From an uncultured Gammaproteobacteria bacterium (GTDB lineage Bacteria > Patescibacteriota > Microgenomatia > Daviesbacterales > UBA10151), in NCBI GenBank assembly GCA_964504665.1, contig CAZDEH010000003.1, positions 1,140-65,139 on the forward strand: 64,000 nt of DNA, written 5' to 3'. Positions 1 to 64,000 of this stretch are shown here, one piece after another (within the stretch, counting starts at the first letter, position 1; each line of letters opens with the position of its first letter). The notes beneath the pieces were generated by a model. That model saw only the letters and a list, made by a program, of their open reading frames with translations. It was not told where the DNA came from and made no database searches. The translations under genes and the position numbers were made by a program.

Positions 1-1928
1 TTCTGGGGGCAAATATTTTATCGACCATATTTTCCATCGATACACATGTTTCCATTTGGGGATATTATTCCAGATCAAATGGGGGACTTGTATCAATTTT
101 CTCTTATACCTTACTTTATTTTGCTCTTGTGTCTAACATATCCCGTGAATATGCTATGAAATTCTTAAAATCGGCGGTAGCGGGAGGCACGGTAATCACT
201 CTTTATGCAATCCCAGAACATTTTGGCGTCTCTCCTTCCTGTATATTTTTAACAGGACAATTTAGTGCAAATTGTTGGGTGCAAGATGTCCAAACCAGGG
301 TATTTGCTACTCTTGGTCAGCCAAACTGGCTGGCAGCATACTTGGCGATGCTTATCTTCCCTGTTTTATATTTTGTTCTGACTACCAAAAACAAATTTTC
401 CACTATATTTTATGCTTTTACCTCTATACTTTTTTATCTCGCTTTTACCTTTACATATTCCAGAGGAGCAACTTTAGGACTTCTGGCAGGATTTGCAGTT
501 TTCCTGGGGGCATTTTTATGCGTCCACCTCGGAGGTGGAAAGCTAAATCTAAATAAATCCATACTAATAATTTTATCGGCGTTTATCCTTATTAATCTAT
601 TTTTTGGTTCTGCTCTTACCAGCTTTAAATTATTATCCAAATTTGCCCCTCCTCCCAGACCTGGGGTAATTACCAAAGTCCCACCTAACTCTGGTACCCA
701 ACTGGAAAACGGAGGCACAGAATCCGGGGCTATCAGATTAATTGTGTGGCGCGGGGAAATAGACATCTGGAGGCACTTTCCTGTCCTGGGTACCGGAGTA
801 GAAACGTTTGCTTTTTCCTACTACAGTTTTAGACCTCCGGAACACAACCTGGTTTCCGAGTGGGATTTTCTTTATAACAAAGCCCACAATGAGTTCTTAA
901 ATTATCTTGCTAATACTGGTTTAGTGGGATTTTTAAGCTATACGATACTGATATTAACCTTCATATTTTGGTCAATTAAAAAAATTATTTCTCCTAAAGC
1001 AGACAATCGTTTACTGCTTATCGCAATTTTAGCATCGCTTGTAAGTTATCACGTTCAAAATTTTTTTGGTTTTTCTGTAGTAATTATCGCTGTTTTTTTC
1101 TACCTATTCCCAGCCTTAGCATTTATTACCACAGATTCTCTAAGACCATTTAAAATTCCCTCCAGCTTCTATCTTCTATCTTCCGGCTTCCAGCTAATCT
1201 ACCGTCGTCCAATTTACACCAAACTGGCAAAGATAGCGGTTATCATCATTTCAACCTCAATCATCATCACTCTTACCAGACATTATTGGGCTGATACTTA
1301 TTTTGCCTCAGGTAATAGTGCCTCTGACGCGGGTAATTCTGGAAAAGCTTATAATAAATTTATCGAGGCAGTATCTCTGAGTCCAGGAGAACCATATTAT
1401 CGTTCAGAGTTAGCATATGCTGCAGCAGCGTCTGCTGTAGCCTTATCGGAAGAAGACGCCACAATTAGCGCCAGATTAAAAACTGAAGCAATAAAAGTAA
1501 CTGAACAGGTGTTGAAAGAAAGTCCTAAAAATGTATCTTTTTATAGAACAGCCATCAGAACTTATTACTATCTCTCAATTCTTGACAAGCAATTTACAGC
1601 AAAAACTTTACAAACTCTCAATCAAACCATTACTTTAGCTCCTACTGATGCAAAATTACTTTACAATAAGGCTGTAATTTTAGGACAGACAGGCAGAAAT
1701 CAGGAAGCTATTCAAGCACTTGAAAAAACTGTTATTTTAAAACCAAATTACCGGGATGCTTATTATACTTTAGGACTTTTCTATTTTGATAGCGCTAGCG
1801 ATCAAAAGAGCTCCGCTCATCTTGATGATAAGCAAAAAGATAAAGCTAGGGAGCAAATGAAAAAAGTACTTCAACTAATTCCGGGAGATTCAGAGGCTAC
1901 AGAAAAGTTAAAGGAATGGGGTCAGTGA
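1..1928 (+). CDS. O-antigen ligase-like (Wzy_C) polytopic membrane protein with C-terminal TPR repeats; 5' end probably beyond the window (frame is open from nt 3, and the GTG at 129 is only the first in-window start)
   Basis: Multi-TM N-terminal region; motif GTGVETFAFSYY...EWDFLYNKAHNEFLNYLANTGLVGF typical of the Wzy_C/O-antigen ligase family; C-terminal TPR-like repeats (YNKAVILGQTGRNQEAIQALEKTVILKPNYRDAYYTLGLFYF). No in-frame stop between nt 3 and 129. Confidence 0.6.
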   Translation, partial: LGANILSTIFSIDTHVSIWGYYSRSNGGLVSIFSYTLLYFALVSNISREYAMKFLKSAVAGGTVITLYAIPEHFGVSPSCIFLTGQFSANCWVQDVQTRVFATLGQPNWLAAYLAMLIFPVLYFVLTTKNKFSTIFYAFTSILFYLAFTFTYSRGATLGLLAGFAVFLGAFLCVHLGGGKLNLNKSILIILSAFILINLFFGSALTSFKLLSKFAPPPRPGVITKVPPNSGTQLENGGTESGAIRLIVWRGEIDIWRHFPVLGTGVETFAFSYYSFRPPEHNLVSEWDFLYNKAHNEFLNYLANTGLVGFLSYTILILTFIFWSIKKIISPKADNRLLLIAILASLVSYHVQNFFGFSVVIIAVFFYLFPALAFITTDSLRPFKIPSSFYLLSSGFQLIYRRPIYTKLAKIAVIIISTSIIITLTRHYWADTYFASGNSASDAGNSGKAYNKFIEAVSLSPGEPYYRSELAYAAAASAVALSEEDATISARLKTEAIKVTEQVLKESPKNVSFYRTAIRTYYYLSILDKQFTAKTLQTLNQTITLAPTDAKLLYNKAVILGQTGRNQEAIQALEKTVILKPNYRDAYYTLGLFYFDSASDQKSSAHLDDKQKDKAREQMKKVLQLIPGDSEATEKLKEWGQ

Positions 1929-2191
1929 AAAAAATTGGTCAAATTATTGATGAAACTAAACATCCAAACCGCCCTAAAAATCTTTCTACAGAGTTCCAGG
2001 TTTATGGTGTATATTTAGCCGAAGAATTAGATGATACCAAACATTATTCTCTTTATATTAAGCTAGCTAAAATTCATAAACGTGAGATGCTGGACGACGC
2101 TTTAACTTATGCCAAGGATTACACCAGAGCCAAATCCAAAGCCAAAATCTTCATGTGGAAATTAAAACAACTTAAGCAAATCAACCTATAG
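1916..2191 (+). CDS. hypothetical small protein
   Basis: ORF only; Lys-rich, no recognisable motif. Confidence 0.3.
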   Translation: MGSVKKIGQIIDETKHPNRPKNLSTEFQVYGVYLAEELDDTKHYSLYIKLAKIHKREMLDDALTYAKDYTRAKSKAKIFMWKLKQLKQINL

Positions 2192-2261
2192 TGGTTTGAC
2201 TTCTTTCCCCAGACTGATTATAATTCGCTTAGAATAATCTTGATAATGATCAAACCATAAT

Positions 2262-3044
2262 ATGATTTACGAGTTTGAACCGAAACAATTTATTTATAAC
2301 CGAACCGGTATCCTTGCAACAACTACTGCTGTTAATGAGGAAATTGCAGCACAATTTATGCGTCTTTCAGATCTTCGACGTAATATTGTCATTGTTGATT
2401 CTGGTAAAGAACCTGAATCTAATACTGTAACAGTTAGTTCTGACACTTTAGCCTGGCGTGCTGTTGCACCGTTAAGTGAACTTACAAAAACTGTTTTAAG
2501 ACCTAAACAATTTCATCAAATAGAAATTGTTGATCAGCAATATGTAGTCCAAATCCATGAGCAAATAATTGATGATAATATCAGAAAGAAAAGTTATTTT
2601 GATCACGAAGATTACGAAAGAAAATATCTTACAAGACTCAAAAAAGAAGTTAAAGATGCATCAGCTGAGATTTTATGGAATGAAAAGATTGGATTTTCTC
2701 AACAAACAAGAAATTGGTTATTATATTCTTTACCACTAGCAGTAATAGTTACGGATCTTATTAGAAGAGACTACCCCGGCGCATTAATTCAAGCAGGGAT
2801 ATTAATTGGATTTACAAACCCGATGCTAAACGTAATGGAAAATGACTATTTCAATAGAACTATGCAATATTTGAACCAAAGAAGACCCTTTTCTGTACCG
2901 GGATTTCAAGTGTTTATACCTCCTTATAGAAACCCAAGATCTTGGAAAAAAGCATTTTACCCTCTTTTCCCTATTGATAAATGGGTTCAGGGAAGAATAT
3001 TTTTAGCAAAACATGGACAAGAACTAATTACTGCTAAAACTTGA
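2262..3044 (+). CDS. hypothetical protein
   Basis: 260-aa ORF with coding-like composition and no family motif recognised; followed by a GC-rich hairpin. Confidence 0.4.
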   Translation: MIYEFEPKQFIYNRTGILATTTAVNEEIAAQFMRLSDLRRNIVIVDSGKEPESNTVTVSSDTLAWRAVAPLSELTKTVLRPKQFHQIEIVDQQYVVQIHEQIIDDNIRKKSYFDHEDYERKYLTRLKKEVKDASAEILWNEKIGFSQQTRNWLLYSLPLAVIVTDLIRRDYPGALIQAGILIGFTNPMLNVMENDYFNRTMQYLNQRRPFSVPGFQVFIPPYRNPRSWKKAFYPLFPIDKWVQGRIFLAKHGQELITAKT

Positions 3045-3117
3045 TCTTTAGCCACACAAGTGGACGTCTTGTGTGCCTAAATTAGAAAAACAGCCTCAAG
3101 TCTGGTAAAATACACTA

Positions 3118-3636
3118 ATGCAAATTGTGAAGGCACCTGATCAAAGACTGAGGACAAAAACTAAAATTGTAAAAAAAATAACTCCAGAGCTGTTAAAACT
3201 GGCATCCAGTATGATCAAATTTGCCCAAAGTTTCCAGGATCCTGAAGGAGTTGGGTTATCTACTAATCAAATAGGCAAAACAGAAAGATTTTTCGTGGCT
3301 AAAATAGGAGAGGAATTTCTCCCTTTCTTTAATCCAATGATCCATTCTTTTTCTCCTAAGACCAAAATCTTTTTTGAAGGATGTTTATCTATTCCGGATT
3401 ATTATGGAGAAACAAAACGCCCTATTTCTGTAAAAGTTTCTTATCAAAATGAAAAAGGAGAAAAAATCTCCAAAACCCTAAGGGGTATCTCTTCCTGGAT
3501 TTTTCAGCATGAAGTTGACCATATGAACGGTATATTATTCATGGAGAGGGTACTTGAATCTAAAGGTAAGGTTTTTAAACTGGCTGGAAAAGATAAAGCA
3601 GGGTCTGATGTTTTTGAGGAGATAAAAATACTTTAA
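3118..3636 (+). CDS. def: peptide deformylase
   Basis: The three PDF motifs are present: GVGLSTNQIG (motif 1), EGCLSIPD (motif 2), HEVDHMNG (motif 3). Confidence 0.85.
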   Translation: MQIVKAPDQRLRTKTKIVKKITPELLKLASSMIKFAQSFQDPEGVGLSTNQIGKTERFFVAKIGEEFLPFFNPMIHSFSPKTKIFFEGCLSIPDYYGETKRPISVKVSYQNEKGEKISKTLRGISSWIFQHEVDHMNGILFMERVLESKGKVFKLAGKDKAGSDVFEEIKIL

Positions 3637-4391
3637 GCTTTTCTAACTACAATCATCACTTTATTTATACCATCTATAGGTTGATGATAACCAGTAGGAT
3701 AATCTCTGATAGCGCGATAAAATATTTGTTCAGGGTACCTATACAGTTCCCCTTCTTTAATGCCTGGATCATTAGTAATAATTTCACCCTTTGTATCATC
3801 AAATCCCCGCACCACAATATTGTGCCTTTCCGGACCAGGAGGAGTAAAATGAGGATTGTTTAAAGCTTGTCCATTAGCTGGTACTATGACCAAATTTCCC
3901 TTGATAATCTCCGTTTTAATATCTTCCAGTGTGATATTATCCCTCACTTCAAATTGATCATAGTTGAAATAGCCTGAAATCAATCTGTTGGCAGTATCTT
4001 TCGTAGATGTATCCCTAAATTCCTGATATTTTTCACTTTGATATGCTGACATCGCTAAAATTTCCTCGCGAGCTTTGGCTTTATCAATTGTTAATCCTTT
4101 AGCCCAAAAAACAACCAACAGAGCTGCTGCTTCTTCACATCCATCCTGAAACCTAGGGTCTTTCCACTCAGCAAAGGGAGCTTGGGGGGCAAAAGGAACA
4201 TTTTCAATTAGAATCTGGGATTGACGAGTTATAGTTGGTTTTATCTGGGTTAATGTAACTGTTGGCATTAGTGTTGGCGTTGGTTTTGGTGTTAGTGGGA
4301 TTGGTCTTTCCAAGCTGACTTGCTTTGGTATTATTATATATATGACTACAATCACAAAAATCAACATAAATAACACTAGAAATCTGTTCAT
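3633..4391 (-). CDS. membrane-anchored papain-fold (peptidase C39-like) cysteine peptidase candidate
   Basis: N-terminal TM helix (probable start MNRFLVLFML at 4391), a Pro/Thr linker, then a domain with QDGCEEAAALLV resembling the catalytic Cys region of C39_2-like peptidases common in CPR. Upstream in-frame codons to 4574 would overlap fmt. Confidence 0.4.
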   Translation of the reverse strand: MNRFLVLFMLIFVIVVIYIIIPKQVSLERPIPLTPKPTPTLMPTVTLTQIKPTITRQSQILIENVPFAPQAPFAEWKDPRFQDGCEEAAALLVVFWAKGLTIDKAKAREEILAMSAYQSEKYQEFRDTSTKDTANRLISGYFNYDQFEVRDNITLEDIKTEIIKGNLVIVPANGQALNNPHFTPPGPERHNIVVRGFDDTKGEIITNDPGIKEGELYRYPEQIFYRAIRDYPTGYHQPIDGINKVMIVVRKA

Positions 4392-4431
4392 TTTATGGAT
4401 AATATCATTTTTCTGGTAAAATATCCCATAT

Positions 4432-5286
4432 ATGAAAAAACCTAAGTTGAAAGTGGTCTTTTTTGGGACACCTGATTTTGTGATTCCGGTTTTAACAACT
4501 TTAATCAAAAATTTTGATGTTGTTGGAGTTGTGACTGCACCAGATAAAGCAGTTGGCAGAAAACAAATCCTCACTCCCTCACCAATTAATTTAGCCTCAC
4601 AAGCCGAGGGCTTGCGAGGCTATAATCTTAAAATATTTACTCCCGAAAAATTAGATGAGGAGTTAGCCAAAAAAATATATAAATTAAAATCTGATCTATT
4701 TGTAATGGCTTCTTATGGCAAAATTATTCCACAATTTATTTTAGATATTCCCAAATTTGGTGCTATCAATATCCACCCGTCACTACTACCAAAGTACCGA
4801 GGACCTTCTCCCATCCAATCTGCTATTTTAAATGGTGATAAAATTTCCGGGATTTCCATTATGAAGATGGATGCCAAAATGGACCATGGACCTGTTATTT
4901 ATGCAGAAGAGTTTAGATTATCAAGTCTAGATAATTTTCAAACTTTGAGTATAAATATGTTTCTTCGTTCTGCCGAAATTTTATCTAAAATAATTACCGC
5001 ATTTATAAGCGGTAAATTAATTCTTACATCACAAGACGATATAAAAGCTACTTATTGTAAGTTGGTTACTAAAGAAGATGGATATTTTGATATTGATAAT
5101 CCTGCCTCTCCAGTAAAATTAGATCAAATGGTCAGAGCCTATTATCCCTGGCCCACAGCTTGGACTAAGTGGGAAGGTAAAATTGTTAAATTTTTACCAG
5201 GAAATATGGTCCAGCTAGAAGGCAAAAAGCCAGTTCAATTAGAAGATTTCTTAAGAGGTTATCCTAATTTCCCGTTAAAATCCTGA
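4432..5286 (+). CDS. fmt: methionyl-tRNA formyltransferase
   Basis: KVVFFGTPDFVIPVL N-terminus; NIHPSLLPKYRG plus a formyltransferase SLD-like motif; def-fmt neighbourhood. Contains an in-frame GC-rich palindrome (4592-4622). Confidence 0.85.
   Translation: MKKPKLKVVFFGTPDFVIPVLTTLIKNFDVVGVVTAPDKAVGRKQILTPSPINLASQAEGLRGYNLKIFTPEKLDEELAKKIYKLKSDLFVMASYGKIIPQFILDIPKFGAINIHPSLLPKYRGPSPIQSAILNGDKISGISIMKMDAKMDHGPVIYAEEFRLSSLDNFQTLSINMFLRSAEILSKIITAFISGKLILTSQDDIKATYCKLVTKEDGYFDIDNPASPVKLDQMVRAYYPWPTAWTKWEGKIVKFLPGNMVQLEGKKPVQLEDFLRGYPNFPLKS
4592..4622. repeat. REP-like GC-rich palindrome, family A (tagcctcacaagcc-gag-ggcttgcgaggcta), in-frame inside fmt, encoding LASQAEGLRG
   Basis: Imperfect inverted repeat seen directly; same core (gcctcgcaagg...ccttgcgaggc) at 28989-29017 and 48006-48035, all in the same codon phase. 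Confidence 0.7.
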
Positions 5287-5394
5287 TCTAATCAAACTCT
5301 TGACAAGAATAGTTTGTAAAAGGTAAACTCTTTTCTAAATTCCCTGCCTTTATCTCCTGCTCAATTAAAATGCCAGAAGCAGTTCTTTATTTAA

Positions 5395-5727
5395 ATGAAA
5401 CTTATGAACGAACGTGAAAGTAAGGGATTAAAATTAACAGTACAAGAGTTACCTTTTGATCCACCTGATTTATGGATACCAGAATTAAGAGTTGGTGTCA
5501 TTGGTATAAAGAATCAGTTCTTAAGGAGAGCGAAATTACTACAAGCAGCAACTTTAAAAGCACAGGGGATAATCGATGCCAATCAAAGCGATACCAGATT
5601 GACTGAAGGAGATCCAAGAATAGAACTTCTACCTACTGCTATGTTTTTCATGGAAAATTTAGAACAAGTAAGTAGGTCTTTACGAGCCGGACATGAATTG
5701 CTTATAGAGAAAGACATTATAGAATAA
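5395..5727 (+). CDS. hypothetical protein
   Basis: ORF only. Confidence 0.35.
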   Translation: MKLMNERESKGLKLTVQELPFDPPDLWIPELRVGVIGIKNQFLRRAKLLQAATLKAQGIIDANQSDTRLTEGDPRIELLPTAMFFMENLEQVSRSLRAGHELLIEKDIIE

Positions 5728-5949
5728 TGAGCTTCTAAATTAAAGAAAGATCTTTAATAATTAATAGAACTCTTAAAAGAACTTAACCTCACCAGGCGTT
5801 GCCTGGGAGTTTATTAACCTTACTAACCTTTCATAACCTTCATCTTCCATTTTTGTCAATGAAGTTAATGGAGACAAGGAGCAACATTGTAAGAATTTTT
5901 ACTTTAAAAAATACCTTCTTCTGTGTTATATTATTATTGATTAAATATT

Positions 5950-6186
5950 ATGGAACAGCGAGAAAAACGTTGCAGGAGTTGTGAATTTATTAAACGATTG
6001 TCCTCAGAAGATATAATTGCAGTCAACAAAGCTCTGGCAGGAATGAGAGACCGCCCATATACCAATCATTGTGGCAAATTAAGATTATTAGTTGCCAGAG
6101 AAGATCTTCCCTTTACCACCCGATTTCCAGAAGAAACATTTCCTAACGTACAAGTAAAATCTTGTCACTCTCCTCGCTTAATCTAA
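5950..6186 (+). CDS. hypothetical small Cys-containing protein
   Basis: ORF only (RCRSCEF...HCGKL). Confidence 0.25.
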   Translation: MEQREKRCRSCEFIKRLSSEDIIAVNKALAGMRDRPYTNHCGKLRLLVAREDLPFTTRFPEETFPNVQVKSCHSPRLI

Positions 6187-6287
6187 AAAGATAGACTTAT
6201 AGCAATTTATTAAGAAAACCTATAATATATAAATAGCTTTATTTTAGAGCTTCCATTAACACACTATTATCGAATCTCTCTATGTTA

Positions 6288-7394
6288 TTATCGGAGACCT
6301 TCTAGTAACATAGAGTAGAACCTGAGATTGTGGATTGTAGCTAACCTAATAGATAAAACGTCCTGGATTTTAAATAAATGATGTAAATAGGCACGGGAAT
6401 ATTCCCTACAGGTTAAACAATCACAAAATTTACTGACTGGATCCATCGATTTTTCATATTTAGCGCTCCCAAAGTATAAGTTCGAGTAACAACTTCCTTC
6501 AATTAATCCTTGTTTAGTAGGAAGTTTGGTAAAAACGTATAACTTTTTATGGCGGGCTTCCCGGGTTGGGATCACGCAGTCAAAGATTCCATAACCCCAA
6601 CCAACACAGTCAACAATATTTTCCGGTCTACCCACCCCCAAAGCATATTTTGGTTTATTGTCTGGTAATAATGAGGCTGTATACTTTACAATTTCAGACA
6701 AAAATTTCCCATCAGCAACCGGAAAACCACCAAAACAATAACCATCAAAGCCAATTTTGATCAGCTCTTTAGCACAATATTTCCTTAAATTTTTATCATT
6801 TCCACCCTGAACAACTGCAAAAAGAAGAGGTTTAGCCTTGCAAGGATACACCTTGCGAAGCTGGGGCTGGCTAGTAGTTAATTTATTAAACTCATCTTTT
6901 GACCTTTTTGCCCACTTAATAGTCCTTTCTACTGAAATTTTTTGTTCATCAAATGAGCATTCCGGCTTAGTACAATCATCCAAAACTATAGCTATATCTG
7001 TACCCAACCGTAGTTGTAACTGAATTGATTTTTCAGGAGTCAGAACTATTTTTTGTGCTCCATTTGGCTTAAAAATAATTTCTTTATCCCTGATAACTCC
7101 AAATTGTGGATTATCATGGATCAAAGACATTACCTGGAAGCCCCCAGAATCGGTTATGATGGGTCTTGTCCACCTCATAAAGTAGTGAATACCGTCAAAA
7201 CTTTTAATTCTTTGGCTGAGTGCATCTGATAACAGATGATAGGTATTAATAACTAAACCCTCAACCTGAGCATTTTCTAAATCCGTGGCATCAACTCCCC
7301 TTACTACTCCCCTTGTTCCATCAGGGAAAAAGGTAGGCAGAGTTATTTGACCATGAAGAGTCTGTAAGTGACTTAAGCAACTGGATGAGAACAT
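6288..7394 (-). CDS. tgt: queuine tRNA-ribosyltransferase (tRNA-guanine transglycosylase)
   Basis: DSGGFQV, ALGVGRPE, FDCVIPTR and the zinc motif CDCLTCREYSRAYLHHL. Confidence 0.85.
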   Translation of the reverse strand: MFSSSCLSHLQTLHGQITLPTFFPDGTRGVVRGVDATDLENAQVEGLVINTYHLLSDALSQRIKSFDGIHYFMRWTRPIITDSGGFQVMSLIHDNPQFGVIRDKEIIFKPNGAQKIVLTPEKSIQLQLRLGTDIAIVLDDCTKPECSFDEQKISVERTIKWAKRSKDEFNKLTTSQPQLRKVYPCKAKPLLFAVVQGGNDKNLRKYCAKELIKIGFDGYCFGGFPVADGKFLSEIVKYTASLLPDNKPKYALGVGRPENIVDCVGWGYGIFDCVIPTREARHKKLYVFTKLPTKQGLIEGSCYSNLYFGSAKYEKSMDPVSKFCDCLTCREYSRAYLHHLFKIQDVLSIRLATIHNLRFYSMLLEGLR

Positions 7395-7396
7395 TT

Positions 7397-7630
7397 TTAT
7401 AAAGTTGCAGGAGAAATAGGAATAGCTCTATTAGCTTCTACTGATTTTCGAACAATCCTTAAACATTTACTACACAGTTTCATTCCCTGATAAGTATGTA
7501 AGTTTGGGTACTGGGTCTTTTTGTGAATTTGAGCACGGAGAGACCACTGGGATGCTCCCGATGAACCCTTTTTATGTTTAGAAACCGCTACCTTATGAAT
7601 TCCTTTTGCACAAAGTTGACACATCATCAT
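7397..7630 (-). CDS. rpmB: ribosomal protein L28-like (zinc-ribbon type) candidate
   Basis: Starting from the MMM run: MMMCQLCAKG...SKH...KKTQYPNLHTYQ...KLCSKCLRIV parallels Zn-binding L28 (M..C..CGK...SH...KRT.R.F.PNL...C..C). Call is weak. Confidence 0.4.
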   Translation of the reverse strand: MMMCQLCAKGIHKVAVSKHKKGSSGASQWSLRAQIHKKTQYPNLHTYQGMKLCSKCLRIVRKSVEANRAIPISPATL

Positions 7631-7649
7631 AAAGGTAAATATACCATGT

Positions 7650-8684
7650 TTATCGCGTTTCTGCAACGCTATCATCAGATCTCCCTAACCCAGTAATTTC
7701 CTTCAGCCTTTGAGTAGCTAAAGTAAAAGATTTGCTGTCTCCATCCATTCCAAAATGATAGGTATATGTATTTGCTGCAAACAGAGTTTTATTTTCCGAC
7801 CTCAATTTCCGAATTTCATGACTAGTCGGTTCATGTTGTAGAATTTTATTTAAACAAAACCATTCATCGATTATCTCCCTCTCTGACGTACAATAATGTT
7901 TGCCTATACGGTTTCTCAACTTCTCCAGTTGGGCTTCTTTTTTTGGAGTAACTGAGTGAACATGTTCTGCAAAGACTTTTTGGTCTCGTAAAACACCAAT
8001 ACAGACACCACTTATTCCTTCGTGTTTACTATGATCACGTTGTAATCTGGAACTAGAAACACCTCCTGTGTAGAGTAAATCCCCTAAACAATTGGCTATC
8101 TTTGTATAACTTGTATTTAGTTTAATATAATTAGACCTTACACTCCCTCTTAACTCGAAAAATCCTTCCAAAAAACCCCATATGTAATCAGGATTTGTAT
8201 AAATCCAATTATGCTTATTAACTAAAGTTTCAGTCCACAAAGAACGCCTGAGATCACCAAAAGCTATAGCTAAAGATTTTGAATAGAAAATTGCATTATC
8301 TCTCATTAAATATACATTAACTCTGAACAAATCCTCCACGACCGACTGAAAAGTTTCTAACAGTTCTTTGTTTGAGCTATAAACTTCTACATTATACCCC
8401 CTATTTCCAAGTGCAACATAACCACCTCCAGAGACTAAACCTACTAACCAAGCTAACTTGCGTGAAGGTGTTAGTACCTCTGGGTAAATTATTTTTGACA
8501 TAAAATGCCTTTCCCGAGTCAAGTCTGCTCTCTTTAATGTATTGGATACACTATAAACACTTTTATAACGAAACCTTTCCTGAAGTTCTTCTAATGAAGA
8601 TAGCTTCCTAATTTCCCTAGCTTTATATTGTTCAATTTCTGTTCTGACAAACTGTCTTAATGCATCTGCTCTTTCTTTTGACAT
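7650..8684 (-). CDS. double-motif LAGLIDADG-like protein (paralog 1)
   Basis: LAWLVGLVSGGGYV and IWGFLEGFFELRGSV resemble LAGLIDADG motifs 1 and 2; clear paralogy to the next ORF (HNWIYTNPDYIWGF / HSWIMSNPEYIWGF; FAEHVHSVTPKKE / FAEYVHSVCPEKE; TYHFG / SYHFG). Confidence 0.5.
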   Translation of the reverse strand: MSKERADALRQFVRTEIEQYKAREIRKLSSLEELQERFRYKSVYSVSNTLKRADLTRERHFMSKIIYPEVLTPSRKLAWLVGLVSGGGYVALGNRGYNVEVYSSNKELLETFQSVVEDLFRVNVYLMRDNAIFYSKSLAIAFGDLRRSLWTETLVNKHNWIYTNPDYIWGFLEGFFELRGSVRSNYIKLNTSYTKIANCLGDLLYTGGVSSSRLQRDHSKHEGISGVCIGVLRDQKVFAEHVHSVTPKKEAQLEKLRNRIGKHYCTSEREIIDEWFCLNKILQHEPTSHEIRKLRSENKTLFAANTYTYHFGMDGDSKSFTLATQRLKEITGLGRSDDSVAETR

Positions 8685-8690
8685 AGATTT

Positions 8691-9848
8691 TTATCTTTCC
8701 TGATCTTCAATTATCCTTTCCAAATTAACTCTGGCAACACTAAATTTTCCCTCTCCGAAATGGTAAGAAAAGGTTGTAGCAGAATGCTCAATAATACCTT
8801 TTTCTCTTAAGTTTTCTATAAATGGAATTGTAGGTAGTTTGCCTCTTTGTTTTAAACTGAATTCTCTTACCAATAAATATTGTTCAACCAACTGTCCCTC
8901 TGATAATACTCTAGTATAAGGTGTAGGTAACTTGGCTTCTACTAAGGATAAATTTCTATAGTAATTAAGTTTTTCTTCTTTTTCAGGGCAAACAGAATGA
9001 ACATATTCGGCAAAAAATTTTAAATCACGGAGATTGAGAACACCTAATCCACTAATGCCTCCACTCTCCGTTTGCGACATAAGTAATCTCGGTCTTGCAA
9101 TATTAACTCTTTGGAAAAGTTCAGCCATAAAATTAATGTTGTTTGGATAGTTTGTTGAATAAACAAGTCCTTTTCCGTATTGTAAATACATACTAGTTTC
9201 AAAAACAGCTCGAATAAAACCCCAGATATACTCGGGATTAGACATAATCCAGGAATGTTTTATGGCAACTGTATCCGACCAATGATCCTTACGTAAATCT
9301 CCTAAAAATCGTGCAGATGGACGATCATAAAATCTGGCTAGCTCATATTGACGACCTTTTTTATCTGTTCTAATATCAATTCTTGCCATGTCACTCTGAA
9401 AGAGTTCTTCACCGACATTCTGAAATTGGGCAATCAGACGAGGATTAAACGTCGGTATTGAAATTGCTCCGCTTGATCGCTGTACTGTTCCCTCCTCCGA
9501 TAATAAACCTATCATCCAGGCTAAATTATAAGAAGGTGAGATCCTGGTACCAAACTCTACTCTAGCTAAACGTCTTTGTTCTACTAACCCTTCAGATCTC
9601 AATATATTGTAAACCGAGGCAAAACCGCGATAACTAAACAATAACCCCAATTCATCAGGAGTTGACAGGTGATTGATTTCTCCACTACGGAGTCTATTGA
9701 TTTCTTCTCTAGAAAAATCTAGTAATGCTTCTCTTCTAAATTTTCTCTCTGGGTTCATATTTTCAAATCTCCTGAGGTAAAAGGATGCGCCTGATATACT
9801 ATCGTCCAGTGCGGGCGTCTTTTTGTGCATCTTCAAGATCTCGGTCAA
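8691..9848 (-). CDS. double-motif LAGLIDADG-like protein (paralog 2)
   Basis: LAWMIGLLSEEGTV and IWGFIRAVFETSMYL; tandem paralog of 7650-8684. Confidence 0.5.
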   Translation of the reverse strand: MTEILKMHKKTPALDDSISGASFYLRRFENMNPERKFRREALLDFSREEINRLRSGEINHLSTPDELGLLFSYRGFASVYNILRSEGLVEQRRLARVEFGTRISPSYNLAWMIGLLSEEGTVQRSSGAISIPTFNPRLIAQFQNVGEELFQSDMARIDIRTDKKGRQYELARFYDRPSARFLGDLRKDHWSDTVAIKHSWIMSNPEYIWGFIRAVFETSMYLQYGKGLVYSTNYPNNINFMAELFQRVNIARPRLLMSQTESGGISGLGVLNLRDLKFFAEYVHSVCPEKEEKLNYYRNLSLVEAKLPTPYTRVLSEGQLVEQYLLVREFSLKQRGKLPTIPFIENLREKGIIEHSATTFSYHFGEGKFSVARVNLERIIEDQER

Positions 9849-12012
9849 TTCTAATCACTCTTAACAAACGATTTTGCTCTTCTAAAAATACTATACGTTC
9901 TTGTTTATCTTTAATTTGTGCAATAATATCAGGATAACCCCAACCAAATTTACCAATCACTTTCATTGCTTCACTGAGACTATTTAAATTAGTTGGTGAG
10001 ATACTACCATAATCCAGGTCGTAATTTTGAATAGCATCAACAAAAGGTCTTAAGTGAATACCAATTTCCCGCTGTAATCTTCGGTTAAGCTCGTCAAGCC
10101 GTCTTTTCTCATTCTCTCCCTCGCTAATAATTGGTTGTTCTATGATGTCTGGTCTTGTAGTGGGCAAAGGAGTTCGCATCTCAGGTGGTCTAACAGGAAC
10201 TTGCTGAGAAGGTGCTGAAGGAACAACTGCTACTATTGGTTTTTCCGGTACTGAAGCAATTGGTTTTGGTGGAATTGCAGCTTTTGCACTACGCTCATCT
10301 CTTTCTTTCTGTTTCGCTAATGCAAATTTTATCGTCATCAGACCACCTTCTTCAATAACCTCTGATTGCAAATCACGGTCAAGCTTCGTTAAATCTTGGA
10401 TTCTTTGTTGGATTTCTCTCACTTCTTGCTCATTTAATACCACGCCTCGATCCCTTATCGAAAAGTTTCTCATGATATACCGGTAAATCATTTGACCCAA
10501 TAAACTCCCTGTGCCTGCTCTAGTATCTGTAAAAGAGTGCTCTACTAAACGGTCCACAAGATAGCTATTTTGCTGTACATTAATACTCTTTCTTCTCTCC
10601 ATATAAACTACTTCTAATTGTTGTTTAGCAAAATTCAAATCACCTACAGTTATCGATGAGAAAACAGACCTTTGATTACTTTTTAACTTTCCGATTGCTT
10701 CATCGATCGTGACTGCATCAACACCCCGTTGAACTAATGCTCCGCGGTTTGCTACCAGATTTTCAATAAATTGACTCGTTTGCATAATCTGCTTATTGGC
10801 TTCGATTATATTACGGGCTATTGTTGCTGGTTGAACAGATTTAAAATCCATAACAAATCCCAGGCGTTCAAGTAAATTAACTTCAGTGGATGTTAAATTA
10901 TCAGCAGGTTTTTTTGAAACTTCCAAATATATTCTTCTTAACAACTTTCGGTTATAACCCTTTTTTACTTCACTATATTTTTGCACTGGCTGTTCTGCTG
11001 CAAATACCTCCGAAACTTGTGATAAATTTAGTCTTTGATCTTCCAGGATGGCTGGCACGTTATCAAACAGATTTTCTCTCTGCACAGAGTCAACCACTTT
11101 CCCCAGAGAGGTAAGGATAGTTCTGGCGAGCTCGTCTCTTACCCTTTCCCGACTAGTACCCTCGGGAACAGATGCTAATTTCTTCTCTATCTCTGGTGTG
11201 TGTAACATACCATATATATTGCGGATTGCAGCCTGTTCGCCACCGATCGCTGGTGAAAGTTTTGCTACTAATTCAAGTGCTGCTCTAGCCACGTTAAAGC
11301 TTCGCAAATTGGATAATTGGATAACTTCCGCCATTTCCAGAAAAGCTTGTATTATCCTCTGTTTTTGTTCTTGTGTTTCATTCACCAAAATAGTTTCTTT
11401 TTTCAGTTGAGTCTCAAGTATACTTGGAGCGAGTGAACTTTTGGTAGCCAGAAATCCAAGGGCGGCTGTGGCTGAATATTGAGCAGCAATCTCAGGTCCA
11501 ACCATATTATTCCAACCATTCATCAGGTGACCAGCAATTCTACCCGGAACTATTTCTTGATGCGCCCTGGTAGAGGGGATAACAGCGCGCAGATATTGCA
11601 GCCAAGTCAGAGCTTGTTGATCGTCGCACTGTTCGTCACGATGGACAACTGTTAAATCATGAAGGAAAGTTGCTGTCACATCTTTGACTTCAAAAACAAA
11701 GTCAGGTTTGGCCCGCTGAATAATTTCTGGATGATCAGCAGCAAATTTGGTACGGTTCAAACCGTCAAGTACGAAATAACGAGTGGTCTCTTTCCCATCT
11801 GGTAAAGGTGTTAATACCCTCACTACTTGAGGCTTATCCCAAGCCTCAATACTAAAATTATGTTCCAGACGGTTATAAATTTCTGGACTAATAATATTTG
11901 CAGCCGGATTTCCTCTAACTAATTCCAGAGGGTCAACGGCAAATATTCTTCCGTTCTCCGGATTTTGATATCCTTCTGTTTTATTTTCCTTACTAATATC
12001 TGGTGAAGCCAT
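9799..12012 (-). CDS. large protein with an N-terminal ParB/Srx-fold-like domain, a long helical/coiled-coil region and a Pro-rich C-terminal segment
   Basis: FAVDPLELVRGNPAAN...VVRVLTPLPDGKETTRYFVLDGLNRTKFAA parallels the ParB N-domain (I..I..NP...VVR....Y.VAGERRWRAA) with DGxxR in place of GERR. Probable start MASPD at 12012 (the GTG at 12030 is also possible). PPKPIASVPEKPIVAVVPSAPSQQVPVRPPE is low-complexity. Confidence 0.45.
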   Translation of the reverse strand: MASPDISKENKTEGYQNPENGRIFAVDPLELVRGNPAANIISPEIYNRLEHNFSIEAWDKPQVVRVLTPLPDGKETTRYFVLDGLNRTKFAADHPEIIQRAKPDFVFEVKDVTATFLHDLTVVHRDEQCDDQQALTWLQYLRAVIPSTRAHQEIVPGRIAGHLMNGWNNMVGPEIAAQYSATAALGFLATKSSLAPSILETQLKKETILVNETQEQKQRIIQAFLEMAEVIQLSNLRSFNVARAALELVAKLSPAIGGEQAAIRNIYGMLHTPEIEKKLASVPEGTSRERVRDELARTILTSLGKVVDSVQRENLFDNVPAILEDQRLNLSQVSEVFAAEQPVQKYSEVKKGYNRKLLRRIYLEVSKKPADNLTSTEVNLLERLGFVMDFKSVQPATIARNIIEANKQIMQTSQFIENLVANRGALVQRGVDAVTIDEAIGKLKSNQRSVFSSITVGDLNFAKQQLEVVYMERRKSINVQQNSYLVDRLVEHSFTDTRAGTGSLLGQMIYRYIMRNFSIRDRGVVLNEQEVREIQQRIQDLTKLDRDLQSEVIEEGGLMTIKFALAKQKERDERSAKAAIPPKPIASVPEKPIVAVVPSAPSQQVPVRPPEMRTPLPTTRPDIIEQPIISEGENEKRRLDELNRRLQREIGIHLRPFVDAIQNYDLDYGSISPTNLNSLSEAMKVIGKFGWGYPDIIAQIKDKQERIVFLEEQNRLLRVIRIDRDLEDAQKDARTGR

Positions 12013-12106
12013 TGGGGGGCATTTTAGCACTACATATAATATTTTTCAAGTACAACTACATCCTATCGCTATATACATCAAAATTGCTTTTAGGTAAAAT
12101 GATGGA

Positions 12107-12769
12107 ATGGATCCAACTATTTTTGCCGGAGCAATTGTTATTTTACTTTTTTCAGTTATAGTCCATGAAGTTATGCATGGTTTAGTGGCTTTAAAGTTTG
12201 GTGACAGGACAGCCCAAAATGCTGGCAGGTTAACTTTAAATCCACTCCCCCATATTGATCCTATAGGCACAATTCTGGTACCAACCATACTTATATTATC
12301 AGGATTATTACTTCCAGGTGGTAATAGTTTTATTATTGGGTGGGCCAAACCTGTACCAGTAAATCCGTTAAATTTCTCCAATTTCAGAACAGGCGAGTTG
12401 TTTGTATCTTTAGCAGGCGTCGGATCAAATTTTGCTTTAGCTATTTTTGCTGCTATAATTTATCATTTGTTTATCCTCTTGTTACCTCAAGCAATCCTTG
12501 AATTACTAAAATTTACCGTTACAATTAATCTACTTTTAGGTATATTTAATTTATTGCCTATTCCTCCTCTTGACGGGTCAAAAGTTCTCATGTCCAGATT
12601 ACCAACAACATTAGCTATCCAGTATCAAAGCATTGAAAGATATGGCATGTTTATATTGCTATTCCTTTGGTTTGTCCCAATTGGAGGAATACCAATCCTA
12701 AGTCTAATTATAGGTATTGCAGTTAGTACAATTAATTTAATCTTAAGAGTTCCTTTAAGGCTTTTTTGA
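12107..12769 (+). CDS. site-2 protease family (peptidase M50) zinc metalloprotease
   Basis: HEVMHG (HExxH) in TM1; polytopic; LDGS motif region. Confidence 0.75.
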   Translation: MDPTIFAGAIVILLFSVIVHEVMHGLVALKFGDRTAQNAGRLTLNPLPHIDPIGTILVPTILILSGLLLPGGNSFIIGWAKPVPVNPLNFSNFRTGELFVSLAGVGSNFALAIFAAIIYHLFILLLPQAILELLKFTVTINLLLGIFNLLPIPPLDGSKVLMSRLPTTLAIQYQSIERYGMFILLFLWFVPIGGIPILSLIIGIAVSTINLILRVPLRLF

Positions 12770-12778
12770 GACTAAACT

Positions 12779-13099
12779 TTAATTTTTTCTCAGTTCATGA
12801 GCAATAACTGGAATTTTTCCAATATCTTTCAACTTTTTCTCATGCTCAAAAACAGTTTCATCTACATGTTCAGCAAACTCTAGAATAGTATCAGCTTTTT
12901 CATTTAATTCTTTAAATTTATCACCAAATTTTCTTTCAATTCTTTTAATATCATCTTTGACTTCTTGCATATCTTCTTTAATACCGCCAACATCCTTTTT
13001 AATCCCTTGAACATCAACTTTTACTTCTTGAATATCATCTTTAGAAGCCACAGCTTCTATTAGCCTTGTTACTAATTTAGTAATATCTTTATCATTCAT
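12779..13099 (-). CDS. small coiled-coil protein
   Basis: Heptad-like repeats VKVDVQGIKKDVGGIKEDMQEVKDDIKRIE. Confidence 0.4.
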   Translation of the reverse strand: MNDKDITKLVTRLIEAVASKDDIQEVKVDVQGIKKDVGGIKEDMQEVKDDIKRIERKFGDKFKELNEKADTILEFAEHVDETVFEHEKKLKDIGKIPVIAHELRKN

Positions 13100-13251
13100 A
13101 AATACATTTTAGTTTTAACTTTCCAAGAACACAATCTAGTACTAATAGATCAAATTACTTCAATTATTAATAACTACTTGAATAGCCCTTTATGAAGCCT
13201 TAAACATAAGTCTAAATCATAAATTTAGGCACGATTTTGAGCATTTTTAAC

Positions 13252-13280
13252 TTGACAAGAAACTTAATAATTGTTAGTAT
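13252..13280 (+). promoter_or_regulatory. sigma70-like promoter TTGACA-17-TAGTAT
   Basis: -35 at 13252-13257, -10 at 13275-13280, 17-nt spacer. Confidence 0.5.
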
Positions 13281-13286
13281 TAAGAT

Positions 13287-13540
13287 GTCCGAAAGGACAA
13301 GTAGATGGTCCGCCTTAGGCGAGACTCCCTACGAGGTACGTTAAAAGTTTGAGGATTACATTTTTCCTCCATCGTTAATAAACTTTGGAGATCCGGAGTG
13401 TCCCGGCGTAAAGTCGGACCAGGATTTCCACCTGAAAGTATTAGGGGAAAAAACCTCAAGCCACGGCTGAGTAGGGTGGAATTATTTTTTTTATTTTGAA
13501 TTCTGCCCAGTCCCTCGAAACTTCGAGGGGCTGGTTTTTG
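13287..13540 (+). ncRNA. unidentified structured ncRNA candidate (~255 nt) between a promoter and an intrinsic terminator
   Basis: Several GNRA-type hairpins (GUCCGAAAGGAC; CGCCUUAGGCG; CCGGCGUAAAGUCGG), GC content well above the flanks, bounded by a promoter and a terminator. No match to RNase P, tmRNA or SRP conserved motifs could be made by eye. Confidence 0.4.
13506..13539 (+). terminator. Rho-independent terminator (cccagtccctcgaaacttcgaggggctgg + TTTTT)
   Basis: 11-bp stem with a G-U pair, a GAAA-containing loop, then a T-run. Confidence 0.6.
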
Positions 13541-13594
13541 TATTATCAGCTTCCAGTTCCCAATCAACCAACTTTTTGTTAAAATATACACTGT

Positions 13595-13666
13595 GCCGAT
13601 GTAGCTCAGAAGTAGAGCAGACGCTTTGTAAGCGTAAGGTCGAGATTGCGATATTCTCCATCGGCT
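13595..13666 (+). tRNA. tRNA-like gene, anticodon UGU (Thr), atypical
   Basis: Perfect 7-bp acceptor stem (GCCGATG/CATCGGC) and D-arm TAGCTCAG..GAGC; anticodon loop TTTGTAA. The D-loop lacks GG and the T-loop reads TGCGATA rather than TTCRANY, so this may be a pseudo-tRNA or unusual tRNA. Confidence 0.5.
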
Positions 13667-13725
13667 CAGACTTATGGTTATTTTAGTATCTTGATATTTG
13701 TGTTTTATTTGGGTAACATATAATT

Positions 13726-14361
13726 ATGCGTCCTGCCTTTTATGATGATCTTCAATATAAACAAAAACAATCAGAGATTATCCATAAATATTGGCAAAAT
13801 GGAATATATAACAAGTTAGTAAAACCCTTAGAAATCAGATACTGTAAAAACATTAGCTGCAATTCTCCTTTTAAAATTAAGCCTTATGGAAAGAAAATAT
13901 ATTGTAGTTCTAGGTGCGCTGCCATTATCAATAACATAAATAGATTTCGAAAAATTGTTTTTTGTAGAACATGTAATAAACAATTAAATCGATCTAATCG
14001 GGTTTACTGTTCTGTAAAGTGCCAGATGATATATCAACATAAAATCCTAATAGAAGATTGGCAGAAAAAATCAATTGATGGAAATCCAATTTTAAATACT
14101 AAAAATATATCAAGACATCTTAAGCGCTTTTTACTAGAAAAATACGGAGAAAAGTGCTTAGCTTGCGGATGGGATAATATTAATCCCCTAACTAATAAAG
14201 TTCCTTTGGAAATAGACCATATAGACGGAAATTCTAGTAATAATAAGGAAGGAAATTTGAGATTACTTTGTCCTAATTGCCATTCATTAACTCCTCATTT
14301 TAGAAACCTAAACAAAGGTAACGGAAGAGCCTGGAGACAAAAACAATCCAAAATAATATAA
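13726..14361 (+). CDS. HNH endonuclease with N-terminal Cys-rich zinc-ribbon region
   Basis: LEIDHIDGNSSNNKEGNLRLLCPNCHSLT (HNH motif); multiple CxxC pairs N-terminally; sits between two tRNA genes. Confidence 0.75.
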   Translation: MRPAFYDDLQYKQKQSEIIHKYWQNGIYNKLVKPLEIRYCKNISCNSPFKIKPYGKKIYCSSRCAAIINNINRFRKIVFCRTCNKQLNRSNRVYCSVKCQMIYQHKILIEDWQKKSIDGNPILNTKNISRHLKRFLLEKYGEKCLACGWDNINPLTNKVPLEIDHIDGNSSNNKEGNLRLLCPNCHSLTPHFRNLNKGNGRAWRQKQSKII

Positions 14362-14471
14362 TTTTGTGGCAAGCTGGCATAACTAAGTGATAAGAACAGC
14401 AGTTTGTAACAGTCCGATCCCGACATCAACAGGGACAGGATCTCTGAGCGGAGCGAAAGGTTCTTATTCTG

Positions 14472-14699
14472 TTAGGAGACTCCTATATTACACCCTAAAA
14501 CTTCTGACAGAATCTTAAAACAATCAGCCCTTAATTGTCTTACGTATCCTTGACGGATCATATAAATTAATACTTCTGAAAGACCCTGATTACTTAATCG
14601 TTCATCAATAACTTGAGCATCCCCTCTAACCCAAGCATCTTTGATGACCTGATGGGATATTGGTAAATAAGACCATTCTGTGCTTATTTCTTTTTTCAT
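14472..14699 (-). CDS. hypothetical small protein
   Basis: ORF only. Confidence 0.3.
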   Translation of the reverse strand: MKKEISTEWSYLPISHQVIKDAWVRGDAQVIDERLSNQGLSEVLIYMIRQGYVRQLRADCFKILSEVLGCNIGVS

Positions 14700-14749
14700 A
14701 AAATATGTTTCTGGTTAATTTTATCAGAATTTGATAAAATTTTCCCACT

Positions 14750-14824
14750 GCCGACGTAGCTTAGTGGTAAAGCACTTCATTGGTAATGAAGAGACCATGG
14801 GTTCGATCCCCATCGTCGGCTCCA
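14750..14824 (+). tRNA. tRNA-Thr (anticodon GGU), CCA encoded
   Basis: Canonical cloverleaf: acceptor GCCGACG/CGTCGGC, D GCTT/AAGC, anticodon stem CTTCA/TGAAG with loop TTGGTAA, T-arm ATGGG-TTCGATC-CCCAT, then 3' TCCA. Confidence 0.85.
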
Positions 14825-14873
14825 ACCTTAAAACTTATTGAATTTCTATCATTTATATGTATATGATTAACTT

Positions 14874-15449
14874 ATGCATGGTTTTACTGCCTTACCTTTA
14901 GTTATTATTTTAGTCATTGCTGGTGTTGTGGGTGTTGGTTGGTACACATTCTCAGCTAACCAACAAGCTAAAGTTACAGTTTCTCCCAGCATTAAGCCTA
15001 CTGTTCTATCAACACCCAGTCCAACATTAACTCCTACATTTACTCCCAAACCCACTTTAAAACCTACTATCAAATTAAGTCCTACGCCTTCCCCGAGTCC
15101 CTCTCCTACACCAACTCCTACACCTACCCCAACTAGCAGTTCACAATCATCGGGTTGTAATACAAGTACTGATTTAGGAAATTTAACAGTTAATATTCAA
15201 CCAAACTCAGGTGAGTCATTAGTTGGAGATGCCTCAGTAAATATGAGCAACGGTAGCGGTGACTGTGCCGGAAATGATTCCAGACTGCCTTACACACAGA
15301 TTATCCGTCAAGGATCAACCTCAATTACATTCCCCAGTTTTAGACCAGGGAAATTCCATATCCAGGTTGGCTATCATGGGAATAATTATGACAATGATGT
15401 AAATATAAACCCAGGGGATAATTCAATAACTGTGACGGTAAATAATTAG
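14874..15449 (+). CDS. secreted/anchored protein with a Pro-Thr-Ser-rich linker
   Basis: N-terminal TM/signal; [40 protein letters not shown]. Confidence 0.5.
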
Positions 15450-15464
15450 GGGTTCCTAAGGAAT

Positions 15465-15995
15465 TTATTTTTTAGAAGGATACTTTGGTCTGTGATGTTT
15501 AGCAAACTCAAGCATATCTTCCAATCTGATTCCTTTTACCACTTTATCACAACTAACAGCCACTCCCTGATCTGTTTCAACTAATAACTCTTTTTGTAAT
15601 GATGGTAAAGCACCTCGTCTTATCGCTGAGTAGATTGTTTGTAATGGGATTTGGGTAATATCCGAAGTTCTTCCAGGAGTGTAAAAATCATTTCTTTCTA
15701 AAAGCACTAAAGCTACACGTCTCCTTAACTGCCAGTCCTTACCCATCAAACTACTTAATTCTTGCTTATCTGGTCTTTCCTGTATTCTCCTTCTAACTTC
15801 TGCGTATTCTTGAGAATTTAGTGGTTCATCATCACTAATCCCATACGCTTGTCTATATTCTGCTTGAGATTTGTAACCATGAACCTTTAAATGTGATCTA
15901 TGCAGAAGATTAAACCCACCGCCACATTCCTGACAAACAACTTTGTCAGGTCTTTCAACAGCCTTTTTTCCGCCTAAAACTTTTTCTGGACCCAT
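15465..15995 (-). CDS. MucR/Ros-family zinc-finger DNA-binding protein with a C-terminal extension
   Basis: [36 protein letters not shown] closely parallels Ros/MucR [45 protein letters not shown] matches AYAEARSRLAKE. Confidence 0.65.
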   Translation of the reverse strand: [176 protein letters not shown]

Positions 15996-16061
15996 AAAGG
16001 CTAATTTTACTTGATAACTATGGGATTGTCAAAACTAACTCTAACAGAGGGATATTAAGAG

Positions 16062-16688
16062 TTATTTACAGACAGTTAGATCAGAACCAGCTTCATATAA
16101 GTTAGGATTATCACCTTTGTCTTGGCTGGCATATTTGGTTTTATCTTGCTGGGATTCCATCGGAACTTCAATTTCCCAATTTTTACCATCTGAACAATAT
16201 CTGTAATACAATTCAGTTGAGTTAACCGGATCTATAGGCAACAGGTCAGTGGATAATATTTTGGTTTTAGATAGATCTACTTTTACCCAACCACTACCAT
16301 CAATATTTTTAACGTCTGGCTCAGTTGAACTAGACCTACCTTCGCAGGGTGCTTGAGTTTTGTAACAAAGCGCGTTTAGATCAGTGGCATTTTCTACAGC
16401 AATATTAACAGCTTGTTGAACATTAGCTACATCAGACAATCTAGCAGCATCTCTGGCCCGTCTTGTTAGTTCCAAAGGATTGATAGTCACAACCACGATA
16501 GCTGCCAAAATTGGGATCATAATAAGGAACAATACTGCAATTCCAGCTGATAAAAGTATCTTAACCCATAAAGGCCACTTCATCCAAAGAAACATAAATA
16601 AAACTCCTAGGGGAAAGAAAAATAATAAAGATAGTACAGTTACTACTGTTTTCCAGGTAGGGACAGGTTGATTTTGATTAGCAGCCAT
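16062..16688 (-). CDS. membrane protein with a type IV pilin-like segment but no canonical prepilin cleavage motif
   Basis: Hydrophobic helix followed by TRRARDAARLSDVANVQQAVNIA (pilin-like R..RD..R.SD motif); two extra N-terminal TM helices; no G/FTLIE site. Confidence 0.4.
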   Translation of the reverse strand: MAANQNQPVPTWKTVVTVLSLLFFFPLGVLFMFLWMKWPLWVKILLSAGIAVLFLIMIPILAAIVVVTINPLELTRRARDAARLSDVANVQQAVNIAVENATDLNALCYKTQAPCEGRSSSTEPDVKNIDGSGWVKVDLSKTKILSTDLLPIDPVNSTELYYRYCSDGKNWEIEVPMESQQDKTKYASQDKGDNPNLYEAGSDLTVCK

Positions 16689-16812
16689 TAAATCCAGTTT
16701 AAGAATAACCTTGTAACAATGTCAATAGTCATTTGATTTTTAAGCACCAATTGACTATTTACAAAACTTACATAATCACATTACTATAGAATTAGATCGA
16801 AAAGATTGAAAT

Positions 16813-17820
16813 ATGGAAGAAAAAGATAAAGACTGGAGTATTTCTGAACTTTATAGTAAGAGCTGGCAAATCATCAAGGATAACAAAATTCTCTGGTTAT
16901 TTGGTATGGCTGCTGTTGGCATTAGTTCAGGCAGTTCAAGGACAAACATCAGTTCAAAAAACCTTGATTCCATAAAAAAGTTTTTTCAAAACAACGACCC
17001 TGGCACTACCTCAAATAAACTCACTCAAGTATTAGGGGCGTCAACAGACACTTTTGCTGAGACTATCAAGAATCTATTCTTTGCGGTTCCAATATGGCTG
17101 TATGTTCTACTTGGCTTGGGTATACTGCTACTTATTCTAGTAAATATCGTTTTGGGTATGATCTATCAAGCCTGGACAAATGGGGCACTAATTGCTGGTG
17201 TAAATGCTGGTGCGGTTAATCAGAAACCTACTATTAGCCAAAATTCAAATAATGCTTTCCCAGCCATTAAAGGACTCATCTGGCTAAATATAATCCCCAC
17301 CTTAGTGTTCTTTTTAATTGCAGCTGTAGTATTTGGTATTCTTATCTTTGCAATTGTCTTACTGCCTTCTTTTACAAAGGCTATACCAATAATAATTACG
17401 ATTGTGGCTGTAATCGGTGCTTTTATCGGATGGATTCTCCTCACCTTAACTCAAATTTGGGCTAGCAGAAGAGTTGTGTTGGATAAGAGGTCTGCTGCTC
17501 AATCATTTTCCAGTTCATTTAGGATAGTAAAGAAAAAATTTTGGCATATGTTTGCCTTAGCTATAGTTAATACCATGCTTTCACTTGTTGCGATGTTTAT
17601 TATGGCAGTCCCACTTATTATTGTAGGAGGAGTTGCGGTATTTAGCTTTATTTTCTCGAAACCCAACCTTTCCTTATTGCCTCTCCTTATTGTCGTCGGT
17701 ATAGTGTTATTCCTACTTTATACTGTAGGCTACACAATTTTCTCCGGCATTCTTAACTCTTTCAAGGCTAGTGTTTGGACTCTTGCTTACAACCATATAA
17801 AAGGAGCCTACAATGAGTAA
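16813..17820 (+). CDS. polytopic membrane protein, hypothetical
   Basis: Multiple TM helices; no motif. Confidence 0.45.
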   Translation: MEEKDKDWSISELYSKSWQIIKDNKILWLFGMAAVGISSGSSRTNISSKNLDSIKKFFQNNDPGTTSNKLTQVLGASTDTFAETIKNLFFAVPIWLYVLLGLGILLLILVNIVLGMIYQAWTNGALIAGVNAGAVNQKPTISQNSNNAFPAIKGLIWLNIIPTLVFFLIAAVVFGILIFAIVLLPSFTKAIPIIITIVAVIGAFIGWILLTLTQIWASRRVVLDKRSAAQSFSSSFRIVKKKFWHMFALAIVNTMLSLVAMFIMAVPLIIVGGVAVFSFIFSKPNLSLLPLLIVVGIVLFLLYTVGYTIFSGILNSFKASVWTLAYNHIKGAYNE

Positions 17821-19240
17821 TCCGCCTCCGGCCGGTTTCTTTTTGAGATTACTTGCCTACCTCAATGAAAAGTTAGTTTTTCTTCTTGTAGCTTCTCTAG
17901 TTGTATGGAACCTATCAAAAAATAATACGTTGAGCAGCATCTATCAGGGGATTGTGGTTCTGTTGGTAATTATTGTTTTCTATTTTCTACTTAGTATGAT
18001 ATATAACGTTCTATTTACTCATTATTTCGGAGGCAACTTAGGTAAACTGATTGGTGGCTTGAGGGTTAGAGATGAATCCGGTAACAAATTGGCTTTTAAT
18101 AAAATCCTTTTTAGGCAATTGCTATCTTATAAATTCTCTTGGTTAGTATTCGGGTTGGGATTTTTATCAATACTGAAAGACCCTAATAAACAAGCATGGC
18201 ACGATAAAACAGTTGATTCTAATGTTTTTAAAGTACAGCCACTTTTACCACTAGCTCTCTTAGTCTTTCTTTTAACACTTGGTGGCAGCGGATATCTTTT
18301 GAAATCGAGTTTTGACAGCTTTCTCAACAGTCCTGTTAAACAGGAAGTACTAGGTTTGGTCGCAGCCTTCCAGGAGCAAAGCAAGAACAGCAAAACTCCT
18401 ACTAGCCAGAAAATCTCAAAAGAAATTCAAGATCAGCAACTTAAGGTTTATGATTTAATGAAGGCTAATAAACTAGACGAAGCTAGTAAAGTCGCTCAGC
18501 AAATGCTGGATAGCTCCAAAACAGATAGCGAGAAAGCCATATCTATGCAGGTTATTGGAGAAGTATACGCTTCTAAGCTAGATTACCCCACGGCTAAAAA
18601 ATACTTCATGGATGCCTTAAAATTAGACAATAACCTACCAGGATCCTACATAGGTTTAGCAGCTGCTAACATTCGAGAAAAAGATTTCCAGCAAGCTATA
18701 ACTAATGCTCAAAAGGCTATTGATTTGGCTCCTAACAGAACTGATTTCTATTATCTATTAGGCTTAGCTTATTATGGAGCAGGAGAAAAAGATAAGGCTA
18801 TCGAAAGCATTGAAAAGGCAATTCAGGGTAATCCGACTGTAGGAGAGTATAAAAAGACTTTAGAAGATATTAGAAAATCAACTCCTCAAACTACTTCCTC
18901 ACAAACTAAACCTCAAGTTGCTACTCCTACTCAATCCACTGGTCCAGGATATACAAAGCAGGATATAGACAACCTAGTTACAGACTTAAATAATGCCGAC
19001 AAAGATTATCAGGCAATTCAGCAATTCAAAGGTAGCTCTTCTTATAATCAACAGACAATTAACAGAATTATTGAAATTATTCCTCAACGCAAAGCACTAG
19101 CCCAGAAGCTTTTAGATAAAATGGGCAAAGATCAAAGTTTGACCCAAGCTGATTTTGCTACTTGGGATCAATATGATGCCTTAAGTGCCGAACAAAATAA
19201 GCTAGTGACCAGCTTATATAATGGTAATGGTGGGTTTTAA
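17813..19240 (+). CDS. RDD-family membrane domain protein fused to TPR repeats
   Basis: N-terminal TM region ending LRVRDESGNK...WHDKTVDSNVF (RDD-like); C-terminal TPR repeats (AISMQVIGEVYASKLDYPTAKKYFMDALKLD...). Confidence 0.55.
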   Translation: MSNPPPAGFFLRLLAYLNEKLVFLLVASLVVWNLSKNNTLSSIYQGIVVLLVIIVFYFLLSMIYNVLFTHYFGGNLGKLIGGLRVRDESGNKLAFNKILFRQLLSYKFSWLVFGLGFLSILKDPNKQAWHDKTVDSNVFKVQPLLPLALLVFLLTLGGSGYLLKSSFDSFLNSPVKQEVLGLVAAFQEQSKNSKTPTSQKISKEIQDQQLKVYDLMKANKLDEASKVAQQMLDSSKTDSEKAISMQVIGEVYASKLDYPTAKKYFMDALKLDNNLPGSYIGLAAANIREKDFQQAITNAQKAIDLAPNRTDFYYLLGLAYYGAGEKDKAIESIEKAIQGNPTVGEYKKTLEDIRKSTPQTTSSQTKPQVATPTQSTGPGYTKQDIDNLVTDLNNADKDYQAIQQFKGSSSYNQQTINRIIEIIPQRKALAQKLLDKMGKDQSLTQADFATWDQYDALSAEQNKLVTSLYNGNGGF

Positions 19241-20127
19241 GATTGAGAGCCTGTTGTAACCGGAGTTGCTACAATATTCTTGGTTACTGGAGTAGTTGGT
19301 AAAAAGGATTGTGATAGAAATAGGTACGTTGGGATTAGAACACCATCAGAAATCCAGCCGAAGAAGTAATTTAGTAACAGACCTCCACCACCTAGCGTTA
19401 AGATTAAAATTGTCTGATATAAACGCAATTGTGAATCATCATGTCTTGAAATAAGAATATTGGCATATTCTTTCCATTTTCTTTTTCTCTCCTCCCAACT
19501 ATCATGTTTATCGCCAGGTAACACCAGCATATAGATAAAACATAAATTTGCCATGAGTGTAAAGGCTGTGAAACCTGTTAAAAACGCATCATAAGGTGAA
19601 GCGAAATGTAGTTTGGAATAATCCCAAAGAGATATTTCATTTGAAAAAAGATAAAAGAATATAAAAAATACATTCATCAAAATAAACCAGACATAGAAAA
19701 ATAACTTAAAATATGGAGCCAATTGTAAGTTCACAAAAGATAAGTAAATTATCAAAACAGAAGGTACCAGCACCAATAACAATAGGTATTCAGTGTCTGG
19801 ATAATGGAAGAGGACATATTTCACAAAACTATATAGAAATATCAAAGTCATAATTAAGAGTGAATGCTCTCTTATGCGAGGTAAGATATTTTTATAGAGG
19901 AAAAGAGTTATCATAAAACCAAAGGCTAGAAAAGTTGCAAGTAGAAACTGTTCTAATGTAGGTGTATGGTTTTTATAGATCCTGGCAGCTCCGTACAAAG
20001 CAAAAAACCAACTAGCACCCCACCACAACAAGTCTTTCCATCTTTTAATAGCAAAAAGACTTTTTACTGAAATGCCAGCTCCAAATATTAACAATAAAGT
20101 AAGAGGGTCAACTAAATTAATATCCAT
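19237..20127 (-). CDS. polytopic membrane protein, hypothetical
   Basis: About 8 predicted TM helices. Confidence 0.45.
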   Translation of the reverse strand: MDINLVDPLTLLLIFGAGISVKSLFAIKRWKDLLWWGASWFFALYGAARIYKNHTPTLEQFLLATFLAFGFMITLFLYKNILPRIREHSLLIMTLIFLYSFVKYVLFHYPDTEYLLLLVLVPSVLIIYLSFVNLQLAPYFKLFFYVWFILMNVFFIFFYLFSNEISLWDYSKLHFASPYDAFLTGFTAFTLMANLCFIYMLVLPGDKHDSWEERKRKWKEYANILISRHDDSQLRLYQTILILTLGGGGLLLNYFFGWISDGVLIPTYLFLSQSFLPTTPVTKNIVATPVTTGSQS

Positions 20128-20432
20128 CCGTATCTATCATATCTCAAAATATATTCTAGTAAAAGTTTATACCATATTTTGGAAATTACCACCTAGATGG
20201 CTTTTAAGTAAGCTTAACTGAAATGCTAGTAATTTAGCTTCTTCAGAGTTATCATTGAATAAGTTTTGGAGTCCGACCCTAATACCGACTCCCGCTCCCA
20301 TCCTACGCCATATGACAACCTTATGGCTTCGGAATGGCAAGTAAGTGAAACTGGAAGAGTGGTTTTAGATTGTTTTGGTAGCCTCTAAGTGGTACTTTTA
20401 TGCCTATATTGGATTAACTGATAGGTAAGGTG

Positions 20433-20461
20433 TTGACAAAAACTCCTTACTATTATATAAT
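20433..20461 (+). promoter_or_regulatory. consensus sigma70 promoter TTGACA-17-TATAAT, probably giving a near-leaderless vapBC transcript
   Basis: -35 at 20433-20438, -10 at 20456-20461; ATG at 20471 with no SD. Confidence 0.55.
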
Positions 20462-20470
20462 CTCCTTACC

Positions 20471-20716
20471 ATGAATTATATTGCCACTATTACTAGTAAA
20501 AGACAGTTAACCCTGCCTTCTAAGCTGACCCACAAATTAAATCTCAAGCCAGGAGAAAAAATAGCTATTAAAGAAGAAAATGGCCGCCTGGTCATGACGC
20601 CTGCAATTAGATTAGTAGAAGAACTAGCTAATTCTTTAAAACTTCCCGATAAGTTTAAGGGTCTGGATACCGAGCAAATGATTGAAAAGGCGAAGAAAGA
20701 GTATTTTTCTAAATGA
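20471..20716 (+). CDS. AbrB/SpoVT-type antitoxin (VapB-like)
   Basis: ITSKRQLTLPSKLTHKLNLKPGEKIAIKEENGRLVMTP swapped-hairpin motif; 4-nt overlap (ATGA) with the downstream PIN gene. Confidence 0.6.
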   Translation: MNYIATITSKRQLTLPSKLTHKLNLKPGEKIAIKEENGRLVMTPAIRLVEELANSLKLPDKFKGLDTEQMIEKAKKEYFSK

Positions 20717-21108
20717 TTTTTGTTGATACTAACTATTTCTTACGTTTTCTCCTAGGTGATAATATTTCCCAACATAAAGAAGCTAAAGAAATCTTTTTAC
20801 AAGCTGCTGAAGGGAAAATAGAGCTTTTTACATCCCTTTTAGTAATTTTTGAAATATATTGGGTGCTTACTAGTTTTTATGAGAAACAAAAGGATGAGAT
20901 TAGTAAAACACTTACTGATATTTTAAATCTAGAGTTTATTTTACTTGAAGAAAAAGAGATTCTTAGAAAAGCAGTTTCAACTTATGAGACAACTAGCTTT
21001 GACCTTGAAGATTCTTTTAATCTGTCATTTGCTAAGTCCAAAAAAACAATAGATTTTAAAACCTTTGATATTAAGTTGCAAAAAGTCTTTTTTGGCAAGT
21101 TGGCTTAG
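20713..21108 (+). CDS. PIN-domain toxin (VapC-like)
   Basis: IFVDTNYF (Asp5), FEIYW, DLEDSF, TFD acidic quartet pattern. Confidence 0.6.
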   Translation: MIFVDTNYFLRFLLGDNISQHKEAKEIFLQAAEGKIELFTSLLVIFEIYWVLTSFYEKQKDEISKTLTDILNLEFILLEEKEILRKAVSTYETTSFDLEDSFNLSFAKSKKTIDFKTFDIKLQKVFFGKLA

Positions 21109-21283
21109 GCTTAATAGGTTATTTAAAAAATTAAGGAAAAGAGAATTTCGTGGAATCTGGAAGTTTTGGCATACATCAACCTCCTCAATCATCAATCAAA
21201 CCTGCTCTAATTATAACAGTCGACACAAGAAGATTTACTATTGATGTATAATAAGGATACTGTCTGAATACGAGTCCTATAGT

Positions 21284-21312
21284 TTGACTTGAAGATAAAA
21301 AGGCGCTATAAT
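21284..21312 (+). promoter_or_regulatory. sigma70-like promoter TTGACT-17-TATAAT
   Basis: -35 at 21284-21289, -10 at 21307-21312; upstream of ORF 21377. Confidence 0.5.
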
Positions 21313-21376
21313 ACGCAATACTAAAGTTACAACTTACTGAAGTAATTACTGCACAGGAAGGTTTTAAATTATAACT

Positions 21377-22117
21377 ATGACAGAAGCATCTGAAAAACCA
21401 GCAACAGAAAGTGGGCCTAAGTTAAACCCTGAAGTTGGCAAACTTCTTGATGAGCTTCCACTAGGCAGTAGATTATTCGCAACTCCAGAGGCAATTCAGA
21501 AAATAGCAAAACAAGAAGATAATCCTTCGGATGAAAATCCTTGGTACGATTACTATAACGATATTCAAGCCTATGAGACTACATTTAGAGATGTATTGGG
21601 CGAGACGCATATCGTTGATTATTTACAGGGAAGAAAAAAACAAGAAAAGGGCGCCGTTGTTCTTGATTTAATGGGACCGGGTTTTGTGCTGAGAAGTTTA
21701 CCTTATGATGCTGCTTTAGCAGTTACACTAGGAGATAGGCGGGTTCAAGAGCAAAAAGATATTGATACACAAAAAGATTTAACAGTGATAGCGGGAGATG
21801 TAAGAAAAAGTTGGGATAGGGTAAAAGAGTGGTTAAATAAACATGAAGTAGTAGGATTTGATCTGATTCTTTGTCGTCCTTTAAAAGGATACGACACCTT
21901 ACCTCGAGATAACGAAACTTATTACTCATTGCTTCAATCAATTTGGGAAGTGCTAAATAAAGATGAAGGTATGCTTCTTTTTGAAGTACCTGGGTATAAA
22001 CAAAGAACGTTATCTAGTTGGGCTAAAAGGATTAGCAGAATTCCTGGCGTAAAAACTAATTTTAAAGAGAATCTTTTAATAATTAAGGAAGCCATTGCTC
22101 CCGATAAAATAATATAA
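21377..22117 (+). CDS. hypothetical protein, possibly Rossmann-fold methyltransferase-like
   Basis: VVLDLMGPG (motif I-like), DLILCRP; weak. Confidence 0.35.
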   Translation: MTEASEKPATESGPKLNPEVGKLLDELPLGSRLFATPEAIQKIAKQEDNPSDENPWYDYYNDIQAYETTFRDVLGETHIVDYLQGRKKQEKGAVVLDLMGPGFVLRSLPYDAALAVTLGDRRVQEQKDIDTQKDLTVIAGDVRKSWDRVKEWLNKHEVVGFDLILCRPLKGYDTLPRDNETYYSLLQSIWEVLNKDEGMLLFEVPGYKQRTLSSWAKRISRIPGVKTNFKENLLIIKEAIAPDKII

Positions 22118-22198
22118 GCTATGGAAAAAACAAAACCCAGAAAGAATTTTAAGAGTTGTGGTTGCAAAAGATATAGCAGTTAAGGTAAAATCTAAAAC

Positions 22199-22369
22199 AT
22201 GGCTAAAAAGGGAAACAGACAATCATTTAATTTAGAATGTTCTATCTGTAAAAATAAAAATTATATTACTTCTAAAAATGTGACTAAAACTAAAGAAAAA
22301 TTGGCTTTTAAGAAGTTTTGTAAAAAATGCCGCCGACAAACAATTCATAATGAAGCTAAAGTTAAATAA
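22199..22369 (+). CDS. rpmG: ribosomal protein L33 (56 aa; absent from the ORF track because it is under 60 aa)
   Basis: MAKKGNRQSFNLECSICKNKNYITSKNVTKTKEKLAFKKFCKKCRRQTIHNEAKVK; C-x2-C...C-x2-C zinc ribbon typical of L33. Confidence 0.8.
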   Translation: MAKKGNRQSFNLECSICKNKNYITSKNVTKTKEKLAFKKFCKKCRRQTIHNEAKVK

Positions 22370-22746
22370 GTTAAGTGTTTATTGGTGCCAGTTTCATCCA
22401 GGATCGTTTCTCTTTGTCTGGTATCAGTTCTTCATTACCAAAGCCATTTCCATTCAACCCATATCCATTTATCCTATATAGTACTTGCATAAAGTGTGAT
22501 AAGTGACATCCTTCTGCCCATCCTGCACAAAAAAGACTATCAAGCCTACAAGTAGGAATAGAGCTTATGGTGTTATTTTCTGTTTGATCAGTTTTAAGAA
22601 GATCAGTAAAACAAGCACATCGTTTTTCACTAGTTTCCAAAGGCATGATAAGTATTAATGCCACTTTTCCTCTTTTTCTGCAATACCCCACTTATTACTG
22701 AAATCGTAGTAAACACCTTTAAATCTTGATATACTTACCTTTGCGT

Positions 22747-22817
22747 ACGGGTGTGGTGAAATGGTATCACGAAAGTCTCCAAAACTTTCTTTCCAGGTTC
22801 GAGTCCTGGCACCCGTG
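22747..22817 (+). tRNA. tRNA-Trp (anticodon CCA)
   Basis: Acceptor ACGGGTG/CACCCGT, D GTGA/TCAC, anticodon stem AAAGT/ACTTT with loop CTCCAAA, T-arm CCAGG-TTCGAGT-CCTGG, discriminator G. Confidence 0.8.
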
Positions 22818-22824
22818 CCCGAAT

Positions 22825-23142
22825 TTACTCCCGTATCAAATCCATTGCGTGTTTAAGATAAACAGCTCTAACTATACTTTTAGGTAAAAAGTTGTGTAAT
22901 TGTGTTATCTGCCCCCACATATAAGCTCTTGCTTCTTGATCTGTTCCCGAAACCTTATCTTTTAAGCAACTAGGGTCAATTGGATGATGTGAATCTACTT
23001 GCTGCAAAAGACTGTACAGTTGATCCACATAAAATCTCTGATCTTGGCTTGAAAATCTTCTACCTCTGATCTTAACAAAAGACAGATCTCCCTCAGGAGA
23101 TTGTTCTGCAGCTTTTTTTATATCTTTTTCCATAAATATCAC
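22825..23142 (-). CDS. hypothetical protein
   Basis: ORF only. Confidence 0.3.
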   Translation of the reverse strand: MIFMEKDIKKAAEQSPEGDLSFVKIRGRRFSSQDQRFYVDQLYSLLQQVDSHHPIDPSCLKDKVSGTDQEARAYMWGQITQLHNFLPKSIVRAVYLKHAMDLIRE

Positions 23143-23210
23143 CTCTTTTTATGTCATTTTATGACTGTTGGAATCCTAACCTATTAAAATAATAAGTCAA
23201 ATTGAGAAGT

Positions 23211-23564
23211 CTAGTAAGCTTTAATAAAGTAATGATTATCTTTACCCCAAAGAAGCATTTTGTGACCAGGGAGTTTTAACCATAGATAAGTATCTACTTT
23301 TCGGAATGTCTTTGGTAAAAGATGATAACGGTGATAATAAAACTCTAAAGGAACAGCTCCAGCTTGATTAATTTCCTTAGAAAGGCATTTACTTTCCTGA
23401 AATATCATCCAGGGTTCTTCGATATACATCAAAATACCTACTTCTAACGCCCTAGCTTCTATTAATATTCTAGGAATTCTCCTTTTACTGGGAGATTTCC
23501 AAAGATAAGCAGCATGTAATATTTTCCCCTCTTTCAGATGATACTTAGCACCAATAGCACTCAT
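23211..23564 (-). CDS. hypothetical protein
   Basis: ORF only. Confidence 0.3.
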   Translation of the reverse strand: MSAIGAKYHLKEGKILHAAYLWKSPSKRRIPRILIEARALEVGILMYIEEPWMIFQESKCLSKEINQAGAVPLEFYYHRYHLLPKTFRKVDTYLWLKLPGHKMLLWGKDNHYFIKAY

Positions 23565-23715
23565 GTTTTTAAATTAAGTTAAAAAGTTTGTTAAATCAAG
23601 TCCTTGTGCTGACAGGCCTACAACTTCTTATTAATTTTTTTATAAACTTTAAAGCTTGTTGGAATTGAAGGTCCTGTGATCTAAAGAGTAATTTGGTATA
23701 ATTTATTACTTATTT

Positions 23716-24327
23716 ATGAAAGAAAGAGCAGCAGTTAGTATTGAAGACCTTCAAGCTGGTGATTTAAAACCTGGAGTAGTTATCACTGGTTTAAATGAGC
23801 CTGCAGAAATTAATAGATTTGTTGGTTTATCAGGTAAACTAAAATTCGCACCTAATTTAGGTTCTGAATTTCAACTTTGCTACAATGGCTTAAGAAACGC
23901 CCCCTATTTTCAGGACTTATTAAGACGGAGGATTCTTACCCCGGACCTACTTCCGTCACGTTTGTTTACTTCTGCTTTAAAAAGACCTGGAATAAGTGAA
24001 GAAGAGATTTTAGCTAATTTGGGGAAGGTTTTTATTATGGTTGAAGAACCTGAGTCTAGTCAAACTAAAGGAATGGACCATAGTAGCATTGATCCAGATA
24101 AAATCTTAAGTTTCCTAGTTCTAGCCCATCTTTATCGTCCTTCAAATAATACTTCTAAAGAAGTATTCGGAAATGTTAGGGCTGAATATACTTTATATAC
24201 TAATCCAGAGAACCCAAGAACTCTGTGGATGGGTTTTAGAATGAGAGACCAGGAACAGTTAAAAATACTTATGGATCAGCTAGCTTACCATCTCAGACAT
24301 ATCAAACATAATAGAAGACAAAAATAG
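23716..24327 (+). CDS. hypothetical protein
   Basis: ORF only. Confidence 0.4.
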   Translation: MKERAAVSIEDLQAGDLKPGVVITGLNEPAEINRFVGLSGKLKFAPNLGSEFQLCYNGLRNAPYFQDLLRRRILTPDLLPSRLFTSALKRPGISEEEILANLGKVFIMVEEPESSQTKGMDHSSIDPDKILSFLVLAHLYRPSNNTSKEVFGNVRAEYTLYTNPENPRTLWMGFRMRDQEQLKILMDQLAYHLRHIKHNRRQK

Positions 24328-24408
24328 GATTCTTGCAGAAGAAAGAGATTTAGAAGAATCTAATTTACTATGTTGACAAAGTAATTCTTAGGGTGAATAC
24401 TAAAGGTA

Positions 24409-24876
24409 ATGGCAAACACTTCAGATAATATGGATTATAAATCTTACCTACTACAGCTGGAAAATCTGCTTGATGATTATCTGGTGAAAAAAGCTCCCTC
24501 ACTTCCGAAGAACATAACAGATTTTATTGTAATGGTAATGCCCTATCTAACCGTAATCTTTTTAGTTCTTGCCCTACCTATTATTCTGGCATTAATTGGT
24601 ATTACTGCTTTAGTTCTACCATTTTCCCTTGTAGGAGGGCTGGGAACTGGATTCTCTTACGTTGCAGGAGTGATTGTAACAATTATTACTGTGATACTTG
24701 AAATAATTGCTTTGCCAGGACTATTTAAAAGACAAAAGAAGTCGTGGACGCTGCTTTATTATGTAGCCTTAATTGGTGGAGTCAACAGTATTTTATCTCT
24801 TAATCTGTGGGGACTAGTACTTGGTACAGGTATTTCTCTCTATATTCTTTTTCAAATTAAAAGCTACTATAAGTGA
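24409..24876 (+). CDS. small polytopic membrane protein
   Basis: About 4 TM helices. Confidence 0.4.
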   Translation: MANTSDNMDYKSYLLQLENLLDDYLVKKAPSLPKNITDFIVMVMPYLTVIFLVLALPIILALIGITALVLPFSLVGGLGTGFSYVAGVIVTIITVILEIIALPGLFKRQKKSWTLLYYVALIGGVNSILSLNLWGLVLGTGISLYILFQIKSYYK

Positions 24877-24877
24877 A

Positions 24878-25627
24878 TTAAAAAATAATTTTAATCCTGG
24901 CGTTTTGCACAGTGGAGGCATAACCAGTGGTTGTCTTTAGCTGCATATTGTAAGTTTTTTTACCTGAAGACAGAGAAAAATTTGAAGATGAAACCCAGGT
25001 AAAATCAATAGCACTAACAGAAACCTCTGAGCCTCCGATAGCCTGGGAAGCTGTGGCGTCATTAAGCCTGGCATAGGCTTTACCATTTCCCTGGTATGGC
25101 ATCAGAAAAACTTCAAATACAGCACTGGTATAACCCGGGTAATCATTAGTATCAATAATTATAGAAGGGGTTGTTACAGTAGTCCAATCAAAAGCTGAAG
25201 ATGAAGCCACCCACCCCAGAGGAATATATGAAGGAGCTTGTTTGATGCTGGTACTTACAACTGGGGTTTGTGTTACAGTTGCGGTTGGTGCTAAAGGCAC
25301 TCCAGGTTGAAGCTGACTAATTTGCCTTTGCAAGGCAGTAACTTTATCTTCCAGACTGCTTACTCTACTATCCAAACCGGTAGTAGCACTGGTAGACTTG
25401 GTCTCTCCGTTTATTTTTTTCGCCAGAACTATAACTGCATCTTCTAAAATTTTTATCCTATCACTACTTGATATCGGAGCAAAAGAGTTGACATTAGTCT
25501 GACCAGATATCTCTGTCAGTTGTTTTATCACCGGAGTTGGCTGGATCTGTGATCTTTTTATTAATAAATAACCGCTTACAGCTATTATTAATAGAATTAA
25601 TACTCCTACAGGCAGGAACTTTACCAT
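24878..25627 (-). CDS. N-terminally anchored extracytoplasmic protein, hypothetical
   Basis: Single N-terminal TM; coiled-coil LEDKVTALQRQISQLQ; Ser/Thr-rich. Confidence 0.4.
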   Translation of the reverse strand: MVKFLPVGVLILLIIAVSGYLLIKRSQIQPTPVIKQLTEISGQTNVNSFAPISSSDRIKILEDAVIVLAKKINGETKSTSATTGLDSRVSSLEDKVTALQRQISQLQPGVPLAPTATVTQTPVVSTSIKQAPSYIPLGWVASSSAFDWTTVTTPSIIIDTNDYPGYTSAVFEVFLMPYQGNGKAYARLNDATASQAIGGSEVSVSAIDFTWVSSSNFSLSSGKKTYNMQLKTTTGYASTVQNARIKIIF

Positions 25628-25672
25628 ATAGTTATCATAACACTTAACCCTTTTTTATGTTATCCTAAAATA

Positions 25673-26569
25673 ATGACCCACCTGCCTTTTACATTATTGG
25701 CTTATTTTTTTAACGCTTCTGCAGTGACTATAGATAAGTTTATGTTATCCCGACATATTCCCAACCCTTTAGTTTACATTTTTTATTTTAGCGCTTTTTC
25801 TGCTTTAGCCTTAATTTTATTACCTTTTACAAAGATCCCAACTTTAGTTGTTTTTCTTTTAGCTTCACTCTCCAGTGTTCTTTGGACAACTGGAGCTTAT
25901 TTTATGTTTAAAGCCTTGCAAATTGGCCAGGTTTCCAGGGTAATCCCAATAATAGGTACACTGGTACCTGTATTTTTGCTATTCCAATCAATAATTACGG
26001 GCAATATCACGGCTCAGGAAATTTTAGCAGTCTTCATCTTAATTTTAGGACTCGTGGCTTTAACAATTCTTGATTGGAAAGGATCAATTAAAAAGTCTGA
26101 AGTGCTTTATGAAATTTTAGCTGCTCTGCTTTTTGCTGTTTCTTATATAATCTTGCGGGAAGCCTATCTTAGAGCAGAGTTTTTAACAGTGCTGGTTTGG
26201 TCCAGATTCATCATTTTACCTGTTAGTATCATCATTTTACTTATTCCTAGTCTTAAAAAGATAGTTTTTGAAAGTAGAGGCAATCAACCGGCTTTCAATA
26301 TTATTTCCAAATCAGGACTATTATTCCTCATAGGTCAGGGAGCAGGTGGAGCCAGTGAACTGTTATTAACATATTCCATCTCTTTAGCTAATCCTGCTCT
26401 TGTCAACTCTCTTCAAGGCTCACAGTATATTTTTCTGTTTATCTTTAGCCTACTACTCGCTAAGAAATATCCCGGTGTTTTTACGGAAAAATTTACTGCG
26501 TTGAAACTGATCCCAAAAATCTTAGGAATCTTATTAATTGGGACAGGTTTATTTTTGCTCGCCAAATGA
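25673..26569 (+). CDS. DMT/EamA-like 10-TM transporter candidate
   Basis: Two 5-TM halves; no strong motif. Confidence 0.4.
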   Translation: MTHLPFTLLAYFFNASAVTIDKFMLSRHIPNPLVYIFYFSAFSALALILLPFTKIPTLVVFLLASLSSVLWTTGAYFMFKALQIGQVSRVIPIIGTLVPVFLLFQSIITGNITAQEILAVFILILGLVALTILDWKGSIKKSEVLYEILAALLFAVSYIILREAYLRAEFLTVLVWSRFIILPVSIIILLIPSLKKIVFESRGNQPAFNIISKSGLLFLIGQGAGGASELLLTYSISLANPALVNSLQGSQYIFLFIFSLLLAKKYPGVFTEKFTALKLIPKILGILLIGTGLFLLAK

Positions 26570-27597
26570 TTATTAAATATATTGCTAAAAAATATCAGGC
26601 AACTGAGCATATAAAAATATATCTTCTGCTTGGATTAATTGTCCTGGCTTTAATGTTTTTCTTTATTGCCAAAGCCTATGATAGGATAAACAGCTCTTCT
26701 CCTGTTATTTTTGGAGTTACTTTTTCCCCAGATTATGCTAAAACACTAGGATTTGATCCCAAGAAAATCTATCAGCAAATGTTTCAGGATTTAAAAATTA
26801 AAAAAATCAGATTATTAGCTTATTGGGATACCCTGGAACCCAAACCAAATGAATTTGATTTTAAAGATCTTGATTTTTATGTGGACTGGGCTACCCTAAA
26901 TAATGCCCAGGTCATTTTAGCCATAGGATATAAGCTTCCCCGTTGGCCAGAATGCCGGGTTCCGGATTGGCTGAAAAATAAAGGGATGAAGATCCGTCAA
27001 GAAAGACAGTTAATTTATCTACAAGCCATCATCAGCCGTTATGAAAACAATAAAACTATTAGTGCTTGGCAAATTGAAAACGAACCCTTATTCTCTTTTG
27101 GAGAATGTGATCCGGTTGATGAATTATTCCTAAATAAGGAGGTGGCATTCGTGAGAAACCTTTCAAATAAACCTATACTGCTCACAGATTCCGGAGAATT
27201 AAGTTCCTGGATTACTCCGATGAGGCTTTCAGATTATTTTGGGACTACTATGTATAGAACTGTCTATAATCCGGTTGTGGGGTGGTTGCCCTACCCACTT
27301 CAACCTTGGTACTACAGAATCAAATCTGATGTAATCAGGACTTTTTTAGCTCCTCAAAACAAGAAAACAATCACTATCGAGTTACAGGCAGAACCTTGGG
27401 CGGAAGATTTTATTGCTGATAAACCAATTAAGGAACAGTTAGAACATTTTACTGTTCAAGATGTTCAAGATAATATCAACTTTGCCAAAAAGGTTGGTAC
27501 TCCGGAAATCTATTTATGGGGTGTGGAATGGTGGTATTGGATCAAAACTCAAGGCCACCCTGAATTTTTAGACTATGCCAAACAGATCATCAGATAA
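26566..27597 (+). CDS. TIM-barrel glycoside hydrolase-like protein (GH5-like NEP motif)
   Basis: N-terminal TM anchor; AWQIENEP catalytic-acid-like motif. Confidence 0.4.
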   Translation: MIIKYIAKKYQATEHIKIYLLLGLIVLALMFFFIAKAYDRINSSSPVIFGVTFSPDYAKTLGFDPKKIYQQMFQDLKIKKIRLLAYWDTLEPKPNEFDFKDLDFYVDWATLNNAQVILAIGYKLPRWPECRVPDWLKNKGMKIRQERQLIYLQAIISRYENNKTISAWQIENEPLFSFGECDPVDELFLNKEVAFVRNLSNKPILLTDSGELSSWITPMRLSDYFGTTMYRTVYNPVVGWLPYPLQPWYYRIKSDVIRTFLAPQNKKTITIELQAEPWAEDFIADKPIKEQLEHFTVQDVQDNINFAKKVGTPEIYLWGVEWWYWIKTQGHPEFLDYAKQIIR

Positions 27598-27625
27598 TAA
27601 ATAATAGGTGTATACTGTTTAAGGT

Positions 27626-28384
27626 ATGCCAGAAACTGAAGATTCTTCCCCTCCAGAAATAAAACCTTCCAAAACTAGCTTTCATGAATCATCTTTTATC
27701 CCAAGATTTATCCAAAATTTAGGTTATTGGATTCAAGAAAAAGTGCCTTATGGAGATATTACTCTTCCTGAGAAGGCAGAAAATTTAGTCATACAAGCTA
27801 AAATATTAAACTATTTACAGCCTGGTGGGACTTATTTAGATGTTGGAGCAGGACTTGGACATGTTGTAGAAAAAATCTTAAAAGCAAAGGGTGAAACAGG
27901 TATAAAGTACTTATCTTCTGACCCAATTAGAAATCCCACTAAAGCTGTTCAAAATAGAGTTGCCCAAAACTTCCCTACCCAAGGTATGTTTTTAAAAGCC
28001 ACTGGAGAATCTTTACCTATAGCTGATAATTACTTAGATGGGGCTTCTTTGTTTTTTGTGATGCATCACGCTTCCAAGGAGCAACAAGACCAAATTGTGA
28101 GCGAGCTCAAAAGGGCTATCAAATCAGAAGGATACTTCTTCTTAATTGAAGATACTCCTGAAACTGAGGAAGAAAAACAGAGAAATATTAATTGGGACAG
28201 AAGATTAAACTTAGAGTCGACAGAACCAATTCATACCTATAGAACTTCTGCTGAGTGGATAAAAGCTGTAGAACAGTTAGGGTTTAAACTTGTTGAAGAA
28301 GTACCTTTTAAGAGCCAGTCAGGTAAGAAAAATGAAGGGATCATTAAACATACCAGTTTAATCTTCCAAAAGCTGAGTTCCTAA
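27626..28384 (+). CDS. class I SAM-dependent methyltransferase
   Basis: YLDVGAGLGHVVEKI (motif I), FFVMHHA, FFLIED. Confidence 0.6.
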   Translation: MPETEDSSPPEIKPSKTSFHESSFIPRFIQNLGYWIQEKVPYGDITLPEKAENLVIQAKILNYLQPGGTYLDVGAGLGHVVEKILKAKGETGIKYLSSDPIRNPTKAVQNRVAQNFPTQGMFLKATGESLPIADNYLDGASLFFVMHHASKEQQDQIVSELKRAIKSEGYFFLIEDTPETEEEKQRNINWDRRLNLESTEPIHTYRTSAEWIKAVEQLGFKLVEEVPFKSQSGKKNEGIIKHTSLIFQKLSS

Positions 28385-28501
28385 ATCCTTTCCTCAAAAC
28401 AATTTTGAGATAGTTTGCCCTAGATTGTTATCTTAAATACTACTTATATTTATAGCTTATCAACAGCTAAAATAAGTTCAAATTAGCCTGTCCGAGAAAT
28501 T

Positions 28502-30697
28502 ATGCCCAGGCATTATAAAAAACCAGTTAAATCAAGTTCGTGGATACTACCTCTTCTTGCTGTGGCTTTTATTTTGATCAAAATTGGGCAAATACCTCTT
28601 TTTTTATGCAAAGTCATCATATTACTACTGACAATAAAATTACCTAGCAGATTTTTGGCTGGGTTACCAAAAGTCATTAAATTTCAAACTGTTATTTTCC
28701 TTTTTGCTATTTTTATCATTCTCTATTCTTATATTTTGTTAAAACTAGCTGTTCAGCTTCCTTCACCGGAGTTACTATCTGTTACCCCCCGCCCATTAAC
28801 TACGCAGGTTTTTGACAGAAACGGCAAGTTATTATTTCAGTTTTATGAAGGACAAAACCGTCAACCAATTGATATCAATACGCTGCCAAAATATATACTG
28901 CAAGCAACAATCGCCATCGAGGACAAACATTTTTATTCCCATCTTGGTTTTGATGCAGAAGGAATCATCCGTGCTCTGAAAGTCCGTCTAGCCTCGCAAG
29001 GATCAACCTTGCAAGGCGGATCAACAATCACCCAACAATTAATTAAAAATACCTTACTCACCCCTGACAAAACCCTAAAACGAAAAATTAAGGAGGTTAT
29101 TTTAGCTTTTTGGGCTGAAAGATTATACACCAAAGATCAAATTCTCCAGATGTATCTAAACGAGGCACCTTTTGGTGGACCATCCTGGGGAATTGAATCT
29201 GCTGCACAAACGTATTTTAACAAAAGTGCGAAAGATTTAAGTTTGGCCGAAAGCTCATTCCTGGCAGGACTTCCCGCTGCTCCTACAGAATACTCTCCTT
29301 TTGGTATTTATCCGGATAAGGGGAAGACAAGACAAATAGAAGTTCTACGCAGGATGGTAGAAGATGGGTATATCACCAAAGAGCAAATGACCCAAGCTCT
29401 CTCTGAAACTTTATCCTTTAAATCTCAAATTTTAGATATTAGAGCTCCCCACTTTGTAATGTACGTCCGTTCTCTACTGGCTGCTAAATACGGCGAAAAA
29501 GTAGTTTCCCAAGGAGGCTTGAAAGTTATTACCACACTTGATTTGAGTCTCCAGGAAATGGCAGAAAATATAGTTACACAAAATATGATTCCGTTGGCAA
29601 ATTTAAAAGTTGGAAACAGTGCAGCTATGATCACCGATAGTAGAAATGGTCAAATTTTAGTGATGGTGGGATCAAAGGATTATTTCGAAACAAACAGTGG
29701 TAATTATAATGTGGCTTTGGCAACCCGTCAACCAGGCTCATCTATTAAACCTGTAACCTATGCCACAGGATTTATGCAAGGCTTTACTCCAGGTACAACC
29801 CTTCTTGATTCCCATACAACATTCCCTCAAGCTGGGAGTAAACCTTATTCCCCGGTTAATTATGATGGCAGATTTCATGGACCTGTTTCGATAAGAACAG
29901 CTCTTGGATCTTCATATAATGTTCCTGCTGTCAAAATGTTAGCTCTGGTTGGAGTTCCCCAAATGATAAATACAGCTAAAGACTTAGGCATTACCACATT
30001 TAGTGATCCAGATAATTACGGATTATCCCTCACTCTTGGAGGTGGTGGAGTCAGACTAATTGATATGATGACAGTTTACGGCACTTTTGCTGCAAACGGT
30101 ATTAAACATCCCTCGCAAGCAATCTTAAAAATATATGACCCATACGGAAATGTGTTGGAAGACCACAGTAAAGATCAAGGAAAGCGTGTATTGTCGGAAG
30201 AAGTGGCATATCTTATAAATAATATTTTATCTGATAATAACGCCAGAACACCTGCTTTTGGAGTTAACTCACTTCTACAAATTTCTGGACATATAGTAGC
30301 AGTTAAAACAGGTACTTCAGATGATAAACGGGATAACTGGACCTTTGGGTATACTCCGGAGTATACAGTCGGGGTTTGGGTTGGGAATAATGATAACTCA
30401 CCCATGAACCCTATTCTTACTTCAGTCATCACAGGCGCTACTCCTATCTGGCATGATCTGATGACACAGATTTTAGTAGACAAATCAGATTTAGCATTCC
30501 AGAAACCGCCCGGGATAATTAATGCTGTAGTAGATAGCAGACACGATTTGGCAATTGCTGGAGTTCCGCCAAAATCAGTAACCAGGCTCAGTAAAATTCG
30601 AGGGAAGAACGGAACAACTGGCGAAGAAAAAGAAACTACAGCTTTTTCTGATCAATTCTCTAATTTTAAGCCTAATCAAAAAACAGTCATTCAGTAA
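28502..30697 (+). CDS. bifunctional class A penicillin-binding protein (GT51 transglycosylase + transpeptidase), PBP1A-like
   Basis: AIEDKHFYSHLGFD, QGGSTITQQL, RKIKE (GT51 motifs); SSIKP (SxxK), SYN, KTGTSDD (KTG). Contains an in-frame REP-A palindrome at 28989-29017. Confidence 0.85.
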   Translation: MPRHYKKPVKSSSWILPLLAVAFILIKIGQIPLFLCKVIILLLTIKLPSRFLAGLPKVIKFQTVIFLFAIFIILYSYILLKLAVQLPSPELLSVTPRPLTTQVFDRNGKLLFQFYEGQNRQPIDINTLPKYILQATIAIEDKHFYSHLGFDAEGIIRALKVRLASQGSTLQGGSTITQQLIKNTLLTPDKTLKRKIKEVILAFWAERLYTKDQILQMYLNEAPFGGPSWGIESAAQTYFNKSAKDLSLAESSFLAGLPAAPTEYSPFGIYPDKGKTRQIEVLRRMVEDGYITKEQMTQALSETLSFKSQILDIRAPHFVMYVRSLLAAKYGEKVVSQGGLKVITTLDLSLQEMAENIVTQNMIPLANLKVGNSAAMITDSRNGQILVMVGSKDYFETNSGNYNVALATRQPGSSIKPVTYATGFMQGFTPGTTLLDSHTTFPQAGSKPYSPVNYDGRFHGPVSIRTALGSSYNVPAVKMLALVGVPQMINTAKDLGITTFSDPDNYGLSLTLGGGGVRLIDMMTVYGTFAANGIKHPSQAILKIYDPYGNVLEDHSKDQGKRVLSEEVAYLINNILSDNNARTPAFGVNSLLQISGHIVAVKTGTSDDKRDNWTFGYTPEYTVGVWVGNNDNSPMNPILTSVITGATPIWHDLMTQILVDKSDLAFQKPPGIINAVVDSRHDLAIAGVPPKSVTRLSKIRGKNGTTGEEKETTAFSDQFSNFKPNQKTVIQ
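28989..29017. repeat. REP-like family A palindrome in-frame in PBP1A (tagcctcgcaagg-atcaa-ccttgcaaggc, encoding LASQGSTLQG)
   Basis: Seen directly; same codon phase as the other two family A copies. Confidence 0.7.
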
Positions 30698-30777
30698 ACA
30701 TTTACTTTTAGCCTCGTAATATTATGATATAGAAAATCTATCTTGTTATCAACAAACACCTGTAATATTATAATTAA

Positions 30778-31098
30778 ATGAATAATGACGATTTAAATAA
30801 AATCCGTGGACTTATACAAGAAGAATTAGAACCAGTTAAAAAGATACTTACCCAGCATACTTAGGTTTTAGATAAACATACCAACACACTTACTACACTT
30901 TGGGAACAAACTACTAAATTAACAGAAGATTTGGGTGAAGTACAAGAAACTTTAAATCATCATACTAATTCTCTAAAAAGAATTGAAGAAAAAGTGGAAG
31001 CAAGTAATGATAATATATTCAGGCTTGATAAAAGAGTAACTGCAACTGAAACTCAGCTCGGGATTGTCCCTCCAGTGGAATTTGCTGTGATTAAATAA
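30778..31098 (+). pseudogene. coiled-coil small ORF interrupted by one in-frame TAG (30862-30864)
   Basis: A continuous single frame of 106 codons except for the amber codon; the heptad-rich product resembles other small coiled-coil proteins here. Confidence 0.35.
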
Positions 31099-31167
31099 TA
31101 TCACTTTGTAACTCTATGCTTACTTTTTTTCCAACACCACCCATCCTCTTTGGTCTATTTTTTTGAA

Positions 31168-31189
31168 CCTCCAAGGAGAGTCCTTGGAG
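31168..31189. repeat. REP-like family B palindrome (cctccaagg-agagt-ccttggag) 40 nt upstream of the RAYT-like gene start
   Basis: Perfect 9-bp arms seen directly. Confidence 0.7.
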
Positions 31190-31227
31190 TCTTGACAAAA
31201 ACATTACTATATGTAATAAATGTATCT

Positions 31228-31914
31228 ATGCCTGCAAGAAACGCCATAAAACAATATCAGGAAAATGGATATTATCATCTTTATAATAGAGGTGTGGAAA
31301 AGAGGATTATCTTTCTGGACTCCCAGGATTATGGTGTATTCCTCTCTTATCTGAAAGAGTATCTTCTTCCTAAAGATGATGTTGGTTTGAGTAAACAACT
31401 CTCAAATTCCAATATTACTCCTAGAGAAAAGGATAAGATTCTTAAAGCTCTTAGATTAAATAATTTTTTTGGCGAAATAACCTTATTCACCTACTGCCTA
31501 ATGCCTAATCATTTTCACCTATTGATTAGACAAAAAAGTGCTGGTTCAATTAATAAATTTATGAGATCAATCGGAACAAGATACACCATGTATTTTAATA
31601 AAAAATATAAAAGGGTTGGAGCTCTCTGCCAGGCAGTGTACAAAGCAGTACTCATAGAAAATAACAACCAACTATTACACCTTAGCAGATATATTCATAA
31701 ACAATCCTTAGCTTCGCAAGGAGAGTCCTTGGAGGCACAACCATGCTCATATTTTGATTATCTTGGTAAAAGAAAAACTGAATGGGTAAAACCAGAAGAA
31801 ATTTTAGCCTATTTTTCTTCCACAAATCCCTTCCTCTCCTACCAAGCTTTTGTAGAAGAGAAAGATGATGAACTAATTCCCCACAAACTCCTTTTAGAAG
31901 AAGGCTGGCCATAA
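31228..31914 (+). CDS. HUH/Y1 transposase family protein (IS200/IS605 TnpA-like, REP-associated tyrosine transposase-like), paralog 1
   Basis: GYYHLYNRGVEKR (YHV.NRG-like), HUH motif MPNHFHLL, Tyr region RYIHKQ; ATG at 31228 lies downstream of the REP; paralog of 36343-37017. Confidence 0.65.
   Translation: MPARNAIKQYQENGYYHLYNRGVEKRIIFLDSQDYGVFLSYLKEYLLPKDDVGLSKQLSNSNITPREKDKILKALRLNNFFGEITLFTYCLMPNHFHLLIRQKSAGSINKFMRSIGTRYTMYFNKKYKRVGALCQAVYKAVLIENNNQLLHLSRYIHKQSLASQGESLEAQPCSYFDYLGKRKTEWVKPEEILAYFSSTNPFLSYQAFVEEKDDELIPHKLLLEEGWP
31707..31732. repeat. REP-like A/B hybrid palindrome (gcttcgcaagg-agagt-ccttggaggc) inside the RAYT-like CDS, encoding LASQGESLEA
   Basis: Seen directly; the left arm is family-A-like and the right arm family-B-like. 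Confidence 0.6.
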
Positions 31915-31959
31915 AAAATCACGCTTGACAGTAAGAGATAGATTTTATAGCATTGTTTA

Positions 31960-32241
31960 ATGAATGAATCTTTGAGGGATGTTAGCGGGGCTATAATATC
32001 AGAAACCCCTCTTGAAGGATCAAAAGTGATTCAATTACCACCCCAAAATGCTGATGAAGTCCGACGAAGATTGGGCTTAGATCAAGTATCCCCTCTCCAC
32101 CATCCACGTAATTTTGGAGCTATCGCCGCAACTCATAATGACTATGAAGGAACAATGGGAAGAACATCTCCAGGAATAGCTTTGAAATTAAATCGACACA
32201 ATAAGAATCGATTTGGACAAGTTAAAAAAGTCTCTGTTTAA
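31960..32241 (+). CDS. hypothetical small protein
   Basis: ORF only. Confidence 0.3.
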   Translation: MNESLRDVSGAIISETPLEGSKVIQLPPQNADEVRRRLGLDQVSPLHHPRNFGAIAATHNDYEGTMGRTSPGIALKLNRHNKNRFGQVKKVSV

Positions 32242-32645
32242 TTTATTACCATCCAACCCCTTTGGTCTGATTTTTTAATCTTAATTGGGGATGTAATAAA
32301 CCTCTCTGAATCACCAATAAAGATTAAAGTCCCATATTTAGATTGTTTTTTATTTATATGATATTTATTGTCTTCTTCTATTTGTCCTATCCCAATCTGA
32401 TTACCATACTTCATAAAAATATCATCAATATCTTGTTCAGTTAGGCCGTCAAAAGAGAACACTTTTTTTACTCTAAATTGACCGATTACCTCTTCCCCTG
32501 GTGGCTTCATATAAATCAAATCTTCCTTGGAAATAACACCAAAAGGGGCAATTTTATGCAGAGAAAAACGGGTTTCAATGGTTTTTTTACCATTAAGTAT
32601 TGCTTCTATAGTAGCCTTATTCATTATTGCTAAGTGCTTTTTCAT
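32238..32645 (-). CDS. ASCH (PUA-like) domain protein
   Basis: MNKATIEAILNGKKTIETRF... typical ASCH N-terminal signature. Confidence 0.6.
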   Translation of the reverse strand: MKKHLAIMNKATIEAILNGKKTIETRFSLHKIAPFGVISKEDLIYMKPPGEEVIGQFRVKKVFSFDGLTEQDIDDIFMKYGNQIGIGQIEEDNKYHINKKQSKYGTLIFIGDSERFITSPIKIKKSDQRGWMVIN

Positions 32646-32721
32646 AGTATGATCTTAACCTACTCCGAATATACTCTTAAAGTCATGGAACTTCAAGCCA
32701 GGTTATGTTAAACTTAAGGTT

Positions 32722-32910
32722 ATGAATAAAGCACTTGATTTTATTAGTGAGGTTAGGGTAGAATTACAAAAAGTCGTTTGGCCTACACCAAATGCTACAC
32801 TACGGCTTACAGTAATTGTTATTTTAGTAACTCTTACCGTAGGCTTTTTTGTTGGAGGAGTAGATTTTGTGCTAACAAAAGCACTTGAACTTTTGTTAAA
32901 TAAAAAATAA
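32722..32910 (+). CDS. secE: preprotein translocase subunit SecE
   Basis: 62-aa single-TM protein; ...VRVELQKVVWPT...; immediately upstream of nusG-rplK-rplA. Confidence 0.75.
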   Translation: MNKALDFISEVRVELQKVVWPTPNATLRLTVIVILVTLTVGFFVGGVDFVLTKALELLLNKK

Positions 32911-32912
32911 AT

Positions 32913-33737
32913 ATGAATGAAGATCAAACTATAAAACAGGATGACCCACAAACAACCCCAATTGATGAGGCAAATCCAGTTGTGGAAGAACCAGAAGCAA
33001 CTGAAGCAAAACCCGACGAAATAGATACTGCGGGTGACGCAGAGGAGAGATCTCAGGCGTCGACCGCAAGTGAGCCTGCGAACGAGGAGGCACCTGAAAT
33101 ACCACCAGCAAAGGACCCGCAGACAGAAGAACCAGCAGAAACAACAGAAGAAGGAACTGAAGAATCTGATGTCGCCGACGAGCCGGCTCCCCAACCTGAA
33201 CCTGATATCCCTGGTTCCCATTGGTATGTAGTCCATACTTATTCTGGACAAGAAAACAGAGTGGCAGCAGCTTTAAAGCAAAGAGTTGAATCAGAACATT
33301 TGGAAAATCAAATCTTGGATATACTAGTTCCTACCCAGGAGAAAATTGAAATCAGGGGTGGAAAAAAAGAAAATGTGAAAGAAAAAATATTTCCTGGTTA
33401 TATTTTAGTCAGAATGGTTTTGGATGATATTTCCTGGCTGGCAGTTCGGACCACACAAGGAGTCACATCATTTGTAGGAATGAGCAATAAACCAACCGCC
33501 ATCCCTGATTCCGAGGTCAAATCAATCGTTTCTTATTTGTCTCAAGGAGCTCAACCTACTTATAAAACAACTTTCTCGGAAAATGATACTGTCAAAATCA
33601 TTGACGGACCGTTTGCTGAATTTATCGGCAAAGTGGAATCTGTTGATAAAGAAAGAGGTAAAATTAAAGTCCTGGTTTCTATCTTTGGCAGAGAAACACC
33701 AGTGGAGCTAGACTTTCTTCAAGTTGCGAAATTATAA
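32913..33737 (+). CDS. nusG: transcription termination/antitermination factor NusG with a ~100-aa acidic low-complexity N-terminal extension
   Basis: NGN domain HWYVVHTYSGQENRV; KOW motif DTVKIIDGPFAEFIGKV; conserved secE-nusG-rplK order. Confidence 0.85.
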   Translation: MNEDQTIKQDDPQTTPIDEANPVVEEPEATEAKPDEIDTAGDAEERSQASTASEPANEEAPEIPPAKDPQTEEPAETTEEGTEESDVADEPAPQPEPDIPGSHWYVVHTYSGQENRVAAALKQRVESEHLENQILDILVPTQEKIEIRGGKKENVKEKIFPGYILVRMVLDDISWLAVRTTQGVTSFVGMSNKPTAIPDSEVKSIVSYLSQGAQPTYKTTFSENDTVKIIDGPFAEFIGKVESVDKERGKIKVLVSIFGRETPVELDFLQVAKL

Positions 33738-33746
33738 CCCAAAACT

Positions 33747-34172
33747 ATGGCAAAGAAGATTAAGACCTATATTAAATTAAATGTTCCAGCAGGATCAGCT
33801 ACAGCTGCCCCTCCTGTGGGACCTGCTTTAGGTCAACACGGTCTTCCTATCATGGAATTTGTCAAGGCTTTTAACGAGAGGACAGCCGATAAAAAAGGCA
33901 ATATTTTACCTGTAGTTATTACAGTTTATATTGATAGAACTTTTTCTTTTATTACCAAAGAACCACCGGTAGCAGAAATGATTAAGAAATCTTTAAATAT
34001 CGAAAAAGGTTCAGGTAAAGCCGGTAAAGAGTCTGCTGGAACTTTAAGCCAGGATCAAATTAGAAAAATTGCCGAAGCTAAACTACCTGATTTTAATACC
34101 AAGCAGGTGGAATCTGCTATGAAAATGGTTGAGGGAGTTGCCAAATCAATGGGAGTAAAAATCCAAAAATAA
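33747..34172 (+). CDS. rplK: ribosomal protein L11
   Basis: KLNVPAGSATAAPPVGPALGQHGLPIMEFVKAFN. Confidence 0.9.
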   Translation: MAKKIKTYIKLNVPAGSATAAPPVGPALGQHGLPIMEFVKAFNERTADKKGNILPVVITVYIDRTFSFITKEPPVAEMIKKSLNIEKGSGKAGKESAGTLSQDQIRKIAEAKLPDFNTKQVESAMKMVEGVAKSMGVKIQK

Positions 34173-34173
34173 T

Positions 34174-34965
34174 ATGGGTAAAACTAAAATAAAAAAAATT
34201 GAGGAAATTGAAGAAGTAAAAACAAATACCATACCAGAAATGAGTGAGGATGCACGGCGGGAAACCGAGCTGGCAGGACCCCAAACCAAGGACGAAAAGA
34301 AAAGTAAGAAACCAAAAAAAGGTCAGCCTAAAATCCGTTCTAAAAAATATCAGGAAGTTTTAGAAAAAATAGATAAAAACCAAAAATTAGCAGCAAACTT
34401 AGCTGTAGAAGCCACCCAAAAAGGTTCCTATTCTAAATTTGAAGGAACAATAGAGGCTCATATTAATACTAATGCTAAAAATCTACGCGGTTTAGTTAAT
34501 TTGCCTTTTGCCCAAGGTAAGAAATTAAGGATTTTAGCTTTTGGAACTAATGCAGATAAATCCGGTGCTGACATTATTGGATCAGAAGAGGCAATTGGAG
34601 AAATTGAAAAAGGCAAAATTAATTTTGATATTGTAGTTACAACCCCAGAGTGGATGCCCAAATTAGCTAAAATTGCTAAAATCCTGGGACCCAAAAGTTT
34701 AATGCCTAACCCCAAAAATGGAACTATCACAGAAAATTTAGAAAAAGCTGTCACAGAGCTTCAAGCCGGTAAAACCGAATATAAAACCGAAAACAATGGG
34801 CAGGTAATTCATCTATCCGTTGGAAAGTCTAATCAAAACCCGGAAGAAATAGTAGCAAATCTTAAAGTGATTTATAATACTGTGGGCAGATCAAAAATCA
34901 AAAAGATCTTTCTTTCCCCCACCATGGGCCCATCTGTGAAAGTAGATTTATCAACTCTAAATTAA
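34174..34965 (+). CDS. rplA: ribosomal protein L1 with a Lys-rich N-terminal extension
   Basis: FEGTIEAHINTNAKNLRGLVNLPFAQGKK...; 1-nt spacing from rplK. Confidence 0.85.
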   Translation: MGKTKIKKIEEIEEVKTNTIPEMSEDARRETELAGPQTKDEKKSKKPKKGQPKIRSKKYQEVLEKIDKNQKLAANLAVEATQKGSYSKFEGTIEAHINTNAKNLRGLVNLPFAQGKKLRILAFGTNADKSGADIIGSEEAIGEIEKGKINFDIVVTTPEWMPKLAKIAKILGPKSLMPNPKNGTITENLEKAVTELQAGKTEYKTENNGQVIHLSVGKSNQNPEEIVANLKVIYNTVGRSKIKKIFLSPTMGPSVKVDLSTLN

Positions 34966-34970
34966 TTTTT

Positions 34971-35237
34971 ATGAAAGAAGATTTTTTGAGAACTACTGAA
35001 AATGTTTTAAAAGAAGGACCTCCATTAGAATGGTACTATGGATTTGGAAGAAAAGATGCTGGAATTACACATATAGATTATTCAGATATCTTTAGACAAT
35101 CTTTTAATGGAAGATTAGATCGCTATTTTGGGCAGTGGTCTCATATTGGTGTCATGCCAAGGGTTTTTGGAATTCCTGAAGGAGAAGAAGATCAATATGA
35201 ACAGTTAATTATGCAACTGCATGTACAAGATCTATAA
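34971..35237 (+). CDS. hypothetical small protein
   Basis: ORF only. Confidence 0.3.
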   Translation: MKEDFLRTTENVLKEGPPLEWYYGFGRKDAGITHIDYSDIFRQSFNGRLDRYFGQWSHIGVMPRVFGIPEGEEDQYEQLIMQLHVQDL

Positions 35238-35270
35238 GATATCTGGATTTTGGCCTGAAGAAATCGTACA

Positions 35271-36185
35271 TTCTAGGTGGAAGTGCACCACTTGCTTAGG
35301 ATAATACCTCCATCATTTTCTCATATGGTGTCAAGTATCCCAGACATTTTCTGGGAGTTGAATTTAATCTGTACTCCAACTCCTTGATCTGATCCTCTGT
35401 TAAATTATCCAGACTCAACCTTTTAGGAATGAATCTTCTTATCCTGCCATTAGTATTTTCAACTGTCCCTTTCTCCCAGGAATGGTAGGCATGACAGAAA
35501 AACATAGATAATTTAAGTTTACTGGCAATCTCCTGATGGTTGGTATTTTCTGCTCCATTGTCAGCTGTTAAAGTTACTCTGGGAAAAGTAGCCAATCTTT
35601 CAATTAAGCTTTCTGTTTTAGACTCAGCAGATCTACTGGTAAGAGATAATATCGTCAGTCTTGTTAACCTTTCAACTGTCACAGACAAGGCAGTTTTATC
35701 TGTCTGTTTACCAATAACATTATCTGTTTCCCAGTCTCCAACCCTGGATCTTAAGCTGACTGTCTCAGGTCTTAAATCAATACTGACTGCAAAGGGTATT
35801 TTTGAGGCTCTTTGAACCCTTCTACCCATCTTTTTCATCCTCTTTTTCCTGGCATGAGGTAGTAGTTTCCAAAGATTATATCTTTTTGATTTCTTTGAAT
35901 AAATGTACTGGTAAATTGCCTCAGTACAAATACTTTCACCAGGATGTATCTTTGGTAATCTTCCACTAATTTCCTCCGGAGTCTAGCTAAATGGAGCTCT
36001 TAAATGTTCCCTGACAAAACTTGAATGGGATCTGCCTAATCTTTTAGCAATATCCCGAAGAGATAATCCAGCCTCTTTAAAAGCTACTAATTTTTCTCTT
36101 TCTTCCAAACTTAGATGTTTATATTTATTCATTAAGTGCACCTCCTTCCCCAGGTATGAATTTTACTCTAGGTGGTGCACTTCGT
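35271..36185. mobile_element. degenerate IS30-family insertion sequence (~0.9 kb)
   Basis: DDE transposase with IS30 hallmarks; imperfect terminal inverted repeats sharing the core GAAGTGCACCAC (35280-35291 and, as reverse complement, 36172-36183); direct tctaggtgg at both ends. Confidence 0.6.
35296..36132 (-). pseudogene. IS30-family transposase, disrupted by an in-frame TAG (35983-35985) and missing ~50 aa between the HTH and DDE regions
   Basis: N-terminal HTH (LSLEEREKLVAFKEAGLSLRDIAKRLGRSHSSFVRE), then TAG, then TPEEISGRLPKIHPGESICTEAIYQYIY, GDWETD, TADNGAE, HSWEKGTVENTNGRIRRFIPK. Confidence 0.65.
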
Positions 36186-36284
36186 TTTAGAATCTATGAA
36201 TAGTAGGAAAAAAGATGCTCTTTTAATAATTTATGAAGGACTAGAATCTGCTCCATTTCAAGTCTTATTAATAAATTGATTTGT

Positions 36285-36309
36285 GCCTCCAAGGGGACGC
36301 CTTGGAGGT
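36285..36309. repeat. REP-like family B palindrome (gcctccaagg-ggacg-ccttggaggt), 5' flank of the RAYT-like gene
   Basis: Seen directly; an identical 23-nt copy at 37039-37061. Confidence 0.75.
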
Positions 36310-36342
36310 TGACATTTCTCACAGTCATGCTATTTTATATAT

Positions 36343-37017
36343 ATGCCCAGCAAAAATTCCATCAAACAGTATACAGAAAATAGCTATTATCATATCTATA
36401 ATCGAGGAGTTGAGAAAAGAAAAATTTTTCTTGATGAACAAGATTATGGAGTATTCCTCTCCTATCTTAAAGAATACCTTTTATCAAAAGATGAAAAAGA
36501 CTTATTAAATCAACTTTCTATTCCAACTATCTCTGCTCAAGAAAGGGACCGGGTACTTAAAAAACTTAGACTGAACAATTTTGCTGATGAAATAACTTTG
36601 TTAGCTTATTGTTTGATGCCGAATCATTTTCACTTCTTTATTAAGCAAAAAAACGAAAAGTCCATTGATAAGTTTATGAATTCCCTCTTAACTAGATATA
36701 CTATGTATTTTAATAAAAAATATAAACGAGTTGGGGCTTTATATCAGGATGTTTATAAAGCAGTTACGGTTGACCGCGAAGATCAATTTCTTTATCTTAC
36801 TAAATATATTCATAAACAGGCTTTAAAAACCCACAAAAGACAACCGTCTTCCCTACCTGATTATCTTGGAAACAGAAAAACTGAATGGGTTCACCCCGAA
36901 GAAATATTAGCTTATTTTTCCAAAACCAAACCCTCTCTTAGTTATAAAGATTTCCTTGATCTAGAAGAATCTGAAGATCTATTAACTATCCAAGACTTAA
37001 TGATTGATATCAAATAA
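36343..37017 (+). CDS. HUH/Y1 transposase family protein (RAYT/IS200-like), paralog 2
   Basis: SYYHIYNRGVEKR, MPNHFHFF (HUH), KYIHKQ; flanked by identical palindromes. Confidence 0.65.
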   Translation: MPSKNSIKQYTENSYYHIYNRGVEKRKIFLDEQDYGVFLSYLKEYLLSKDEKDLLNQLSIPTISAQERDRVLKKLRLNNFADEITLLAYCLMPNHFHFFIKQKNEKSIDKFMNSLLTRYTMYFNKKYKRVGALYQDVYKAVTVDREDQFLYLTKYIHKQALKTHKRQPSSLPDYLGNRKTEWVHPEEILAYFSKTKPSLSYKDFLDLEESEDLLTIQDLMIDIK

Positions 37018-37038
37018 CTCTCCACTCTCCCTCTTCAT

Positions 37039-37061
37039 GCCTCCAAGGGGACGCCTTGGAG
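37039..37061. repeat. REP-like family B palindrome (gcctccaagg-ggacg-ccttggag), 3' flank of the RAYT-like gene
   Basis: Identical to 36285-36307. Confidence 0.75.
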
Positions 37062-37063
37062 AT

Positions 37064-38059
37064 TCATTTTCCTTTTCCTTTGATTTTTCTCCACACTAAA
37101 TTTAAATCAAACTTAAGAAAATATAACGAGGCAGTTCCTAAGATTGCCAGAACTATCAGCGTCAAGATATGGGCAAAAACTGTGCCTGCTGAAGCAACAT
37201 CAGCATTAATACCTAACACACCTCCAAATACTGCTAAACCTGCTGCTTCAGCTGAACCAATAAAACCAGGGGCAGATGGCATTAAATAGGTAAAAGCATT
37301 TAAGGCGTTACCCAAAATTCCCTGACTTAAACTAAAATCAGGCATAAATTGACGGAAACAGACCAGCATTAAAAATCCATCTGAGGTTGCCGCCAAAAAA
37401 CTTAAGAATATAAATAAAGCTAGTTCTTTGGGATGACGATCTAAGACTTCAAACCCTTCAATAATTGTCACACTAAAATTAACGAATTTTTGCTTCAAAC
37501 TTGGGAATATTAAAACTCCGCTGACAAGCTTTATTAGTTTTTTGAGATTATGTGATTTTTTAACAGCCATGGTTAATAGAACCATTAAAACAATAAAAAT
37601 CAGTGAAATTACTTTGAAAAAATCAGCAGGTAAATTTGTTGGCACAAAATTAATAAATACCACCACTATCATGACAAACGTTAGAAAATCCATGAAACGG
37701 TCGATAAATATCCAAGTTAAAGTTTTAGCAAAAGGAACTTTAAATTGATGTGATAAATAAACGCTTTTAGCAATCTCCCCTGCCCTGATAGGAATCAGCA
37801 GAGATAAAAACTGACTCAAAAAATTTAACAGCCATAAATCTTTCCAAGCCAAATTTGGTATATTAAGTATTTTTTGGAGTCTTAAGGCCTTAAACCCTGC
37901 GGAAGCCACAAAGAACAATAAGAAAGGAAAAATTACACTCGGGCTGGCTGAAAACACTTTGGCCAAAACATCACCTAAATTAACAAACCTACTCCAAATA
38001 ATAATCAGCACAACACCTAAAATGGTGTTTAAAACAATCTTGGGAAGAATTTGCCTCAT
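37064..38059 (-). CDS. UPF0104/lysylphosphatidylglycerol-synthase-TM-like (flippase-like) membrane protein
   Basis: 8-TM protein; N-terminal KIVLNTILGVVLIIIWSRFVNLGDVL...FKALRLQKIL pattern typical of the family. Confidence 0.45.
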   Translation of the reverse strand: MRQILPKIVLNTILGVVLIIIWSRFVNLGDVLAKVFSASPSVIFPFLLFFVASAGFKALRLQKILNIPNLAWKDLWLLNFLSQFLSLLIPIRAGEIAKSVYLSHQFKVPFAKTLTWIFIDRFMDFLTFVMIVVVFINFVPTNLPADFFKVISLIFIVLMVLLTMAVKKSHNLKKLIKLVSGVLIFPSLKQKFVNFSVTIIEGFEVLDRHPKELALFIFLSFLAATSDGFLMLVCFRQFMPDFSLSQGILGNALNAFTYLMPSAPGFIGSAEAAGLAVFGGVLGINADVASAGTVFAHILTLIVLAILGTASLYFLKFDLNLVWRKIKGKGK

Positions 38060-38100
38060 CTGGAGATTATACTTTATTTGTGCTAATCTTAAAATAAACT

Positions 38101-39066
38101 ATGCCAGGCTTAACAAAAACTCAGATCATTGGTTTGATCGGTTTCTTATTAATATTAATCAGCATCCCAATTTCCTTCTCTTTAGCCAAGAGATCCCAAA
38201 TTTTCCGCTCCCGGGCATCTGAATTAAAAACTACTGCTACAACCACCGGAACAGTTTCCGGAACAGTGACAAAATCCCGCGAAGTTCCTGCTTCTTCCCC
38301 CCTGACTGATTTACAAAAATTACTACAGGGAGAATCCCCAACCCCAGACAGTACTACAAACCCAAGTATTTCCCCTACTCCCACATCTGAAGTTAGCCTG
38401 GCTTTCGGGCCAACTTTAAATCTTAAGGTTTCTATCGAAGGTAGGCCTGAAGCTAAACAATCAGATAGAATATTTATCGGTATTGCTTCAAACAGTACTG
38501 CTCCCCCAACATACATTTTGACTTTCACTATCGATATGCCTGATTCAGGAATATTTAAAGGTATCTCCCTGGCAGGTCTAAATCCGGGTTCTCAGTATAC
38601 AGCTTTTATCAAAGGAACATCACAAATTGACGTTTCCTCAACTTTTACCATGGATCCAACAGAAAGCAATCTTAATAATGATCAACCAATAACCTTAATT
38701 TCCGGTGACTTAAATGAGGATAATACTATCAATACTACAGATTATTCTCTTGCCCAAAACCTATATGGCACTACATCATCTTCCAGTAATTGGAATGCCC
38801 GAGCTGATTTTAACAAGGATAATATAATTAATAACTATGACCTGGCTATTATTTCTAAAAATATAGGCAAAGCAGGAGCATCTGGATCCTGGATTTCTTC
38901 CCCAAGGCCATCTACCCAATCAGCCTCATTAACTACTAAACCAGGTGTGGGTGGTCCACCTACAAATTTTGGTGATCTACTTTTATCATCCAGCCCCTCT
39001 GCCTCACCTACAGAACCATCTAATAATACTTCTAATTCTTCTAGTTATTGGCTACGGGTTCCATAA
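38101..39066 (+). CDS. membrane-anchored secreted protein with dockerin-like Ca-binding repeats
   Basis: GDLNEDNTINTTDYSL ... ADFNKDNIINNYDLAII (dockerin type I-like pair); Ser/Thr/Pro-rich. Confidence 0.45.
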   Translation: MPGLTKTQIIGLIGFLLILISIPISFSLAKRSQIFRSRASELKTTATTTGTVSGTVTKSREVPASSPLTDLQKLLQGESPTPDSTTNPSISPTPTSEVSLAFGPTLNLKVSIEGRPEAKQSDRIFIGIASNSTAPPTYILTFTIDMPDSGIFKGISLAGLNPGSQYTAFIKGTSQIDVSSTFTMDPTESNLNNDQPITLISGDLNEDNTINTTDYSLAQNLYGTTSSSSNWNARADFNKDNIINNYDLAIISKNIGKAGASGSWISSPRPSTQSASLTTKPGVGGPPTNFGDLLLSSSPSASPTEPSNNTSNSSSYWLRVP

Positions 39067-39173
39067 AAGAATTCTTAACTTGGACTTCAGCCGGATCTTG
39101 TAAACCCAGTCTTTTCCAAACGGTAAAATGCCTTGACAAATTTGGATTTGTGTAATACAGTATATACAATTGA

Positions 39174-39467
39174 ATGAAAGTTATCAAATCTGCTTTAGAG
39201 TTTGTATGGGATAAAGGAAATAGTGGAAAAAACTTAAAACATAAAGTAGAAGATCAGGAAGCAGAGGAACCGTTTCTTGATGAAAATAAAGTAATTTACA
39301 AAGATCTACTCCCCTCTGAAAAGGAGAACCGGTTTATTTTAGTTGGAAAGAGCAAACAAGACAGATTATTATTTATATCTTTTACATATAGAAATAATAA
39401 AATTAGAATAATTTCAGCAAGAGATATTAATAGAAAGGAGGTGTCAATTTATGAAAAAGCCATTTAA
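39174..39467 (+). CDS. brnT: BrnT-family ribonuclease toxin (DUF497)
   Basis: FVWDKGNSGKNLKHKV...RIISARDINRKE signature. Confidence 0.7.
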   Translation: MKVIKSALEFVWDKGNSGKNLKHKVEDQEAEEPFLDENKVIYKDLLPSEKENRFILVGKSKQDRLLFISFTYRNNKIRIISARDINRKEVSIYEKAI

Positions 39468-39717
39468 ATTACCTAAATTTAAAAACGAAGATGAGGAAAG
39501 AGAATTTTGGTGGAAGATAGATCTTTCCGAATATTTTGAGCCTTCAGATTTTGAAAGAGTAAGTTTTCCAAACTTAAAACCTACTTCAAGATCTATTTCT
39601 ATTAGAATTCCAGAATATCTTTTAAATAGAGTTAAAGAGAAGGCTAACCAGATCAATATTCCTTACCAATCTCTAATCAAGGAATATATTCAAAAAGGAG
39701 TTTTTTCTAATGAGTAG
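39451..39717 (+). CDS. brnA: BrnA-family antitoxin (CopG/RHH-like)
   Basis: ISIRIPEYLLNRVKEKANQINIPYQSLIKEYIQKGV; overlaps brnT by 17 nt, in the toxin-first order typical of brnTA. Confidence 0.6.
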   Translation: MKKPFKLPKFKNEDEEREFWWKIDLSEYFEPSDFERVSFPNLKPTSRSISIRIPEYLLNRVKEKANQINIPYQSLIKEYIQKGVFSNE

Positions 39718-39802
39718 GCCGAGATACATCGATAACATTTCTAAGTTAGATGTATTTATTAATAAATACACTATACAATCCTAAAAGCATCCTAAAAACG
39801 CT

Positions 39803-40306
39803 ATGTCATCAGAGAATAGATTAGTTAGAATACAAGAAATATTAGCAAGAAGAGAAGAACTTATTCCGCTGCTTGATCCAGCAAATGTTATAACAAGAGA
39901 TAAAGCAGCTGTATTTCGACAGATGGAGGAACAGGCTGCTATGGATGTTACATCGGAATTAAAAATAATTGTCGCACCATATGCAACTACTATTCATGCA
40001 ATGATTGCTGATAAATTACATCATCCAGAGGATATTCTTGTGAGAGATAAGGATAAACGTATCCAATTTTCAATGGTAAGTTCAGATCCCGATTTTATAA
40101 CCTTAGTCACCATGAAGTTACAGCAAATTAAAATGTCAGAGAAAAAAGAATTAATATGTAAAGAAGTTGTTTTTGGGGAAATTCCAACGAGCTGTTTTAC
40201 TCCATTTACAGAAAATTTTATAGACGTTCGATTTTTGAACCAATTATGTACGATTTACACTGGTACCATTATATACCTCAATTTTTTAAATATCTTACTA
40301 CAATAG
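39803..40306 (+). CDS. hypothetical protein
   Basis: ORF only. Confidence 0.3.
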   Translation: MSSENRLVRIQEILARREELIPLLDPANVITRDKAAVFRQMEEQAAMDVTSELKIIVAPYATTIHAMIADKLHHPEDILVRDKDKRIQFSMVSSDPDFITLVTMKLQQIKMSEKKELICKEVVFGEIPTSCFTPFTENFIDVRFLNQLCTIYTGTIIYLNFLNILLQ

Positions 40307-40617
40307 CTTTCTCAAAAACAGGTTCTCTTGATTTTATCTTTTATGATAATGGGGAAATGAGATACCACCCTACTTTTTATACACTTGCAAAAGATAGGTT
40401 TATCTCAGGGTCTGTTTCTCAAAGAGCTGTTAATAGTAAATACGGCACTGATTATAGACAGGATACTGAATATAGATATCGATACTGCCAAGATGGTTTG
40501 TTTCGTCGTGAACCAGTTACCAATGAAACTCTAACAATACAAGAAGAGGTTGGTACTATTCTCCTACAGTTACCTTTTACAGGCTTTGATGTTTCCTCGT
40601 TTAGACAACTAAAATAA
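40246..40617 (+). CDS. hypothetical protein
   Basis: ORF only. Confidence 0.25.
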   Translation: MYDLHWYHYIPQFFKYLTTIAFSKTGSLDFIFYDNGEMRYHPTFYTLAKDRFISGSVSQRAVNSKYGTDYRQDTEYRYRYCQDGLFRREPVTNETLTIQEEVGTILLQLPFTGFDVSSFRQLK

Positions 40618-40685
40618 TACAAACAAAAAAACAAACAAAAACCGTATTGACATTTTTATAAGCTGAATAATATACTTAATAAAAT

Positions 40686-41210
40686 ATGAGCGCTGAAAAT
40701 AGAAGTGAAGAATTAACTGTTATTATTATGGGGTCTGGTGGTGATGAAAAGCACGCTGATGTAATAGCAGCGGTTATGCAAAAATTTGGAGTAGATTATG
40801 TCAAAAGGGTAGGCTCTGCTCATAAAACTCCTAAGCATGTTTTAGGAATAGTAAACAAATATGATGCTTTAGTAGATAGACGAATCGCTTATATTACCGT
40901 CGCAGGTCGAGCTGATGCCTTAAGTGCTTTTGTGGATGGCGCTTCTTCCAATCCTGTCACCGCAGCTCCTCCTTATGGTGAAAAATATGCCGGGCAGGAT
41001 GTTTTATCCTCACTACGGGTTCCTTCTGGTATTGGCACTGCTGTTTGTATTGAAGCAGAAGCTGCTGCTTTACATACAATAAAAATATTTGCCTTAAGCA
41101 ACCCCAAACTCAGACATGCTTTAGATGAGTACCACCTACAGTCTGCTCTTAAAGTTACTTCTGCTGATGCTAGAATGCAGGTACAAAATCAAACTAGAGG
41201 AGTTGAATAA
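40686..41210 (+). CDS. PurE/AIR-carboxylase-family protein
   Basis: VIIMGSGGDEKHADV, SAHKTP, ITVAGRADAL, VPSGIGTAVCIEAEAAAL parallel PurE-fold motifs. Confidence 0.5.
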   Translation: MSAENRSEELTVIIMGSGGDEKHADVIAAVMQKFGVDYVKRVGSAHKTPKHVLGIVNKYDALVDRRIAYITVAGRADALSAFVDGASSNPVTAAPPYGEKYAGQDVLSSLRVPSGIGTAVCIEAEAAALHTIKIFALSNPKLRHALDEYHLQSALKVTSADARMQVQNQTRGVE

Positions 41211-41246
41211 ATTCTGGTCTTAAGTGTAAAAAACCGCTAAAATCCA

Positions 41247-41275
41247 TTGACAATTGTTACTCTTACTAGTACAAT
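41247..41275 (+). promoter_or_regulatory. sigma70-like promoter TTGACA-17-TACAAT for rplJ-rplL
   Basis: -35 at 41247-41252, -10 at 41270-41275. Confidence 0.55.
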
Positions 41276-41289
41276 ATCAAAGCTTAAGA

Positions 41290-41431
41290 AAGTGAGCATG
41301 TTATAAGTCTCACCGAGGCGAATGAAATAGCTATCAGTCATCAGCTATCAGCTTTCAGATATCTTTTTTGTCTGAAGACTGAAGACTGACTACTGAAGAC
41401 TACCAAATACCTCGCTTAAGCGGGGTTTTTT
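41290..41431 (+). promoter_or_regulatory. rplJ leader: a long imperfect inverted repeat plus a terminal GC hairpin/T-run attenuator
   Basis: tcagtcatcagctatcagctttcag opposes ctgaagactgaagactgactactgaagac; cctcgcttaagcgggg + TTTTTT at 41410-41431, 10 nt before the rplJ ATG. Confidence 0.45.
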
Positions 41432-41440
41432 AATATCAAA

Positions 41441-41971
41441 ATGAAGACAAGAGCACAAAAAGAAGAATCTGTAAAAAATCTGACTGAAAAGTTCAGGTCT
41501 GCTAAATCTGTAGTTTTTACAGATTATCGTGGGATGACTATGAGTCAACTGTCAAACCTTCGCAATAAACTTACTGAGGCTGATGCACAATTTATTATTA
41601 CTAAAAATACTCTGGTAGATATTTCTTTAAAAGCAGCAGGACTCTTTGGTAAGTCTAATAATATTGCCAAAGGACCTACTGCTACTTTATTTAGTTTTAA
41701 TGATGAAATTTTACCTATCAAAACACTGGCAAAAGCACTACAAGACAACCAAGTAGGTAAATTTAAGGGTGGATTTTTAAACGGAGAATTTATGGAGGCT
41801 CTATCTATTACTAGACTAGCTGAACTGCCAAGTAAACTAGAATTACAAGCCAAAATTGTTGGTTCACTCTCTTCTCCACTTTATGGAATGGTGAATGTCC
41901 TTCAAGGTAACCTAAGAAATTTAGTATATGCACTCGATCAAATTAGAATCTCGAAAGGTGGTGAACTTTAG
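41441..41971 (+). CDS. rplJ: ribosomal protein L10
   Basis: [41 protein letters not shown]; ends with TAG. Confidence 0.85.
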
Positions 41972-41975
41972 ATAT

Positions 41976-42542
41976 ATGTCAGATGATACACAAGAAAATG
42001 TACAAGAAGAAAAAATTGAAGAAGCTGTAGAACAAGCAACTGAATCTGCTGAAGAAGCTAAAGAGGCTGTTGAAGAAGTTAAAGAAACAGTCGCAGAGAT
42101 TAAAGAGGAAATCAAAACAGACGCACCAAAAACTTCCAAAAAAGCTTCTAAAGCAGTTTCTAAAGACTTAGAAAAAATTATTGAGCAAATTGAAAAATTG
42201 ACAGTTTTAGAACTGGCTGATTTAGTTCATGCCTTAGAAGAAAAGTTTGGTGTGAGTGCCGCTGCTCCTATGGCAGTAGCTACTGCAGGCGCTGCTCCAG
42301 CTAATGGCGCAGAACCAGTGGAAGAAAAAACTACCTTTAATGTCATTTTAAGCTCTGGTGGAGCTAACAAAATAGCTGCTATTAAAGCAGTGAGAGAAAT
42401 TGTACCAACACTTGGCTTAAAAGAAGCGAAAGATTTAGTTGAAGCTGCTCCAAAACCAGTCTTAGAAAGTGTTAACAAAGCTACAGCTGAAGAAGCAAAG
42501 GCAAAATTAACAGCAGCTGGTGCAACCGTAGAATTACAGTAA
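41976..42542 (+). CDS. rplL: ribosomal protein L7/L12 with an acidic N-terminal extension
   Basis: [29 protein letters not shown] (NTD) and [29 protein letters not shown] (CTD); ATG at 41976 just after the rplJ stop. Confidence 0.8.
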
Positions 42543-42555
42543 ACCTTGCAATCAA

Positions 42556-42609
42556 TTAAGCTTCTGGATATGAGTTTTTAGATCTAAAATCCATAACAGA
42601 AGCTTTTTT
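42556..42609 (+). terminator. possible terminator after rplL (aagcttctgga...tccataacagaagctt + TTTTT)
   Basis: 9-bp outer stem, long bulged interior, T-run. Confidence 0.4.
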
Positions 42610-42688
42610 GTATTTCTGAGGCTCCAATGAAAAATAGATTCTAAAACTGTTGACAAGTACCCTATAACATGGTAAGATTCTGACTATT

Positions 42689-43375
42689 ATGATTGAGAGA
42701 GCTTTTGAAGAAGCACAATTACATCAGGATAATAAAGGAAACGCTACTAGGCGGTTTGCTATTGAGCAAGCTTGGAATCTATTAAGAGCTGCTGGGGTAA
42801 CTGATCCTGCTATTACCGATCAGGCTGTAGCTACAAGACTCCAAAGAGCAGTAGAATCTCTATATTTTATCACTGAAGGATTGGGAGTAAGAAGCATTCT
42901 GGATATTGGGGGTAAGTCAGTAGATCGACTAGAAGCTGATGTCAAAAGGGTAAGAAATATAGGCGGATATGCTTCAGATGTGGTGCATAATCCTAAATTT
43001 ACGACTCTTGAGAAAGTTACACCCATAGAAATAATTAAACTACCAGTTTCTGCTTTAGGATTGGATGGTACTCCTACTACCAAACAAGTTCTTGGAAGAA
43101 TCCCACAATGTAGAGTAGGAGATATGGCTTTAGAGCTTTGTCCTGTAGAAGTAGGACTACATCTGGCGATAAAAGATACAGAACAACCTTTAAGTGACTG
43201 TTACTATATTATGCACGAACCAATTCCCGACCGTCACGGCTCTCCGCTCGTGTTCGGGCTGGAGCGTGACGCTCGCGGACTTTGGTTGAGCGTTTCTTGG
43301 GCTAGACCTGACCGCAGGTGGCTTCCTGAGTATCAGTTAGTTTGTGCTCTCCGAAGGTTGCAGTACTGCGTTTGA
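42689..43375 (+). CDS. hypothetical protein with visibly higher GC and a GC-rich 3' end
   Basis: ORF with Arg/Ala/Gly-rich composition, unlike its neighbours; preceded by a TTGACA-18-TAAGAT promoter (42649-42678); occupies the position where rpoB normally follows rplL. Confidence 0.4.
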   Translation: MIERAFEEAQLHQDNKGNATRRFAIEQAWNLLRAAGVTDPAITDQAVATRLQRAVESLYFITEGLGVRSILDIGGKSVDRLEADVKRVRNIGGYASDVVHNPKFTTLEKVTPIEIIKLPVSALGLDGTPTTKQVLGRIPQCRVGDMALELCPVEVGLHLAIKDTEQPLSDCYYIMHEPIPDRHGSPLVFGLERDARGLWLSVSWARPDRRWLPEYQLVCALRRLQYCV

Positions 43376-43867
43376 ACAATAAACTGTCTTAAGAAAAAGT
43401 ACTTTTCTTTTGGAATCTATCACATAAGGTACAGCATAAGCATATTCTTCTCTCTTTATTACCAATATTCTTTGGTAAGTATATTTTTTATTAGCATGTA
43501 TTAAATCATCTATTATCTTTTTTCTTCAATAGTAACGATAACATCCTCAAGCCCTATCTATCTCGTTTCTTTTAGTAACAGATTTTTCTCCTCAGAGAAC
43601 TCAATTCTATAACCTTAAAAAGGTTTCAAGCTTTGCTTATAACCTTTATAATTCACAAGTATATTATACTTTTTTGTACATACTTTATCAATACTAAAAG
43701 AGGAACTTCTTTAGTATTTCCCAGTAGCGTCATTGCGAGGAGGGAGTATCCAACCGACATGGCAATCTTCCGGGCAAAATGATTAATATCCTGCCATGGA
43801 AGATTCCTCGGTTGCACTCGGAATGACAAATCTGCCGGGAAGAACTAATTAGTTACTACAACGGAGG

Positions 43868-44821
43868 TTATGGAAGCAAACCGACATCTCTGAGGATTTT
43901 AGTGAGTTTTGAATAATCAAACACATTAACTACCCCATCTTGATTCATGTCTGCTTTCAGAGTACCTTGACCTTGACTACCCCAGGCAGAAAGAAGCACA
44001 CTTAAATCCTGCAAGTCTACTTTTGTGTCCTGATTAACATCTCCTTCCAGAGACCCTATTGGAGTAGGGGTTAAGGTAGGAGAAGGCAACACCTCTATCG
44101 TGGGAGTCACAGTTGATGAAGGAGATGCAATCGGCGTTTCCCCCAAAATTTTGATAGTGACTCCTGTTTTGGAAGATAAAATATTGGCATTATCCGAGTT
44201 TCGATAAATTGTGGAAGTATCATTAAAGGAAATAGTAGCCTCCCCAGGAGATTTAGGGGTAAAAATTACATCTGCCATAGCAGAACCGCTTGATTCAGGC
44301 TGTGACTGAAAACCAGGGTTAGGCACACCTCCTACTAAACTAACAGATCCGGTCTCGTTATCAATAGTGTTTTCCACCCAATTACTAATAAACCAATTTT
44401 TGATAAACCCACTTGCTGTGGCTTCTGATCGGAGGTCAATACTTTTAGCCTGAAGAATATTGTTGGGAAATTTTAATTTGGCTACAAATAGATTTGCACT
44501 GTCATTATCTGATTTAACTAAAACAGATACCTTAATTTGGCCTCCCAGGGTAGCTTCTGTAGGACTTGCATTTAAAATAAAGCTAGCACCGTGTGAGGAT
44601 ACCGGGGGCACCTGAGGCTCTTCCTGGGGCTTTGGCTTTGCTTTTAAAAAATATGCTGCACCTAAAATTACTATAAGAAGCAACAATATACCAACTGCCA
44701 GAATCATTTTTTTTGGAATAACAGCACTGGGTTTTTTCTTTATACCAGGATCTATGAGAGTTGTTTGGGGCAGTTGTTGATCCATTAATTTAAGTATAGG
44801 AGGCATGGCGTGGTTTCGCAA
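43868..44821 (-). CDS. membrane-anchored secreted protein with C-terminal dockerin-like repeats
   Basis: GDVNQDTKVDLQDLSVLL ... ADMNQDGVVNVFDYSKL; N-terminal TM. Confidence 0.45.
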   Translation of the reverse strand: MRNHAMPPILKLMDQQLPQTTLIDPGIKKKPSAVIPKKMILAVGILLLLIVILGAAYFLKAKPKPQEEPQVPPVSSHGASFILNASPTEATLGGQIKVSVLVKSDNDSANLFVAKLKFPNNILQAKSIDLRSEATASGFIKNWFISNWVENTIDNETGSVSLVGGVPNPGFQSQPESSGSAMADVIFTPKSPGEATISFNDTSTIYRNSDNANILSSKTGVTIKILGETPIASPSSTVTPTIEVLPSPTLTPTPIGSLEGDVNQDTKVDLQDLSVLLSAWGSQGQGTLKADMNQDGVVNVFDYSKLTKILRDVGLLP

Positions 44822-44912
44822 CTCTTTAAGATCCGGAACACTTTAATAGCTCTTTTGCGATCAATTAACTACTTTAAATATATCTTTTCTATCTAATATT
44901 AAGTTCTACTCT

Positions 44913-44941
44913 TGACACTGTCTGAAGATGTGTGATATAAA
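44913..44941 (+). promoter_or_regulatory. sigma70-like promoter TTGACA-17-TATAAA with extended -10 TGn
   Basis: -35 at 44913-44918; -10 at 44936-44941. Confidence 0.45.
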
Positions 44942-44951
44942 TTTTACTAGT

Positions 44952-45167
44952 ATGGCAGAGAAAATTTCACTCGAAAATCTCCCGGATTTATTAACAGTCA
45001 AAGAAGTAGCAGAAGTACTGCGTGTTTCTCCACTCACTATAAAAAGGTGGGGTAAAAGAGGAAAACTTCCTGCTATTAGAATCAATTCCAGAGGTGATAG
45101 AAGATATAAGAAAGAAGCTGTTCTTTGGCTCTTAGGAATTACTCAGAAAGTAGCTTCTGTTGTTTAA
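44952..45167 (+). CDS. small MerR/excisionase-type HTH DNA-binding protein
   Basis: LTVKEVAEVLRVSPLTIKRWGKRGKLPAIRINSRGDRRY. Confidence 0.55.
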   Translation: MAEKISLENLPDLLTVKEVAEVLRVSPLTIKRWGKRGKLPAIRINSRGDRRYKKEAVLWLLGITQKVASVV

Positions 45168-45445
45168 TTAAAACTATATAAAAAAGGGGGTTCTCTCAAA
45201 AAGACAGTTCGCTCACTTTAACTGACGGAATAATTCTTAGTGGCAAACCTGTCAAGGTCAGTTTTAGTAGCAAAAACTGTTTTTAAGTTTTTTAACATCA
45301 ATATCAGTAATCATAAAAAATAATATACCAAAAAAAAGTTGTAATATCCAAGAGAGACAAAAGAGATTAAAATTATTTGACTAAATCAGCACTCGGAATA
45401 ATATATTGCTAATACTACTAGATTAGATTTTTGGGAGAGTGTAAA

Positions 45446-45955
45446 CTACACCGTAGAGATCTGGGGATGGATATGATAGTTAGGATTTGGCTCAAATCCC
45501 ACCTCACCCTTTTTATCTATGATATAGTATGCCAAACCATGTTTATCTTTAATATCTTTTATACTATTTTCCTGTACCCCTAACGGTGAATTTTCAATCA
45601 CCACTAAATAATTTTTACCGACATTAGCAATAGTGTGTCCATACCCTGCGGGAATTTCAACTATGGATGTGGGTCTTAACCCCACTATTCTAATTTCTTT
45701 AGCTTCCCCATTATCATCATTTCTTTGCATAATCAAAACTCCTTGACCATATACAACATGATAAATTTCCACCTCTTTATAATTATGAAAGTGACCATAA
45801 ATTTTATTAAACTCTATTCCGTTAACACCAGGACTAATGATAATAATATTTTGTCCCCCTTCTCCGGATATTATAAAATACGGTTCTTTTACCCCCGGAG
45901 CTTTGTCATCCATTAGTACATCTTTAAGTTCTTGGTGAGTACAGGCAGTAATCAT
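45446..45955 (-). CDS. cupin-type glucose-6-phosphate isomerase-like protein
   Basis: YGHFHNYKEVEIYHVVYGQGVLIMQ matches the cPGI metal-binding GH.H....E.Y pattern. Confidence 0.5.
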   Translation of the reverse strand: MITACTHQELKDVLMDDKAPGVKEPYFIISGEGGQNIIIISPGVNGIEFNKIYGHFHNYKEVEIYHVVYGQGVLIMQRNDDNGEAKEIRIVGLRPTSIVEIPAGYGHTIANVGKNYLVVIENSPLGVQENSIKDIKDKHGLAYYIIDKKGEVGFEPNPNYHIHPQISTV

Positions 45956-45987
45956 TTCCTTACTATTTCAGCTTACACAAACCAAAT

Positions 45988-46701
45988 CTATTTAGTCAAG
46001 ACTAACCATAAAAATTTTATCAAAACAGATTGTCTTTTAACTCTCCACGGTTGAAGTATTAGTCTAAATAACCACTCCAAACCTAATACCCTCATCCCCC
46101 ATGGGGCTCTTAATACTTTTCCTGATAGATAATCAAAAGCGCCTCCTATCCCTATTGCCACTTTAACAGGCAATTTATCCAGGTTGTTAACGATCCACTT
46201 TTCCTGCTTAATATGACCAAAACCTACAAATAAAATATCTACACGTAATTTCCTGTGTTTATCACTGGAAAACAAGGCAGTCTCCTTACCATTCTTATCA
46301 ACCATAGGACCATCTTCTGCATATAATATCTTCAGTTTTTGATATTTTTTCCGTAAGCGCTCAGCAGCCTTCTTTGCTACTCCCTTTTTACCACCTAAAA
46401 AGCCTACACTAAAGCCCTTATCGGCTAAAACAAGACAAAGTTTTTCCATCAAATCAATACCAGTAGTGGTGTGTTTAATACTTCTTGATAACTTTAAACC
46501 TACCCCATCAGGAATAGCTAAATCAGCTCTGTTTAGAATCTCTTTAAATTCGGAATCTGTTTGGGCAGCCATAATAAATTCAGGATTTGGAGTAACTACA
46601 TATCTTTTTTTATCTGACTTCAACCAGTTTATCACTATATCAACGGCTTCCTTCAAAGAAACGTCGTCAATGTTTACTCCCAGAATATTTACTTTTTCCA
46701 T
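45988..46701 (-). CDS. WecB/TagA/CpsF-family (GT26) glycosyltransferase
   Basis: ILGVNIDDVSLKEAVDIV...YVVTPNPEFIMAAQTD...AIPDGVGL family signature. Confidence 0.7.
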   Translation of the reverse strand: MEKVNILGVNIDDVSLKEAVDIVINWLKSDKKRYVVTPNPEFIMAAQTDSEFKEILNRADLAIPDGVGLKLSRSIKHTTTGIDLMEKLCLVLADKGFSVGFLGGKKGVAKKAAERLRKKYQKLKILYAEDGPMVDKNGKETALFSSDKHRKLRVDILFVGFGHIKQEKWIVNNLDKLPVKVAIGIGGAFDYLSGKVLRAPWGMRVLGLEWLFRLILQPWRVKRQSVLIKFLWLVLTK

Positions 46702-46798
46702 TTTTAAACAGTATATTTATCTATTATACATTATACATTCTGACATATTTAATATATCTTGTGACATGGTGAATGCTAAGGTATAGTGCAAATGTATC

Positions 46799-47821
46799 AT
46801 GTTTAACTTTGGAAAACGTATTGCTATTGATCTTGGAACAGCTAACAGTTTGGTCTATGTGGCAGGAGAAGGAATCATTCTGAACGAACCCACTGTGGTG
46901 GCTGTAGGGACGGATGATAACCGGGTTTTGGCTGTGGGGAATGAAGCCAAAGAGATGCTCGGCCGAACTCCTGGTAATATCACGGCTTCAAGACCGATGC
47001 GAGACGGTGTGATTGCCGATTATGTTATTACTGAAGCAATGCTGCGCTATTTTATCGATAAGGTTTGCGGTCACTCTCGGCTTTTTAAGCCGGAGGTAAT
47101 GATTTGTGTTCCGGCCGGAGTCACCTCAGTTGAGCGAAGAGCGGTGTTGGATGCCACTCTCTCAGCCGGTGCCAAAACTGCTTACCTTATTGATGAACCA
47201 CTTGCAGCCGCAATTGGTGCCAAAATCCCCATTGCCAATCCTTCTGGCAATATGATCGTGGATATAGGTGGAGGTACTGCTGAGGCAGCTGTGATCTGTT
47301 TGGGAGGTGTTGTTGTTCACTCTTCTATCCGTGTTGGTGGAAATAAGATTGATGAGGCTATTGCCTCTGCTATCAGGAAAAAATACAGTTTGATTATAGG
47401 AGAAAATCAGGCTGAAGACGTAAAAATTAAAATTGCCTCTGCCATCCCTATCAAAAGAACCCAGGATGAGAAAACTATGGAAGTCCGTGGTAGAGATAGT
47501 ATTACCGGACTTCCCAGAACTATCATACTTTCAACATCCGAGGTTCATGAGATGATCGAATCCGCTGTTTTAAAAATTATTTCCGCGGTCAAAGGAGTTT
47601 TAGAACAAACTCCTCCGGAGTTAGCCTCAGATATTATTGATAAAGGAATCGTTCTATCCGGAGGTACAGCACTTCTTTGTAATCTGGACAAATTAATGAC
47701 TTCGGCAACAGGTGTCCCTTGTCATGTGGCTGAAAACCCTTTGATGTGTGTAGCTTACGGCACAGGTATGGCCTTAGAAAATCTGGATTTGTATAAGCGT
47801 TCAGTCAGCTCAAAACGCTGA
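46799..47821 (+). CDS. mreB: rod shape-determining protein MreB
   Basis: IDLGTANSLVYV, DIGGGTAEAAV, actin-fold motifs. Confidence 0.9.
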   Translation: MFNFGKRIAIDLGTANSLVYVAGEGIILNEPTVVAVGTDDNRVLAVGNEAKEMLGRTPGNITASRPMRDGVIADYVITEAMLRYFIDKVCGHSRLFKPEVMICVPAGVTSVERRAVLDATLSAGAKTAYLIDEPLAAAIGAKIPIANPSGNMIVDIGGGTAEAAVICLGGVVVHSSIRVGGNKIDEAIASAIRKKYSLIIGENQAEDVKIKIASAIPIKRTQDEKTMEVRGRDSITGLPRTIILSTSEVHEMIESAVLKIISAVKGVLEQTPPELASDIIDKGIVLSGGTALLCNLDKLMTSATGVPCHVAENPLMCVAYGTGMALENLDLYKRSVSSKR

Positions 47822-47872
47822 CTTCTCGCTTGCGACAAGAGTCTTAAAAAAAGTGTATCAACCAAAAGATAG

Positions 47873-49063
47873 ATGAAAATAGGTTTTGATGGATCCCGTG
47901 CTTTTTTCAATAATAAGACCGGCACGGAAAATTATTCCTTTCAACTCTTAAAACACCTAGCTAAAATTGACAGTAAAAACCAATATATCATTTATTTAAG
48001 ACCTTTAGCCTCGCAAGGACCAGCCTTGCAAGGCTGGCCGACTAATTTCCATTTTACTATGATTCCTTATTCAAGACTATGGACTCAATTTGGCTTAGCT
48101 CAACAAACTTTTAAAGATAAAATTGATGTGCTATTTGTTCCTGCCCACACACTCCCCTTAATTAGAAAACCCGGACTTAAAACTGTAGTCACAGTACATG
48201 ACTTAGGTGCAGAGTACTTACCACAAACTCATCAATTAAAACAAAGGGTATATTTAAAATTGATAACTGATTTTCAACTTAAATCTGCCGGATATCTTAT
48301 TGCCGTATCAAGGAATACTAAAGATGATCTGGTGAAAAAAGTCCATATTAATCCTAATAAAATCACTGTTATATATGAAGGATATGATAAAACAGCATTT
48401 AAACCCTTAAAAACTGATGAATTAAAAGATACTTTAAACTATTACGATTTAGAAAGAGATAGATATTTCTTATTTGTGGGAACCATCCAACCAAGAAAGA
48501 ATTTAGAAAGGTTAATTAAAGCTTTTGCTAATTTTTTAGCGGGTGGTGCGAGCCGGGGCGCCCCATATTTTTATTATGGGGCTGGCGAGCAACAGGACCC
48601 GTTAAAGCCCCGAACAAAAAAAATACAACTTATCCTAACTGGTTCTAAAGGTTGGCTTTCAGAAGAAATTTATGAACTTCCTAAAAAGCTTGGTATCGAA
48701 AATCAAGTGAAGTTTTTAGGCTATGTTCCTGACAAGAATTTACCGGCGCTTTACAGCGGAGCTACCGCCTTACTTTTCCCTTCCTTATTTGAAGGTTTTG
48801 GACTACCTCTACTTGAAGCTATGGCTTGTGGAACACCGGTTTTAACATCTAATCTTTCTTCTATGCCGGAGATTTCAGGAAAAGCAGCACTCCTTGTAGA
48901 TCCTTACTCTGAAGAACAAATCGCGCAAGGAATTAATAGGCTATTTTACGATCAAAAACTAAAAAATCAGCTGAAAAAACTGGGAATTGCGCAAGCCCAA
49001 AAATATTCCTGGGAAAGATGTGCTGAGGAAACCTTAAAACTACTTGAAGCTACTTCAGATTAA
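47873..49063 (+). CDS. GT4-family glycosyltransferase carrying two in-frame GC-rich inserts
   Basis: EGFGLPLLEAMACGTPV (GT4 E-x7-E region); inserts at 48006-48035 (LASQGPALQG) and 48540-48613 (AGGASRGAPYFYYGAGEQQDPLKPRT). Confidence 0.75.
   Translation: MKIGFDGSRAFFNNKTGTENYSFQLLKHLAKIDSKNQYIIYLRPLASQGPALQGWPTNFHFTMIPYSRLWTQFGLAQQTFKDKIDVLFVPAHTLPLIRKPGLKTVVTVHDLGAEYLPQTHQLKQRVYLKLITDFQLKSAGYLIAVSRNTKDDLVKKVHINPNKITVIYEGYDKTAFKPLKTDELKDTLNYYDLERDRYFLFVGTIQPRKNLERLIKAFANFLAGGASRGAPYFYYGAGEQQDPLKPRTKKIQLILTGSKGWLSEEIYELPKKLGIENQVKFLGYVPDKNLPALYSGATALLFPSLFEGFGLPLLEAMACGTPVLTSNLSSMPEISGKAALLVDPYSEEQIAQGINRLFYDQKLKNQLKKLGIAQAQKYSWERCAEETLKLLEATSD
48006..48035. repeat. REP-like family A palindrome in-frame in the GT4 gene (tagcctcgcaagg-accag-ccttgcaaggct)
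   Basis: Seen directly. Confidence 0.7.
48540..48613. repeat. GC-rich element family C (gggtggtgcgagccggggcgccccat ... atggggctggcgagcaacaggaccc), in-frame in the GT4 gene
   Basis: Near-identical arms recur at 56326-56400 with a different central segment. Confidence 0.7.
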
Positions 49064-50243
49064 TTCCAAATAAATTTGGGATTGTGGCTGTTGGGGTATT
49101 AAAGGTAGTTAAAACCACCAACCTACTAGAATCTAACCAGGGAAAAACGTTTACATCTTCAAATTTACCGGCAAAAATAGCTGATATATTTAATCCATCA
49201 TACTCCCCTATACTGATTTTATCCTCCAGAATTAAGATTATATGCCTAGAATCAGGTAACCAATAATATGCTTTTGCCTCAAGTAAATCAAACTCTTTAT
49301 TAGTCATCAGATCATAAACTTTAAAGCCTTTAAGCAAGTCTCCAGTCTTCAGATTCGTCCCGATTTTATCGGAACTGTCAGCTTTCAGACTACCAGTTAT
49401 TATTTTTGATTCATCAGGAGACCATTTTAAAACAGCGGAGCTAGACGCAATCTGTTGAATTTTTAAATTAGGAATAAGTGCTAGTCTTACCTCATCCTTA
49501 ATCTTTTGATCTTCATCCCAACCCTTCAGTGTATTTTCAATCAAAGGAGTTATATCTTTTAAATCACTGAGCGAGGTTTGATAGTCAGCAGATATCAAAA
49601 AATTTCTGGCAGCAGCATCACCTACTACTCCCCCTTCTTGCATAGTTACTAACAGTTGTTTGGAATCCGGTGACCATTTAAAAGTGCTTTTCGAAAAATC
49701 CAAGGTAGTCGTTGAAATAACTACTTGATGAGGTTCTGCTCCTCTGTTAAATGATAAGGGTTGTGTGGTCATAGTCCAAACCCAAATACCTCCTTTTTGC
49801 CTTGAATGCTGATCAGAGGTTAAAGGGACAGCAAAGACAAGTTTCTGCCCATCCGGAGATAATATTGGATTTATCACACCGTTATAGGTTAGGGGATAAA
49901 TGGTGGGTAAAGCAGGAAATAGCGTGGCTTTAATCTCCGAAACTATTCCCTCTTTAACCTCAATATTTTTTTCCCAGGGGATAAACCCTTCTTTAATAAG
50001 TTTAATGTTATAAGATTTAGGAGTCAGTTGTGAAAGAGTCGCATTTGTAGCAGTAGCCAAATGCCCGTCTATATAGACTGAAGCTCCATCAGGAACTGAG
50101 GTAGCTGTAATAATACCTGTTCCTGATATCCTTTTCTCTGTAGGAGAAAAAGTATAACCCTTACTTAGATATATCGTTATCCCGGCAATAATCCCAATAA
50201 ATAATATTGTGGCTAATGTAATAACAAACCTCTTACTAATCAT
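49050..50243 (-). CDS. membrane-anchored PEGA-domain protein with a TolB-like beta-propeller repeat region
   Basis: PDGASVYIDGHLATATNATLSQLTPKSYNIKLIKEGF (PEGA); repeated SPDGQKL / WSPDSKQL / WSPDESKI / WLPDSRHI blades. Confidence 0.55.
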   Translation of the reverse strand: MISKRFVITLATILFIGIIAGITIYLSKGYTFSPTEKRISGTGIITATSVPDGASVYIDGHLATATNATLSQLTPKSYNIKLIKEGFIPWEKNIEVKEGIVSEIKATLFPALPTIYPLTYNGVINPILSPDGQKLVFAVPLTSDQHSRQKGGIWVWTMTTQPLSFNRGAEPHQVVISTTTLDFSKSTFKWSPDSKQLLVTMQEGGVVGDAAARNFLISADYQTSLSDLKDITPLIENTLKGWDEDQKIKDEVRLALIPNLKIQQIASSSAVLKWSPDESKIITGSLKADSSDKIGTNLKTGDLLKGFKVYDLMTNKEFDLLEAKAYYWLPDSRHIILILEDKISIGEYDGLNISAIFAGKFEDVNVFPWLDSSRLVVLTTFNTPTATIPNLFGINLK

Positions 50244-50246
50244 TAG

Positions 50247-50966
50247 TTAATTATACCCTGCGAGTCTTGCCCGTACAACTAAACGGTTGATAGTCGTTCC
50301 CGGAGGGTCACAGGTTTGCAAAGTTAAGACAGGTTGGTCATAGGTTTGGACTAAAAAATTTATGTTACTTGGCTCAGTGATGGTTTTATCATAAACAATA
50401 TAATCAAAACGTTTGCCTTTATAAAAAAGTATGATCTTATCTCCAGTATCCATCTTTCCCAGAAGATAAAACACAGCATTGTACCTTACTACATCCCAGG
50501 GGGCATTTACTGAGTGGGAAAATAAATAAATATTACCATTTTCCCCAGGGAATACAGTACCTTTAGCATGAGCTATACCTTGTGACAATGCCTGCATATA
50601 TTCTTTTTCATTACCCGGATCAACATTCGCAATAATTTTAGCATTAGCATTTATTTTTTCTATCACAATTCCAAAATCGGTTGAGACAGGAACAATTGTT
50701 TTTTGCTCTTCACCAAATATATCACCAAAACCAGATCTATTTTCTTTAGGTGTGGGTGTTAATGTGGGGATTTCTTCCCCCACGGATGTAACTACTTTAG
50801 GTAAAACTGCTTTTCTCCCTGTAGCTTCCCCTAAATTATACTTAACCTCTTCCAAAGAAACCGGTTCAATAATCAAAATCACGGTCACAATACCTATTAA
50901 TATAAACAAATAGCTCAAAAAATGAACTATAAAAGCACTATAATAGTGTGATAATATTTTTTTCAT
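50247..50966 (-). CDS. sortase-family transpeptidase candidate
   Basis: N-terminal TM; IYLFSHS (His), VLTLQTCDPPGT (TLxTC Cys), RLVVRARL (Arg); start MKKIL at 50966 avoids overlap with the tRNA. Confidence 0.55.
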   Translation of the reverse strand: MKKILSHYYSAFIVHFLSYLFILIGIVTVILIIEPVSLEEVKYNLGEATGRKAVLPKVVTSVGEEIPTLTPTPKENRSGFGDIFGEEQKTIVPVSTDFGIVIEKINANAKIIANVDPGNEKEYMQALSQGIAHAKGTVFPGENGNIYLFSHSVNAPWDVVRYNAVFYLLGKMDTGDKIILFYKGKRFDYIVYDKTITEPSNINFLVQTYDQPVLTLQTCDPPGTTINRLVVRARLAGYN

Positions 50967-50969
50967 CAG

Positions 50970-51042
50970 TATCCCTGGAGGGATTTGCACCCCCGACCTT
51001 TCCCTTAGGACGGGACCGCTCTATCTACTGAGCTACAGGGAC
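50970..51042 (-). tRNA. tRNA-Arg (anticodon CCU)
   Basis: Reverse complement gives GTCCCTG-TA-GCTC..GAGC, anticodon loop GTCCTAA, T-arm GGGGG-TGCAAAT-CCCTC, acceptor CAGGGAT (G-U at 1:72). Confidence 0.65.
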
Positions 51043-51059
51043 AAAACATCTATAATAAT

Positions 51060-51205
51060 GATTATACCAGTTATAATTGTTATAATCTTCTAAATTATAC
51101 GGGGACTAGTTCACCCGCCTGCTAGCGCCTGAGCGCCCGCCTGCTTCGATAGGCGAAGCATTTCGGGCAGGCAGCGATGGCGGGCAGGTCGGTAGCCCGC
51201 CAAAA
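51060..51205. repeat. GC-rich structured block between divergent tRNA genes
   Basis: cccgcctgc / gcaggc, cttcg-ataggc-gaag, gcggg...cccgc inverted repeats; composition unlike the AT-rich surroundings. Confidence 0.45.
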
Positions 51206-51208
51206 TTT

Positions 51209-51280
51209 CGGGGATTGGCGCAGTGGTAGCGCGCTCGGTTCGGGACCGAGAGACCGGCAGTTCAAATCTGCCATCCCCGA
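51209..51280 (+). tRNA. tRNA-Pro (anticodon CGG)
   Basis: Acceptor CGGGGAT/ATCCCCG, D GCGC/GCGC, anticodon stem CTCGG/CCGAG with loop TTCGGGA, T-arm GGCAG-TTCAAAT-CTGCC. Confidence 0.85.
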
Positions 51281-51298
51281 CAAATAGAAGACTAAAAA

Positions 51299-52156
51299 TT
51301 AAGCTGAAAGAGAGTCTGGTTCTGTAGTTAACAATCTACTGTCTAAATCACGAGGATTATAGCTGATGGCCCTTAAGGCACTTACCACCAGTGACCCACG
51401 CTCTTCAAACACCCTTTGTATTGCTAGAAGTTCTCTTCCTCTACCAACACCCAACATCCTCTTAGGTTCTTTTTCTGAAAAAATAAACATGGATTTTCTA
51501 GTTGCAACAGATCGTCCTGCAAGCTCCATGACTATTCTTCTTAACTCCCCAACTTCTCTTTGCACAGATAAAATAGAATCACTGCCATGTACCAAATTAT
51601 TGGGCAGGTTTTCTTCAATGGCATGTCTCCCGCGGATAGAATCCGGGTCTGCCTGTTTGGGGTGAGTTGCCCCCATTCTACCTCTCCACCAGCTGACAGC
51701 ATCTCCCTGCTCACGGTAAATTAACATAAAGGTTAAGGGGCCTGACTGAGCATGGCTGGAAATCATATCCCAAATCTCTCTAGGATATTTATCCTTAGCA
51801 TCCTGATAAAATCGTTCTACATCATGGTTTGAGAGTTTGGTAGAAAAAGTAAAAACAACATTATCATGCTCAGTCTCATCCATAAGCATATCTGCAGCTG
51901 CTTGGTCATCAGAAGACAATCCCTTACTTACATTTACCTGAGGTTTAATTAACCCTAAGGTTATTTTCCCCTCTGCTATAAGCTTGTCAAGTTCCGGATG
52001 ATGTAATACCTTATTAATTCTATTTAATTTTTGCTGTTCCAACTCTCCTAAAGCTACTTCACCGGAACGGATACCATCTGTAACCTCCGCTGCTAATCCT
52101 CTGTTATGAGAATTAAATACATATGGTGTTTCTATATTAAATATTTCTCTACTCAT
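51299..52156 (-). CDS. ndk: nucleoside diphosphate kinase with N- and C-terminal extensions
   Basis: ITLGLIKPQ, HAQSGPLTFMLIY, GATHPKQADPDSIRGRHAI, NLVHGSDS (active-site His). Confidence 0.7.
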   Translation of the reverse strand: MSREIFNIETPYVFNSHNRGLAAEVTDGIRSGEVALGELEQQKLNRINKVLHHPELDKLIAEGKITLGLIKPQVNVSKGLSSDDQAAADMLMDETEHDNVVFTFSTKLSNHDVERFYQDAKDKYPREIWDMISSHAQSGPLTFMLIYREQGDAVSWWRGRMGATHPKQADPDSIRGRHAIEENLPNNLVHGSDSILSVQREVGELRRIVMELAGRSVATRKSMFIFSEKEPKRMLGVGRGRELLAIQRVFEERGSLVVSALRAISYNPRDLDSRLLTTEPDSLSA

Positions 52157-52429
52157 TTTTTTGGCGCTTCCCTTTCTTATTTCTTTTTATCAAGGAATTT
52201 TATAAAATTATCCAGAACTTGAATCTCTTTGAGGATTTTTTTCTTTTTAATGTTCTGCTTATTATCCTGATCGCTTATCATTATTGCATCAAAAAACAGA
52301 TTGACTTTTTTTGTGAAGCCACGATATCATAGCATCTTATTGTCTAAAATTCAAGTAGCTATCCACCACAAAAAATCTGTGAATTTCACAGCTAACGAGA
52401 CTTAAAAAGTTTATTAGCCCAAGAAGAAA

Positions 52430-53503
52430 TTACTCTTCTGTTAAAATTTTAGCCATTTGTTTAAGTAAAGCTACCACTACCGGAGCAGGCATCAAACTAT
52501 GAGATTCCACTCCTTGGTTATCTTGCACTACCCAAGGACTTTCATGAGTACTCACGGTCTTGGTTTGTTCATCAAATTGATAGCTAAAAGCAGGTGTCAG
52601 CTCATATTTATCAAAAAGTTCTTCTGCCTGGCTTACAGGAATAGAATTCCGCAACAGTATGTTGGGGATACCGGAAAGTTTAAAAGACTCATCTATAATT
52701 TCCTGATCTTTTGCAAGCCTCTCTTTAATTGGGTCTATCCCTAATTCATCACCCTCTTTACTAACCATAATGGCTTTATTGCAAGATGGATTATCGCATC
52801 TCAGATAATATTCTTTTGTCTTTTCATCATATTCTACAATAGAGGTTGGTAATAATCTGATGTTGCGTGGAGCTTGACAGATAGGACAGATCCGGCGGAA
52901 TTTAATTCTTTCATTGATCACAGAGTCCGGAATATCAATCAAAATGTACATGTCTTGATCCGCTCCTCTCCCAACAATTTCCTTAAAATATAATGAGCAA
53001 GATATTTGATCAATTTCTCGCGGGTATCCATCCAGAAAAACACTTTTTCCGGCTAACTCATCAAATTTTACCCTGAGCATTGCCAGGATAAACTCTGAGG
53101 GGAGTAATTTACTGGCAGAACGACCCAAGAATCTTTCAACTGCCTCGTCAAAACTCAAAGGTCCCCTATAAAATGATTTTAATTTTTTGCCTTGCTCACC
53201 TTTAGAATAATTCTCCCAATCAGCATGTACTTCCCTCACCAAATCACCCACAGAAAGATGAACTATTTTTTCTTTTCCGATCAAATTGGAAAATATTTTT
53301 GAATACGTTCCTTTACCGGCATTCTTTTTCCCCACAAAGAAAGCAATGAAGTTTCGTTTTTCTAAAGCTTTTTTGATAATTTCAATTTCTTTTCCTGTTT
53401 TAGCTTGAAAATACGCCTGCAACGAATCGGGATTGGTTAAATCATAAACTTTAGTCACATCTTGTGTTTTAGCACCAATTAAAGGAAAATTAGTTTTTGT
53501 CAT
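52430..53503 (-). CDS. adenylate kinase-family protein (extended, Zn-lid type)
   Basis: GKKNAGKGTY (P-loop), SVGDLVRE, LDGYPRE, and lid CPICQ...CDNPSC. Confidence 0.55.
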   Translation of the reverse strand: MTKTNFPLIGAKTQDVTKVYDLTNPDSLQAYFQAKTGKEIEIIKKALEKRNFIAFFVGKKNAGKGTYSKIFSNLIGKEKIVHLSVGDLVREVHADWENYSKGEQGKKLKSFYRGPLSFDEAVERFLGRSASKLLPSEFILAMLRVKFDELAGKSVFLDGYPREIDQISCSLYFKEIVGRGADQDMYILIDIPDSVINERIKFRRICPICQAPRNIRLLPTSIVEYDEKTKEYYLRCDNPSCNKAIMVSKEGDELGIDPIKERLAKDQEIIDESFKLSGIPNILLRNSIPVSQAEELFDKYELTPAFSYQFDEQTKTVSTHESPWVVQDNQGVESHSLMPAPVVVALLKQMAKILTEE

Positions 53504-54642
53504 TATTCCACCTCTATATCTGAAATATTGTAACTGCCATCAGCATAAACGTCAACGGTAGCAAATCTGGGAGCCTCTGTATTCCGTTCTTTGGTTATTG
53601 CTCCAACTGTAACCATATTCATATTACTTGCCATATCAGTGTATGAAGTATATGCATGAATATCACCGGCAAAGATTCCTGCCACACCCGCATTTTTAAA
53701 ATTATTTAGCAGCTCCTTAGCCTGCTCTTTAATTTTAGTATTTTCCAATATGGCTGGATCTGTTTTTCTGGCAGAGCCCGCTTCGCCGAATCGAGACGAG
53801 TCCGCTTCGCCAGTCTTGCGAGGCGAGCCCATGACTTGATCTGAGGTTGGATGAACCAATGGTTCATGTAGAAAGATATAGATTGACTTAGATTGATTAG
53901 TCTGCACCTTATTTAATTCATTTTTTAACCAGTTAAATTGTAAATCGTCTACCCCATTATAATTATCAGAGTTAAAAGTAAGAATAAATCTGACACCGGA
54001 ATCGGAAAAAGCCTGATAAGGCATACCAAATACCTGGCTATAATTATTGACCGCAACACTACCTTTATCCCGAGAGTCCCACAAATCATGATCTCCCGGG
54101 ATGACATAAAAAGGTAAGCCGCTTGTCTCAAAAACCTGCTTGGCATCCTCCAACTCCTTAATTGTTCCCACATCACTAAAATCTCCCAAACCAATCACAA
54201 ACTTTGCTCCACCTGCTTTAGCTTGAGCTAAGGCTTTTTTTAAATCTTCATTGTTGTTATGTGAATCTGCTACAAGGGCAAATTTAAAAAGCGGAGATCC
54301 GCTTTTCTTTGTGGGACGGGAAGTATTGTTATTTTCCGGTGCATCGTTGTTATTCAAGGACAATTTTAGATCTTTAGCAGGACTAAAACTTAAGACACCG
54401 GCAATCATTTTGGTCGTTTCCTCTGAAGTAATAAGCCCAATAATTGCCTGTTTAGGGTTAGCTGGAAACTCATTCACAGCTTTCGTAATAGGATCACCCT
54501 CAAGTATATTCCCTGAAAAATATTTAAAAGCCTGAATCAGAGCTACTCCTAAAATTAAAAATAAAACCAGGGAAATAAACAGCCTCAAGATAGTCAAAGG
54601 CAGTGGTACTCCGTGTCTCCGATTTTCAGACCGATGAAACAT
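53503..54642 (-). CDS. calcineurin-like metallophosphoesterase, membrane-anchored, with an in-frame GC-rich insert
   Basis: ALVADSH, GLGDFSDVG, YVIPGDHDLW, GDIHAY; insert GSPRKTGEADSSRFGEAGSA encoded by 53776-53829. Confidence 0.65.
   Translation of the reverse strand: MFHRSENRRHGVPLPLTILRLFISLVLFLILGVALIQAFKYFSGNILEGDPITKAVNEFPANPKQAIIGLITSEETTKMIAGVLSFSPAKDLKLSLNNNDAPENNNTSRPTKKSGSPLFKFALVADSHNNNEDLKKALAQAKAGGAKFVIGLGDFSDVGTIKELEDAKQVFETSGLPFYVIPGDHDLWDSRDKGSVAVNNYSQVFGMPYQAFSDSGVRFILTFNSDNYNGVDDLQFNWLKNELNKVQTNQSKSIYIFLHEPLVHPTSDQVMGSPRKTGEADSSRFGEAGSARKTDPAILENTKIKEQAKELLNNFKNAGVAGIFAGDIHAYTSYTDMASNMNMVTVGAITKERNTEAPRFATVDVYADGSYNISDIEVE
53776..53829. repeat. GC-rich element family D (cccgcttcgcc ... 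ttgcgaggcgagcc), in-frame in the metallophosphoesterase
   Basis: Shares both termini with 59094-59134. Confidence 0.65.
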
Positions 54643-54659
54643 AATATTAATTATACACG

Positions 54660-56294
54660 CTACATTCTTTCCGGCGCTTCAATCCCCATAATTTTAAGTG
54701 TATTACCCAAAACAATTTTGCAGGCTGAAACTAAAGCCAGTCTGGATTTTTTTAAATCATCCGTTTCAGCATTAAGTACTCTGCAGGATTCATAAAACTT
54801 ATGGAATAAATCTGCCAATTTTATAACATAAGCTGTTAATTTATGAACATGATAGGTTTCCGCTATCTCTGCTATCAAATCAGGAAACTGAACTAAATGT
54901 TTAATTAAGGATAGTTCTAAGTGATTTAATTTAGCCACGCCAAGCGAGGCTTGGGAGCCCACATCGGCTTTATTTAAAATATTAGACATTCTGGCATGAG
55001 CATATTTAACATAATAGACAGGGTTTTTTTGTGATTTTTCTTTGGCTAAATCCAGATCAAAATTCATATGAGTATGCATATCATACATTAGAAAGAAAAA
55101 ACGGATTTCGTCTTTACCAATTGTCTGCAATAGCTCATCCAAAGCAACATAAGTACCTGCCCTTTTACTCATTCTTACTTCTTGTCCATTTTTTATAAGC
55201 TTCACCATCTGGAATAGGACAAAATCTAACCACTCAGTTTTAGTAATAGCTTCCACACTCAACTTTAATCTAACTACATAACTATGATGGTCAGCTCCCA
55301 GAAAATTTATCCTTTTTACGTAACCACGCTTGAACATCTCCAGGTGATGAATAATATCTGGCAGCAAATAGGTGGGTTCGGCTCTACCACGCACATCAAC
55401 TGACGTCATCAACACCCGATCTTTTTCATCCCCAAATTGACTTGATTTGAACCAGACTGCTCCGTCTTTTTTATAAGATAATCCTTTCTCTTCTAATAAT
55501 TTAACTGTTTTTTGGATTAAATCTCTTTCATGCAGACTTCGTTCGGAATAATACTCATCAAATTTAATTCCCATTTTTTTTATTGCCGGCTTAATTTCAT
55601 GATCCATAAGATAATCTGCCAGGATATAACCTAATTCCTGAGACTCTAAATCCAGTTTGTCTACAAATTTAACAGCTAATTCTTTAATATATTCACCCTG
55701 ATAATGTTCTTCTTTAGACTCAATTTTTCCTGCAGCAGAGAGCACAGATTCACCAAGTATTCTGATCTGATTACCAGTATCATTAACATAATATTCTCTA
55801 TTGACCTCAAATCCATTCCAGCTTAAAACGTTAGCTAGTGTATCCCCAAGTGACCCTCCCCTACCATTAGCTAGTGTTAAAGGACCTGTTGGATTAGCAG
55901 AAATATACTCAACCTGAATTTTTTTACCCTTCCCAAAATCAGACTTGCCAAAATCTTCACCCTCTTTTAAAATAACCTCCAAGCTTTTTACTAATATCTC
56001 ATCTTTAATATAAAAGTTAATAAAGCCCGGACCAGCAACTTCTATTTTATCCAAATATGGAAGGGTTCTTAAATTTTCCAAAATTTTATTAGCAATCTCT
56101 TGCGAAGTTTGCTTGCCTTTTTCTGATTTCTGTTTAGCAAGCTGCAAAGCGATGTTCGAAGTATAGTCTCCAAAGGATGAATTTTGTGGAATATCACAAA
56201 CTATATCAATGGTTTTAAAAACCTGCCTGTCGGCAGGCAGACCTAAATCTTCTACAGCTTTTTTTAAGTCACCAACTAACTGCTGCTTAATCAT
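54660..56294 (-). CDS. argS: arginyl-tRNA synthetase
   Basis: ISANPTGPL...GRGG (HIGH-region equivalent), C-terminal DALR/anticodon-binding region HKFYESCRVL. Confidence 0.85.
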   Translation of the reverse strand: MIKQQLVGDLKKAVEDLGLPADRQVFKTIDIVCDIPQNSSFGDYTSNIALQLAKQKSEKGKQTSQEIANKILENLRTLPYLDKIEVAGPGFINFYIKDEILVKSLEVILKEGEDFGKSDFGKGKKIQVEYISANPTGPLTLANGRGGSLGDTLANVLSWNGFEVNREYYVNDTGNQIRILGESVLSAAGKIESKEEHYQGEYIKELAVKFVDKLDLESQELGYILADYLMDHEIKPAIKKMGIKFDEYYSERSLHERDLIQKTVKLLEEKGLSYKKDGAVWFKSSQFGDEKDRVLMTSVDVRGRAEPTYLLPDIIHHLEMFKRGYVKRINFLGADHHSYVVRLKLSVEAITKTEWLDFVLFQMVKLIKNGQEVRMSKRAGTYVALDELLQTIGKDEIRFFFLMYDMHTHMNFDLDLAKEKSQKNPVYYVKYAHARMSNILNKADVGSQASLGVAKLNHLELSLIKHLVQFPDLIAEIAETYHVHKLTAYVIKLADLFHKFYESCRVLNAETDDLKKSRLALVSACKIVLGNTLKIMGIEAPERM

Positions 56295-56325
56295 AAATTA
56301 ATCATAACATATATACGATGGGTGG

Positions 56326-56400
56326 TGCGAGTCGGGGCGCCCCATCGAACACCCGCAACGAAGTGAGGATGTCGGATGGGGCTGACGAGCAATAGGACCC
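56326..56400. repeat. GC-rich element family C, intergenic copy (atgggtggtgcgagtcggggcgccccat ... atggggctgacgagcaataggacccat)
   Basis: Both arms match 48540-48613 with 3-4 substitutions. Confidence 0.7.
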
Positions 56401-56401
56401 A

Positions 56402-57394
56402 TCATTTTTTTGATAATTTCCATACCCCTACTCCCAACATTAAATAATACCCTATCCACATCAATATCCCTGTTTGGTTAATATTAATACTGGCCCCAGG
56501 TATTTTGGAAAATAGCTGAACGATATAAATAAAGTAGGTCAGTAAAATTCCCGGTATTAAACCCACAATTTGACCCAAGAGTTGACTGATCAAACCTAAA
56601 ATCATAGCCACAAAACCTGAAATCATCACGATTGGCACACTCCAAAGAACTAAACTATTTGTAAGGAGTCCTGCAATAGAAATTTGATTAAAATTATAGG
56701 CAATCACTGGTAATACCATCAGTTGAGCAGCTAAAGTTACGGCAAAATCTTCTCTCATTAGCTTGGGGATCTTTTTTATAGCTTCAGAAAAAATTGGAGC
56801 TACCACTATTACTCCAAATGTAGCCAGAAAACTGAGCTGAAAAGAAATATTTAGCAACCAATTTGGTTGATAAAGTAACATCAGGCCTCCGGTAAACAGT
56901 AAAATCCACCAACCAGTTCCCTCCCTGCCTAACAGCTTTCCTGTATAGGAGAGTCCTGCCATAATAGCCGCCCTAACTACCGGCACTCCAAAGCCTGTTA
57001 ACACACTATAAAATATAATTACTCCTAAAGTGAATATTATTGTTTTTCTCCTGCCTAATAAACTTACCAGACTCATGACAAATCCTGCCAAAATAGTTAA
57101 ATTTTGACCTGAAACTACCACAATATGAATGGTTGAAGTTATCTGTAATTGCTTTTTAAAATAAAATGGTAAACTCGACTGATTCCCTAAAATAATGCCT
57201 GAAAGTAGGGCTGACTGAGGATAAGGTAAGATACGGTCAATAGTTTGAGATAGCGACGATCTAAGAGGCAAAAATAGCTGAACACCTTCTTCTTTATAAG
57301 TGGGGTCAACTCCCCCAATTTGGATTACCCTAAAACTAAATAATATAGCCCAAATTATGATAATCCCAATAATAACCTTGTACATTGTTACCAA
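56402..57394 (-). CDS. comEC: ComEC/Rec2-family competence channel protein (TM core only)
   Basis: SALLSGIILGNQSSLP...IHIVVVSGQNLTILAG (Competence domain); adjacent to comEA. Confidence 0.65.
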   Translation of the reverse strand: MVTMYKVIIGIIIIWAILFSFRVIQIGGVDPTYKEEGVQLFLPLRSSLSQTIDRILPYPQSALLSGIILGNQSSLPFYFKKQLQITSTIHIVVVSGQNLTILAGFVMSLVSLLGRRKTIIFTLGVIIFYSVLTGFGVPVVRAAIMAGLSYTGKLLGREGTGWWILLFTGGLMLLYQPNWLLNISFQLSFLATFGVIVVAPIFSEAIKKIPKLMREDFAVTLAAQLMVLPVIAYNFNQISIAGLLTNSLVLWSVPIVMISGFVAMILGLISQLLGQIVGLIPGILLTYFIYIVQLFSKIPGASININQTGILMWIGYYLMLGVGVWKLSKK

Positions 57395-58041
57395 ACATTA
57401 ACTAACCCCTTGATCTTTTCATAAACTGACCTGGAGACTACTTTTTTAGTTAAGAGATCCTCTATGCCTGAATATGGTCTATTATCAATAATTTTCTGGG
57501 CAGTAACCGGTCCAACACCAGATAATTTATCTAAATCAGCCGGGGTGGCAGTGTTAATATTTATAAGTACTTGCTGGTTTGAAATGGTGTCATTTGACAC
57601 CAACACAGAACTTACCTGTGATGTTTCCCCTGTTGATGGCACATAAATCTTCATTCCATCTACCACCTTTTGGGCTAAATTTATAGTTTTTGATAAATAT
57701 GTCGGGTCTACTGACTCTGTTACTCCTCCGGCTATTTTTAGGGCATCTTCAACCCTAGCATCAAAAGGCAATGAATAAACACCGGGAGTTTTTACTGCAC
57801 CTGAAACATCAACTTTTACTTCTTGTACTTTTTTAACACCGCTGACTTCAGAAGCAGAAACTAAAGGTGGTAATTGTTTTGAGGACTTAATGAAAGTTTT
57901 GGGGATAATCCCGGAAGAAATAATACCACCAATCAGTAGAACAAAACCCACTATTCCCACAATAATTGGCACTTTTAATCTAGCTAGCGAATCATCCAGA
58001 TTACTTTCCAAGTTCATATTTAATATAAACCAAACCTCCAA
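57388..58041 (-). CDS. comEA: ComEA-like helix-hairpin-helix DNA-binding competence protein
   Basis: ININTATPADLDKLSGVGPVTAQKIIDNRPY... Confidence 0.7.
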   Translation of the reverse strand: MEVWFILNMNLESNLDDSLARLKVPIIVGIVGFVLLIGGIISSGIIPKTFIKSSKQLPPLVSASEVSGVKKVQEVKVDVSGAVKTPGVYSLPFDARVEDALKIAGGVTESVDPTYLSKTINLAQKVVDGMKIYVPSTGETSQVSSVLVSNDTISNQQVLININTATPADLDKLSGVGPVTAQKIIDNRPYSGIEDLLTKKVVSRSVYEKIKGLVNVW

Positions 58042-58496
58042 ATAGACCTTTTAATCTTAACTTTTCTCTTATACTGTTCTTTTAACTCTTCCCGGTAACT
58101 TTTAATCCATGCTCTGTAAGCATTAAATAGGTGTACCAAACCCCTAGTTTCCATCTCTTTCTTAATCACTCCTCCTTCATGCGGAAATCTGTGTAACCTT
58201 TGGTGGGGTGAAGAAAAACCATGGGCATAATGACAAAGTTCATGGGCAATTGTATGGTCAACTACCTCCTCTGCAACACTAAGGTCTTTAAACATAGCAG
58301 TAATAGTAATGTATGTTTTACCTGAAGCTGGATCAAGCTTGATTGAACCGAGCCTGAGTTTTGAATAACGACCAAAGCGGATTAAGATTAGGTTCAGTCG
58401 AGGTACATCTTTAAAATAAACTGACCAGAGGAAGTTAAGCCTACCAAACAACCAGGAGTTATCTCGGGTATAAGATGTAGTTGCTAAATTAGGCAT
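58020..58496 (-). CDS. DUF45/YgjP-like HExxH metal-dependent hydrolase
   Basis: TIAHELCHYAHGFSSPHQRLH. Confidence 0.5.
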   Translation of the reverse strand: MPNLATTSYTRDNSWLFGRLNFLWSVYFKDVPRLNLILIRFGRYSKLRLGSIKLDPASGKTYITITAMFKDLSVAEEVVDHTIAHELCHYAHGFSSPHQRLHRFPHEGGVIKKEMETRGLVHLFNAYRAWIKSYREELKEQYKRKVKIKRSIWRFGLY

Positions 58497-58525
58497 TATT
58501 AATTATTGTATGAATTTAAAAATAT

Positions 58526-61150
58526 TTAGTCAACTTCATTAATCAGCCACCAATCAAAAGTAATATCTTTAGATGCATTTTTAGAAGCAGTCACAGTAAA
58601 TTTTTTAGCTTCTTCTTTAGCAGTCACTGCCAACACTGTATCTGTCTCCGTTGTGGGTGTTACCAGAATTCTTGATCTTGTTGAAACTATTAAGTTATCG
58701 ATCTCCACTGATTTTTCACCCAAAGTAATTTTTGCATTACCTGATGTCTTTCCCCCTTTTATTTTAAGTTCAGAAACTTCAGCTGTTTTGGCTTTGACAG
58801 TTCCTGTCTTATCAATAGTAACCATCCCGTTAAAAAAATCTACCAAAGCTGTCAAATCTGATTTTTGAATGAATAGAGTGGGTAAAGCATTGATGGCATT
58901 GCCATCAGTCAGGAAAAGTGTCCCATCTTGAACAATATCACCAGCAGCAATCACAGTACCCACCAGAGTTTCTCCCAAGGATTTTAAAGTTTTGGAAAAT
59001 GTTGCGGTTTCATATGTTAATAAGGAACCTGATAAGGTTGCTTCCATAGGAGGCTCTAGAGTGAGGTTGAGATTGTCTACCGACTGCTGACTTCCCGCTT
59101 CGCCCGTCTTTGACGAGGCTTCGCGAGGCGAGCCGACTTCTGCTAAACCAGCAGAAGGAGTAGCAGAGGAAGAAGCGGATTGTTGTGCTGAAGTACTGGA
59201 CTCCTCGGATGGTGGCAACGACCTGTCCGCCGAAGCCGTGGCGAAGGAAGAAGGAAACTCCTCCGAGGTGAACAGAGTGGCTGAGATGGAAGATTCTAAA
59301 TTATTTAATCTCAAATCTGTATCTTTTAATACTGCTACAATATCAAGAGTGAGGTGATAGCTGCTGCTAACCTCTGTTGCTAACTCCTGGATAGACTTAA
59401 CTAAAACTGGGATCATTCCGATGGTATTTAATGATTTTAACCCTGTTTCACTCTCAGTTGTTACCAGTTTAGGTATAACTTGTTCTACCTCTTGGGCAAT
59501 AAACCCAAGATTTTTAGTAATAGCATCAGATTCTGTTTTCCAGTTATACCAAACAGGCCGAAGAGACATTACAGCATCCAGTCCATAATTTAGATCATCA
59601 ATATTTTTCTTTAAGTTAACATCTGAAGAACAGGAAATTGTTCCTCCTGTAGCCAAAGTACACCCTGTGGTATTCACATCAGTAAATTTAGCTATAGTTG
59701 CTCCTGTGCCTGTGCCTTTTACCTCAAAAGGAGCAGAAGGATTGGTGGTGCCAATTCCTACATTGCCAGTCGAACTGTCGACAGTTAATGAATCACTCCA
59801 CATAGGATTACCTGATGTCCCTATGATCATAGTACTTCCTTGATTACCAGCACTCAGCGCTGAAAATGAAGTAGTTGAGTCAGCAAATAATAAGTCACCA
59901 GCTAAAAAAGAGGATAAACCAGTACCACCATGCTCAGGGCTTAACTCCCCTTGTTTAATAGAGCCTGCATCAACATGACCATCATATGATATAGAAATAC
60001 TATCTTGTATATCAGAATCTATCAAGCAATTATCACAACCACCCCTATCTCTGACAGAAAATAAAGTAGATGTGTCACTAATAACTAAACCATCAACCGC
60101 AATGTCATTACCTCCAATAAGTTTCAAATCTCCACTAAGTCCCCCTAAAGAGCTGACTAAAGCTGGTAATTTTAAACTTATTTTCGGTGTTTGCCCACCG
60201 GAAATAACCACATTATCACCGGCTATTAGACCATAAATAATATTAGGAGCAGTTAATAGTCCCTCCACAATAGTGCTGCCTTTAAGCATAATCTGGTTAA
60301 CAGCATCTGTTGATTCTCCAAGAACCTTGGTATCAGAATTTATTTGTTGACGATTAAAAGTCGAAGATGAAATTTTAACGTTTGTAGATAACTGGCGTAT
60401 TTGATCAGTCATTTCCAAAACTTCATCCATCTCTGTTTGTATACCAGCTACTTTCTGGTTAATAAAATTAGTATTGCTATTAACTTTATCTAACTTATCC
60501 ATAATTTGAAAACCAGTATACAACCCAATAGATACTCCTGCTGACATAATGAAAAGAAAAAGAATGACTGCCAACGAATAATGAATTACGTTTGTTCTGC
60601 TAGATCTATTATTACTATTTTTTGGTTGATCAGGGGAAACAGCTCCGGGAATGTTCATCTCCTCTTGTAGCTTTAAAATTAATTTTTTGGAAAAACGCCT
60701 GGCTCCTCCACTGGCTCTTTGACTGGCAATTAACCCTTTTTTATCCCAGTTCCTAATAGTATCCGGGGAAACCTGAAGTAATCTGGCTGCCTTAGAAACA
60801 GACAAACCGGTAATTAGGGCGTTAACTTGAGTCTTATTTTTAGTATTTAGTTGTTTTTGCATCTCTTCCAATTCAATTAGGTTGTAGCGCCTGGATCCAC
60901 CTTGCGTTCTATCCGGTATCAGCCTTCCTTGTTTTTCCCAATTTCGGAGAGTGTCAGGATTCACTTGTAAAATTTGGGCTGCTTTAGAAATTGGGATGAA
61001 ACTTTTGGCTATCTTTCTCGGCTTACTAGATGGGATACTTACTCTCATCTCAAATAGTCTATTTTGACCTATAATTAAAGAGTTTCCAGCAGCACTTTTT
61101 TCTTCGTGTAGTTCTAGAGTTGGTAATCTTTTAAGTGTTAATTTAGGCAT
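58526..61150 (-). CDS. large membrane-spanning protein: two N-terminal MerR-type HTH domains, one TM, an extracytoplasmic beta-rich region with an S74-like intramolecular-chaperone domain, and a Ser-rich tail
   Basis: VNPDTLRNWEKQGRLIPDRTQGGSRRY and VSPDTIRNWDKKGLIASQRASGGARRF (MerR HTH + wing); TM VIHYSLAVILFLFIMSAGVSIGL; NLKKNIDDLNYGLDAVMSLRPVWYNWK...LGFIAQEVEQVIPKLV resembles the tailspike chaperone (peptidase S74) motif; in-frame family D repeat at 59094-59134. Confidence 0.5.
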   Translation of the reverse strand: MPKLTLKRLPTLELHEEKSAAGNSLIIGQNRLFEMRVSIPSSKPRKIAKSFIPISKAAQILQVNPDTLRNWEKQGRLIPDRTQGGSRRYNLIELEEMQKQLNTKNKTQVNALITGLSVSKAARLLQVSPDTIRNWDKKGLIASQRASGGARRFSKKLILKLQEEMNIPGAVSPDQPKNSNNRSSRTNVIHYSLAVILFLFIMSAGVSIGLYTGFQIMDKLDKVNSNTNFINQKVAGIQTEMDEVLEMTDQIRQLSTNVKISSSTFNRQQINSDTKVLGESTDAVNQIMLKGSTIVEGLLTAPNIIYGLIAGDNVVISGGQTPKISLKLPALVSSLGGLSGDLKLIGGNDIAVDGLVISDTSTLFSVRDRGGCDNCLIDSDIQDSISISYDGHVDAGSIKQGELSPEHGGTGLSSFLAGDLLFADSTTSFSALSAGNQGSTMIIGTSGNPMWSDSLTVDSSTGNVGIGTTNPSAPFEVKGTGTGATIAKFTDVNTTGCTLATGGTISCSSDVNLKKNIDDLNYGLDAVMSLRPVWYNWKTESDAITKNLGFIAQEVEQVIPKLVTTESETGLKSLNTIGMIPVLVKSIQELATEVSSSYHLTLDIVAVLKDTDLRLNNLESSISATLFTSEEFPSSFATASADRSLPPSEESSTSAQQSASSSATPSAGLAEVGSPREASSKTGEAGSQQSVDNLNLTLEPPMEATLSGSLLTYETATFSKTLKSLGETLVGTVIAAGDIVQDGTLFLTDGNAINALPTLFIQKSDLTALVDFFNGMVTIDKTGTVKAKTAEVSELKIKGGKTSGNAKITLGEKSVEIDNLIVSTRSRILVTPTTETDTVLAVTAKEEAKKFTVTASKNASKDITFDWWLINEVD
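59094..59134. repeat. GC-rich element family D, in-frame in the 874-aa protein (encoding GSPREASSKTGEAGS)
   Basis: cccgcttcgcc ... ttcgcgaggcgagcc. Confidence 0.65.
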
Positions 61151-61609
61151 AAAAGTTATGAAAAACTTATGAAAAAGTTAGAAGACTTTTCCTAACTTAA
61201 GTGTTATAAATATCTAATACTTTGTCAAGATATCAAAATGACTTATAAGCGTTAGTTAGTCTTTGTAACAGACATCTTTTTCTTTTTATGTTACTCCCTA
61301 TCAGTAAATTTTATGGCTAATCAGAATTATTTTGATAAAACTATTAAGTTAATTAGTTAGTATCTTCAAGAGATTGTAGTCTTACACTTTGTGTATGATA
61401 ATTTTTGACTTATACTATGGTTTACAGTTAATTTTTTAGTTCAAATTGTTCTAAGCAAACTTTGAAACTAGATGATTAGTAAAAAAATCATTCTGTCAGT
61501 GAATTGGGATTAGCAATTTAAATTATTGATTGCTAAGTTTTTAAACAGGTATTTTAGATTGTTAAATCAACCAAATCGTGTTTTGTCTTTTAATCTAAGC
61601 AAAATAACT

Positions 61610-64000
61610 TTAGATAACAATGTTAAATATTTTACCCGGAACGTAAATTATTTTTTTGATAGAGTTTTCTCTAATATATTTGTCAATTTTTGGTAATTTT
61701 AAGACCATTTCTTCAATGATTTTTTTATTATTTACTATATCTTTTTGTATCAAAATGTTTTCCCGTAGTTTACCGTTTATCTGTATAACCAAAATGGTCT
61801 GTTCATCTTCCAGGTATTTTTTATCAAATTCAGGCCAGGGTTGGTTATGGATAGAATACTTATTCCCCATTATCTCCCACAGTTCTTCAGTAATAAACGG
61901 CGCTATTGGAGATAACATAATCAGCAGCTTTTGAATGGTATCTTTGGAGGCTGTTTTTTGTCTGGATAGAAAGTTTAATAGCTCCATTAGACTTGCCACA
62001 ACAGTATTGTATCGCAGGTTTTCAAAATCATTATCAGTTTTTTCGATAGTTTTGTTCAAAATTCTCTTTTCTTCTTCTGTCGCCTCAATATCTTTATAAT
62101 TTTGTACTAAACCCCACACCCTGTTAAGAAAACGATAGGTTCCATTTAAACCGTCATCCCGGAAATCACCCCCACCAGTAAATGGTCCCATAAACATTAG
62201 ATAGGCTCTGAATACATCGGCTCCCCAATCTTTAATGTATTTATCAGGCACAACTACATTACCTTTAGATTTACTCATTTTAGCTCCGTCTTTAATAATT
62301 AAACCGTGAGCCCTAAATTTTGTGAATGGTTCTTCGAAATCAATAAATCCCAGATCCTTAAAAGCCATGGTGATAAACCGCGAGTAAAGCAAGTGAAGAA
62401 CTGAGTGCTCTGCCCCACCAATATACATATCTACAGGCAGCCATTTCTTAGTTCTACTGTCATCAAAAAATTTGTCATCTAAATCCGTGGTTAAATATCT
62501 AAAAAAATATAAAGCTGAGTCAAAAAAATTATCCGATACATCAGTCTCACGCCTGGCTTTTCCCCCACACTTAGGGCAAGTAGTATTAACAAAATCTGGA
62601 TCTGAAGCTAAAGGCCCTAAACCTGTACCCGTAGGCTTAAAATCTTTAACATAAGGCAACTCTACTGGCAAATCTTTTTCCGGCACGGGCTGGGTTCCAC
62701 ACTTATCGCAGTAAATTATTGGAATTGGTGGACCCCAATACCTTTGCCTGGAAATTAACCAATCACGCAGATGATATTGAATTTTAATTGAGCCCAGATG
62801 ATGCTCTACGAGATAGTTTGTTATCTTCTCTCTCGCTTCCGGGGAATTCATACCATTATACTCTCCGCTATTAACAAGTACTCCTTCACCCTCATAAGCT
62901 TCTTCTGATATCTCAGCTTCACAAGGTGTATCCTTGCGAAGCTGAATAACAGTTTGGATGGGTAAATTATATTTCTTAGCAAACTCAAAATCCCTTTGAT
63001 CGTGTGCCGGAACAGCCATAATTGCGCCTGTTCCATAACCCATCAACACATAATCAGCCACCCACACAGGAATGTCTTTCCCAGTGAGAGGATTTTTAAC
63101 AAATGTACCTGTAAAAATACCTGTTTTTTCCTTATCTCCTTGGCGTTCAATATCAGATTTTTCCTTGGCTGCTTGAACATAATCTGAAACTTTGCCTTTC
63201 TGCTCTTTAGTAACTAGTTGATCTATTTTTGGGTATTCCGGACTAATAACCAAGAAAGTTGCTCCAAAAACAGTATCCGGCCTGGTAGTAAACACTTCTA
63301 ATTCGCCGAATTTTATTAAGGCTCCCTCTGATTTTCCTATCCAATTGCGCTGAGCTGTTTTGACTAATTCCGTCCAGTCTAAGGAATCTATATTTAAAAG
63401 CAGTTTTTCTGCATAATCTGTGATCTTTAGAAACCATTGGTCCACTTCTTTTTGAACCATTGTTCAAGTTCTTTTTTCGTCACCCGAGAAGAACATCTCT
63501 CACACTCTCCGGAAATAACCTGCTCATCAGCGAGTACTGTCAGACATGATGGACACCAATTTACCTCTGCTCTTTTCCGGTAAGCCAATCCCTTTTTATA
63601 TAGCTGAAGAAAAGCCCACTCCGTCCATTTGTAATAGTTTGATTTATATGTATCGACTGTTTTCTGCCAATCAAAAGCATTCCCAATTAATAAAAACTGC
63701 TCATAAAAATGCTTTTCTGTTCTTTTACTCACCTCCATTGGATGCTCATTTATTTTCATTGCATAATTTTCGCCATGAATTCCAAAACCATCCAGGCCAA
63801 TAGGTTCAAATACATCATACCCTTGTAGCCTTTTAAACCTGGAGTAAACATCTGATCCTGTAAAAGCATACATATTACCTACATGCATACCCTCAGCTGA
63901 AGGATAAGGAAACATCATCAGAGAATAATATGGTTTTTTTGATTCATCTAAATCAGGGCTAAATAGACCATCTTCTTTCCACTTTTTTGCCCATTTAGGT
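61610..64000 (-). CDS. leuS: leucyl-tRNA synthetase, split by a frameshift near 63430-63475; N-terminus extends beyond the window
   Basis: FPYPSAEGMHVGN (HIGH), CERCSSRV, then WFLKITDYAEKLL in the second ORF; KMSKS at MSKSKGN; upstream frame remains open to nt 64000. Confidence 0.8.

Follow-up and report, generated by a model that had tools for sequence, protein, structure and literature searches.

A transposase gene that carries, within its own reading frame, a palindrome resembling the one in front of it raises the question of how the internal copy arose. We examined such a gene, T1, in a 64-kb stretch of DNA (64,000 nucleotides; hereafter the window) from what appears to be a Microgenomates-group (CPR/Patescibacteria) bacterium from groundwater. 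The original prediction had described T1 as RAYT-like, had read its internal palindrome as a hybrid of two families (A and B), and had suggested either recombination between REP families or the transposase gene itself as a target. We consider it likely that T1 is a domesticated RAYT-type Y1/HUH transposase gene, passed on vertically, that holds an ancestral in-frame copy of its own REP hairpin. The features of the locus, all on the forward strand, are:

31169..31189, +: T1 upstream family B hairpin, CTCCAAGGA-GAG-TCCTTGGAG (sequence, DNA fold)
31192..31197, +: TTGACA, a -35-like hexamer 2 nt 3' of the upstream hairpin (read from the sequence)
31228..31914, +: T1, RAYT-like Y1/HUH tyrosine transposase gene, 228 aa
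31708..31736, +: internal REP copy, in frame, encoding L161-A170 (sequence, fold, homologs)
31708-31711, +: TTAG foot of the internal copy, whose final G doubles as the first base of the left arm
31711-31721, +: left arm of the internal copy, GCTTCGCAAGG
31722-31726, +: loop of the internal copy, AGAGT
31727-31736, +: right arm of the internal copy, CCTTGGAGGC

T1 matched the Pfam family PF01797 (Y1_Tnp) with 41 bits (E 2.4e-10), above the cutoff of 23, and scored 35.3 bits against NCBIfam NF047646 (REP_Tyr_transpos), below the equivalog cutoff of 80. The catalytic residues are the HUH motif H95-F96-H97, the catalytic Y155 and Q159, and in an alignment of 25 sequences M1, N94-H97, Y155 and Q159 were invariant. 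The tyrosine motif Y-I-H-K-Q is the same across the subfamily and the class-2 Y---NP is absent, the wider relatives from the same homolog search having YIH[LR]NP; the C-terminal tail 'SSY' is of the class-2 type. The AF2 model of T1 (pLDDT 82.7) matched the folds of 4er8, 2a6o and 2xqc in Foldseek, with 4er8_A (RAYT-REP complex) as the top match, followed by IS608 and ISDra2 TnpA. PDB 4er8 is E. coli YafM (RAYT) in complex with a REP hairpin. The family alignment, run as a profile against the PDB sequences, had no match at E up to 0.01; the fold comparison is the sole source of the link between T1 and the RAYT, IS608 and ISDra2 structures. The homolog search gave more than 7,800 members of this RAYT-like family at E below 1e-10. 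T1 encodes an intact Y1/HUH enzyme, which may bind and cleave the hairpins as single-stranded DNA. The RAYT-like assignment is borne out by the Pfam match and the top structure, together with a syntenic ortholog under selection, flanking hairpins and dispersed related palindromes (see below).

The family B palindrome that had been placed 5' of T1 is indeed there, 38 nt before the ATG at 31228, and can also be written CTCCAAGG(A)-GAG-(T)CCTTGGAG. As single-stranded DNA it folded with -8.5 kcal/mol (z -3.7), which 0 of 200 shuffles equaled, and a search with this element allowing up to 3 mismatches gave 5 matches in the window and 0 in 100 shuffles. The syntenic ortholog of T1 (L083) and most related loci have a hairpin at the equivalent position, and the juxtaposition of hairpin and TTGACA recurs at L083 and at the paralog T2 (36309-36314). 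Judging from its sequence, the TTGACA at T1 may have a promoter function; a promoter/terminator scan detected no promoter or canonical -10 there, and no intrinsic terminator or terminator-like T-tract at any hairpin. At gathering thresholds, Rfam matched five tRNAs only in the window and none of the hairpins. T1 has no downstream hairpin.

An internal palindrome is also present, at 31711-31736 and not at 31707-31732 as originally placed, a shift of 4 nt to the right. Its translation, ASQGESLEA, covers residues 162-170 and follows Y155. As had been noticed, its loop and right arm are shared with the upstream copy (18 identical bases, CAAGGAGAGTCCTTGGAG), and its left arm matches the family A palindromes at 6834-6862, 28991-29017, 48007-48035 and 62913-62945. 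The window holds 8 exact CAAGG-N5-CCTTG sites, every one in family A or B. The T1 internal hairpin is thermodynamically weak: with its bulged G it folded with -6.5 kcal/mol (z -1.9), and 11 of 200 shuffles folded equally well. The element is modest as a hairpin alone; its significance lies in sequence identity and conservation among homologs, not in folding energy. In the AF2 model the element covers the end of the catalytic helix and a loop in which residues 165-168 have pLDDT below 50, and this loop is predicted to be disordered.

The element was found at the DNA level in every close homolog read (L004-L009, L012, L016, L020, L083 and L085; weakly in L008). In more distant relatives (L016, L020, L026, L036, L047, L071, L004, L057, L039 and L038) the peptide at this site is unrelated, and in each of them its coding DNA is a palindrome identical to the flank hairpins of the same gene. 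The sequence of the internal hairpin varies from lineage to lineage. Linker hairpins scoring at least 20 occurred in 15 of 74 genes as compared with 6 of 298 control windows, and 18 of 29 internal hairpins shared at least 13 nt with their own flanks, as compared with 7 of 812 cross-locus pairs. Of the related loci, 48 had hairpins both upstream and downstream of the gene, and in 37 of these the two matched. In T1 the upstream and internal copies both read ...CAAGG-AGAGT-CCTTG..., and in the syntenic ortholog both read ...CAAGGC-CAG-GCCTTG.... Among 115 sequences scored (T1 included), the linker residue pair S(TCG)..R(CGA) occurred 22 times versus 4 for L..R, and L/F..E 20 times versus 4 for S..E; this amino-acid covariation tracks base pairing. 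Between T1 and its ortholog, nucleotide identity is highest at the hairpin and immediately 3' of it, and the part of the gene 3' of the hairpin shows significantly less synonymous divergence (0.42) than the part 5' of it (0.71). The sharing of AGAGT by both T1 copies and of C-CAG-G by both ortholog copies supports sequence exchange, or else co-evolution, of the upstream copy with the internal copy at the same locus. Between T1 and T2, identity is 0.69 on either side of the hairpin, and there is thus no sign of exchange between the paralogs.

The matching of internal and flanking hairpins across lineages, together with the lower synonymous divergence 3' of the hairpin and the identity peak at and just past it, is compatible with the internal hairpin being a working third site, recognized by the enzyme on single-stranded DNA in its own gene and serving autoregulation or the exchange of cassettes. 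We think this unlikely. If it were true, replication-coupled autoregulation could follow, and so could upstream-internal and internal-downstream cassettes by which paralogs swap catalytic and C-terminal modules as the hairpins stay matched. Some role for the internal copy, such as autoregulation, is conceivable.

The paralog T2 has a hairpin on both sides:

36286..36308, +: T2 upstream family B hairpin, CCTCCAAGG-GGACG-CCTTGGAGG, followed by TTGACA (-10.9 kcal/mol, z -5.2)
36343..37017, +: T2, paralog of T1 (63% identity) encoding a 224-aa Y1 transposase
37041..37061, +: T2 downstream family B hairpin, oriented like the upstream one (sequence, fold)

T2 scored 52.8 bits against PF01797 (cutoff 23) and 38.9 bits against NF047646, below the cutoff of 80. 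Compared in direct orientation, its downstream and upstream hairpins agree at 33 of 45 positions; when one is inverted, they agree at 24 of 45. Flanking hairpins among the related loci were direct in 24 cases, inverted in 8 and tied in 3, with T2 clearly direct; the inverted, REPIN-like orientation expected of RAYT genes is not the prevailing one here. T2 lies in a 2-kb segment that is missing from the syntenic site of the relative carrying L083, and no REP was found at that 'empty' T2 site.

A compact unit of hairpin, gene and hairpin that measures about 780 bp, hairpins that point the same way in T2 and in most loci, a 2-kb segment with T2 that is absent from a relative, and a Q at +4 from the catalytic Tyr, which is a class 1 signature (PMC6006769), are what one would expect if T1 and T2, or T2 alone, were an ordinary IS200/IS605-type insertion sequence, in which the flanking hairpins would be LE and RE and the internal one a fossil or alternative end. 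However, T1 has a syntenic ortholog, L083, with 75% amino acid identity at the same chromosomal position in a relative, MAG SO_2017_GW1_59, in which the gene order PBP1A - T1 - ASCH-like - SecE - NusG - L11 - L1 is identical. Between T1 and the ortholog, dN is 0.18, dS 1.33 and dN/dS about 0.14, with similar values for NusG, and purifying selection acts on T1. A homolog search of about 5.8 billion proteins returned no near-identical copies of T1 or T2, the closest non-self homologs being 75% and 77% identical, respectively. In addition, no tnpB accompanies T1 or T2, solo hairpins are dispersed without a gene, and the protein is 228 aa long with a class-2 'SSY' tail and relatives that have YIHLNP. 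Low copy number, diverged paralogs and vertical inheritance, as in RAYT/TnpAREP genes, are all found here, the copy-number evidence covering the 64-kb window plus MAG assemblies. An ordinary insertion sequence is therefore quite unlikely.

Several features nevertheless speak against a RAYT-REP reading. The NCBIfam score of T1 is low (35 bits), the tyrosine motif is YIHKQ, and the downstream hairpin is missing. The mostly direct flanks are the arrangement of IS200/IS605, REPtrons being described as inverted. Within the window, the flanking family B is not dispersed, and the dispersed family A flanks no gene.

A recent origin of the internal element, as an A x B recombinant or as a REP insertion into T1, was the explanation first offered for the hybrid appearance. 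It accounts for the 18 nt that the internal element has in common with the B hairpin upstream, for the left arm identical to family A, and for the absence of the segment from T2. As had been pointed out, the paralogs differ there: T2 reads ALKTHKRQP where T1 reads ASQGESLEA. The alignment has a 12-nt gap at this site, and the DNA fold of the T2 linker shows no hairpin. Against a recent origin, 174 of 208 close homologs have a linker A-[S/L]-Q-G-x-x-L-[Q/R/E] directly behind the catalytic tyrosine, with T2 among the 34 that have short linkers, and an internal element occupies the same codons in the syntenic ortholog. The S..E pair of T1 is found in 4 of the 115 scored sequences, T1 included. 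Moreover, L085 (71% identical) has the TTAG foot, the GCTTCGCAAGG left arm, the AGAGT loop, the CCTTGGA right arm and the bulged G, and its flanking hairpins are family A; in L009 all three copies share an asymmetric design. Because of the hybrid design within family A flanks in L085 and the asymmetric copies in L009, A and B look like variants of one REP lineage, and recombination between REP families does not stand as proposed. The idea of the gene as a target survives in that a cognate REP sits in frame, but not as a recent hit on T1. The internal element appears to be an old inherited feature of the subfamily that was lost repeatedly, and T2 seems to be one such loss. We judge a recent recombination or insertion very unlikely: the T1 in-frame hairpin is a lineage-specific variant of a known phenomenon, not a fresh recombination.

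REPs in 3' UTRs and the 5' stem-loop of IS200 are RNA-level control elements. The hairpins could likewise act as RNA, as stem-loops controlling how stable the transposase mRNA is and how it is processed or translated, given that transcripts of the gene include the internal and downstream copies and that REPs are known as RNA elements in other bacteria (PMC3733652). The upstream copy, however, is 5' of the -35-like TTGACA and probably outside the mRNA, and the hairpins have no terminator-like T-tract. As a weak hint only, S..Q (antisense G-T wobble) occurs 34 times versus 4 for L..R (sense G-U). Hence an RNA function is highly improbable as the explanation. Conservation at the protein level only, with A-S-Q-G-x-x-L-Q-G as a functional peptide and palindromy as its by-product, is scarcely credible: the peptide is strongly conserved among 60-75% identical homologs, but distant relatives encode unrelated peptides by palindromes identical to their own non-coding flank hairpins, other genes contain this DNA element in other frames, and the loop is predicted to be disordered and was repeatedly lost.

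Family A palindromes in the window are:

3047..3081, +: family-A-like palindrome TTTAGCCACACAAG-tggacgt-CTTGTGTGCCTAAA, extragenic, 2 nt past a stop codon
4592..4622, +: family-A-like 'double foot' REP TAGCCTCACAAGCC-gag-GGCTTGCGAGGCTA in fmt, reading LASQAEGLRG
6834..6862, -: family A REP in tgt, in frame, reading PQLRKVYPCK
28991..29017, +: family A REP in the transglycosylase domain of PBP1A, reading ASQGSTLQG
48007..48035, +: family A REP in a GT4 glycosyltransferase gene, reading ASQGPALQG
62913..62945, -: family A REP in the LeuRS editing domain, reading QLRKDTPCEA (-12.0 kcal/mol, z -6.6)

Thus, within the 64 kb of genome covered there are six copies of family A and no dispersed copy of family B; five of the six family A copies are in frame in Pfam-covered coding regions, 3047..3081 being the sole extragenic one, and no gene in the window is flanked by family A. 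The tgt copy is a clean insertion of 9 aa (27 nt) relative to the homologs P0123 and P0124 (86% and 83% identical), and in fmt the Formyl_trans_N match spans residues 7-172, with the REP at about residues 54-64. In the syntenic ortholog of PBP1A (72% identical) the REP site is taken up by an unrelated loop of almost the same length; the PBP1A copy replaces a loop without adding 27 nt, which a simple insertion model fails to explain. The five intragenic copies use two reading frames, and in metagenome contigs family A copies occur in all three, the search pattern there (at least 19 matches with the family A left arm) admitting many chance matches and so giving contexts, not frequencies. Around related genes, 7 dispersed copies were found and all were extragenic, so the intragenic habit does not generalize beyond family A. 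The foot of family A is TTAG or CTAG (GTAG in a few relatives) and family B is footless, so neither has the GT[AG]G guide tetranucleotide of RAYT systems. The palindromes are short, GC-rich and repeated, as REPs are, but not extragenic in location. Family A appears to be a dispersed REP-like element. The REP palindromes yield conserved-looking peptides (LASQGxxLQG, LRKxxPCK and SFARxxLAKL), and such palindrome-born motifs could mislead protein alignments and annotation.

We propose that the T1 locus is a REPtron-like unit, with one REP-like hairpin just 5' of the gene, against the -35-like TTGACA, and a second copy in frame in the flexible linker after the catalytic-tyrosine helix; many relatives have a third copy just past the stop codon. 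The internal copy would already have been in the subfamily ancestor. It would be tolerated since the surface loop it encodes is disordered, it would be kept like the flanks by short-tract exchange or by selection on all copies alike to be recognized by the enzyme of the locus, and it would be deleted occasionally, as in T2. The T1 internal copy is the usual coding-constrained, bulged-G form with a family A foot and left arm and a CCTTGGAG right arm, and the perfect upstream family B hairpin corresponds to the internal loop and right arm plus their complement, which is why the internal element resembles an A/B hybrid. The family A palindromes elsewhere in the window may be dispersed copies of the REP lineage of T1, some of which would have entered housekeeping genes as 27-nt (9-codon) inserts that are stop-free in every frame. 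It is possible that the T1 enzyme spreads or homogenizes the hairpins.

In-frame REPs in RAYT and other genes are already published for other phyla (PMC6006769, PMC3733652). Our literature search found no report of REP/RAYT systems in CPR/Patescibacteria, and CPR bacteria combine tiny, gene-dense genomes with an apparently very large RAYT-like family. To our knowledge, work on REP/RAYT is almost confined to Proteobacteria and Cyanobacteria. If confirmed, an enzyme whose coding sequence holds its cognate hairpin would be a natural three-site system (two flanks and a coding copy), and such loci would let the co-evolution of a DNA-binding enzyme and its sites be studied. Likewise, 27-nt palindromes in essential genes (tgt, PBP1A, LeuRS, fmt and the glycosyltransferase) would mean that in genomes with little intergenic space REP-like elements can also reside within genes.

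Among known systems, IS200/IS605 elements (IS608, ISDra2) share with T1 and T2 the Y1 enzyme, the compact unit, the Q at +4, and sub-terminal same-strand direct hairpins, at both ends in T2 and without the downstream one in T1. Unlike them, the genes studied here form no identical multi-copy units, have a syntenic ortholog in the case of T1, encode a longer, class-2-tailed protein and have no tnpB. REPtrons, RAYT/TnpAREP genes with flanking REPs, were reportedly described by Nunvar in 2010, by Bertels and Rainey in 2011 and by Ton-Hoang in 2012. They constitute class 2 in the classification of Quentin et al. 2018 (PMC6006769). Shared with REPtrons are the Y1/HUH enzyme, low copy number, vertical inheritance, diverged paralogs, a short hairpin family of its own flanking each gene, related solo hairpins (family A) dispersed in the window, and a RAYT-REP complex as the top structural match. 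The differences are a CPR host lineage, a foot that is TTAG/CTAG (A) or absent (B) and not GT[AG]G, mostly direct flanks, the YIHKQ motif, a sub-cutoff NCBIfam RAYT score and mostly intragenic dispersed copies. Subclasses 2.1/2.6 (TIRYT; PMC6006769, PMC3733652) resemble T1 in the NH[YF]H HuH motif, the 'SS' tail and a length of about 230 aa, as well as in the Y[IV]HLNP of its wider relatives. For subclass 2.1 either no REP-like sequences or terminal inverted repeats were reported (PMC6006769, PMC3733652), whereas clear hairpins lie on either side of the CPR genes and in many cases within them. Intragenic REPs and Rickettsia palindromic elements, which occur in frame in housekeeping genes including tRNA synthetases (PMC3733652), are likewise short in-frame palindromic repeats encoding extra surface peptides; Rickettsia elements measure 100-150 bp and many intragenic REPs are dimers (PMC3733652), but the unit here is a single one of 27 nt, or 9 codons. 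The closest parallel in arrangement is TnpAY1 subclass 2.4 of Cyanobacteria and Bacteroidetes, in which REPs lie in frame inside tnpAREP genes (PMC6006769). As in that subclass, an in-frame REP is present within T1: a cognate REP occupies an undisrupted transposase frame in a peripheral, variable region of the protein. Unlike in subclass 2.4, the T1 insert is located just after the Y motif and before the 'SSY' tail, at residues 161-170, and the internal copy is near-universal in a large subfamily, tracking the flank hairpins across lineages.

The T1 locus carries two copies of a hairpin, one upstream of the gene and one in frame within it; the architecture comprises three sites per locus, two of which are present at T1. 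T1, a gene for a Y1/HUH RAYT-like transposase, and its paralog T2 lie in a window of 36% G+C from a Rifle groundwater metagenome, and their features are as follows.

31169-31189, T1 upstream hairpin, CTCCAAGGA-GAG-TCCTTGGAG
31228-31914, + strand, T1 ORF, product of 228 aa
31711-31736, T1 internal element inside the coding sequence, GCTTCGCAAGG-AGAGT-CCTTGGAGGC
36286-36308 and 37041-37061, T2 flank hairpins on both sides, same orientation, CCTCCAAGG-GGACG-CCTTGGAG(G)
36343-37017, + strand, T2 paralog, 63% identical to T1

Both T1 palindromes of the original prediction were confirmed in the sequence, with the internal element lying 4 nt higher than had been given. The two copies share 18 identical bases (CAAGGAGAGTCCTTGGAG), and a search with the upstream element allowing up to 3 mismatches found 5 sites in the window and none in 100 shuffles. 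As single-stranded DNA, the upstream hairpin folded at -8.5 kcal/mol (z -3.7), and the internal element, with one bulged G in its stem, at only -6.5 kcal/mol (z -1.9; equally good folds in 11 of 200 shuffles). The predicted difference between the paralogs also held, as the corresponding position of T2 forms no hairpin and shows a gap of 12 nt. TTGACA follows the T1 upstream hairpin by 2 nt (31192-31197), and it likewise adjoins the 3' arm of the upstream hairpin, or overlaps it, at T2 (36309-36314), at the syntenic ortholog locus L083 (~9965) and at the related loci L026, L036, L048, L051, L054, L064 and L071, as if a -35 box belonged to the repeat. For T1, a consensus promoter scan detected no canonical -10. 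Three independent assemblies from the same or related samples (L001-L003, window ~31059 onward) are all interrupted some 170 nt before T1.

Both proteins matched Pfam Y1_Tnp and scored under the cutoff of the NCBIfam RAYT model. At least 7,895 homologs of T1 were found at E <1e-10, and those named were all labelled Microgenomates or Patescibacteria transposases. The homologs share an invariant M1, which marks the ATG at 31228 as the true start; H95-F96-H97, Y155 and Q159 are also invariant in the alignment. The AlphaFold model of T1 (pLDDT 82.7) places Y155 within helix 146-165, and its closest solved structure was 4er8_A, in which the E. coli REP-associated tyrosine transposase binds a REP hairpin, followed by the IS608 and ISDra2 TnpA proteins. 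A sequence-profile search of the PDB gave no match.

The internal palindrome is a trait of the family and not an event specific to T1. In T1 it encodes ASQGESLEA (residues 162-170), and a linker of the form KQAL-A-[S/L]-Q-G-x-x-L-[Q/R/E] directly follows RYIH in almost all of the best 120 homologs aligned, with T2 as the exception. A perfect palindrome of family A, the dispersed REP-like palindromes of the window, can encode A-L-Q-G-x-x-L-Q-G (GCC TTG CAA GGn nnn nCC TTG CAA GGC). The variable linker residues co-vary in line with base pairing: in raw counts that ignore kinship, R (CGA) occurred with S (TCG) 22 times and with L 4 times, and E (GAR) with L or F 20 times and with S 4 times. The element is tolerated in a disordered loop (pLDDT is <50 for residues 165-168, the central part of the encoded peptide), and since the linker was present in 174 and short in 34 of the 208 subfamily members, T2 among the latter, its recurrent loss is indicated.

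We then scanned related-genome DNA at one genome per species (79 loci, 1.24 Mb in total). Canonical relatives (YIHLNP-V.S.LVK...Y.WSSY) had no hairpin at the linker site. Many others had unrelated peptides there, each encoded by a strong palindrome identical to the gene's own non-coding hairpins, which lie shortly before the start and shortly past the stop. Such linker palindromes, also found in L004, L057, L038 and L039, include the following.

L016, AGCTTCGCAAGGC
L020, TAGCTTCGCAAG-accaccc
L026, AAGGTCTCACCTT
L036, TGACAAGGT
L047, TACTAAGGGT
L071, TGACAGGGG

Linker hairpins with a score of at least 20 occurred in 15 of 74 genes, compared with 6 of 298 equal-sized control windows of the same genes. 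Of the 29 internal hairpins, 18 had at least 13 nt in common with a flank hairpin of the same locus; comparisons between loci reached this in 7 of 812 cases. Of the 48 loci having hairpins on both sides of the gene, 37 had matching upstream and downstream copies. Relative to each other, upstream and downstream copies were mostly in direct orientation (direct 24, inverted 8, ties 3). A purely protein-level explanation of the linker is ruled out, because the peptides differ while the position is the same and the DNA matches its non-coding neighbours. Two diverged Y1 paralogs lie within 10 kb of each other in L071, L070, L072 and L020; those of L071 have separate hairpin families (ATATCAAGGTT and TGACAGGGG), mirroring the T1/T2 pair.

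T1 is vertically inherited. Its ortholog P0001 (75% identical), on a 1.13-Mb contig from a Microgenomates MAG, has PBP1A on one side and, on the other, an ASCH-like gene and then SecE, NusG, L11 and L1, an order identical to that of the window, and the divergence between the two genes (dN 0.18, dS 1.33) is comparable to that of NusG. The ortholog has an upstream hairpin, GGCTCCAAGGC-cag-GCCTTGGAGCC, followed by TTGACA, and an internal element, GCCTTCCAAGGC-cag-GCCTTGGAGGC, with 20 nt in common. As the centre is AGAGT in both window copies and C-CAG-G in both ortholog copies, the copies of each locus have changed in concert, and either sequence exchange or joint selection is needed to bring this about. 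No counterpart of T2 was found at the syntenic site of the P0001 contig, where the spacer between rplA and the LPG synthase gene is 73 nt (L083 14382-14454), compared with ~2 kb in the window (34966-37063). Within the extra segment are an ORF that matches no Pfam family (35296-35838, - strand), a 49-aa HTH_38 (IS30-like) fragment and T2. Since another locus, L084, carries a different, 462-aa gene there, the site appears to be a variable hot spot for insertions.

The original prediction had read the internal element as a hybrid of family A and family B (the hairpins flanking T1 and T2), pointing to recombination between REP families or to the transposase gene as a target. The observation stands, and the interpretation is only partly supported. 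At L085 (P0004, 71% identical), both flanks are perfect family A hairpins, TAGCTTCGCAAGG-agagt-CCTTGTGAAGCTA (-14.6 kcal/mol), and the internal element, TAGCTTCGCAAGG-agagt-CCTTGGAAG, has the same bulged-G fold as that of T1. Because the left-A/right-B design thus occurs without any B flank, recombination between the B hairpin of T1 and an A element does not account for it. Nor did T1 and T2 show any sign of recombination at the hairpin, their nucleotide identity being 0.69 on either side. At L009, an asymmetric design is common to all three copies. Internal copies (-6.5, -6.8, -7.0 and -10.9 kcal/mol) are generally weaker than flank copies (-8.5, -11.9, -14.6 and -14.7 kcal/mol), as would be expected under coding constraint. 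What mainly separates families A and B is a single base pair of the outer stem, and the T1 upstream hairpin consists of the loop and right arm of the internal copy plus their complement; the flank may have been remodelled on the internal copy, or vice versa.

All 8 exact CAAGG-N5-CCTTG sites in the window came from families A and B, and family A or A-like palindromes occur at six sites.

3047-3081, family A or A-like, 2 nt past a stop codon
4592-4622, family A or A-like, in fmt
6834-6862, family A, in tgt
28991-29017, family A, in the PBP1A transglycosylase domain
48007-48035, family A, in a GT4 glycosyltransferase gene
62913-62945, family A, in the LeuRS editing domain

The intragenic copies use two reading frames, LASQGxxLQG and LRKxxPCK; no frame of the 27-nt unit contains a fixed stop codon. 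The tgt copy is a true insertion polymorphism: the window TGT has 9 residues more than its 86%- and 83%-identical homologs, and its closest relatives have no insert at this site. Several other lineages (among P0122-P0159) have other palindrome-encoded inserts here, such as QPRKAGPCKA, ASQPCKAWPCKA and QGEALPRKASP, which suggests a recurrent insertion hot spot. Unlike this clean +27 nt, the PBP1A copy adds no 27 nt relative to the 72%-identical syntenic ortholog (L083 ~8200), whose unrelated loop is only one residue shorter (RLASQGSTLQG vs NFDGE-RIMEG). A pattern scan of the metagenome gave, among the matches listed, 19 more family A palindromes whose foot is TTAG or CTAG, in many cases a double foot (TAGC...GCTA); 9 of these 19 were within ORFs of at least 150 aa, and a third frame, SFARxxLAKL, was used. 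Around other related genes dispersed copies were few and all extragenic (0 of 7 intragenic). The LeuRS gene (61610-63918, - strand) is in two ORFs overlapping by 34 nt, 63427-63918 for the catalytic N-part and 61610-63460 for the editing domain and C-part, through a frameshift, a gene split or misassembly, and the N-terminal ORF may extend past the window end.

By analogy with E. coli TnpAREP and IS608 TnpA, whose biochemistry is established, the enzyme would recognise the hairpins on single-stranded DNA and cleave at their feet, which would spread solo copies and could swap one copy for another. The internal copy may be functional (autoregulation or cassette boundary) or a passenger kept similar by conversion. 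A hint on this question comes from the comparison of T1 with its ortholog, in which synonymous divergence drops significantly from 0.71 on the 5' side of the hairpin to 0.42 on the 3' side, and nucleotide identity reaches its maximum (83-90%) over the internal hairpin and the ~45 nt that follow (window 31688-31778).

TnpAY1 proteins have been classified by Quentin et al. 2018 (PMC6006769), and the wider relatives of T1 resemble their subclass 2.1 (NH[YF]H, Y[IV]HLNP, SS tail, ~238 aa), reported without REPs; subclass 2.6 has atypical hairpins (PMC6006769). Di Nocera et al. 2013 (PMC3733652) describe REPs inside genes, those for tRNA synthetases included, and also mention the Rickettsia palindromic elements. 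Literature searches on RAYTs or REP-associated tyrosine transposases in Patescibacteria or CPR turned up no account of a system like this. The principle is already known; new are the phylum, the position of the internal copy after the Tyr motif, its near-universal presence within a very large subfamily, the way it tracks the flank hairpins from lineage to lineage, the TTAG foot, the mostly direct orientation, and the high intragenic share of family A.

Follow-up and report, generated by a model that had tools for sequence, protein, structure and literature searches.

In Escherichia coli, the canonical secE-nusG-rplKAJL-rpoBC cluster has rplJ less than 0.5 kb after rplA, and the L11 and L10/beta operons are separate transcription units. 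The locus described here lies in a window (the whole stretch of DNA analyzed, 64 kb) from a groundwater ultra-small (CPR) bacterium that is Daviesbacteria-like. It has identical genes in the identical direction, with secE-nusG-rplK-rplA contiguous and rplJ-rplL contiguous, but rplJ stands 6.5 kb after rplA. The break coincides exactly with the border between the L11 and L10/beta units as known from E. coli. The locus differs from the canonical cluster further in that rpoBC is missing from the 21 kb after rplL and that 10 kb separate rpmG and tRNA-Trp from secE.

Our reading, to which we give a probability of roughly 0.85, is that the 6.5-kb interval is a composite, in which an ancestral two-gene core is flanked by newer cargo at two junctions.

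Results

The genes secE (32722-32910), nusG (32913-33737), rplK (33747-34172), and rplA (34174-34965) follow one another on the plus strand with gaps of 2-9 nucleotides, and each matches its Pfam family (SecE, NusG/KOW, Ribosomal_L11_N/L11, and Ribosomal_L1, respectively). After an interval of 6,476 bp (34966-41440), rplJ (41441-41971, +, Ribosomal_L10) is followed by rplL (+, Ribosomal_L12_N and Ribosomal_L12), whose ORF opens at 41928 and ends at 42542; the start is likely the ATG at 41976, which gives 188 amino acids, the same as in the related locus L085, judging by gene lengths in relatives. The split of about 6.5 kb is thus as the initial annotation had it, and family matches agree with nearly all of its gene calls between rplA and rplJ, namely a small ORF, a degenerate IS30 element, a REP-flanked RAYT-like gene, flippase-like and dockerin-like genes, a brnTA pair, and a lone PurE-fold gene. 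It also correctly placed a second RAYT-like gene upstream of secE and, about 10 kb upstream of secE, rpmG (22199-22369, +, Ribosomal_L33, 62 bits) with tRNA-Trp (CCA) (22746-22820, +, by ARAGORN and the Rfam tRNA model). An amber-interrupted ORF proposed before secE was not found; that region holds only a 93-residue ORF (31960-32241) without homologues, and the amber-interrupted frame actually seen is the IS30 transposase described below.

At the center of the interval are two divergent genes, one on the minus strand for a flippase-like membrane protein (37064-38059; LPG_synthase_TM, 96 bits; TIGR00374) and one on the plus strand for a dockerin-domain protein (38101-39066; Dockerin_1, 35.9 bits). 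Relatives were sought through an alignment of the flippase-like protein, which yielded 56 metagenome loci that were mapped by tblastn. A scan of a genome collection gave only distant bacteria; the comparison covers metagenome loci of this clade. The order rplA, flippase-like gene (−), dockerin gene (+), rplJ is found in every relative locus long enough to show it (among them L085/L086, L087, L089, L146-L148, and L149/L150). The rplA and flippase-like genes occur together in 33 loci (median gap 16 bp), and the dockerin gene and rplJ in 31 (median gap 433 bp), although many of these loci may come from shared populations, so that the counts overstate the number of independent lineages. The spacing between the two core genes is always 37-351 bp. 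Homologues of the flippase-like protein with 31% identity or less (L138, L142, and L143) do not lie beside ribosomal genes.

Identity among relatives is 34-80% for the flippase-like protein and 38-61% for the dockerin protein (45-61% across the alignments A2, of the flippase, and A3, of the dockerin protein, with A3 at 51-61%). This divergence fits vertical descent, and the core thus appears to be inherited. A purely vertical history of the flippase-like gene would be blurred by recombination within the locus, which is possible: the gene shares 80% identity with that of L150 but about 50% with its counterparts in L085 and L149, although for the L1 core each of the three stands at about 80%.

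The initial annotation had taken the arrangement as a sign of repeated rearrangement or insertion at a normally conserved locus, and had named the same gene order in all relatives as the finding that would speak for an ancestral organization. That order holds for the flippase/dockerin core and not for the cargo. One could still suppose that a canonical secE-nusG-rplKAJL cluster was cut by insertion or rearrangement and that all 6.5 kb are recent accessory DNA. Mobile hallmarks are indeed present (an IS30 element with inverted repeats, a RAYT gene with hairpins, and a toxin-antitoxin pair), and the two elements nearest rplA are missing from all relatives. Against this, about 2 kb made up of the flippase-like and dockerin genes separates rplA from rplJ in all relative loci examined, and in the 24 loci that span both genes the distance is 2,034-17,851 bp, with 2,034 bp the minimum across the clade. 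The relatives are also distinct populations, with L1 proteins 45-81% identical to that of the window. Moreover, codon usage is native and the RAYT unit is common to L150; the proposed check for deviant composition or codon usage gave no sign of foreign DNA over most of the interval. We regard such a recent break as very improbable. The split with its two-gene core of about 2 kb, compared across these sequences, appears instead to be ancestral to the sampled clade.

What does vary is the cargo. At junction A, between the convergent ends of rplA and the flippase-like gene, a basal gap of about 10 bp has become 2.1 kb, occupied by an ORFan, a dead IS30 element, and a hairpin-flanked RAYT gene. 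At junction B, between the dockerin gene and rplJ, a basal gap of about 0.2-0.4 kb has become 2.4 kb, occupied by BrnTA, a frameshifted gene for 275 residues, and a class II purE gene. Relatives carry other cargo at both junctions, including HigB-like/HTH and MazE/PIN toxin-antitoxin pairs, ATP synthase genes, GH5 genes, PMT_2, Wzy_C and CARDB genes, giant proteins, a HopA1-like protein, a purE-purC-purO cluster, and a RAYT gene; even in the four nearest relatives, whose L1 core is about 80% identical, the cargo differs in all four. Because the cargo differs between relatives, insertion must have been repeated, and this part of the initial interpretation stands; the split as a recent disruption does not, the core being ancestral.

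The first element at junction A is ORF88 (34971-35237, +), 5 nucleotides 3' of rplA, for which no Pfam or NCBIfam family was found and whose sole match among 5.8e9 proteins is itself. Its codon usage is native. It is followed by an IS30 element of 936 bp on the minus strand (35264-36199), bounded by 28-nucleotide terminal inverted repeats (35264-35291 and 36172-36199). As in the IS30 family, a DDE transposase lies between inverted repeats of about 28 nucleotides; the C-terminal 180 residues (35296-35838, −) score 170 bits against NF033563 over model positions 104-267. Unlike an active family member, however, the element is only 936 bp and is inactivated by a TAG: its transposase frame (35296-36141, −) contains one such codon in frame (35983-35985), so that the repeats enclose no intact DDE transposase, and it is short by about 50 codons relative to what we take to be the full length of IS30 transposases. 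It is a remnant. Neither ORF88 nor the IS30 element was found in any relative when the loci were mapped by tblastn, and ORF88 is part of a lineage-specific insert at this junction.

Further assemblies from the same population are broken within the IS30 element, as might be expected if the contig were a chimera joined at repeats (IS30 or the hairpins) and the linkage of rplKA to rplJL were false. The rplA-ORF88-IS30 junction, however, is common to four independent metagenome assemblies and is thus not an assembly chimera. L150 independently has rplA followed by RAYT, flippase-like, dockerin, and BrnTA genes, and on both flanks the gene order agrees with that of relatives for about 20 kb. An assembly or binning artefact is hardly credible here. 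The flanking neighborhood is envelope-related, with genes for a PBP, glycoside hydrolases, EamA, WecG, GT4, and MreB, and a sortase in some relatives; a second dockerin paralogue follows rplL.

The third element at junction A, the RAYT unit (36286-37062, +), comprises a RAYT-like gene, RAYTin (36343-37017, +), and two copies of the hairpin CCTCCAAGG-GGACG-CCTTGGAGG in direct orientation, one at 36286-36308, adjoining a TTGACA sequence, and the other at 37040-37062, abutting the stop codon of the flippase-like gene. In L150 the RAYT protein is 73% identical and the GGACG loop is identical. The paralogue upstream of secE, RAYTup (31228-31914, +), has the hairpin CAAGG-AGAGT-CCTTG beside a TTGACA box (31172-31186) and again within its own coding sequence (31717-31731); its orthologue in L085 is in the equivalent place, with 75% identity and its own matched hairpin pair. 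Matched pairs thus accompany RAYTin, RAYTup, the L085 orthologue, L150, and a Saccharibacteria homologue in L006. The 64-kb window contains 8 hairpins of the family CAAGG-N5-CCTTG, where 0.07 would be expected, and their loops differ.

These genes resemble described RAYT/REP systems and the IS200/IS605 family in several respects. Both encode the Y1 HUH transposase domain (PF01797, Y1_Tnp; 52.8 bits for RAYTin and 40.8 for RAYTup, cutoff 23), with HUH-like NHFH and YIHKQ motifs recognizable by eye; copies of the cognate hairpin, in direct orientation, stand on either side of the RAYT gene; the related hairpins that recur in the window may be akin to dispersed REP copies; and one paralogue is vertically inherited at a fixed place. 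They differ in that both fall below the NCBIfam RAYT cutoff (REP_Tyr_transpos, 80; 38.9 bits for RAYTin and 35 for RAYTup, the latter under the cutoff of NF047646), in that the flanking hairpins are direct, in that two paralogues lie 5 kb apart, in that copy number is low, and in that 5 of the 8 hairpins are inside coding sequences.

Junction B opens with a predicted type II toxin-antitoxin pair of the BrnT/BrnA kind, BrnT (39174-39467, +; PF04365, 75 bits) and BrnA/CopG (39451-39717, +; PF12441, 102 bits). Both exceed the cutoffs of their Pfam families, and the genes overlap by 17 nucleotides with the putative toxin gene first, as in described BrnT/BrnA systems, but BrnA is under its NCBIfam cutoff (37 versus 60). 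The pair is AT-rich (GC 0.287, z = −2.5) and is preceded by a promoter-like site matching the consensus (39133-39161). The BrnTA pair of L150 at the equivalent junction is only 45-48% identical, and the two may reflect either shared ancestry or independent gain.

Next come what had been annotated as two hypotheticals, which align to a single protein, P0124, and are halves (39803-40306 and 40246-40617, +) of one frameshifted accessory gene of about 275 residues (39803-40617). The N-terminal half is 53% identical to residues 1-144 of P0124; the C-terminal half matches residues 151-273 of P0124 and of proteins 271-301 residues long. The frameshift lies near a T5 run at about 40225-40245.

The last cargo gene, purE (40686-41210, +; AIRC, 97 bits), is predicted to encode a class II PurE of the AIR carboxylase type. 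Its best solved-structure match, full length, is 3rg8 (E = 1.5e-36, residues 10-164), deposited as phosphoribosylaminoimidazole carboxylase, PurE protein, and presumably the Treponema denticola class II enzyme. The product carries the SAHK motif (GSAHKT) and scores 103 against TIGR01162, below the cutoff of 150; we take that model to be centered on class I enzymes. A promoter-like site upstream (40647-40676) matches the consensus, and neither purC nor purO occurs elsewhere in the window.

Between purE and rplJ, a promoter/terminator scan and RF00557 point to a promoter-like site and an L10-leader-like element (41247-41440, +). The site, TTGACA-17-TACAAT (41247-41275), matches the consensus; the element combines GCTTAAGAAAG-T-stem...stem-A-CCGAGGC (about 41283-41320) with a hairpin (41409-41426), followed by a T run, that matches the consensus of a terminator. 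The element aligns to the full RF00557 model (positions 1-138) at 22.9 bits (E = 0.06 in a 235-nucleotide search), which does not reach the Rfam gathering score of 44. The motif AAGACAG/CCGAGG nevertheless stands upstream of rplJ in 24 of 25 distinct relatives, and its closing stem covaries, with all four pairs kept in 23 of 24 through GC/AT/TA and AT/GC exchanges. Like the L10 leader, the element is directly upstream of rplJ and combines AAGA(A/C)AG, a stem, and CCGAGG with a downstream intrinsic-terminator hairpin; it differs in a spacer with a long, variable extra hairpin, and four relatives lack the terminator and have the motif directly against the start codon.

Discussion

The composite reading suggests the following history. 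The divergent pair, a flippase-like membrane protein gene and a gene for a dockerin-domain surface protein, would have been fixed between rplA and rplJ in the ancestor shared by this Daviesbacteria-like Microgenomates clade and then passed on vertically. In the basal layout, the 3' end of the flippase-like gene would lie about 10 bp from that of rplA, with a divergent promoter region of about 40-150 bp beyond it, then the dockerin gene, about 0.2-0.4 kb, and rplJ, about 2.0-2.9 kb in total. Junctions A and B (the latter running from the dockerin 3' end to the rplJ promoter) would both be permissive, with self-contained cassettes gained and lost by lineage. At junction A, the first step was probably the arrival of the RAYT gene together with the hairpins on either side of it, the state common to the L150 lineage; the ORFan and IS30 would have been gained later, the IS30 then being inactivated by a nonsense codon and, as we read it, internally deleted. 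Junction B would have received BrnTA, the 275-residue gene, now frameshifted, and purE, with BrnTA and purE possibly using their own promoter-like sites.

Why the pair has stayed in place is a separate matter. Selection might hold it there, for example as an envelope module co-regulated with ribosome synthesis by growth rate. That its position is invariant although the cargo on either side has turned over heavily would fit this idea, as would the envelope-related genes nearby, including the dockerin paralogue after rplL. But the flippase-like gene lies on the other strand from the ribosomal genes, the two genes of the pair diverge from an intergenic region of their own, and a separate promoter-like site and leader precede rplJ. 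Moreover, the surrounding 20 kb or so of synteny is equally kept, so that the pair is not singled out. We therefore consider selection on the pair unlikely, and vertical retention of the core with turnover at its two edges the better account.

The wider gene order agrees with an old arrangement. In L147 and L131, tRNA-Trp precedes secE by about 7 kb and adjoins the same conserved genes as in the window; in L147, rpmG is likewise about 7 kb upstream. No rpoBC was found downstream of rplL in the 21 kb of the window or in the relatives examined (tblastn; ORFs of Bacillales RpoB or RpoC size). The separation of rpmG and tRNA-Trp from secE, like that of rpoBC from rplL, thus also appears ancestral to the clade. 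Against a background of diverse bacteria, rplJ is less than 1 kb after rplA in 55 of 75 informative loci; among CPR loci, a small sample, the two are adjacent in only 1 of 10. The split is an ordinary gene-order variant.

Such a variant looks harmless because rplJL keeps a putative promoter of its own and a conserved L10-leader-like element. As in E. coli, the two ribosomal halves would be independent expression units, and insertion between them would be tolerated. Since rplJL always comes with a promoter-like site of its own and an RNA resembling the L10 leader, through which it may be autoregulated, insertions upstream of that site would leave its control undisturbed.

Organization of the split ribosomal-protein cluster

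In the window, secE (32722-32910), nusG (32913-33737), rplK (33747-34172) and rplA (34174-34965) lie on the plus strand, separated by an interval holding other genes from rplJ (41441-41971) and rplL (41976 to 42542), also on the plus strand. Searches against Pfam and NCBIfam identified these genes and upheld nearly all of the gene calls that the initial annotation had made for the split and its contents. The interval carries ORF88 (34971-35237, plus), an ORFan; a Y1_Tnp/RAYT-like gene (36343-37017, plus); an LPG_synthase_TM flippase-like gene (37064-38059, minus); a gene for a Dockerin_1 protein (38101-39066, plus); BrnT and CopG/BrnA antitoxin genes (39174-39717, plus); two ORFs without a family match that constitute one frameshifted gene (39803-40617, plus); and an AIRC/PurE gene (40686-41210, plus). 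An amber-interrupted ORF described upstream of secE was not confirmed. A small ORF, orf93 (31960-32241), was considered as a remnant of a 217-aa ORF that a relative, L085, has at the same place, and was ruled out because the two lack similarity.

Read from the start of their Pfam domains, NusG (~100 aa), L1 (55-80 aa) and L7/L12 (60-80 aa) carry acidic or lysine-rich N-terminal extensions, and the corresponding proteins of relatives are similar in length. Exact copies of the L1 protein occur on groundwater metagenome contigs from the Rifle aquifer (PRJNA268031 / ANAN16), and the nearest homologues with a name belong to Candidatus Daviesbacteria and the Microgenomates group, so the window derives from a CPR (Patescibacteria) bacterium.

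The split and a two-gene core are shared across the clade

The order of genes was compared in eight relatives, whose L1-gene loci were fetched by exact-protein look-up, and in 56 further metagenome loci found by alignment of the flippase-like protein; window proteins were mapped onto all of these by tblastn. No relative exceeds about 80% identity to the window in the L1 core. Every locus that reaches far enough has the same order, namely PBP ... ASCH-like (minus), secE, nusG, rplK, rplA, then flippase-like (minus) and dockerin (plus), then rplJ, rplL, HTH, GPI and WecG. Between rplA and rplJ lie at least 2 kb in every case, with extremes of 2,034 and 17,851 bp (n = 24). The median gap is 16 bp between rplA and the flippase-like gene (n = 33), two genes that in some loci share 8 nt at their ends, and 433 bp between the dockerin gene and rplJ (n = 31); the flippase–dockerin spacing is always 37-351 bp. 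This conserved order shows that the split and its flippase/dockerin core are ancestral to the clade. Identity to the window proteins (34-80% for the flippase, 38-61% for the dockerin protein) is of the order expected for vertical descent, and none of the distant flippase homologues (at most 31% identity) adjoins ribosomal genes.

The alternative put forward initially was repeated rearrangement or insertion around the locus. In part this stands, as lineage-specific cargo occupies two junctions, but the split and the core themselves are, by synteny, ancestral. The distance of rpmG (22199-22369, plus) and tRNA-Trp (22746-22820, plus) from secE, positions that we confirmed, had been taken as a further sign of rearrangement. 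It too is ancestral: tRNA-Trp lies ~7 kb upstream of secE in two relatives, L147 and L131, beside the same conserved genes, accompanied in L147 by rpmG. rpoB and rpoC are absent 3' of rplL in the window and in all relatives. At a window G+C of ~36%, GC, GC3 and codon usage do not deviate and give no sign of foreign origin, other than for the AT-rich BrnTA and RAYT genes.

With its L150 counterpart the flippase-like protein shares 80% identity, but with those in L149 and L085 only ~50%, whereas the L1 core is ~80% identical in all three. This mismatch hints at recombination within the locus, or at two allelic types there that diverged long ago. A second dockerin-domain paralogue (43868-44821, minus) lies just 3' of rplL, so that a dockerin gene flanks rplJL on each side; it is kept in L085 and L149 at ~56% identity.

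How unusual such a split is was gauged against 80 diverse bacterial loci, 75 of them informative, among the matches listed from a genome scan with the L1 alignment; the matches listed were all from distant bacteria, as the peptide patterns were too universal. Among these listed matches, rplJ follows rplA within less than 1 kb in 55 of the 75 informative loci, and lies at least 2 kb away or is not within 8-10 kb in 17. For CPR loci (Saccharibacteria, Falkowbacteria and other Patescibacteria), adjacency was seen in 1 of 10 among the matches listed, which suggests that its loss is common in CPR, in a small sample where a divergent L10 may be missed. In L006, one of the Saccharibacteria loci, the rplA–rplJ gap contains a RAYT-like gene and a matched pair of hairpins belonging to it. 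Among the results listed from a literature search, no paper mentions both rplKAJL and CPR. The locus combines a gene-order variant at clade level with two hotspots for accessory genes, and adds an example to kinds of genome organization already known.

Two junctions with lineage-specific cargo

The window has 2.1 kb of extra DNA at junction A, between rplA and the flippase-like gene, and about 2 kb at junction B, between the dockerin gene and the rplJ promoter. Relatives carry wholly different cargo at the same two places: HigB-like/HTH and MazE/PIN toxin-antitoxin pairs, F-type ATP synthase genes, four tandem GH5-like genes, genes for PMT_2, Glyphos_transf, Wzy_C and CARDB proteins, for proteins of 1,272-1,777 aa, for 23S-rRNA-IVP proteins and for a HopA1-like protein, a RAYT, and, in L144, a purE-purC-purO cluster. 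Even the four nearest relatives (L085, L095, L149 and L150, each with an L1 core ~80% identical) differ among themselves, the layout of L149 being near-basal. In L150 the order is rplA, HopA1-like, RAYT, flippase, dockerin, BrnTA. Its RAYT is 73% identical to that of the window and both have a GGACG hairpin loop, which argues that the RAYT unit at junction A is older than the ORF88/IS30 insertion. The BrnTA genes of L150 are only 45-48% identical to those of the window.

At junction A, the IS30 remnant spans 936 bp and ends in inverted repeats of 28 nt (35264-35291 and 36172-36199). Its transposase is a single reading frame with one in-frame TAG, presumably ~50 codons short of a full-length IS30 transposase. 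An exact-product look-up found no further copies of the fragment on record, and a homologue search with ORF88 recovered the query alone. That ORF88 might be a remnant of the HopA1-like gene at the same place in L150 was ruled out for want of similarity.

At junction B, the two hypothetical ORFs called initially are a single gene interrupted by a frameshift at about 40.24 kb. Proteins of 271-301 aa align with the C-terminal ORF over their residues 151-273, and one of them, P0124, shares 53% identity with the N-terminal ORF over its own residues 1-144; this homologue was reached only via the C-terminal half, as a direct search with the N-terminal half recovered the query alone. The family is rare, with only four other cluster representatives among 1.8e9 proteins. 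P0124 itself is intact (275 aa; L151, 1153-1980) and adjoins rpsB on another metagenome contig; the idea that its neighboring ORF is a PurE was ruled out, as was, on comparison, kinship of the frameshifted gene with a TPR gene beside purE in L144. The PurE of the window is a class II (AIR carboxylase type) enzyme, with a full-length match to the solved structure 3rg8 (E = 1.5e-36) and an SAHK motif, and its gene stands alone within the 64-kb window. In L144 (723-2973), a distant PurE (33% identity) heads a cluster of purE, purC and purO (IMP cyclohydrolase-like), also at the dockerin/rplJ junction.

An L10-leader-like element precedes rplJ

rplJ has its own promoter-like site (TTGACA-17-TACAAT, 41247-41275) and a 160-nt leader that ends in a hairpin and T run (41409-41426) directly before the start codon. 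Searching 235 nt by themselves was needed to bring out the match of this leader to the Rfam L10 leader, RF00557; it aligns end to end but, at 22.9 bits, does not reach the gathering score (44). Rfam at gathering thresholds gave tRNAs alone, and a regional scan at E<=1 missed the L10 leader. They include a fifth tRNA (13595-13666, 51.9 bits) that is absent from the ARAGORN list. No L1 or L11 leader was found 5' of rplK. Of 25 distinct relatives, 24 have the motif GCTT(A/G)AGA(A/C)AG-T-stem...stem-A-CCGAGGC 5' of rplJ, irrespective of the cargo further upstream, and the four base pairs of its closing stem include compensatory exchanges (GC/AT/TA and AT/GC). From these features we infer that the promoter is used and that L10 binds the leader.

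Two designs occur in the clade. In most loci the motif is followed by a variable hairpin and a terminator abutting the ATG; in L098, L123, L139 and L118 it stands directly at the start codon, without a terminator. This suggests attenuation in the former and translational control in the latter.

Escherichia coli has rplKA and rplJL as distinct units, each under its own autoregulation. Together with the promoter-like site and leader of rplJ, this would explain why the split is tolerated. Because junctions A and B fall outside both ribosomal units, insertions there would be nearly neutral. A promoter scan found strong sigma-70-like consensus matches just 5' of the inserted RAYT (36309-36336), BrnT (39133-39161) and purE (40647-40676) modules.

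RAYT genes and CAAGG-N5-CCTTG hairpins

On either side of RAYTin, the RAYT-like gene of the interval, stands one copy of the hairpin CCTCCAAGG-GGACG-CCTTGGAGG (36286-36308 and 37040-37062), both in direct orientation. The window holds eight CAAGG-N5-CCTTG hairpins (at 6841, 28997, 31172, 31717, 36290, 37044, 48014 and 62922) versus 0.07 expected. Each RAYT gene has two direct hairpin copies, whose loop is identical within the pair and differs between elements: AGAGT for RAYTup, the RAYT-like gene upstream of secE (copies at 31172-31186 and 31717-31731); CCAGG for its L085 orthologue (6372 and 6916); GGACG for RAYTin and for L150 (~2270 and 3025); and a GTTGAAC type in Saccharibacteria (L006, ~10.8-11.5 kb). 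The upstream copy of each abuts a TTGACA -35-like box; for RAYTup and the L085 orthologue, the other copy is within the gene's own coding sequence.

Five of the eight hairpins lie in frame within long ORFs, where they encode LASQGSTLQG (PBP), LASQGPALQG (GT4-like), LASQGESLEA (RAYTup), QLRKVYPCKAK (TGT-like) and QLRKDTPCEA (LeuRS). In PBP and LeuRS the hairpin falls in a variable loop, with 0-2 extra residues relative to orthologues, and the PBP orthologues of relatives are without it.

One could read the hairpins and RAYT-like genes as a REP/RAYT-type system, active now or recently in CPR, that places hairpins next to promoters and inside housekeeping coding sequences and whose DNA breaking makes the flippase/dockerin junctions cargo hotspots. 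Taken as a whole, we regard this as improbable. Were it true, hairpins would have been placed in the PBP, LeuRS, TGT-like and glycosyltransferase genes with no net change in length. Among the results listed from a literature search, no paper mentions both RAYT and Patescibacteria.

The window also holds two copies of a two-part GC-rich repeat (48541-48600 and 56320-56405), GGGTGGTGCGAG(C/T)CGGGGCGCCCCAT ... ATGGGGCTG(G/A)CGAGCAA(C/T)AGGACCC. One copy is in frame within the GT4-like ORF (47873-49063); the other is intergenic, 5' of an ORF that by eye resembles arginyl-tRNA synthetase.

Implications

When a "universally conserved" ribosomal cluster is found split, the genome has not necessarily become unstable of late; in this case the split is stably shared, as a signature, by an entire CPR clade. 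Gene-order comparisons could use the flippase/dockerin wedge to recognize the clade, and the two junctions give metagenome studies defined sites at which to seek accessory genes that vary between strains. Software for marker extraction or binning checks that takes rplKAJL to be adjacent will misjudge such genomes. The more promising leads are the RAYT/hairpin system and the sub-threshold L10 leader, the latter suggesting that ribosomal-protein feedback may persist in reduced CPR genomes where Rfam thresholds miss the leader.

Follow-up and report, generated by a model that had tools for sequence, protein, structure and literature searches.

Identical palindromes around a Y1/HUH transposase-like gene of a Microgenomates bacterium: a probable domesticated cassette of RAYT type

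Two exact copies of a 23-nt palindrome, GCCTCCAAGGGGACGCCTTGGAG, bracket an intact gene for a 224-aa Y1/HUH protein in the stretch of DNA analysed here (64,000 nucleotides, referred to as the window). The palindromes are probably the cognate hairpin sites of the enclosed nuclease, the gene and its sites together forming a vertically inherited cassette of RAYT type, that is, a domesticated relative of the IS200 transposases. The features of the locus are as follows.

36285..36307, + strand: upstream palindrome U, with stem CCTCCAAGG/CCTTGGAGG and loop GGACG, ending 35 nt 5' of the ATG and abutting the TTGACA box
36309..36336, + strand: predicted sigma-70-type promoter matching 10 of 12 consensus positions, with TTGACA, a 16-nt spacer and the -10 hexamer TATTTT preceded by TG
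36343..37017, + strand: homologue of Y1/HUH single-strand DNA nuclease-transposases, 224 aa, intact, with HuH residues H95/H97, catalytic Tyr Y155 and Q159 (YIHKQ)
37039..37061, + strand: downstream palindrome D, equal to U in sequence, lying 21 nt 3' of the Y1 stop codon and separated by 2 nt from the stop codon of the flippase-like gene, which is convergent
37064..38059, minus strand: flippase-like gene, convergent with the Y1 gene

The identical palindromes that the first-pass annotation placed on either side of an HUH gene were recovered as exact copies around the 224-aa ORF, both on the + strand, in direct rather than inverted orientation and 754 nt apart from start to start. They are the only 2 copies in the 64-kb window, in which no further match was found at up to 3 mismatches, and 0 matches were expected on the basis of 100 shuffles. 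Identity between the two reaches 1 base further to the left (T), giving 24 nt. The ssDNA folding energy was -10.2 kcal/mol for U, which has a perfect 9-bp stem, and -8.2 kcal/mol for D, with a stem of 8 bp. Chance or artefact as an explanation of the pair was rejected on the basis of the shuffles and of the presence of the same sequence in independent assemblies, and annotation should not dismiss the palindromes as artefacts of assembly. A 5' GT[AG]G foot was absent from the hairpin base of both U and D (flanks tgtGCCTCC and catGCCTCC), and no Rfam match at E<=1 was found in positions 35200-38200.

The motifs previously reported for the HUH/Y1 gene, MPNHFHFF and SYYHIYNRG, both lie in the ORF at 36343..37017 (as LMPNHFHFF and NSYYHIYNRG), and the identification was confirmed by a match to Pfam Y1_Tnp (PF01797) at E 5.3e-14, with 52.8 bits where 23 is the cutoff. 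No variation was seen at H95-F-H97 and Y155 across 29-30 homologues, Q159 being among the invariant residues as well, and the HuH-to-Y spacing of 58-60 aa lies inside the median range of 58-67 aa. The HuH motif is NHFH and the Tyr motif is YIHKQ (YIHKQA), not Y---NP. The form YIH[KRQ]Q characterises the window gene together with the 120 relatives closest to it; where the motif could be anchored, Q stands at +4 after the Tyr in 105 of the 107 closest homologues and YIHRN occurs in 1 of 107. The class 2 motif YIHRNP is present in relatives at 63% identity (L040, L042 and L046). The 224-aa protein gave no match in a single-sequence PDB search; ISDra2 TnpA was matched, weakly, by a family profile, with HuH and YIxxQ aligned to its HuH and Y132 region. 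Its AF2 model (pLDDT 87.4) had 4er8, 2f4f, 2xqc and 2a6o as top Foldseek matches, each with probability 1.00, the best of them, 4er8, being the E. coli RAYT-REP hairpin complex; these distant structural relatives are 9-17% identical in structural alignments. The Pfam match and, for the predicted model, the best Foldseek match support the assignment of the protein as a Y1/HUH enzyme. It also has a conserved 65-aa C-terminal tail, and it scored 38.9 bits against the NCBIfam REP_Tyr_transpos equivalog, below the cutoff of 80.

A paralogous cassette is located about 5 kb from the 224-aa gene.

31168..31189, + strand: upstream palindrome of the paralogous cassette, CCTCCAAGG-AGAGT-CCTTGGAG, followed by TCTTGACA
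31228..31914, + strand: paralogous Y1/HUH gene encoding 228 aa, with 63% of residues identical to the 224-aa protein, Pfam Y1_Tnp 41 bits
31709..31740, + strand: internal in-frame palindrome of the paralogue, encoding LASQGESLEA right after the Tyr motif, with the same loop (AGAGT) as its upstream copy

At least 7,936 of the 8,000 candidates scored are significant relatives of the Y1 protein, and identity among the 120 closest homologues is 64-77%. The layout of gene and hairpins is conserved across many ultra-small groundwater bacteria as a cassette with up to three palindromes at fixed positions, namely U, an internal copy (I) and D. In 14 homologous loci, U begins about 50 nt 5' of the ATG, fused to the TTGACA -35 box, I usually occupies an in-frame position at nt +489 of the CDS, just past the catalytic Tyr, and D is found at or just after the stop codon. 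The same positions recur in L004, L005, L006, L025, L032, L033, L034, L040, L042, L046, L052, L053, L054 and both window genes, a palindrome at the D position being kept in L032, L042, L046, L004, L025, L052, L053 and L054; all 14 of the homologous loci examined have a palindrome-flanked Y1 gene. The 224-aa window gene has kept U and D and lost I, the peptide of which is encoded in about three quarters of the 120 closest homologues, and I looks ancestral to the family. Of the 14 loci, 12 have one and the same loop in all their palindromes; loops differ from locus to locus, with at least 8 kinds, and the loop (spacer) bases are conserved between orthologues. Conservation around the gene is confined to the upstream palindrome with CTTGAC and to the downstream palindrome: U plus the -35 box is the sole conserved block in an alignment of 7 upstream regions, and the CTTGAC beside the palindrome is invariant in 7 homologous loci. 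Because 14 homologous loci show this arrangement, with loops that co-vary within loci, these sequence comparisons support a specific tie between the flanking palindromes and the Y1 gene.

The gene order rplA, Y1, flippase, dockerin is shared by the window, L032 and L033, the Y1 orthologues there being 73-77% identical in aa sequence. Across genomes the cassette occurs in many different gene neighbourhoods. Each cluster of Y1 proteins at 90% identity comprises 1-6 sequences from 1-5 contigs, none of the clusters being a large set of near-identical copies, and no tnpB partner of the Y1 gene was found. The synteny with orthologues at 73-77%, together with a paralogue at only 63%, thus gives no sign of recent movement. 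The earlier suggestion of an active or recently active system was not borne out, since the 23-mer occurs in the window only at the gene, synteny is kept and the paralogue is diverged. Low copy number, diverged paralogues and vertical inheritance were observed, as judged on partial genomes. On these sequence-based grounds, a domesticated RAYT-like gene fits the stable position and the 63% paralogue better than an active IS does, and the gene should not be annotated as an active IS. A degenerate IS30 copy is located 86 nt to the left; it was considered incidental, and IS30 involvement was rejected, because the syntenic loci L032 and L033 bear the same palindromes without an IS30 copy. A phage origin of the Y1 gene was likewise rejected, with only one relative, 25% identical, in 2.9 million viral contigs.

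The flippase-like gene had been described as beginning 3 nt after the right palindrome; it is on the minus strand, so that its stop codon and not its start lies 2 nt beyond the palindrome. In a simple terminator scan, D passed on the + strand with the tail ATTCATTTTC, 0.7 such sites being expected by chance. No T-run for a minus-strand gene was present at D, nor was one present at U. A terminator role, proposed in the first-pass annotation for the right copy, is plausible for the + strand Y1 gene only. D would probably help to terminate the Y1 transcript, and U would probably also insulate or regulate the adjoining promoter.

Related palindromes were found in frame inside five other genes of the window.

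4592..4620: in fmt (methionyl-tRNA formyltransferase), GCCTCACAAGC-CGAGG-GCTTGCGAGGC, +5 aa relative to solved Fmt structures
6833..6861: in tgt (tRNA-guanine transglycosylase), GCCTTGCAAGG-ATACA-CCTTGCGAAGC, placed in a variable loop and +5 to +9 aa when compared with orthologues
28989..29017: in the transglycosylase domain of a PBP1A-type gene, GCCTCGCAAGG-ATCAA-CCTTGCAAGGC, +2 aa
48006..48034: in a GT4 glycosyltransferase gene, GCCTCGCAAGG-ACCAG-CCTTGCAAGGC
62914..62942: in the leuS editing domain, GCTTCACAAGG-TGTAT-CCTTGCGAAGC, reverse-complementary to the palindrome in tgt, with 0 to +2 aa when compared with other LeuRS

Palindromes occur in the window at a density of 9 per 64 kb. The stem of the five dispersed copies is of a sister type (GCCTCGCAAGG), which has symmetrical feet (TTAG...CTAA) and flanks neither of the window Y1 genes. 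The tgt palindrome was present in none of the orthologues compared, and the PBP1A-type palindrome, the right arm of which overlaps native LQGG codons, was absent from about 118 orthologues examined; one arm of a palindrome often coincides with native codons (LQG, LEA). The window's own 22-mer was found in 10 metagenome stretches without a Y1 gene. One low-coverage sample accounted for five stretches with the 22-mer, namely four without a Y1 gene and the Y1 locus L046. In related organisms the 22-mer is mostly in frame in housekeeping genes (leuS, prfB, tgt, a rluD-like gene and others), and the MAG CTOTU11699 has 8 palindrome copies on 7 contigs, two of which flank its Y1 gene. Intragenic palindromes have preferred reading frames, occur in both orientations and are found at the same permissive sites in different organisms, and the stem sequence is conserved across genera. 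A genome-collection scan of GTDB representatives yielded no locus with the window's U/D pair, and about 15 of its 24 matches look like chance, being in unrelated phyla.

Dispersed copies cause little net change in the length of their host genes, which is not as simple HUH insertion predicts. A clean 30-nt insertion of the intragenic palindromes was rejected using the distances between conserved anchors, which were 27 aa in the LeuRS editing domain versus 25-28 in others and 22 aa at the LeuRS C-terminal site versus a modal 21, and which in PBP1A, Fmt and TGT gave the above differences of +2, +5 and +5 to +9 aa. Outside palindromes, half-sites in the window are as frequent as expected by chance; the unit is thus the complete hairpin, and a single motif resembling an uptake sequence is disfavoured.

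The cassette was compared with known systems. REPtrons of the E. coli RAYT type (class 2 TnpA-Y1; Nunvar 2010, Ton-Hoang 2012, Messing 2012, Quentin 2018, PMC6006769) also consist of a low-copy, positionally stable Y1/HUH gene between short GC-rich palindromes that are found elsewhere as well. The best structural match of the window protein (4er8) and the YIHRNP of its 63%-identity relatives point in the same direction, and its conserved serine-containing tail motif QPSS and HuH-to-Y spacing fit class 2 as described in PMC6006769. Unlike in REPtrons, there is no 5' GT[AG]G foot in the window cassette, flanking copies in the family are mostly direct and REPIN doublets are lacking, the protein falls short of the NCBIfam equivalog cutoff, YIH[KRQ]Q stands in place of Y---NP in the window protein and in the 120 proteins nearest to it, palindromes occupy fixed gene-relative positions, one of them fused to a promoter, and dispersed copies are mostly intragenic rather than extragenic. 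The Microgenomates (CPR), to which the host belongs, are not among the taxa of any subclass in Table 1 of PMC6006769, and no paper linking RAYT, REP or IS200 with Patescibacteria/CPR was found in the collection of papers searched. The REP/RAYT arrangement recognised in the first-pass annotation stands as regards the Y1/HUH protein, the gene-tied flanking palindromes and their dispersal in relatives, and fails in copy orientation, foot, NCBIfam score, Tyr motif and the mostly intragenic location of the dispersed relatives.

With the IS200/IS605 TnpA group (IS200, IS608, ISDra2; class 1.1), the window locus shares a single Y1 gene between two similar same-strand hairpins, the Y---Q motif and, as closest PDB sequence match, ISDra2 TnpA. 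The upstream hairpin ahead of the promoter recalls the left-end terminator hairpin of IS200. According to PMC6006769, class 1.1 TnpA has a median length of 152 aa, a Y---Q motif and DH[VI]H as HuH motif; it is a short protein made up of the core only, whereas the window protein has 224 aa, with a C-terminal tail, and NHFH. The window family also differs in having neither multiple identical copies nor tnpB, in its conserved synteny and in the extra in-frame internal hairpin. Subclass 2.4 TnpA-Y1 (Bertels group 4) has double-foot REPs and in-frame REP insertions inside tnpA-REP, according to the same paper. Common to both are a palindrome inside the transposase gene with the frame intact, a HuH of the NH[IFV]H type and, in the sister palindromes, symmetrical feet; in contrast, I follows the Y motif at the fixed position nt +489, whereas the 2.4 insertions vary and are placed between HuH and Y, and the foot (TTAG, not GT[AG]G) and the W motif (YQ, not WQ) differ as well. 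Tolerated, in-frame short palindromic repeats in surface loops of housekeeping genes are also seen with Rickettsia palindromic elements and coding-region REP insertions (ref. 36 of PMC6006769). The units described here differ in being only 22-30 nt long, in adding 0-9 residues and no whole module, in the frequent coincidence of one arm with native codons and in their link to a Y1 gene. To our knowledge, Rickettsia palindromic elements have no known enzyme.

By analogy with characterised relatives, the enzyme would bind the hairpin extruded from single-stranded DNA, e.g., at replication forks, and would cut and rejoin the strand beside it. E. coli TnpA-REP and the TnpA of IS608/ISDra2 have been shown to act on hairpins in this way; for the window family we infer binding and cleavage from such distant relatives, at 9-17% identity in structural alignments. 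This activity, or selection for recognition, may keep the local copies identical, and the same activity or selection may seed new copies elsewhere. The perfect 9+5+9 inverted repeat at the -35 box could equally be a double-stranded operator.

It is unlikely that the palindrome-to-palindrome unit is a still-mobile minimal IS of IS200 type, with U and D as left and right subterminal hairpins on one strand and a 780-bp cassette that moves as ssDNA. Identical direct hairpins around a single Y1 gene do reproduce the IS200/IS608 layout, and the Y---Q signature, the sequence-level match to ISDra2 TnpA, the end of conservation at the palindromes on both sides, the varied neighbourhoods among genomes and the two paralogues within 5 kb of window sequence are all consistent with mobility. 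The same gene, however, has no near-identical copies (63% between window paralogues, 1-6 sequences per 90% cluster) and no tnpB partner, keeps its position with orthologues at 73-77%, encodes 224 aa with a conserved tail versus the ~150 aa of IS200 TnpA, and has 63%-identity relatives with the class 2 motif YIHRNP; moreover, a third palindrome at a fixed codon in the CDS makes no sense as an IS end. We also consider it improbable that the palindromes are ordinary regulatory DNA with no catalytic tie to the HUH site, U being an operator or terminator-insulator, D a shared terminator and the similar sequences in other genes unrelated. The in-frame third copy in the CDS of about 75% of homologues can be neither operator nor terminator at that position, the conservation of loop bases between orthologues and their matching within loci is unusual for an operator spacer, an identical 22-mer lies inside leuS, prfB, tgt, a rluD-like gene and others in related organisms, and D has no T-run for the minus-strand gene. 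In favour of a regulatory role are the perfect inverted repeat of U, with its 5-bp spacer, fused to the -35 box at an invariant CTTGAC junction, the terminator-like character of D on the + strand, and the C-terminal HTH-like domains of subclass 2.1 relatives mentioned in PMC6006769.

A genome-wide signal unrelated to transposition (of DNA-uptake type, or serving replication/repair), accumulating in coding DNA by drive and merely carried or processed by the Y1 gene, would explain the net change of 0 to +2 aa in leuS, PBP1A and the second leuS site, the preferred frames, both orientations and shared permissive sites, and the conservation of the stem across genera. It is nevertheless very improbable, as it leaves the tight link to the Y1 cassette and the locus-specific loops unaccounted for, solitary half-sites are at chance level in the window, and 9 copies per 64 kb is a modest density. 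A vertically inherited cassette of nuclease and cognate hairpins is thus the preferred reading.

The main example of domestication of a transposase in bacteria is that of the RAYT/REP systems, and we know of studies on them almost only in Proteobacteria and Cyanobacteria. The Y1 family of the window stands out as very large and highly conserved, with cognate hairpins at fixed cassette positions and dispersed copies in essential genes, in bacteria with genomes that we take to be about 1 Mb. The U/I/D geometry and the locus-specific loops offer a direct handle on recognition specificity, and the near-zero length change of intragenic copies raises the mechanistic question of how such palindromes are born. 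A bolder proposal, which we regard as speculative and rather doubtful, is that in Microgenomates a lineage-wide inherited Y1/HUH nuclease writes its cognate hairpins in frame into essential genes (leuS, prfB, tgt, fmt, PBP1A, rluD-like) by codon replacement or by building on a pre-existing half-site, and not by simple insertion. If true, this would amount to an undescribed way in which a domesticated transposase edits the genome in short, hairpin-templated patches or, alternatively, to a system of hairpin signals serving a host function in tiny genomes where intergenic space is nearly absent.

The Y1/HUH gene of the window (cassette: the gene with its palindromes) had been described in the first-pass annotation as bracketed by two identical 23-nt palindromes, and both copies of GCCTCCAAGGGGACGCCTTGGAG were present. 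Within the window the 23-mer was found at the Y1 gene only, with no further match when up to 3 mismatches were allowed (0 matches expected by chance, 100 dinucleotide-preserving shuffles). Palindromes upstream of the ATG, inside the CDS, and at or after the stop codon are designated U, I, and D, respectively.

Features of the window cassette
36285-36307, + strand: U, perfect 9-bp stem, 5-nt loop GGACG, folding energy as ssDNA about -10 kcal/mol, ending 35 nt before the ATG
36343..37017: ORF of the Y1/HUH protein, 224 aa
37039-37061, + strand: D, 8-bp stem, about -8 kcal/mol, starting 21 nt past the stop codon of the ORF and ending 2 nt short of that of the next gene
37064..38059, - strand: convergent flippase-like gene

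The flippase-like gene had been said to begin 3 nt after the right palindrome; the coordinates were correct, but the gene is on the minus strand and its 3' end lies there. Directly 3' of U, a TTGACA box is separated by a 16-nt spacer from a TG-extended TATTTT; this is the top predicted promoter-like site of the region, and D is the sole predicted terminator-like site, on the + strand only.

The product is an intact Y1/HUH enzyme. It scored 52.8 bits against Pfam Y1_Tnp (cutoff 23) and 38.9 bits against the NCBIfam RAYT equivalog, under the cutoff of 80. A PDB search with the single sequence returned no match, and a profile of 30 homologues gave a weak match to ISDra2 TnpA, in which the HuH motif NHFH was aligned with DHVH and the tyrosine helix KYIHKQ with KYIESQ. 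Residues H95, H97, Y155, and Q159 were invariant in the family alignment. The AlphaFold model built from the alignment was confident (pLDDT 87), and its top Foldseek match was the complex of the E. coli REP-associated tyrosine transposase and a REP hairpin (4er8), followed by IS200, ISDra2, and IS608 TnpA structures. In the TnpA-Y1 classification (Quentin et al. 2018, PMC6006769), class 2 is RAYT-like and class 1 is IS200; the protein resembles class 2 in its NHFH motif, HuH-to-Y spacing, length, and serine-containing tail motif QPSS, and class 1 in its Y---Q signature. Because YIHRNP, a class 2 motif, is found in relatives with 63% identity (loci L040, L042, and L046) and the other features are class 2-like, YIHKQ is read as a derived state inside a class 2-like lineage. 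With at least 7,936 significant matches among 8,000 candidates scored, the family is very large; the best 120 of the 7,936 were 64-77% identical. Relatives were named by their sources as Daviesbacteria, Levybacteria, Microgenomates, or 'Patescibacteria', and the family was essentially missing from the viral contigs searched.

Homologous loci from other genomes and metagenomes (L numbers) were collected by exact protein look-up and DNA pattern scans. In all those fetched, a palindrome of like design (stem ...CAAGG, 5-nt loop, CCTTG...) starts about 47-53 nt ahead of the ATG and is fused to CTTGAC(A) wherever a -35 box is recognisable; palindrome plus CTTGAC was the sole conserved block in an alignment of seven upstream regions, and downstream conservation was limited to the palindrome. 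In most loci I lies in frame at exactly nt +489 of the CDS, between the tyrosine motif and QPSS, and encodes peptides such as ALASQGxxLQG and CLQGDALEV, and in many D is found at the stop codon or just past it. Conserved hairpin sequences, specific to each locus and fixed in position, lie on both sides of the gene.

Palindrome sites in homologous loci
U, I, and D: L004, L032, L052, L053, L054
U and I: L005, L006, L033, L034, window paralogue 31228..31914
U and D, I lost or decayed: window gene, L025, L042, L046
U and decayed I: L040 (contig stops before the stop codon; D not scorable)

The linker between the Y motif and QPSS was bimodal among the 120 closest proteins (4-7 residues in 22, 11-19 in 85), so about three quarters of them keep the internal palindrome. 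The window gene, with linker ALKTHKR, belongs to the short class; its closest relative, P0002/L032, retains I with the same GGACG loop. In 12 of 14 loci all palindromes of the locus share one loop, and between loci the loop varies (GGACG, AGAGT, CCACG, ACCAA, CCAGG, TCTCT, TGAGA, CCTCG); the exceptions are L053, with differing loops at its three sites, and L052, with an inverted internal loop. Such co-variation of coding and non-coding copies argues for a link at the DNA level, which may be recognition by the locus's own protein or copy-correction. The paralogue cassette of the window (31168-31914) lies 5 kb upstream and has its own palindromes with loop AGAGT, one ahead of the promoter and one in frame in the CDS (31709-31740). 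Near the Y1 cassette of L052 (Levybacteria) lie, at 197-601 and 4374-4619, two 23S_rRNA_IVP/bAvd-like small genes and a HicA toxin, a mobile or accessory-looking context.

Related hairpins are also dispersed in the lineage. A sister type, AGCCTCGCAAGG-N5-CCTTGCGAGGCT, whose stem is one base pair longer than that of the 23-mer type and which flanks the Y1 genes of L005 and L006, has five dispersed copies in the window, all in frame within long housekeeping genes; CAAGG-N5-CCTTG occurs there 8 times against 0.025 expected.

Sister-type palindromes in the window
4592-4620: in fmt
6833-6861: in tgt
28989-29017: in the PBP1A gene
48006-48034: in a GT4 glycosyltransferase gene
62914-62942: in leuS

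A scan of GTDB representative genomes gave no match with the window's pair of copies, so the genome of the window appears to be absent from that set. The same scan detected GTGCCTCCAAGG-TCTCT-CCTTGGAGGCACG eight times, spread over seven contigs, in the Patescibacteria MAG CTOTU11699: one pair, its loops inverted, borders the Y1 gene of the MAG, and of the remaining six copies four lie between genes close to ORF ends and two overlap ORFs. The window's own 22-mer was found in 14 metagenome stretches, four of which, the window locus included, adjoin Y1 genes. Uniqueness of the 23-mer to its locus had been named in the first-pass annotation as counting against a REP/RAYT system; at the level of the lineage it is not unique, since palindromes of its type are dispersed in related genomes and metagenomes, the 22-mer itself in ten stretches without a Y1 gene. 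In seven of these ten it lies in frame within a long ORF, named by sequence inspection as RF2-like (two), LeuRS-like (two), RluD-like pseudouridine synthase, class-A beta-lactamase-like, and TGT-like, the last in the same loop as the window's sister-type copy. Different organisms share the position in RF2 (L038:684-705, L048:3810-3831) and at the LeuRS C terminus (L044:713-734, L049:6589-6610), and the TGT loop is occupied in two organisms by different palindrome subtypes (L047:167-188, window 6833-6861); this recurrence points either to hot spots or to sites of particular permissiveness. One Hainich groundwater sample, with a coverage of 3-4x, supplied five stretches, one of them a Y1 locus, which is consistent with a single genome holding a cassette and at least four dispersed copies.

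Intragenic copies are lineage-specific (none in about 118 PBP or 20 TGT orthologues examined), and where they occur the distance between conserved anchors grows little or not at all.

Host protein length at intragenic palindromes
LeuRS editing domain (window): 27 residues, 25-28 in other LeuRS
PBP1A: +2 aa; right arm overlaps native LQGG codons
LeuRS C-terminal site (L044): 22 residues, mode 21
Fmt: +5 aa
TGT: +5 to +9 aa
LeuRS C-terminal site (L049): +6 aa, by arm duplication LEALEA

For the window's sister-type copies the net change was 0 to +9 residues, and simple insertion of a 30-nt unit, whether by cut-and-paste or by copy-in, was rejected, since it predicts +10 aa. One arm coincides in several hosts with family-native codons (LQG, LA.., LEA), which suggests that the palindromes arose by extension of half-sites already present or by overwriting of resident sequence. 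Tandem arm duplications beside complete palindromes (L005:7780-7860, L041:2767-2805, L049:6589-6627), with gctagcttcgcaagt twice ahead of the L005 upstream copy and CTGGAGGC(A/T)CTGGAGGC in L041 and L049, may reflect several rounds of nicking and repair at the foot of the hairpin. In-situ accumulation of an uptake-sequence-like motif was disfavoured: isolated half-sites in the window were no more frequent than expected by chance, which makes the complete hairpin the unit.

A separate GC-rich structured repeat, without an Rfam match, is present at 48541-48600 and 56320-56402, one copy in the GT4 ORF and one intergenic. Its outer arms, GGGTGGTGCGAG[C/T]CGGGGCGCCCCAT ... ATGGGGCTG[G/A]CGAGCAA[C/T]AGGACCC, are conserved and its apical hairpin is variable (7 nt versus 30 nt); the + strand RNAs fold with the same architecture at -34 and -45 kcal/mol (z -3.7 and -4.5). 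A fifth tRNA, absent from the ARAGORN list, was predicted at 13595-13666 (Rfam, 51.9 bits).

Loci L032 and L033, whose proteins are 73% and 77% identical to that of the window gene, share its neighbours, with rplA upstream and, downstream, the convergent flippase-like gene followed by a dockerin-type gene, so the cassette has stayed put across substantial divergence; a degenerate IS30 copy in the window stands where they have a HopA1-like gene.

Degenerate IS30-family element
35264-36199: element, bounded by imperfect inverted repeats of 28 nt (35264-35291 and 36172-36199)
35983..36141, - strand: HTH_38 fragment of the split transposase
35296..35838, - strand: its C-terminal fragment

The two window cassettes share only 63% protein identity and have a loop each, and near-identical duplicates were not seen among the family's protein clusters or the window paralogues. 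Stable position, diverged paralogues, and lack of near-identical duplicates are the criteria by which Bertels et al. 2017 (PMC5581495) separate RAYT from IS200, and a still-mobile IS200-like cassette is accordingly an unlikely reading. Towards IS200/IS608 point the identical, directly oriented hairpins bounding one Y1 gene, and towards mobility the end of conservation at the hairpins and the many different neighbourhoods of the cassette across the phylum; on these grounds an IS200-like element is the probable ancestor, and the cassette as a whole may move on rare occasions.

We consider it probable that the enzyme acts on cognate hairpins, that U and D have regulatory roles, and that copies are maintained and seeded. 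By analogy with E. coli TnpA-REP and IS608/ISDra2 TnpA, the enzyme would recognise the hairpin in single-stranded DNA and cleave and rejoin beside it; U may also insulate or regulate the abutting promoter and D may also terminate transcription, and enzyme activity or recognition needs would hold local copies identical and seed dispersed ones. Purely regulatory palindromes, to which the promoter- and terminator-like sites might be referred, are about as doubtful as continued mobility, the copies lying in coding sequence as well; a non-transpositional genome signal, as the dispersed copies might be taken, is very improbable beside hairpins fixed around a Y1/HUH gene.

The cassette is REPtron-like (a RAYT gene with flanking REPs) in its proposed working and IS200-like in its layout, and falls outside several membership criteria of both. 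It differs from RAYTs in its equivalog score and in having no Y---NP motif, GTAG foot, or inverted REP orientation, and from IS200 in protein size, copy number, and the lack of a DH[VI]H motif. In-frame palindromes within the transposase gene are already known from subclass 2.4 (PMC6006769), although at a position different from the fixed one here. No link of RAYT, REP, or IS200 to Patescibacteria was found in the papers searched. The cassette itself extends known biology; of specialist interest are the conserved geometry of its three sites and the presence of hairpins in essential genes with little or no change in length.
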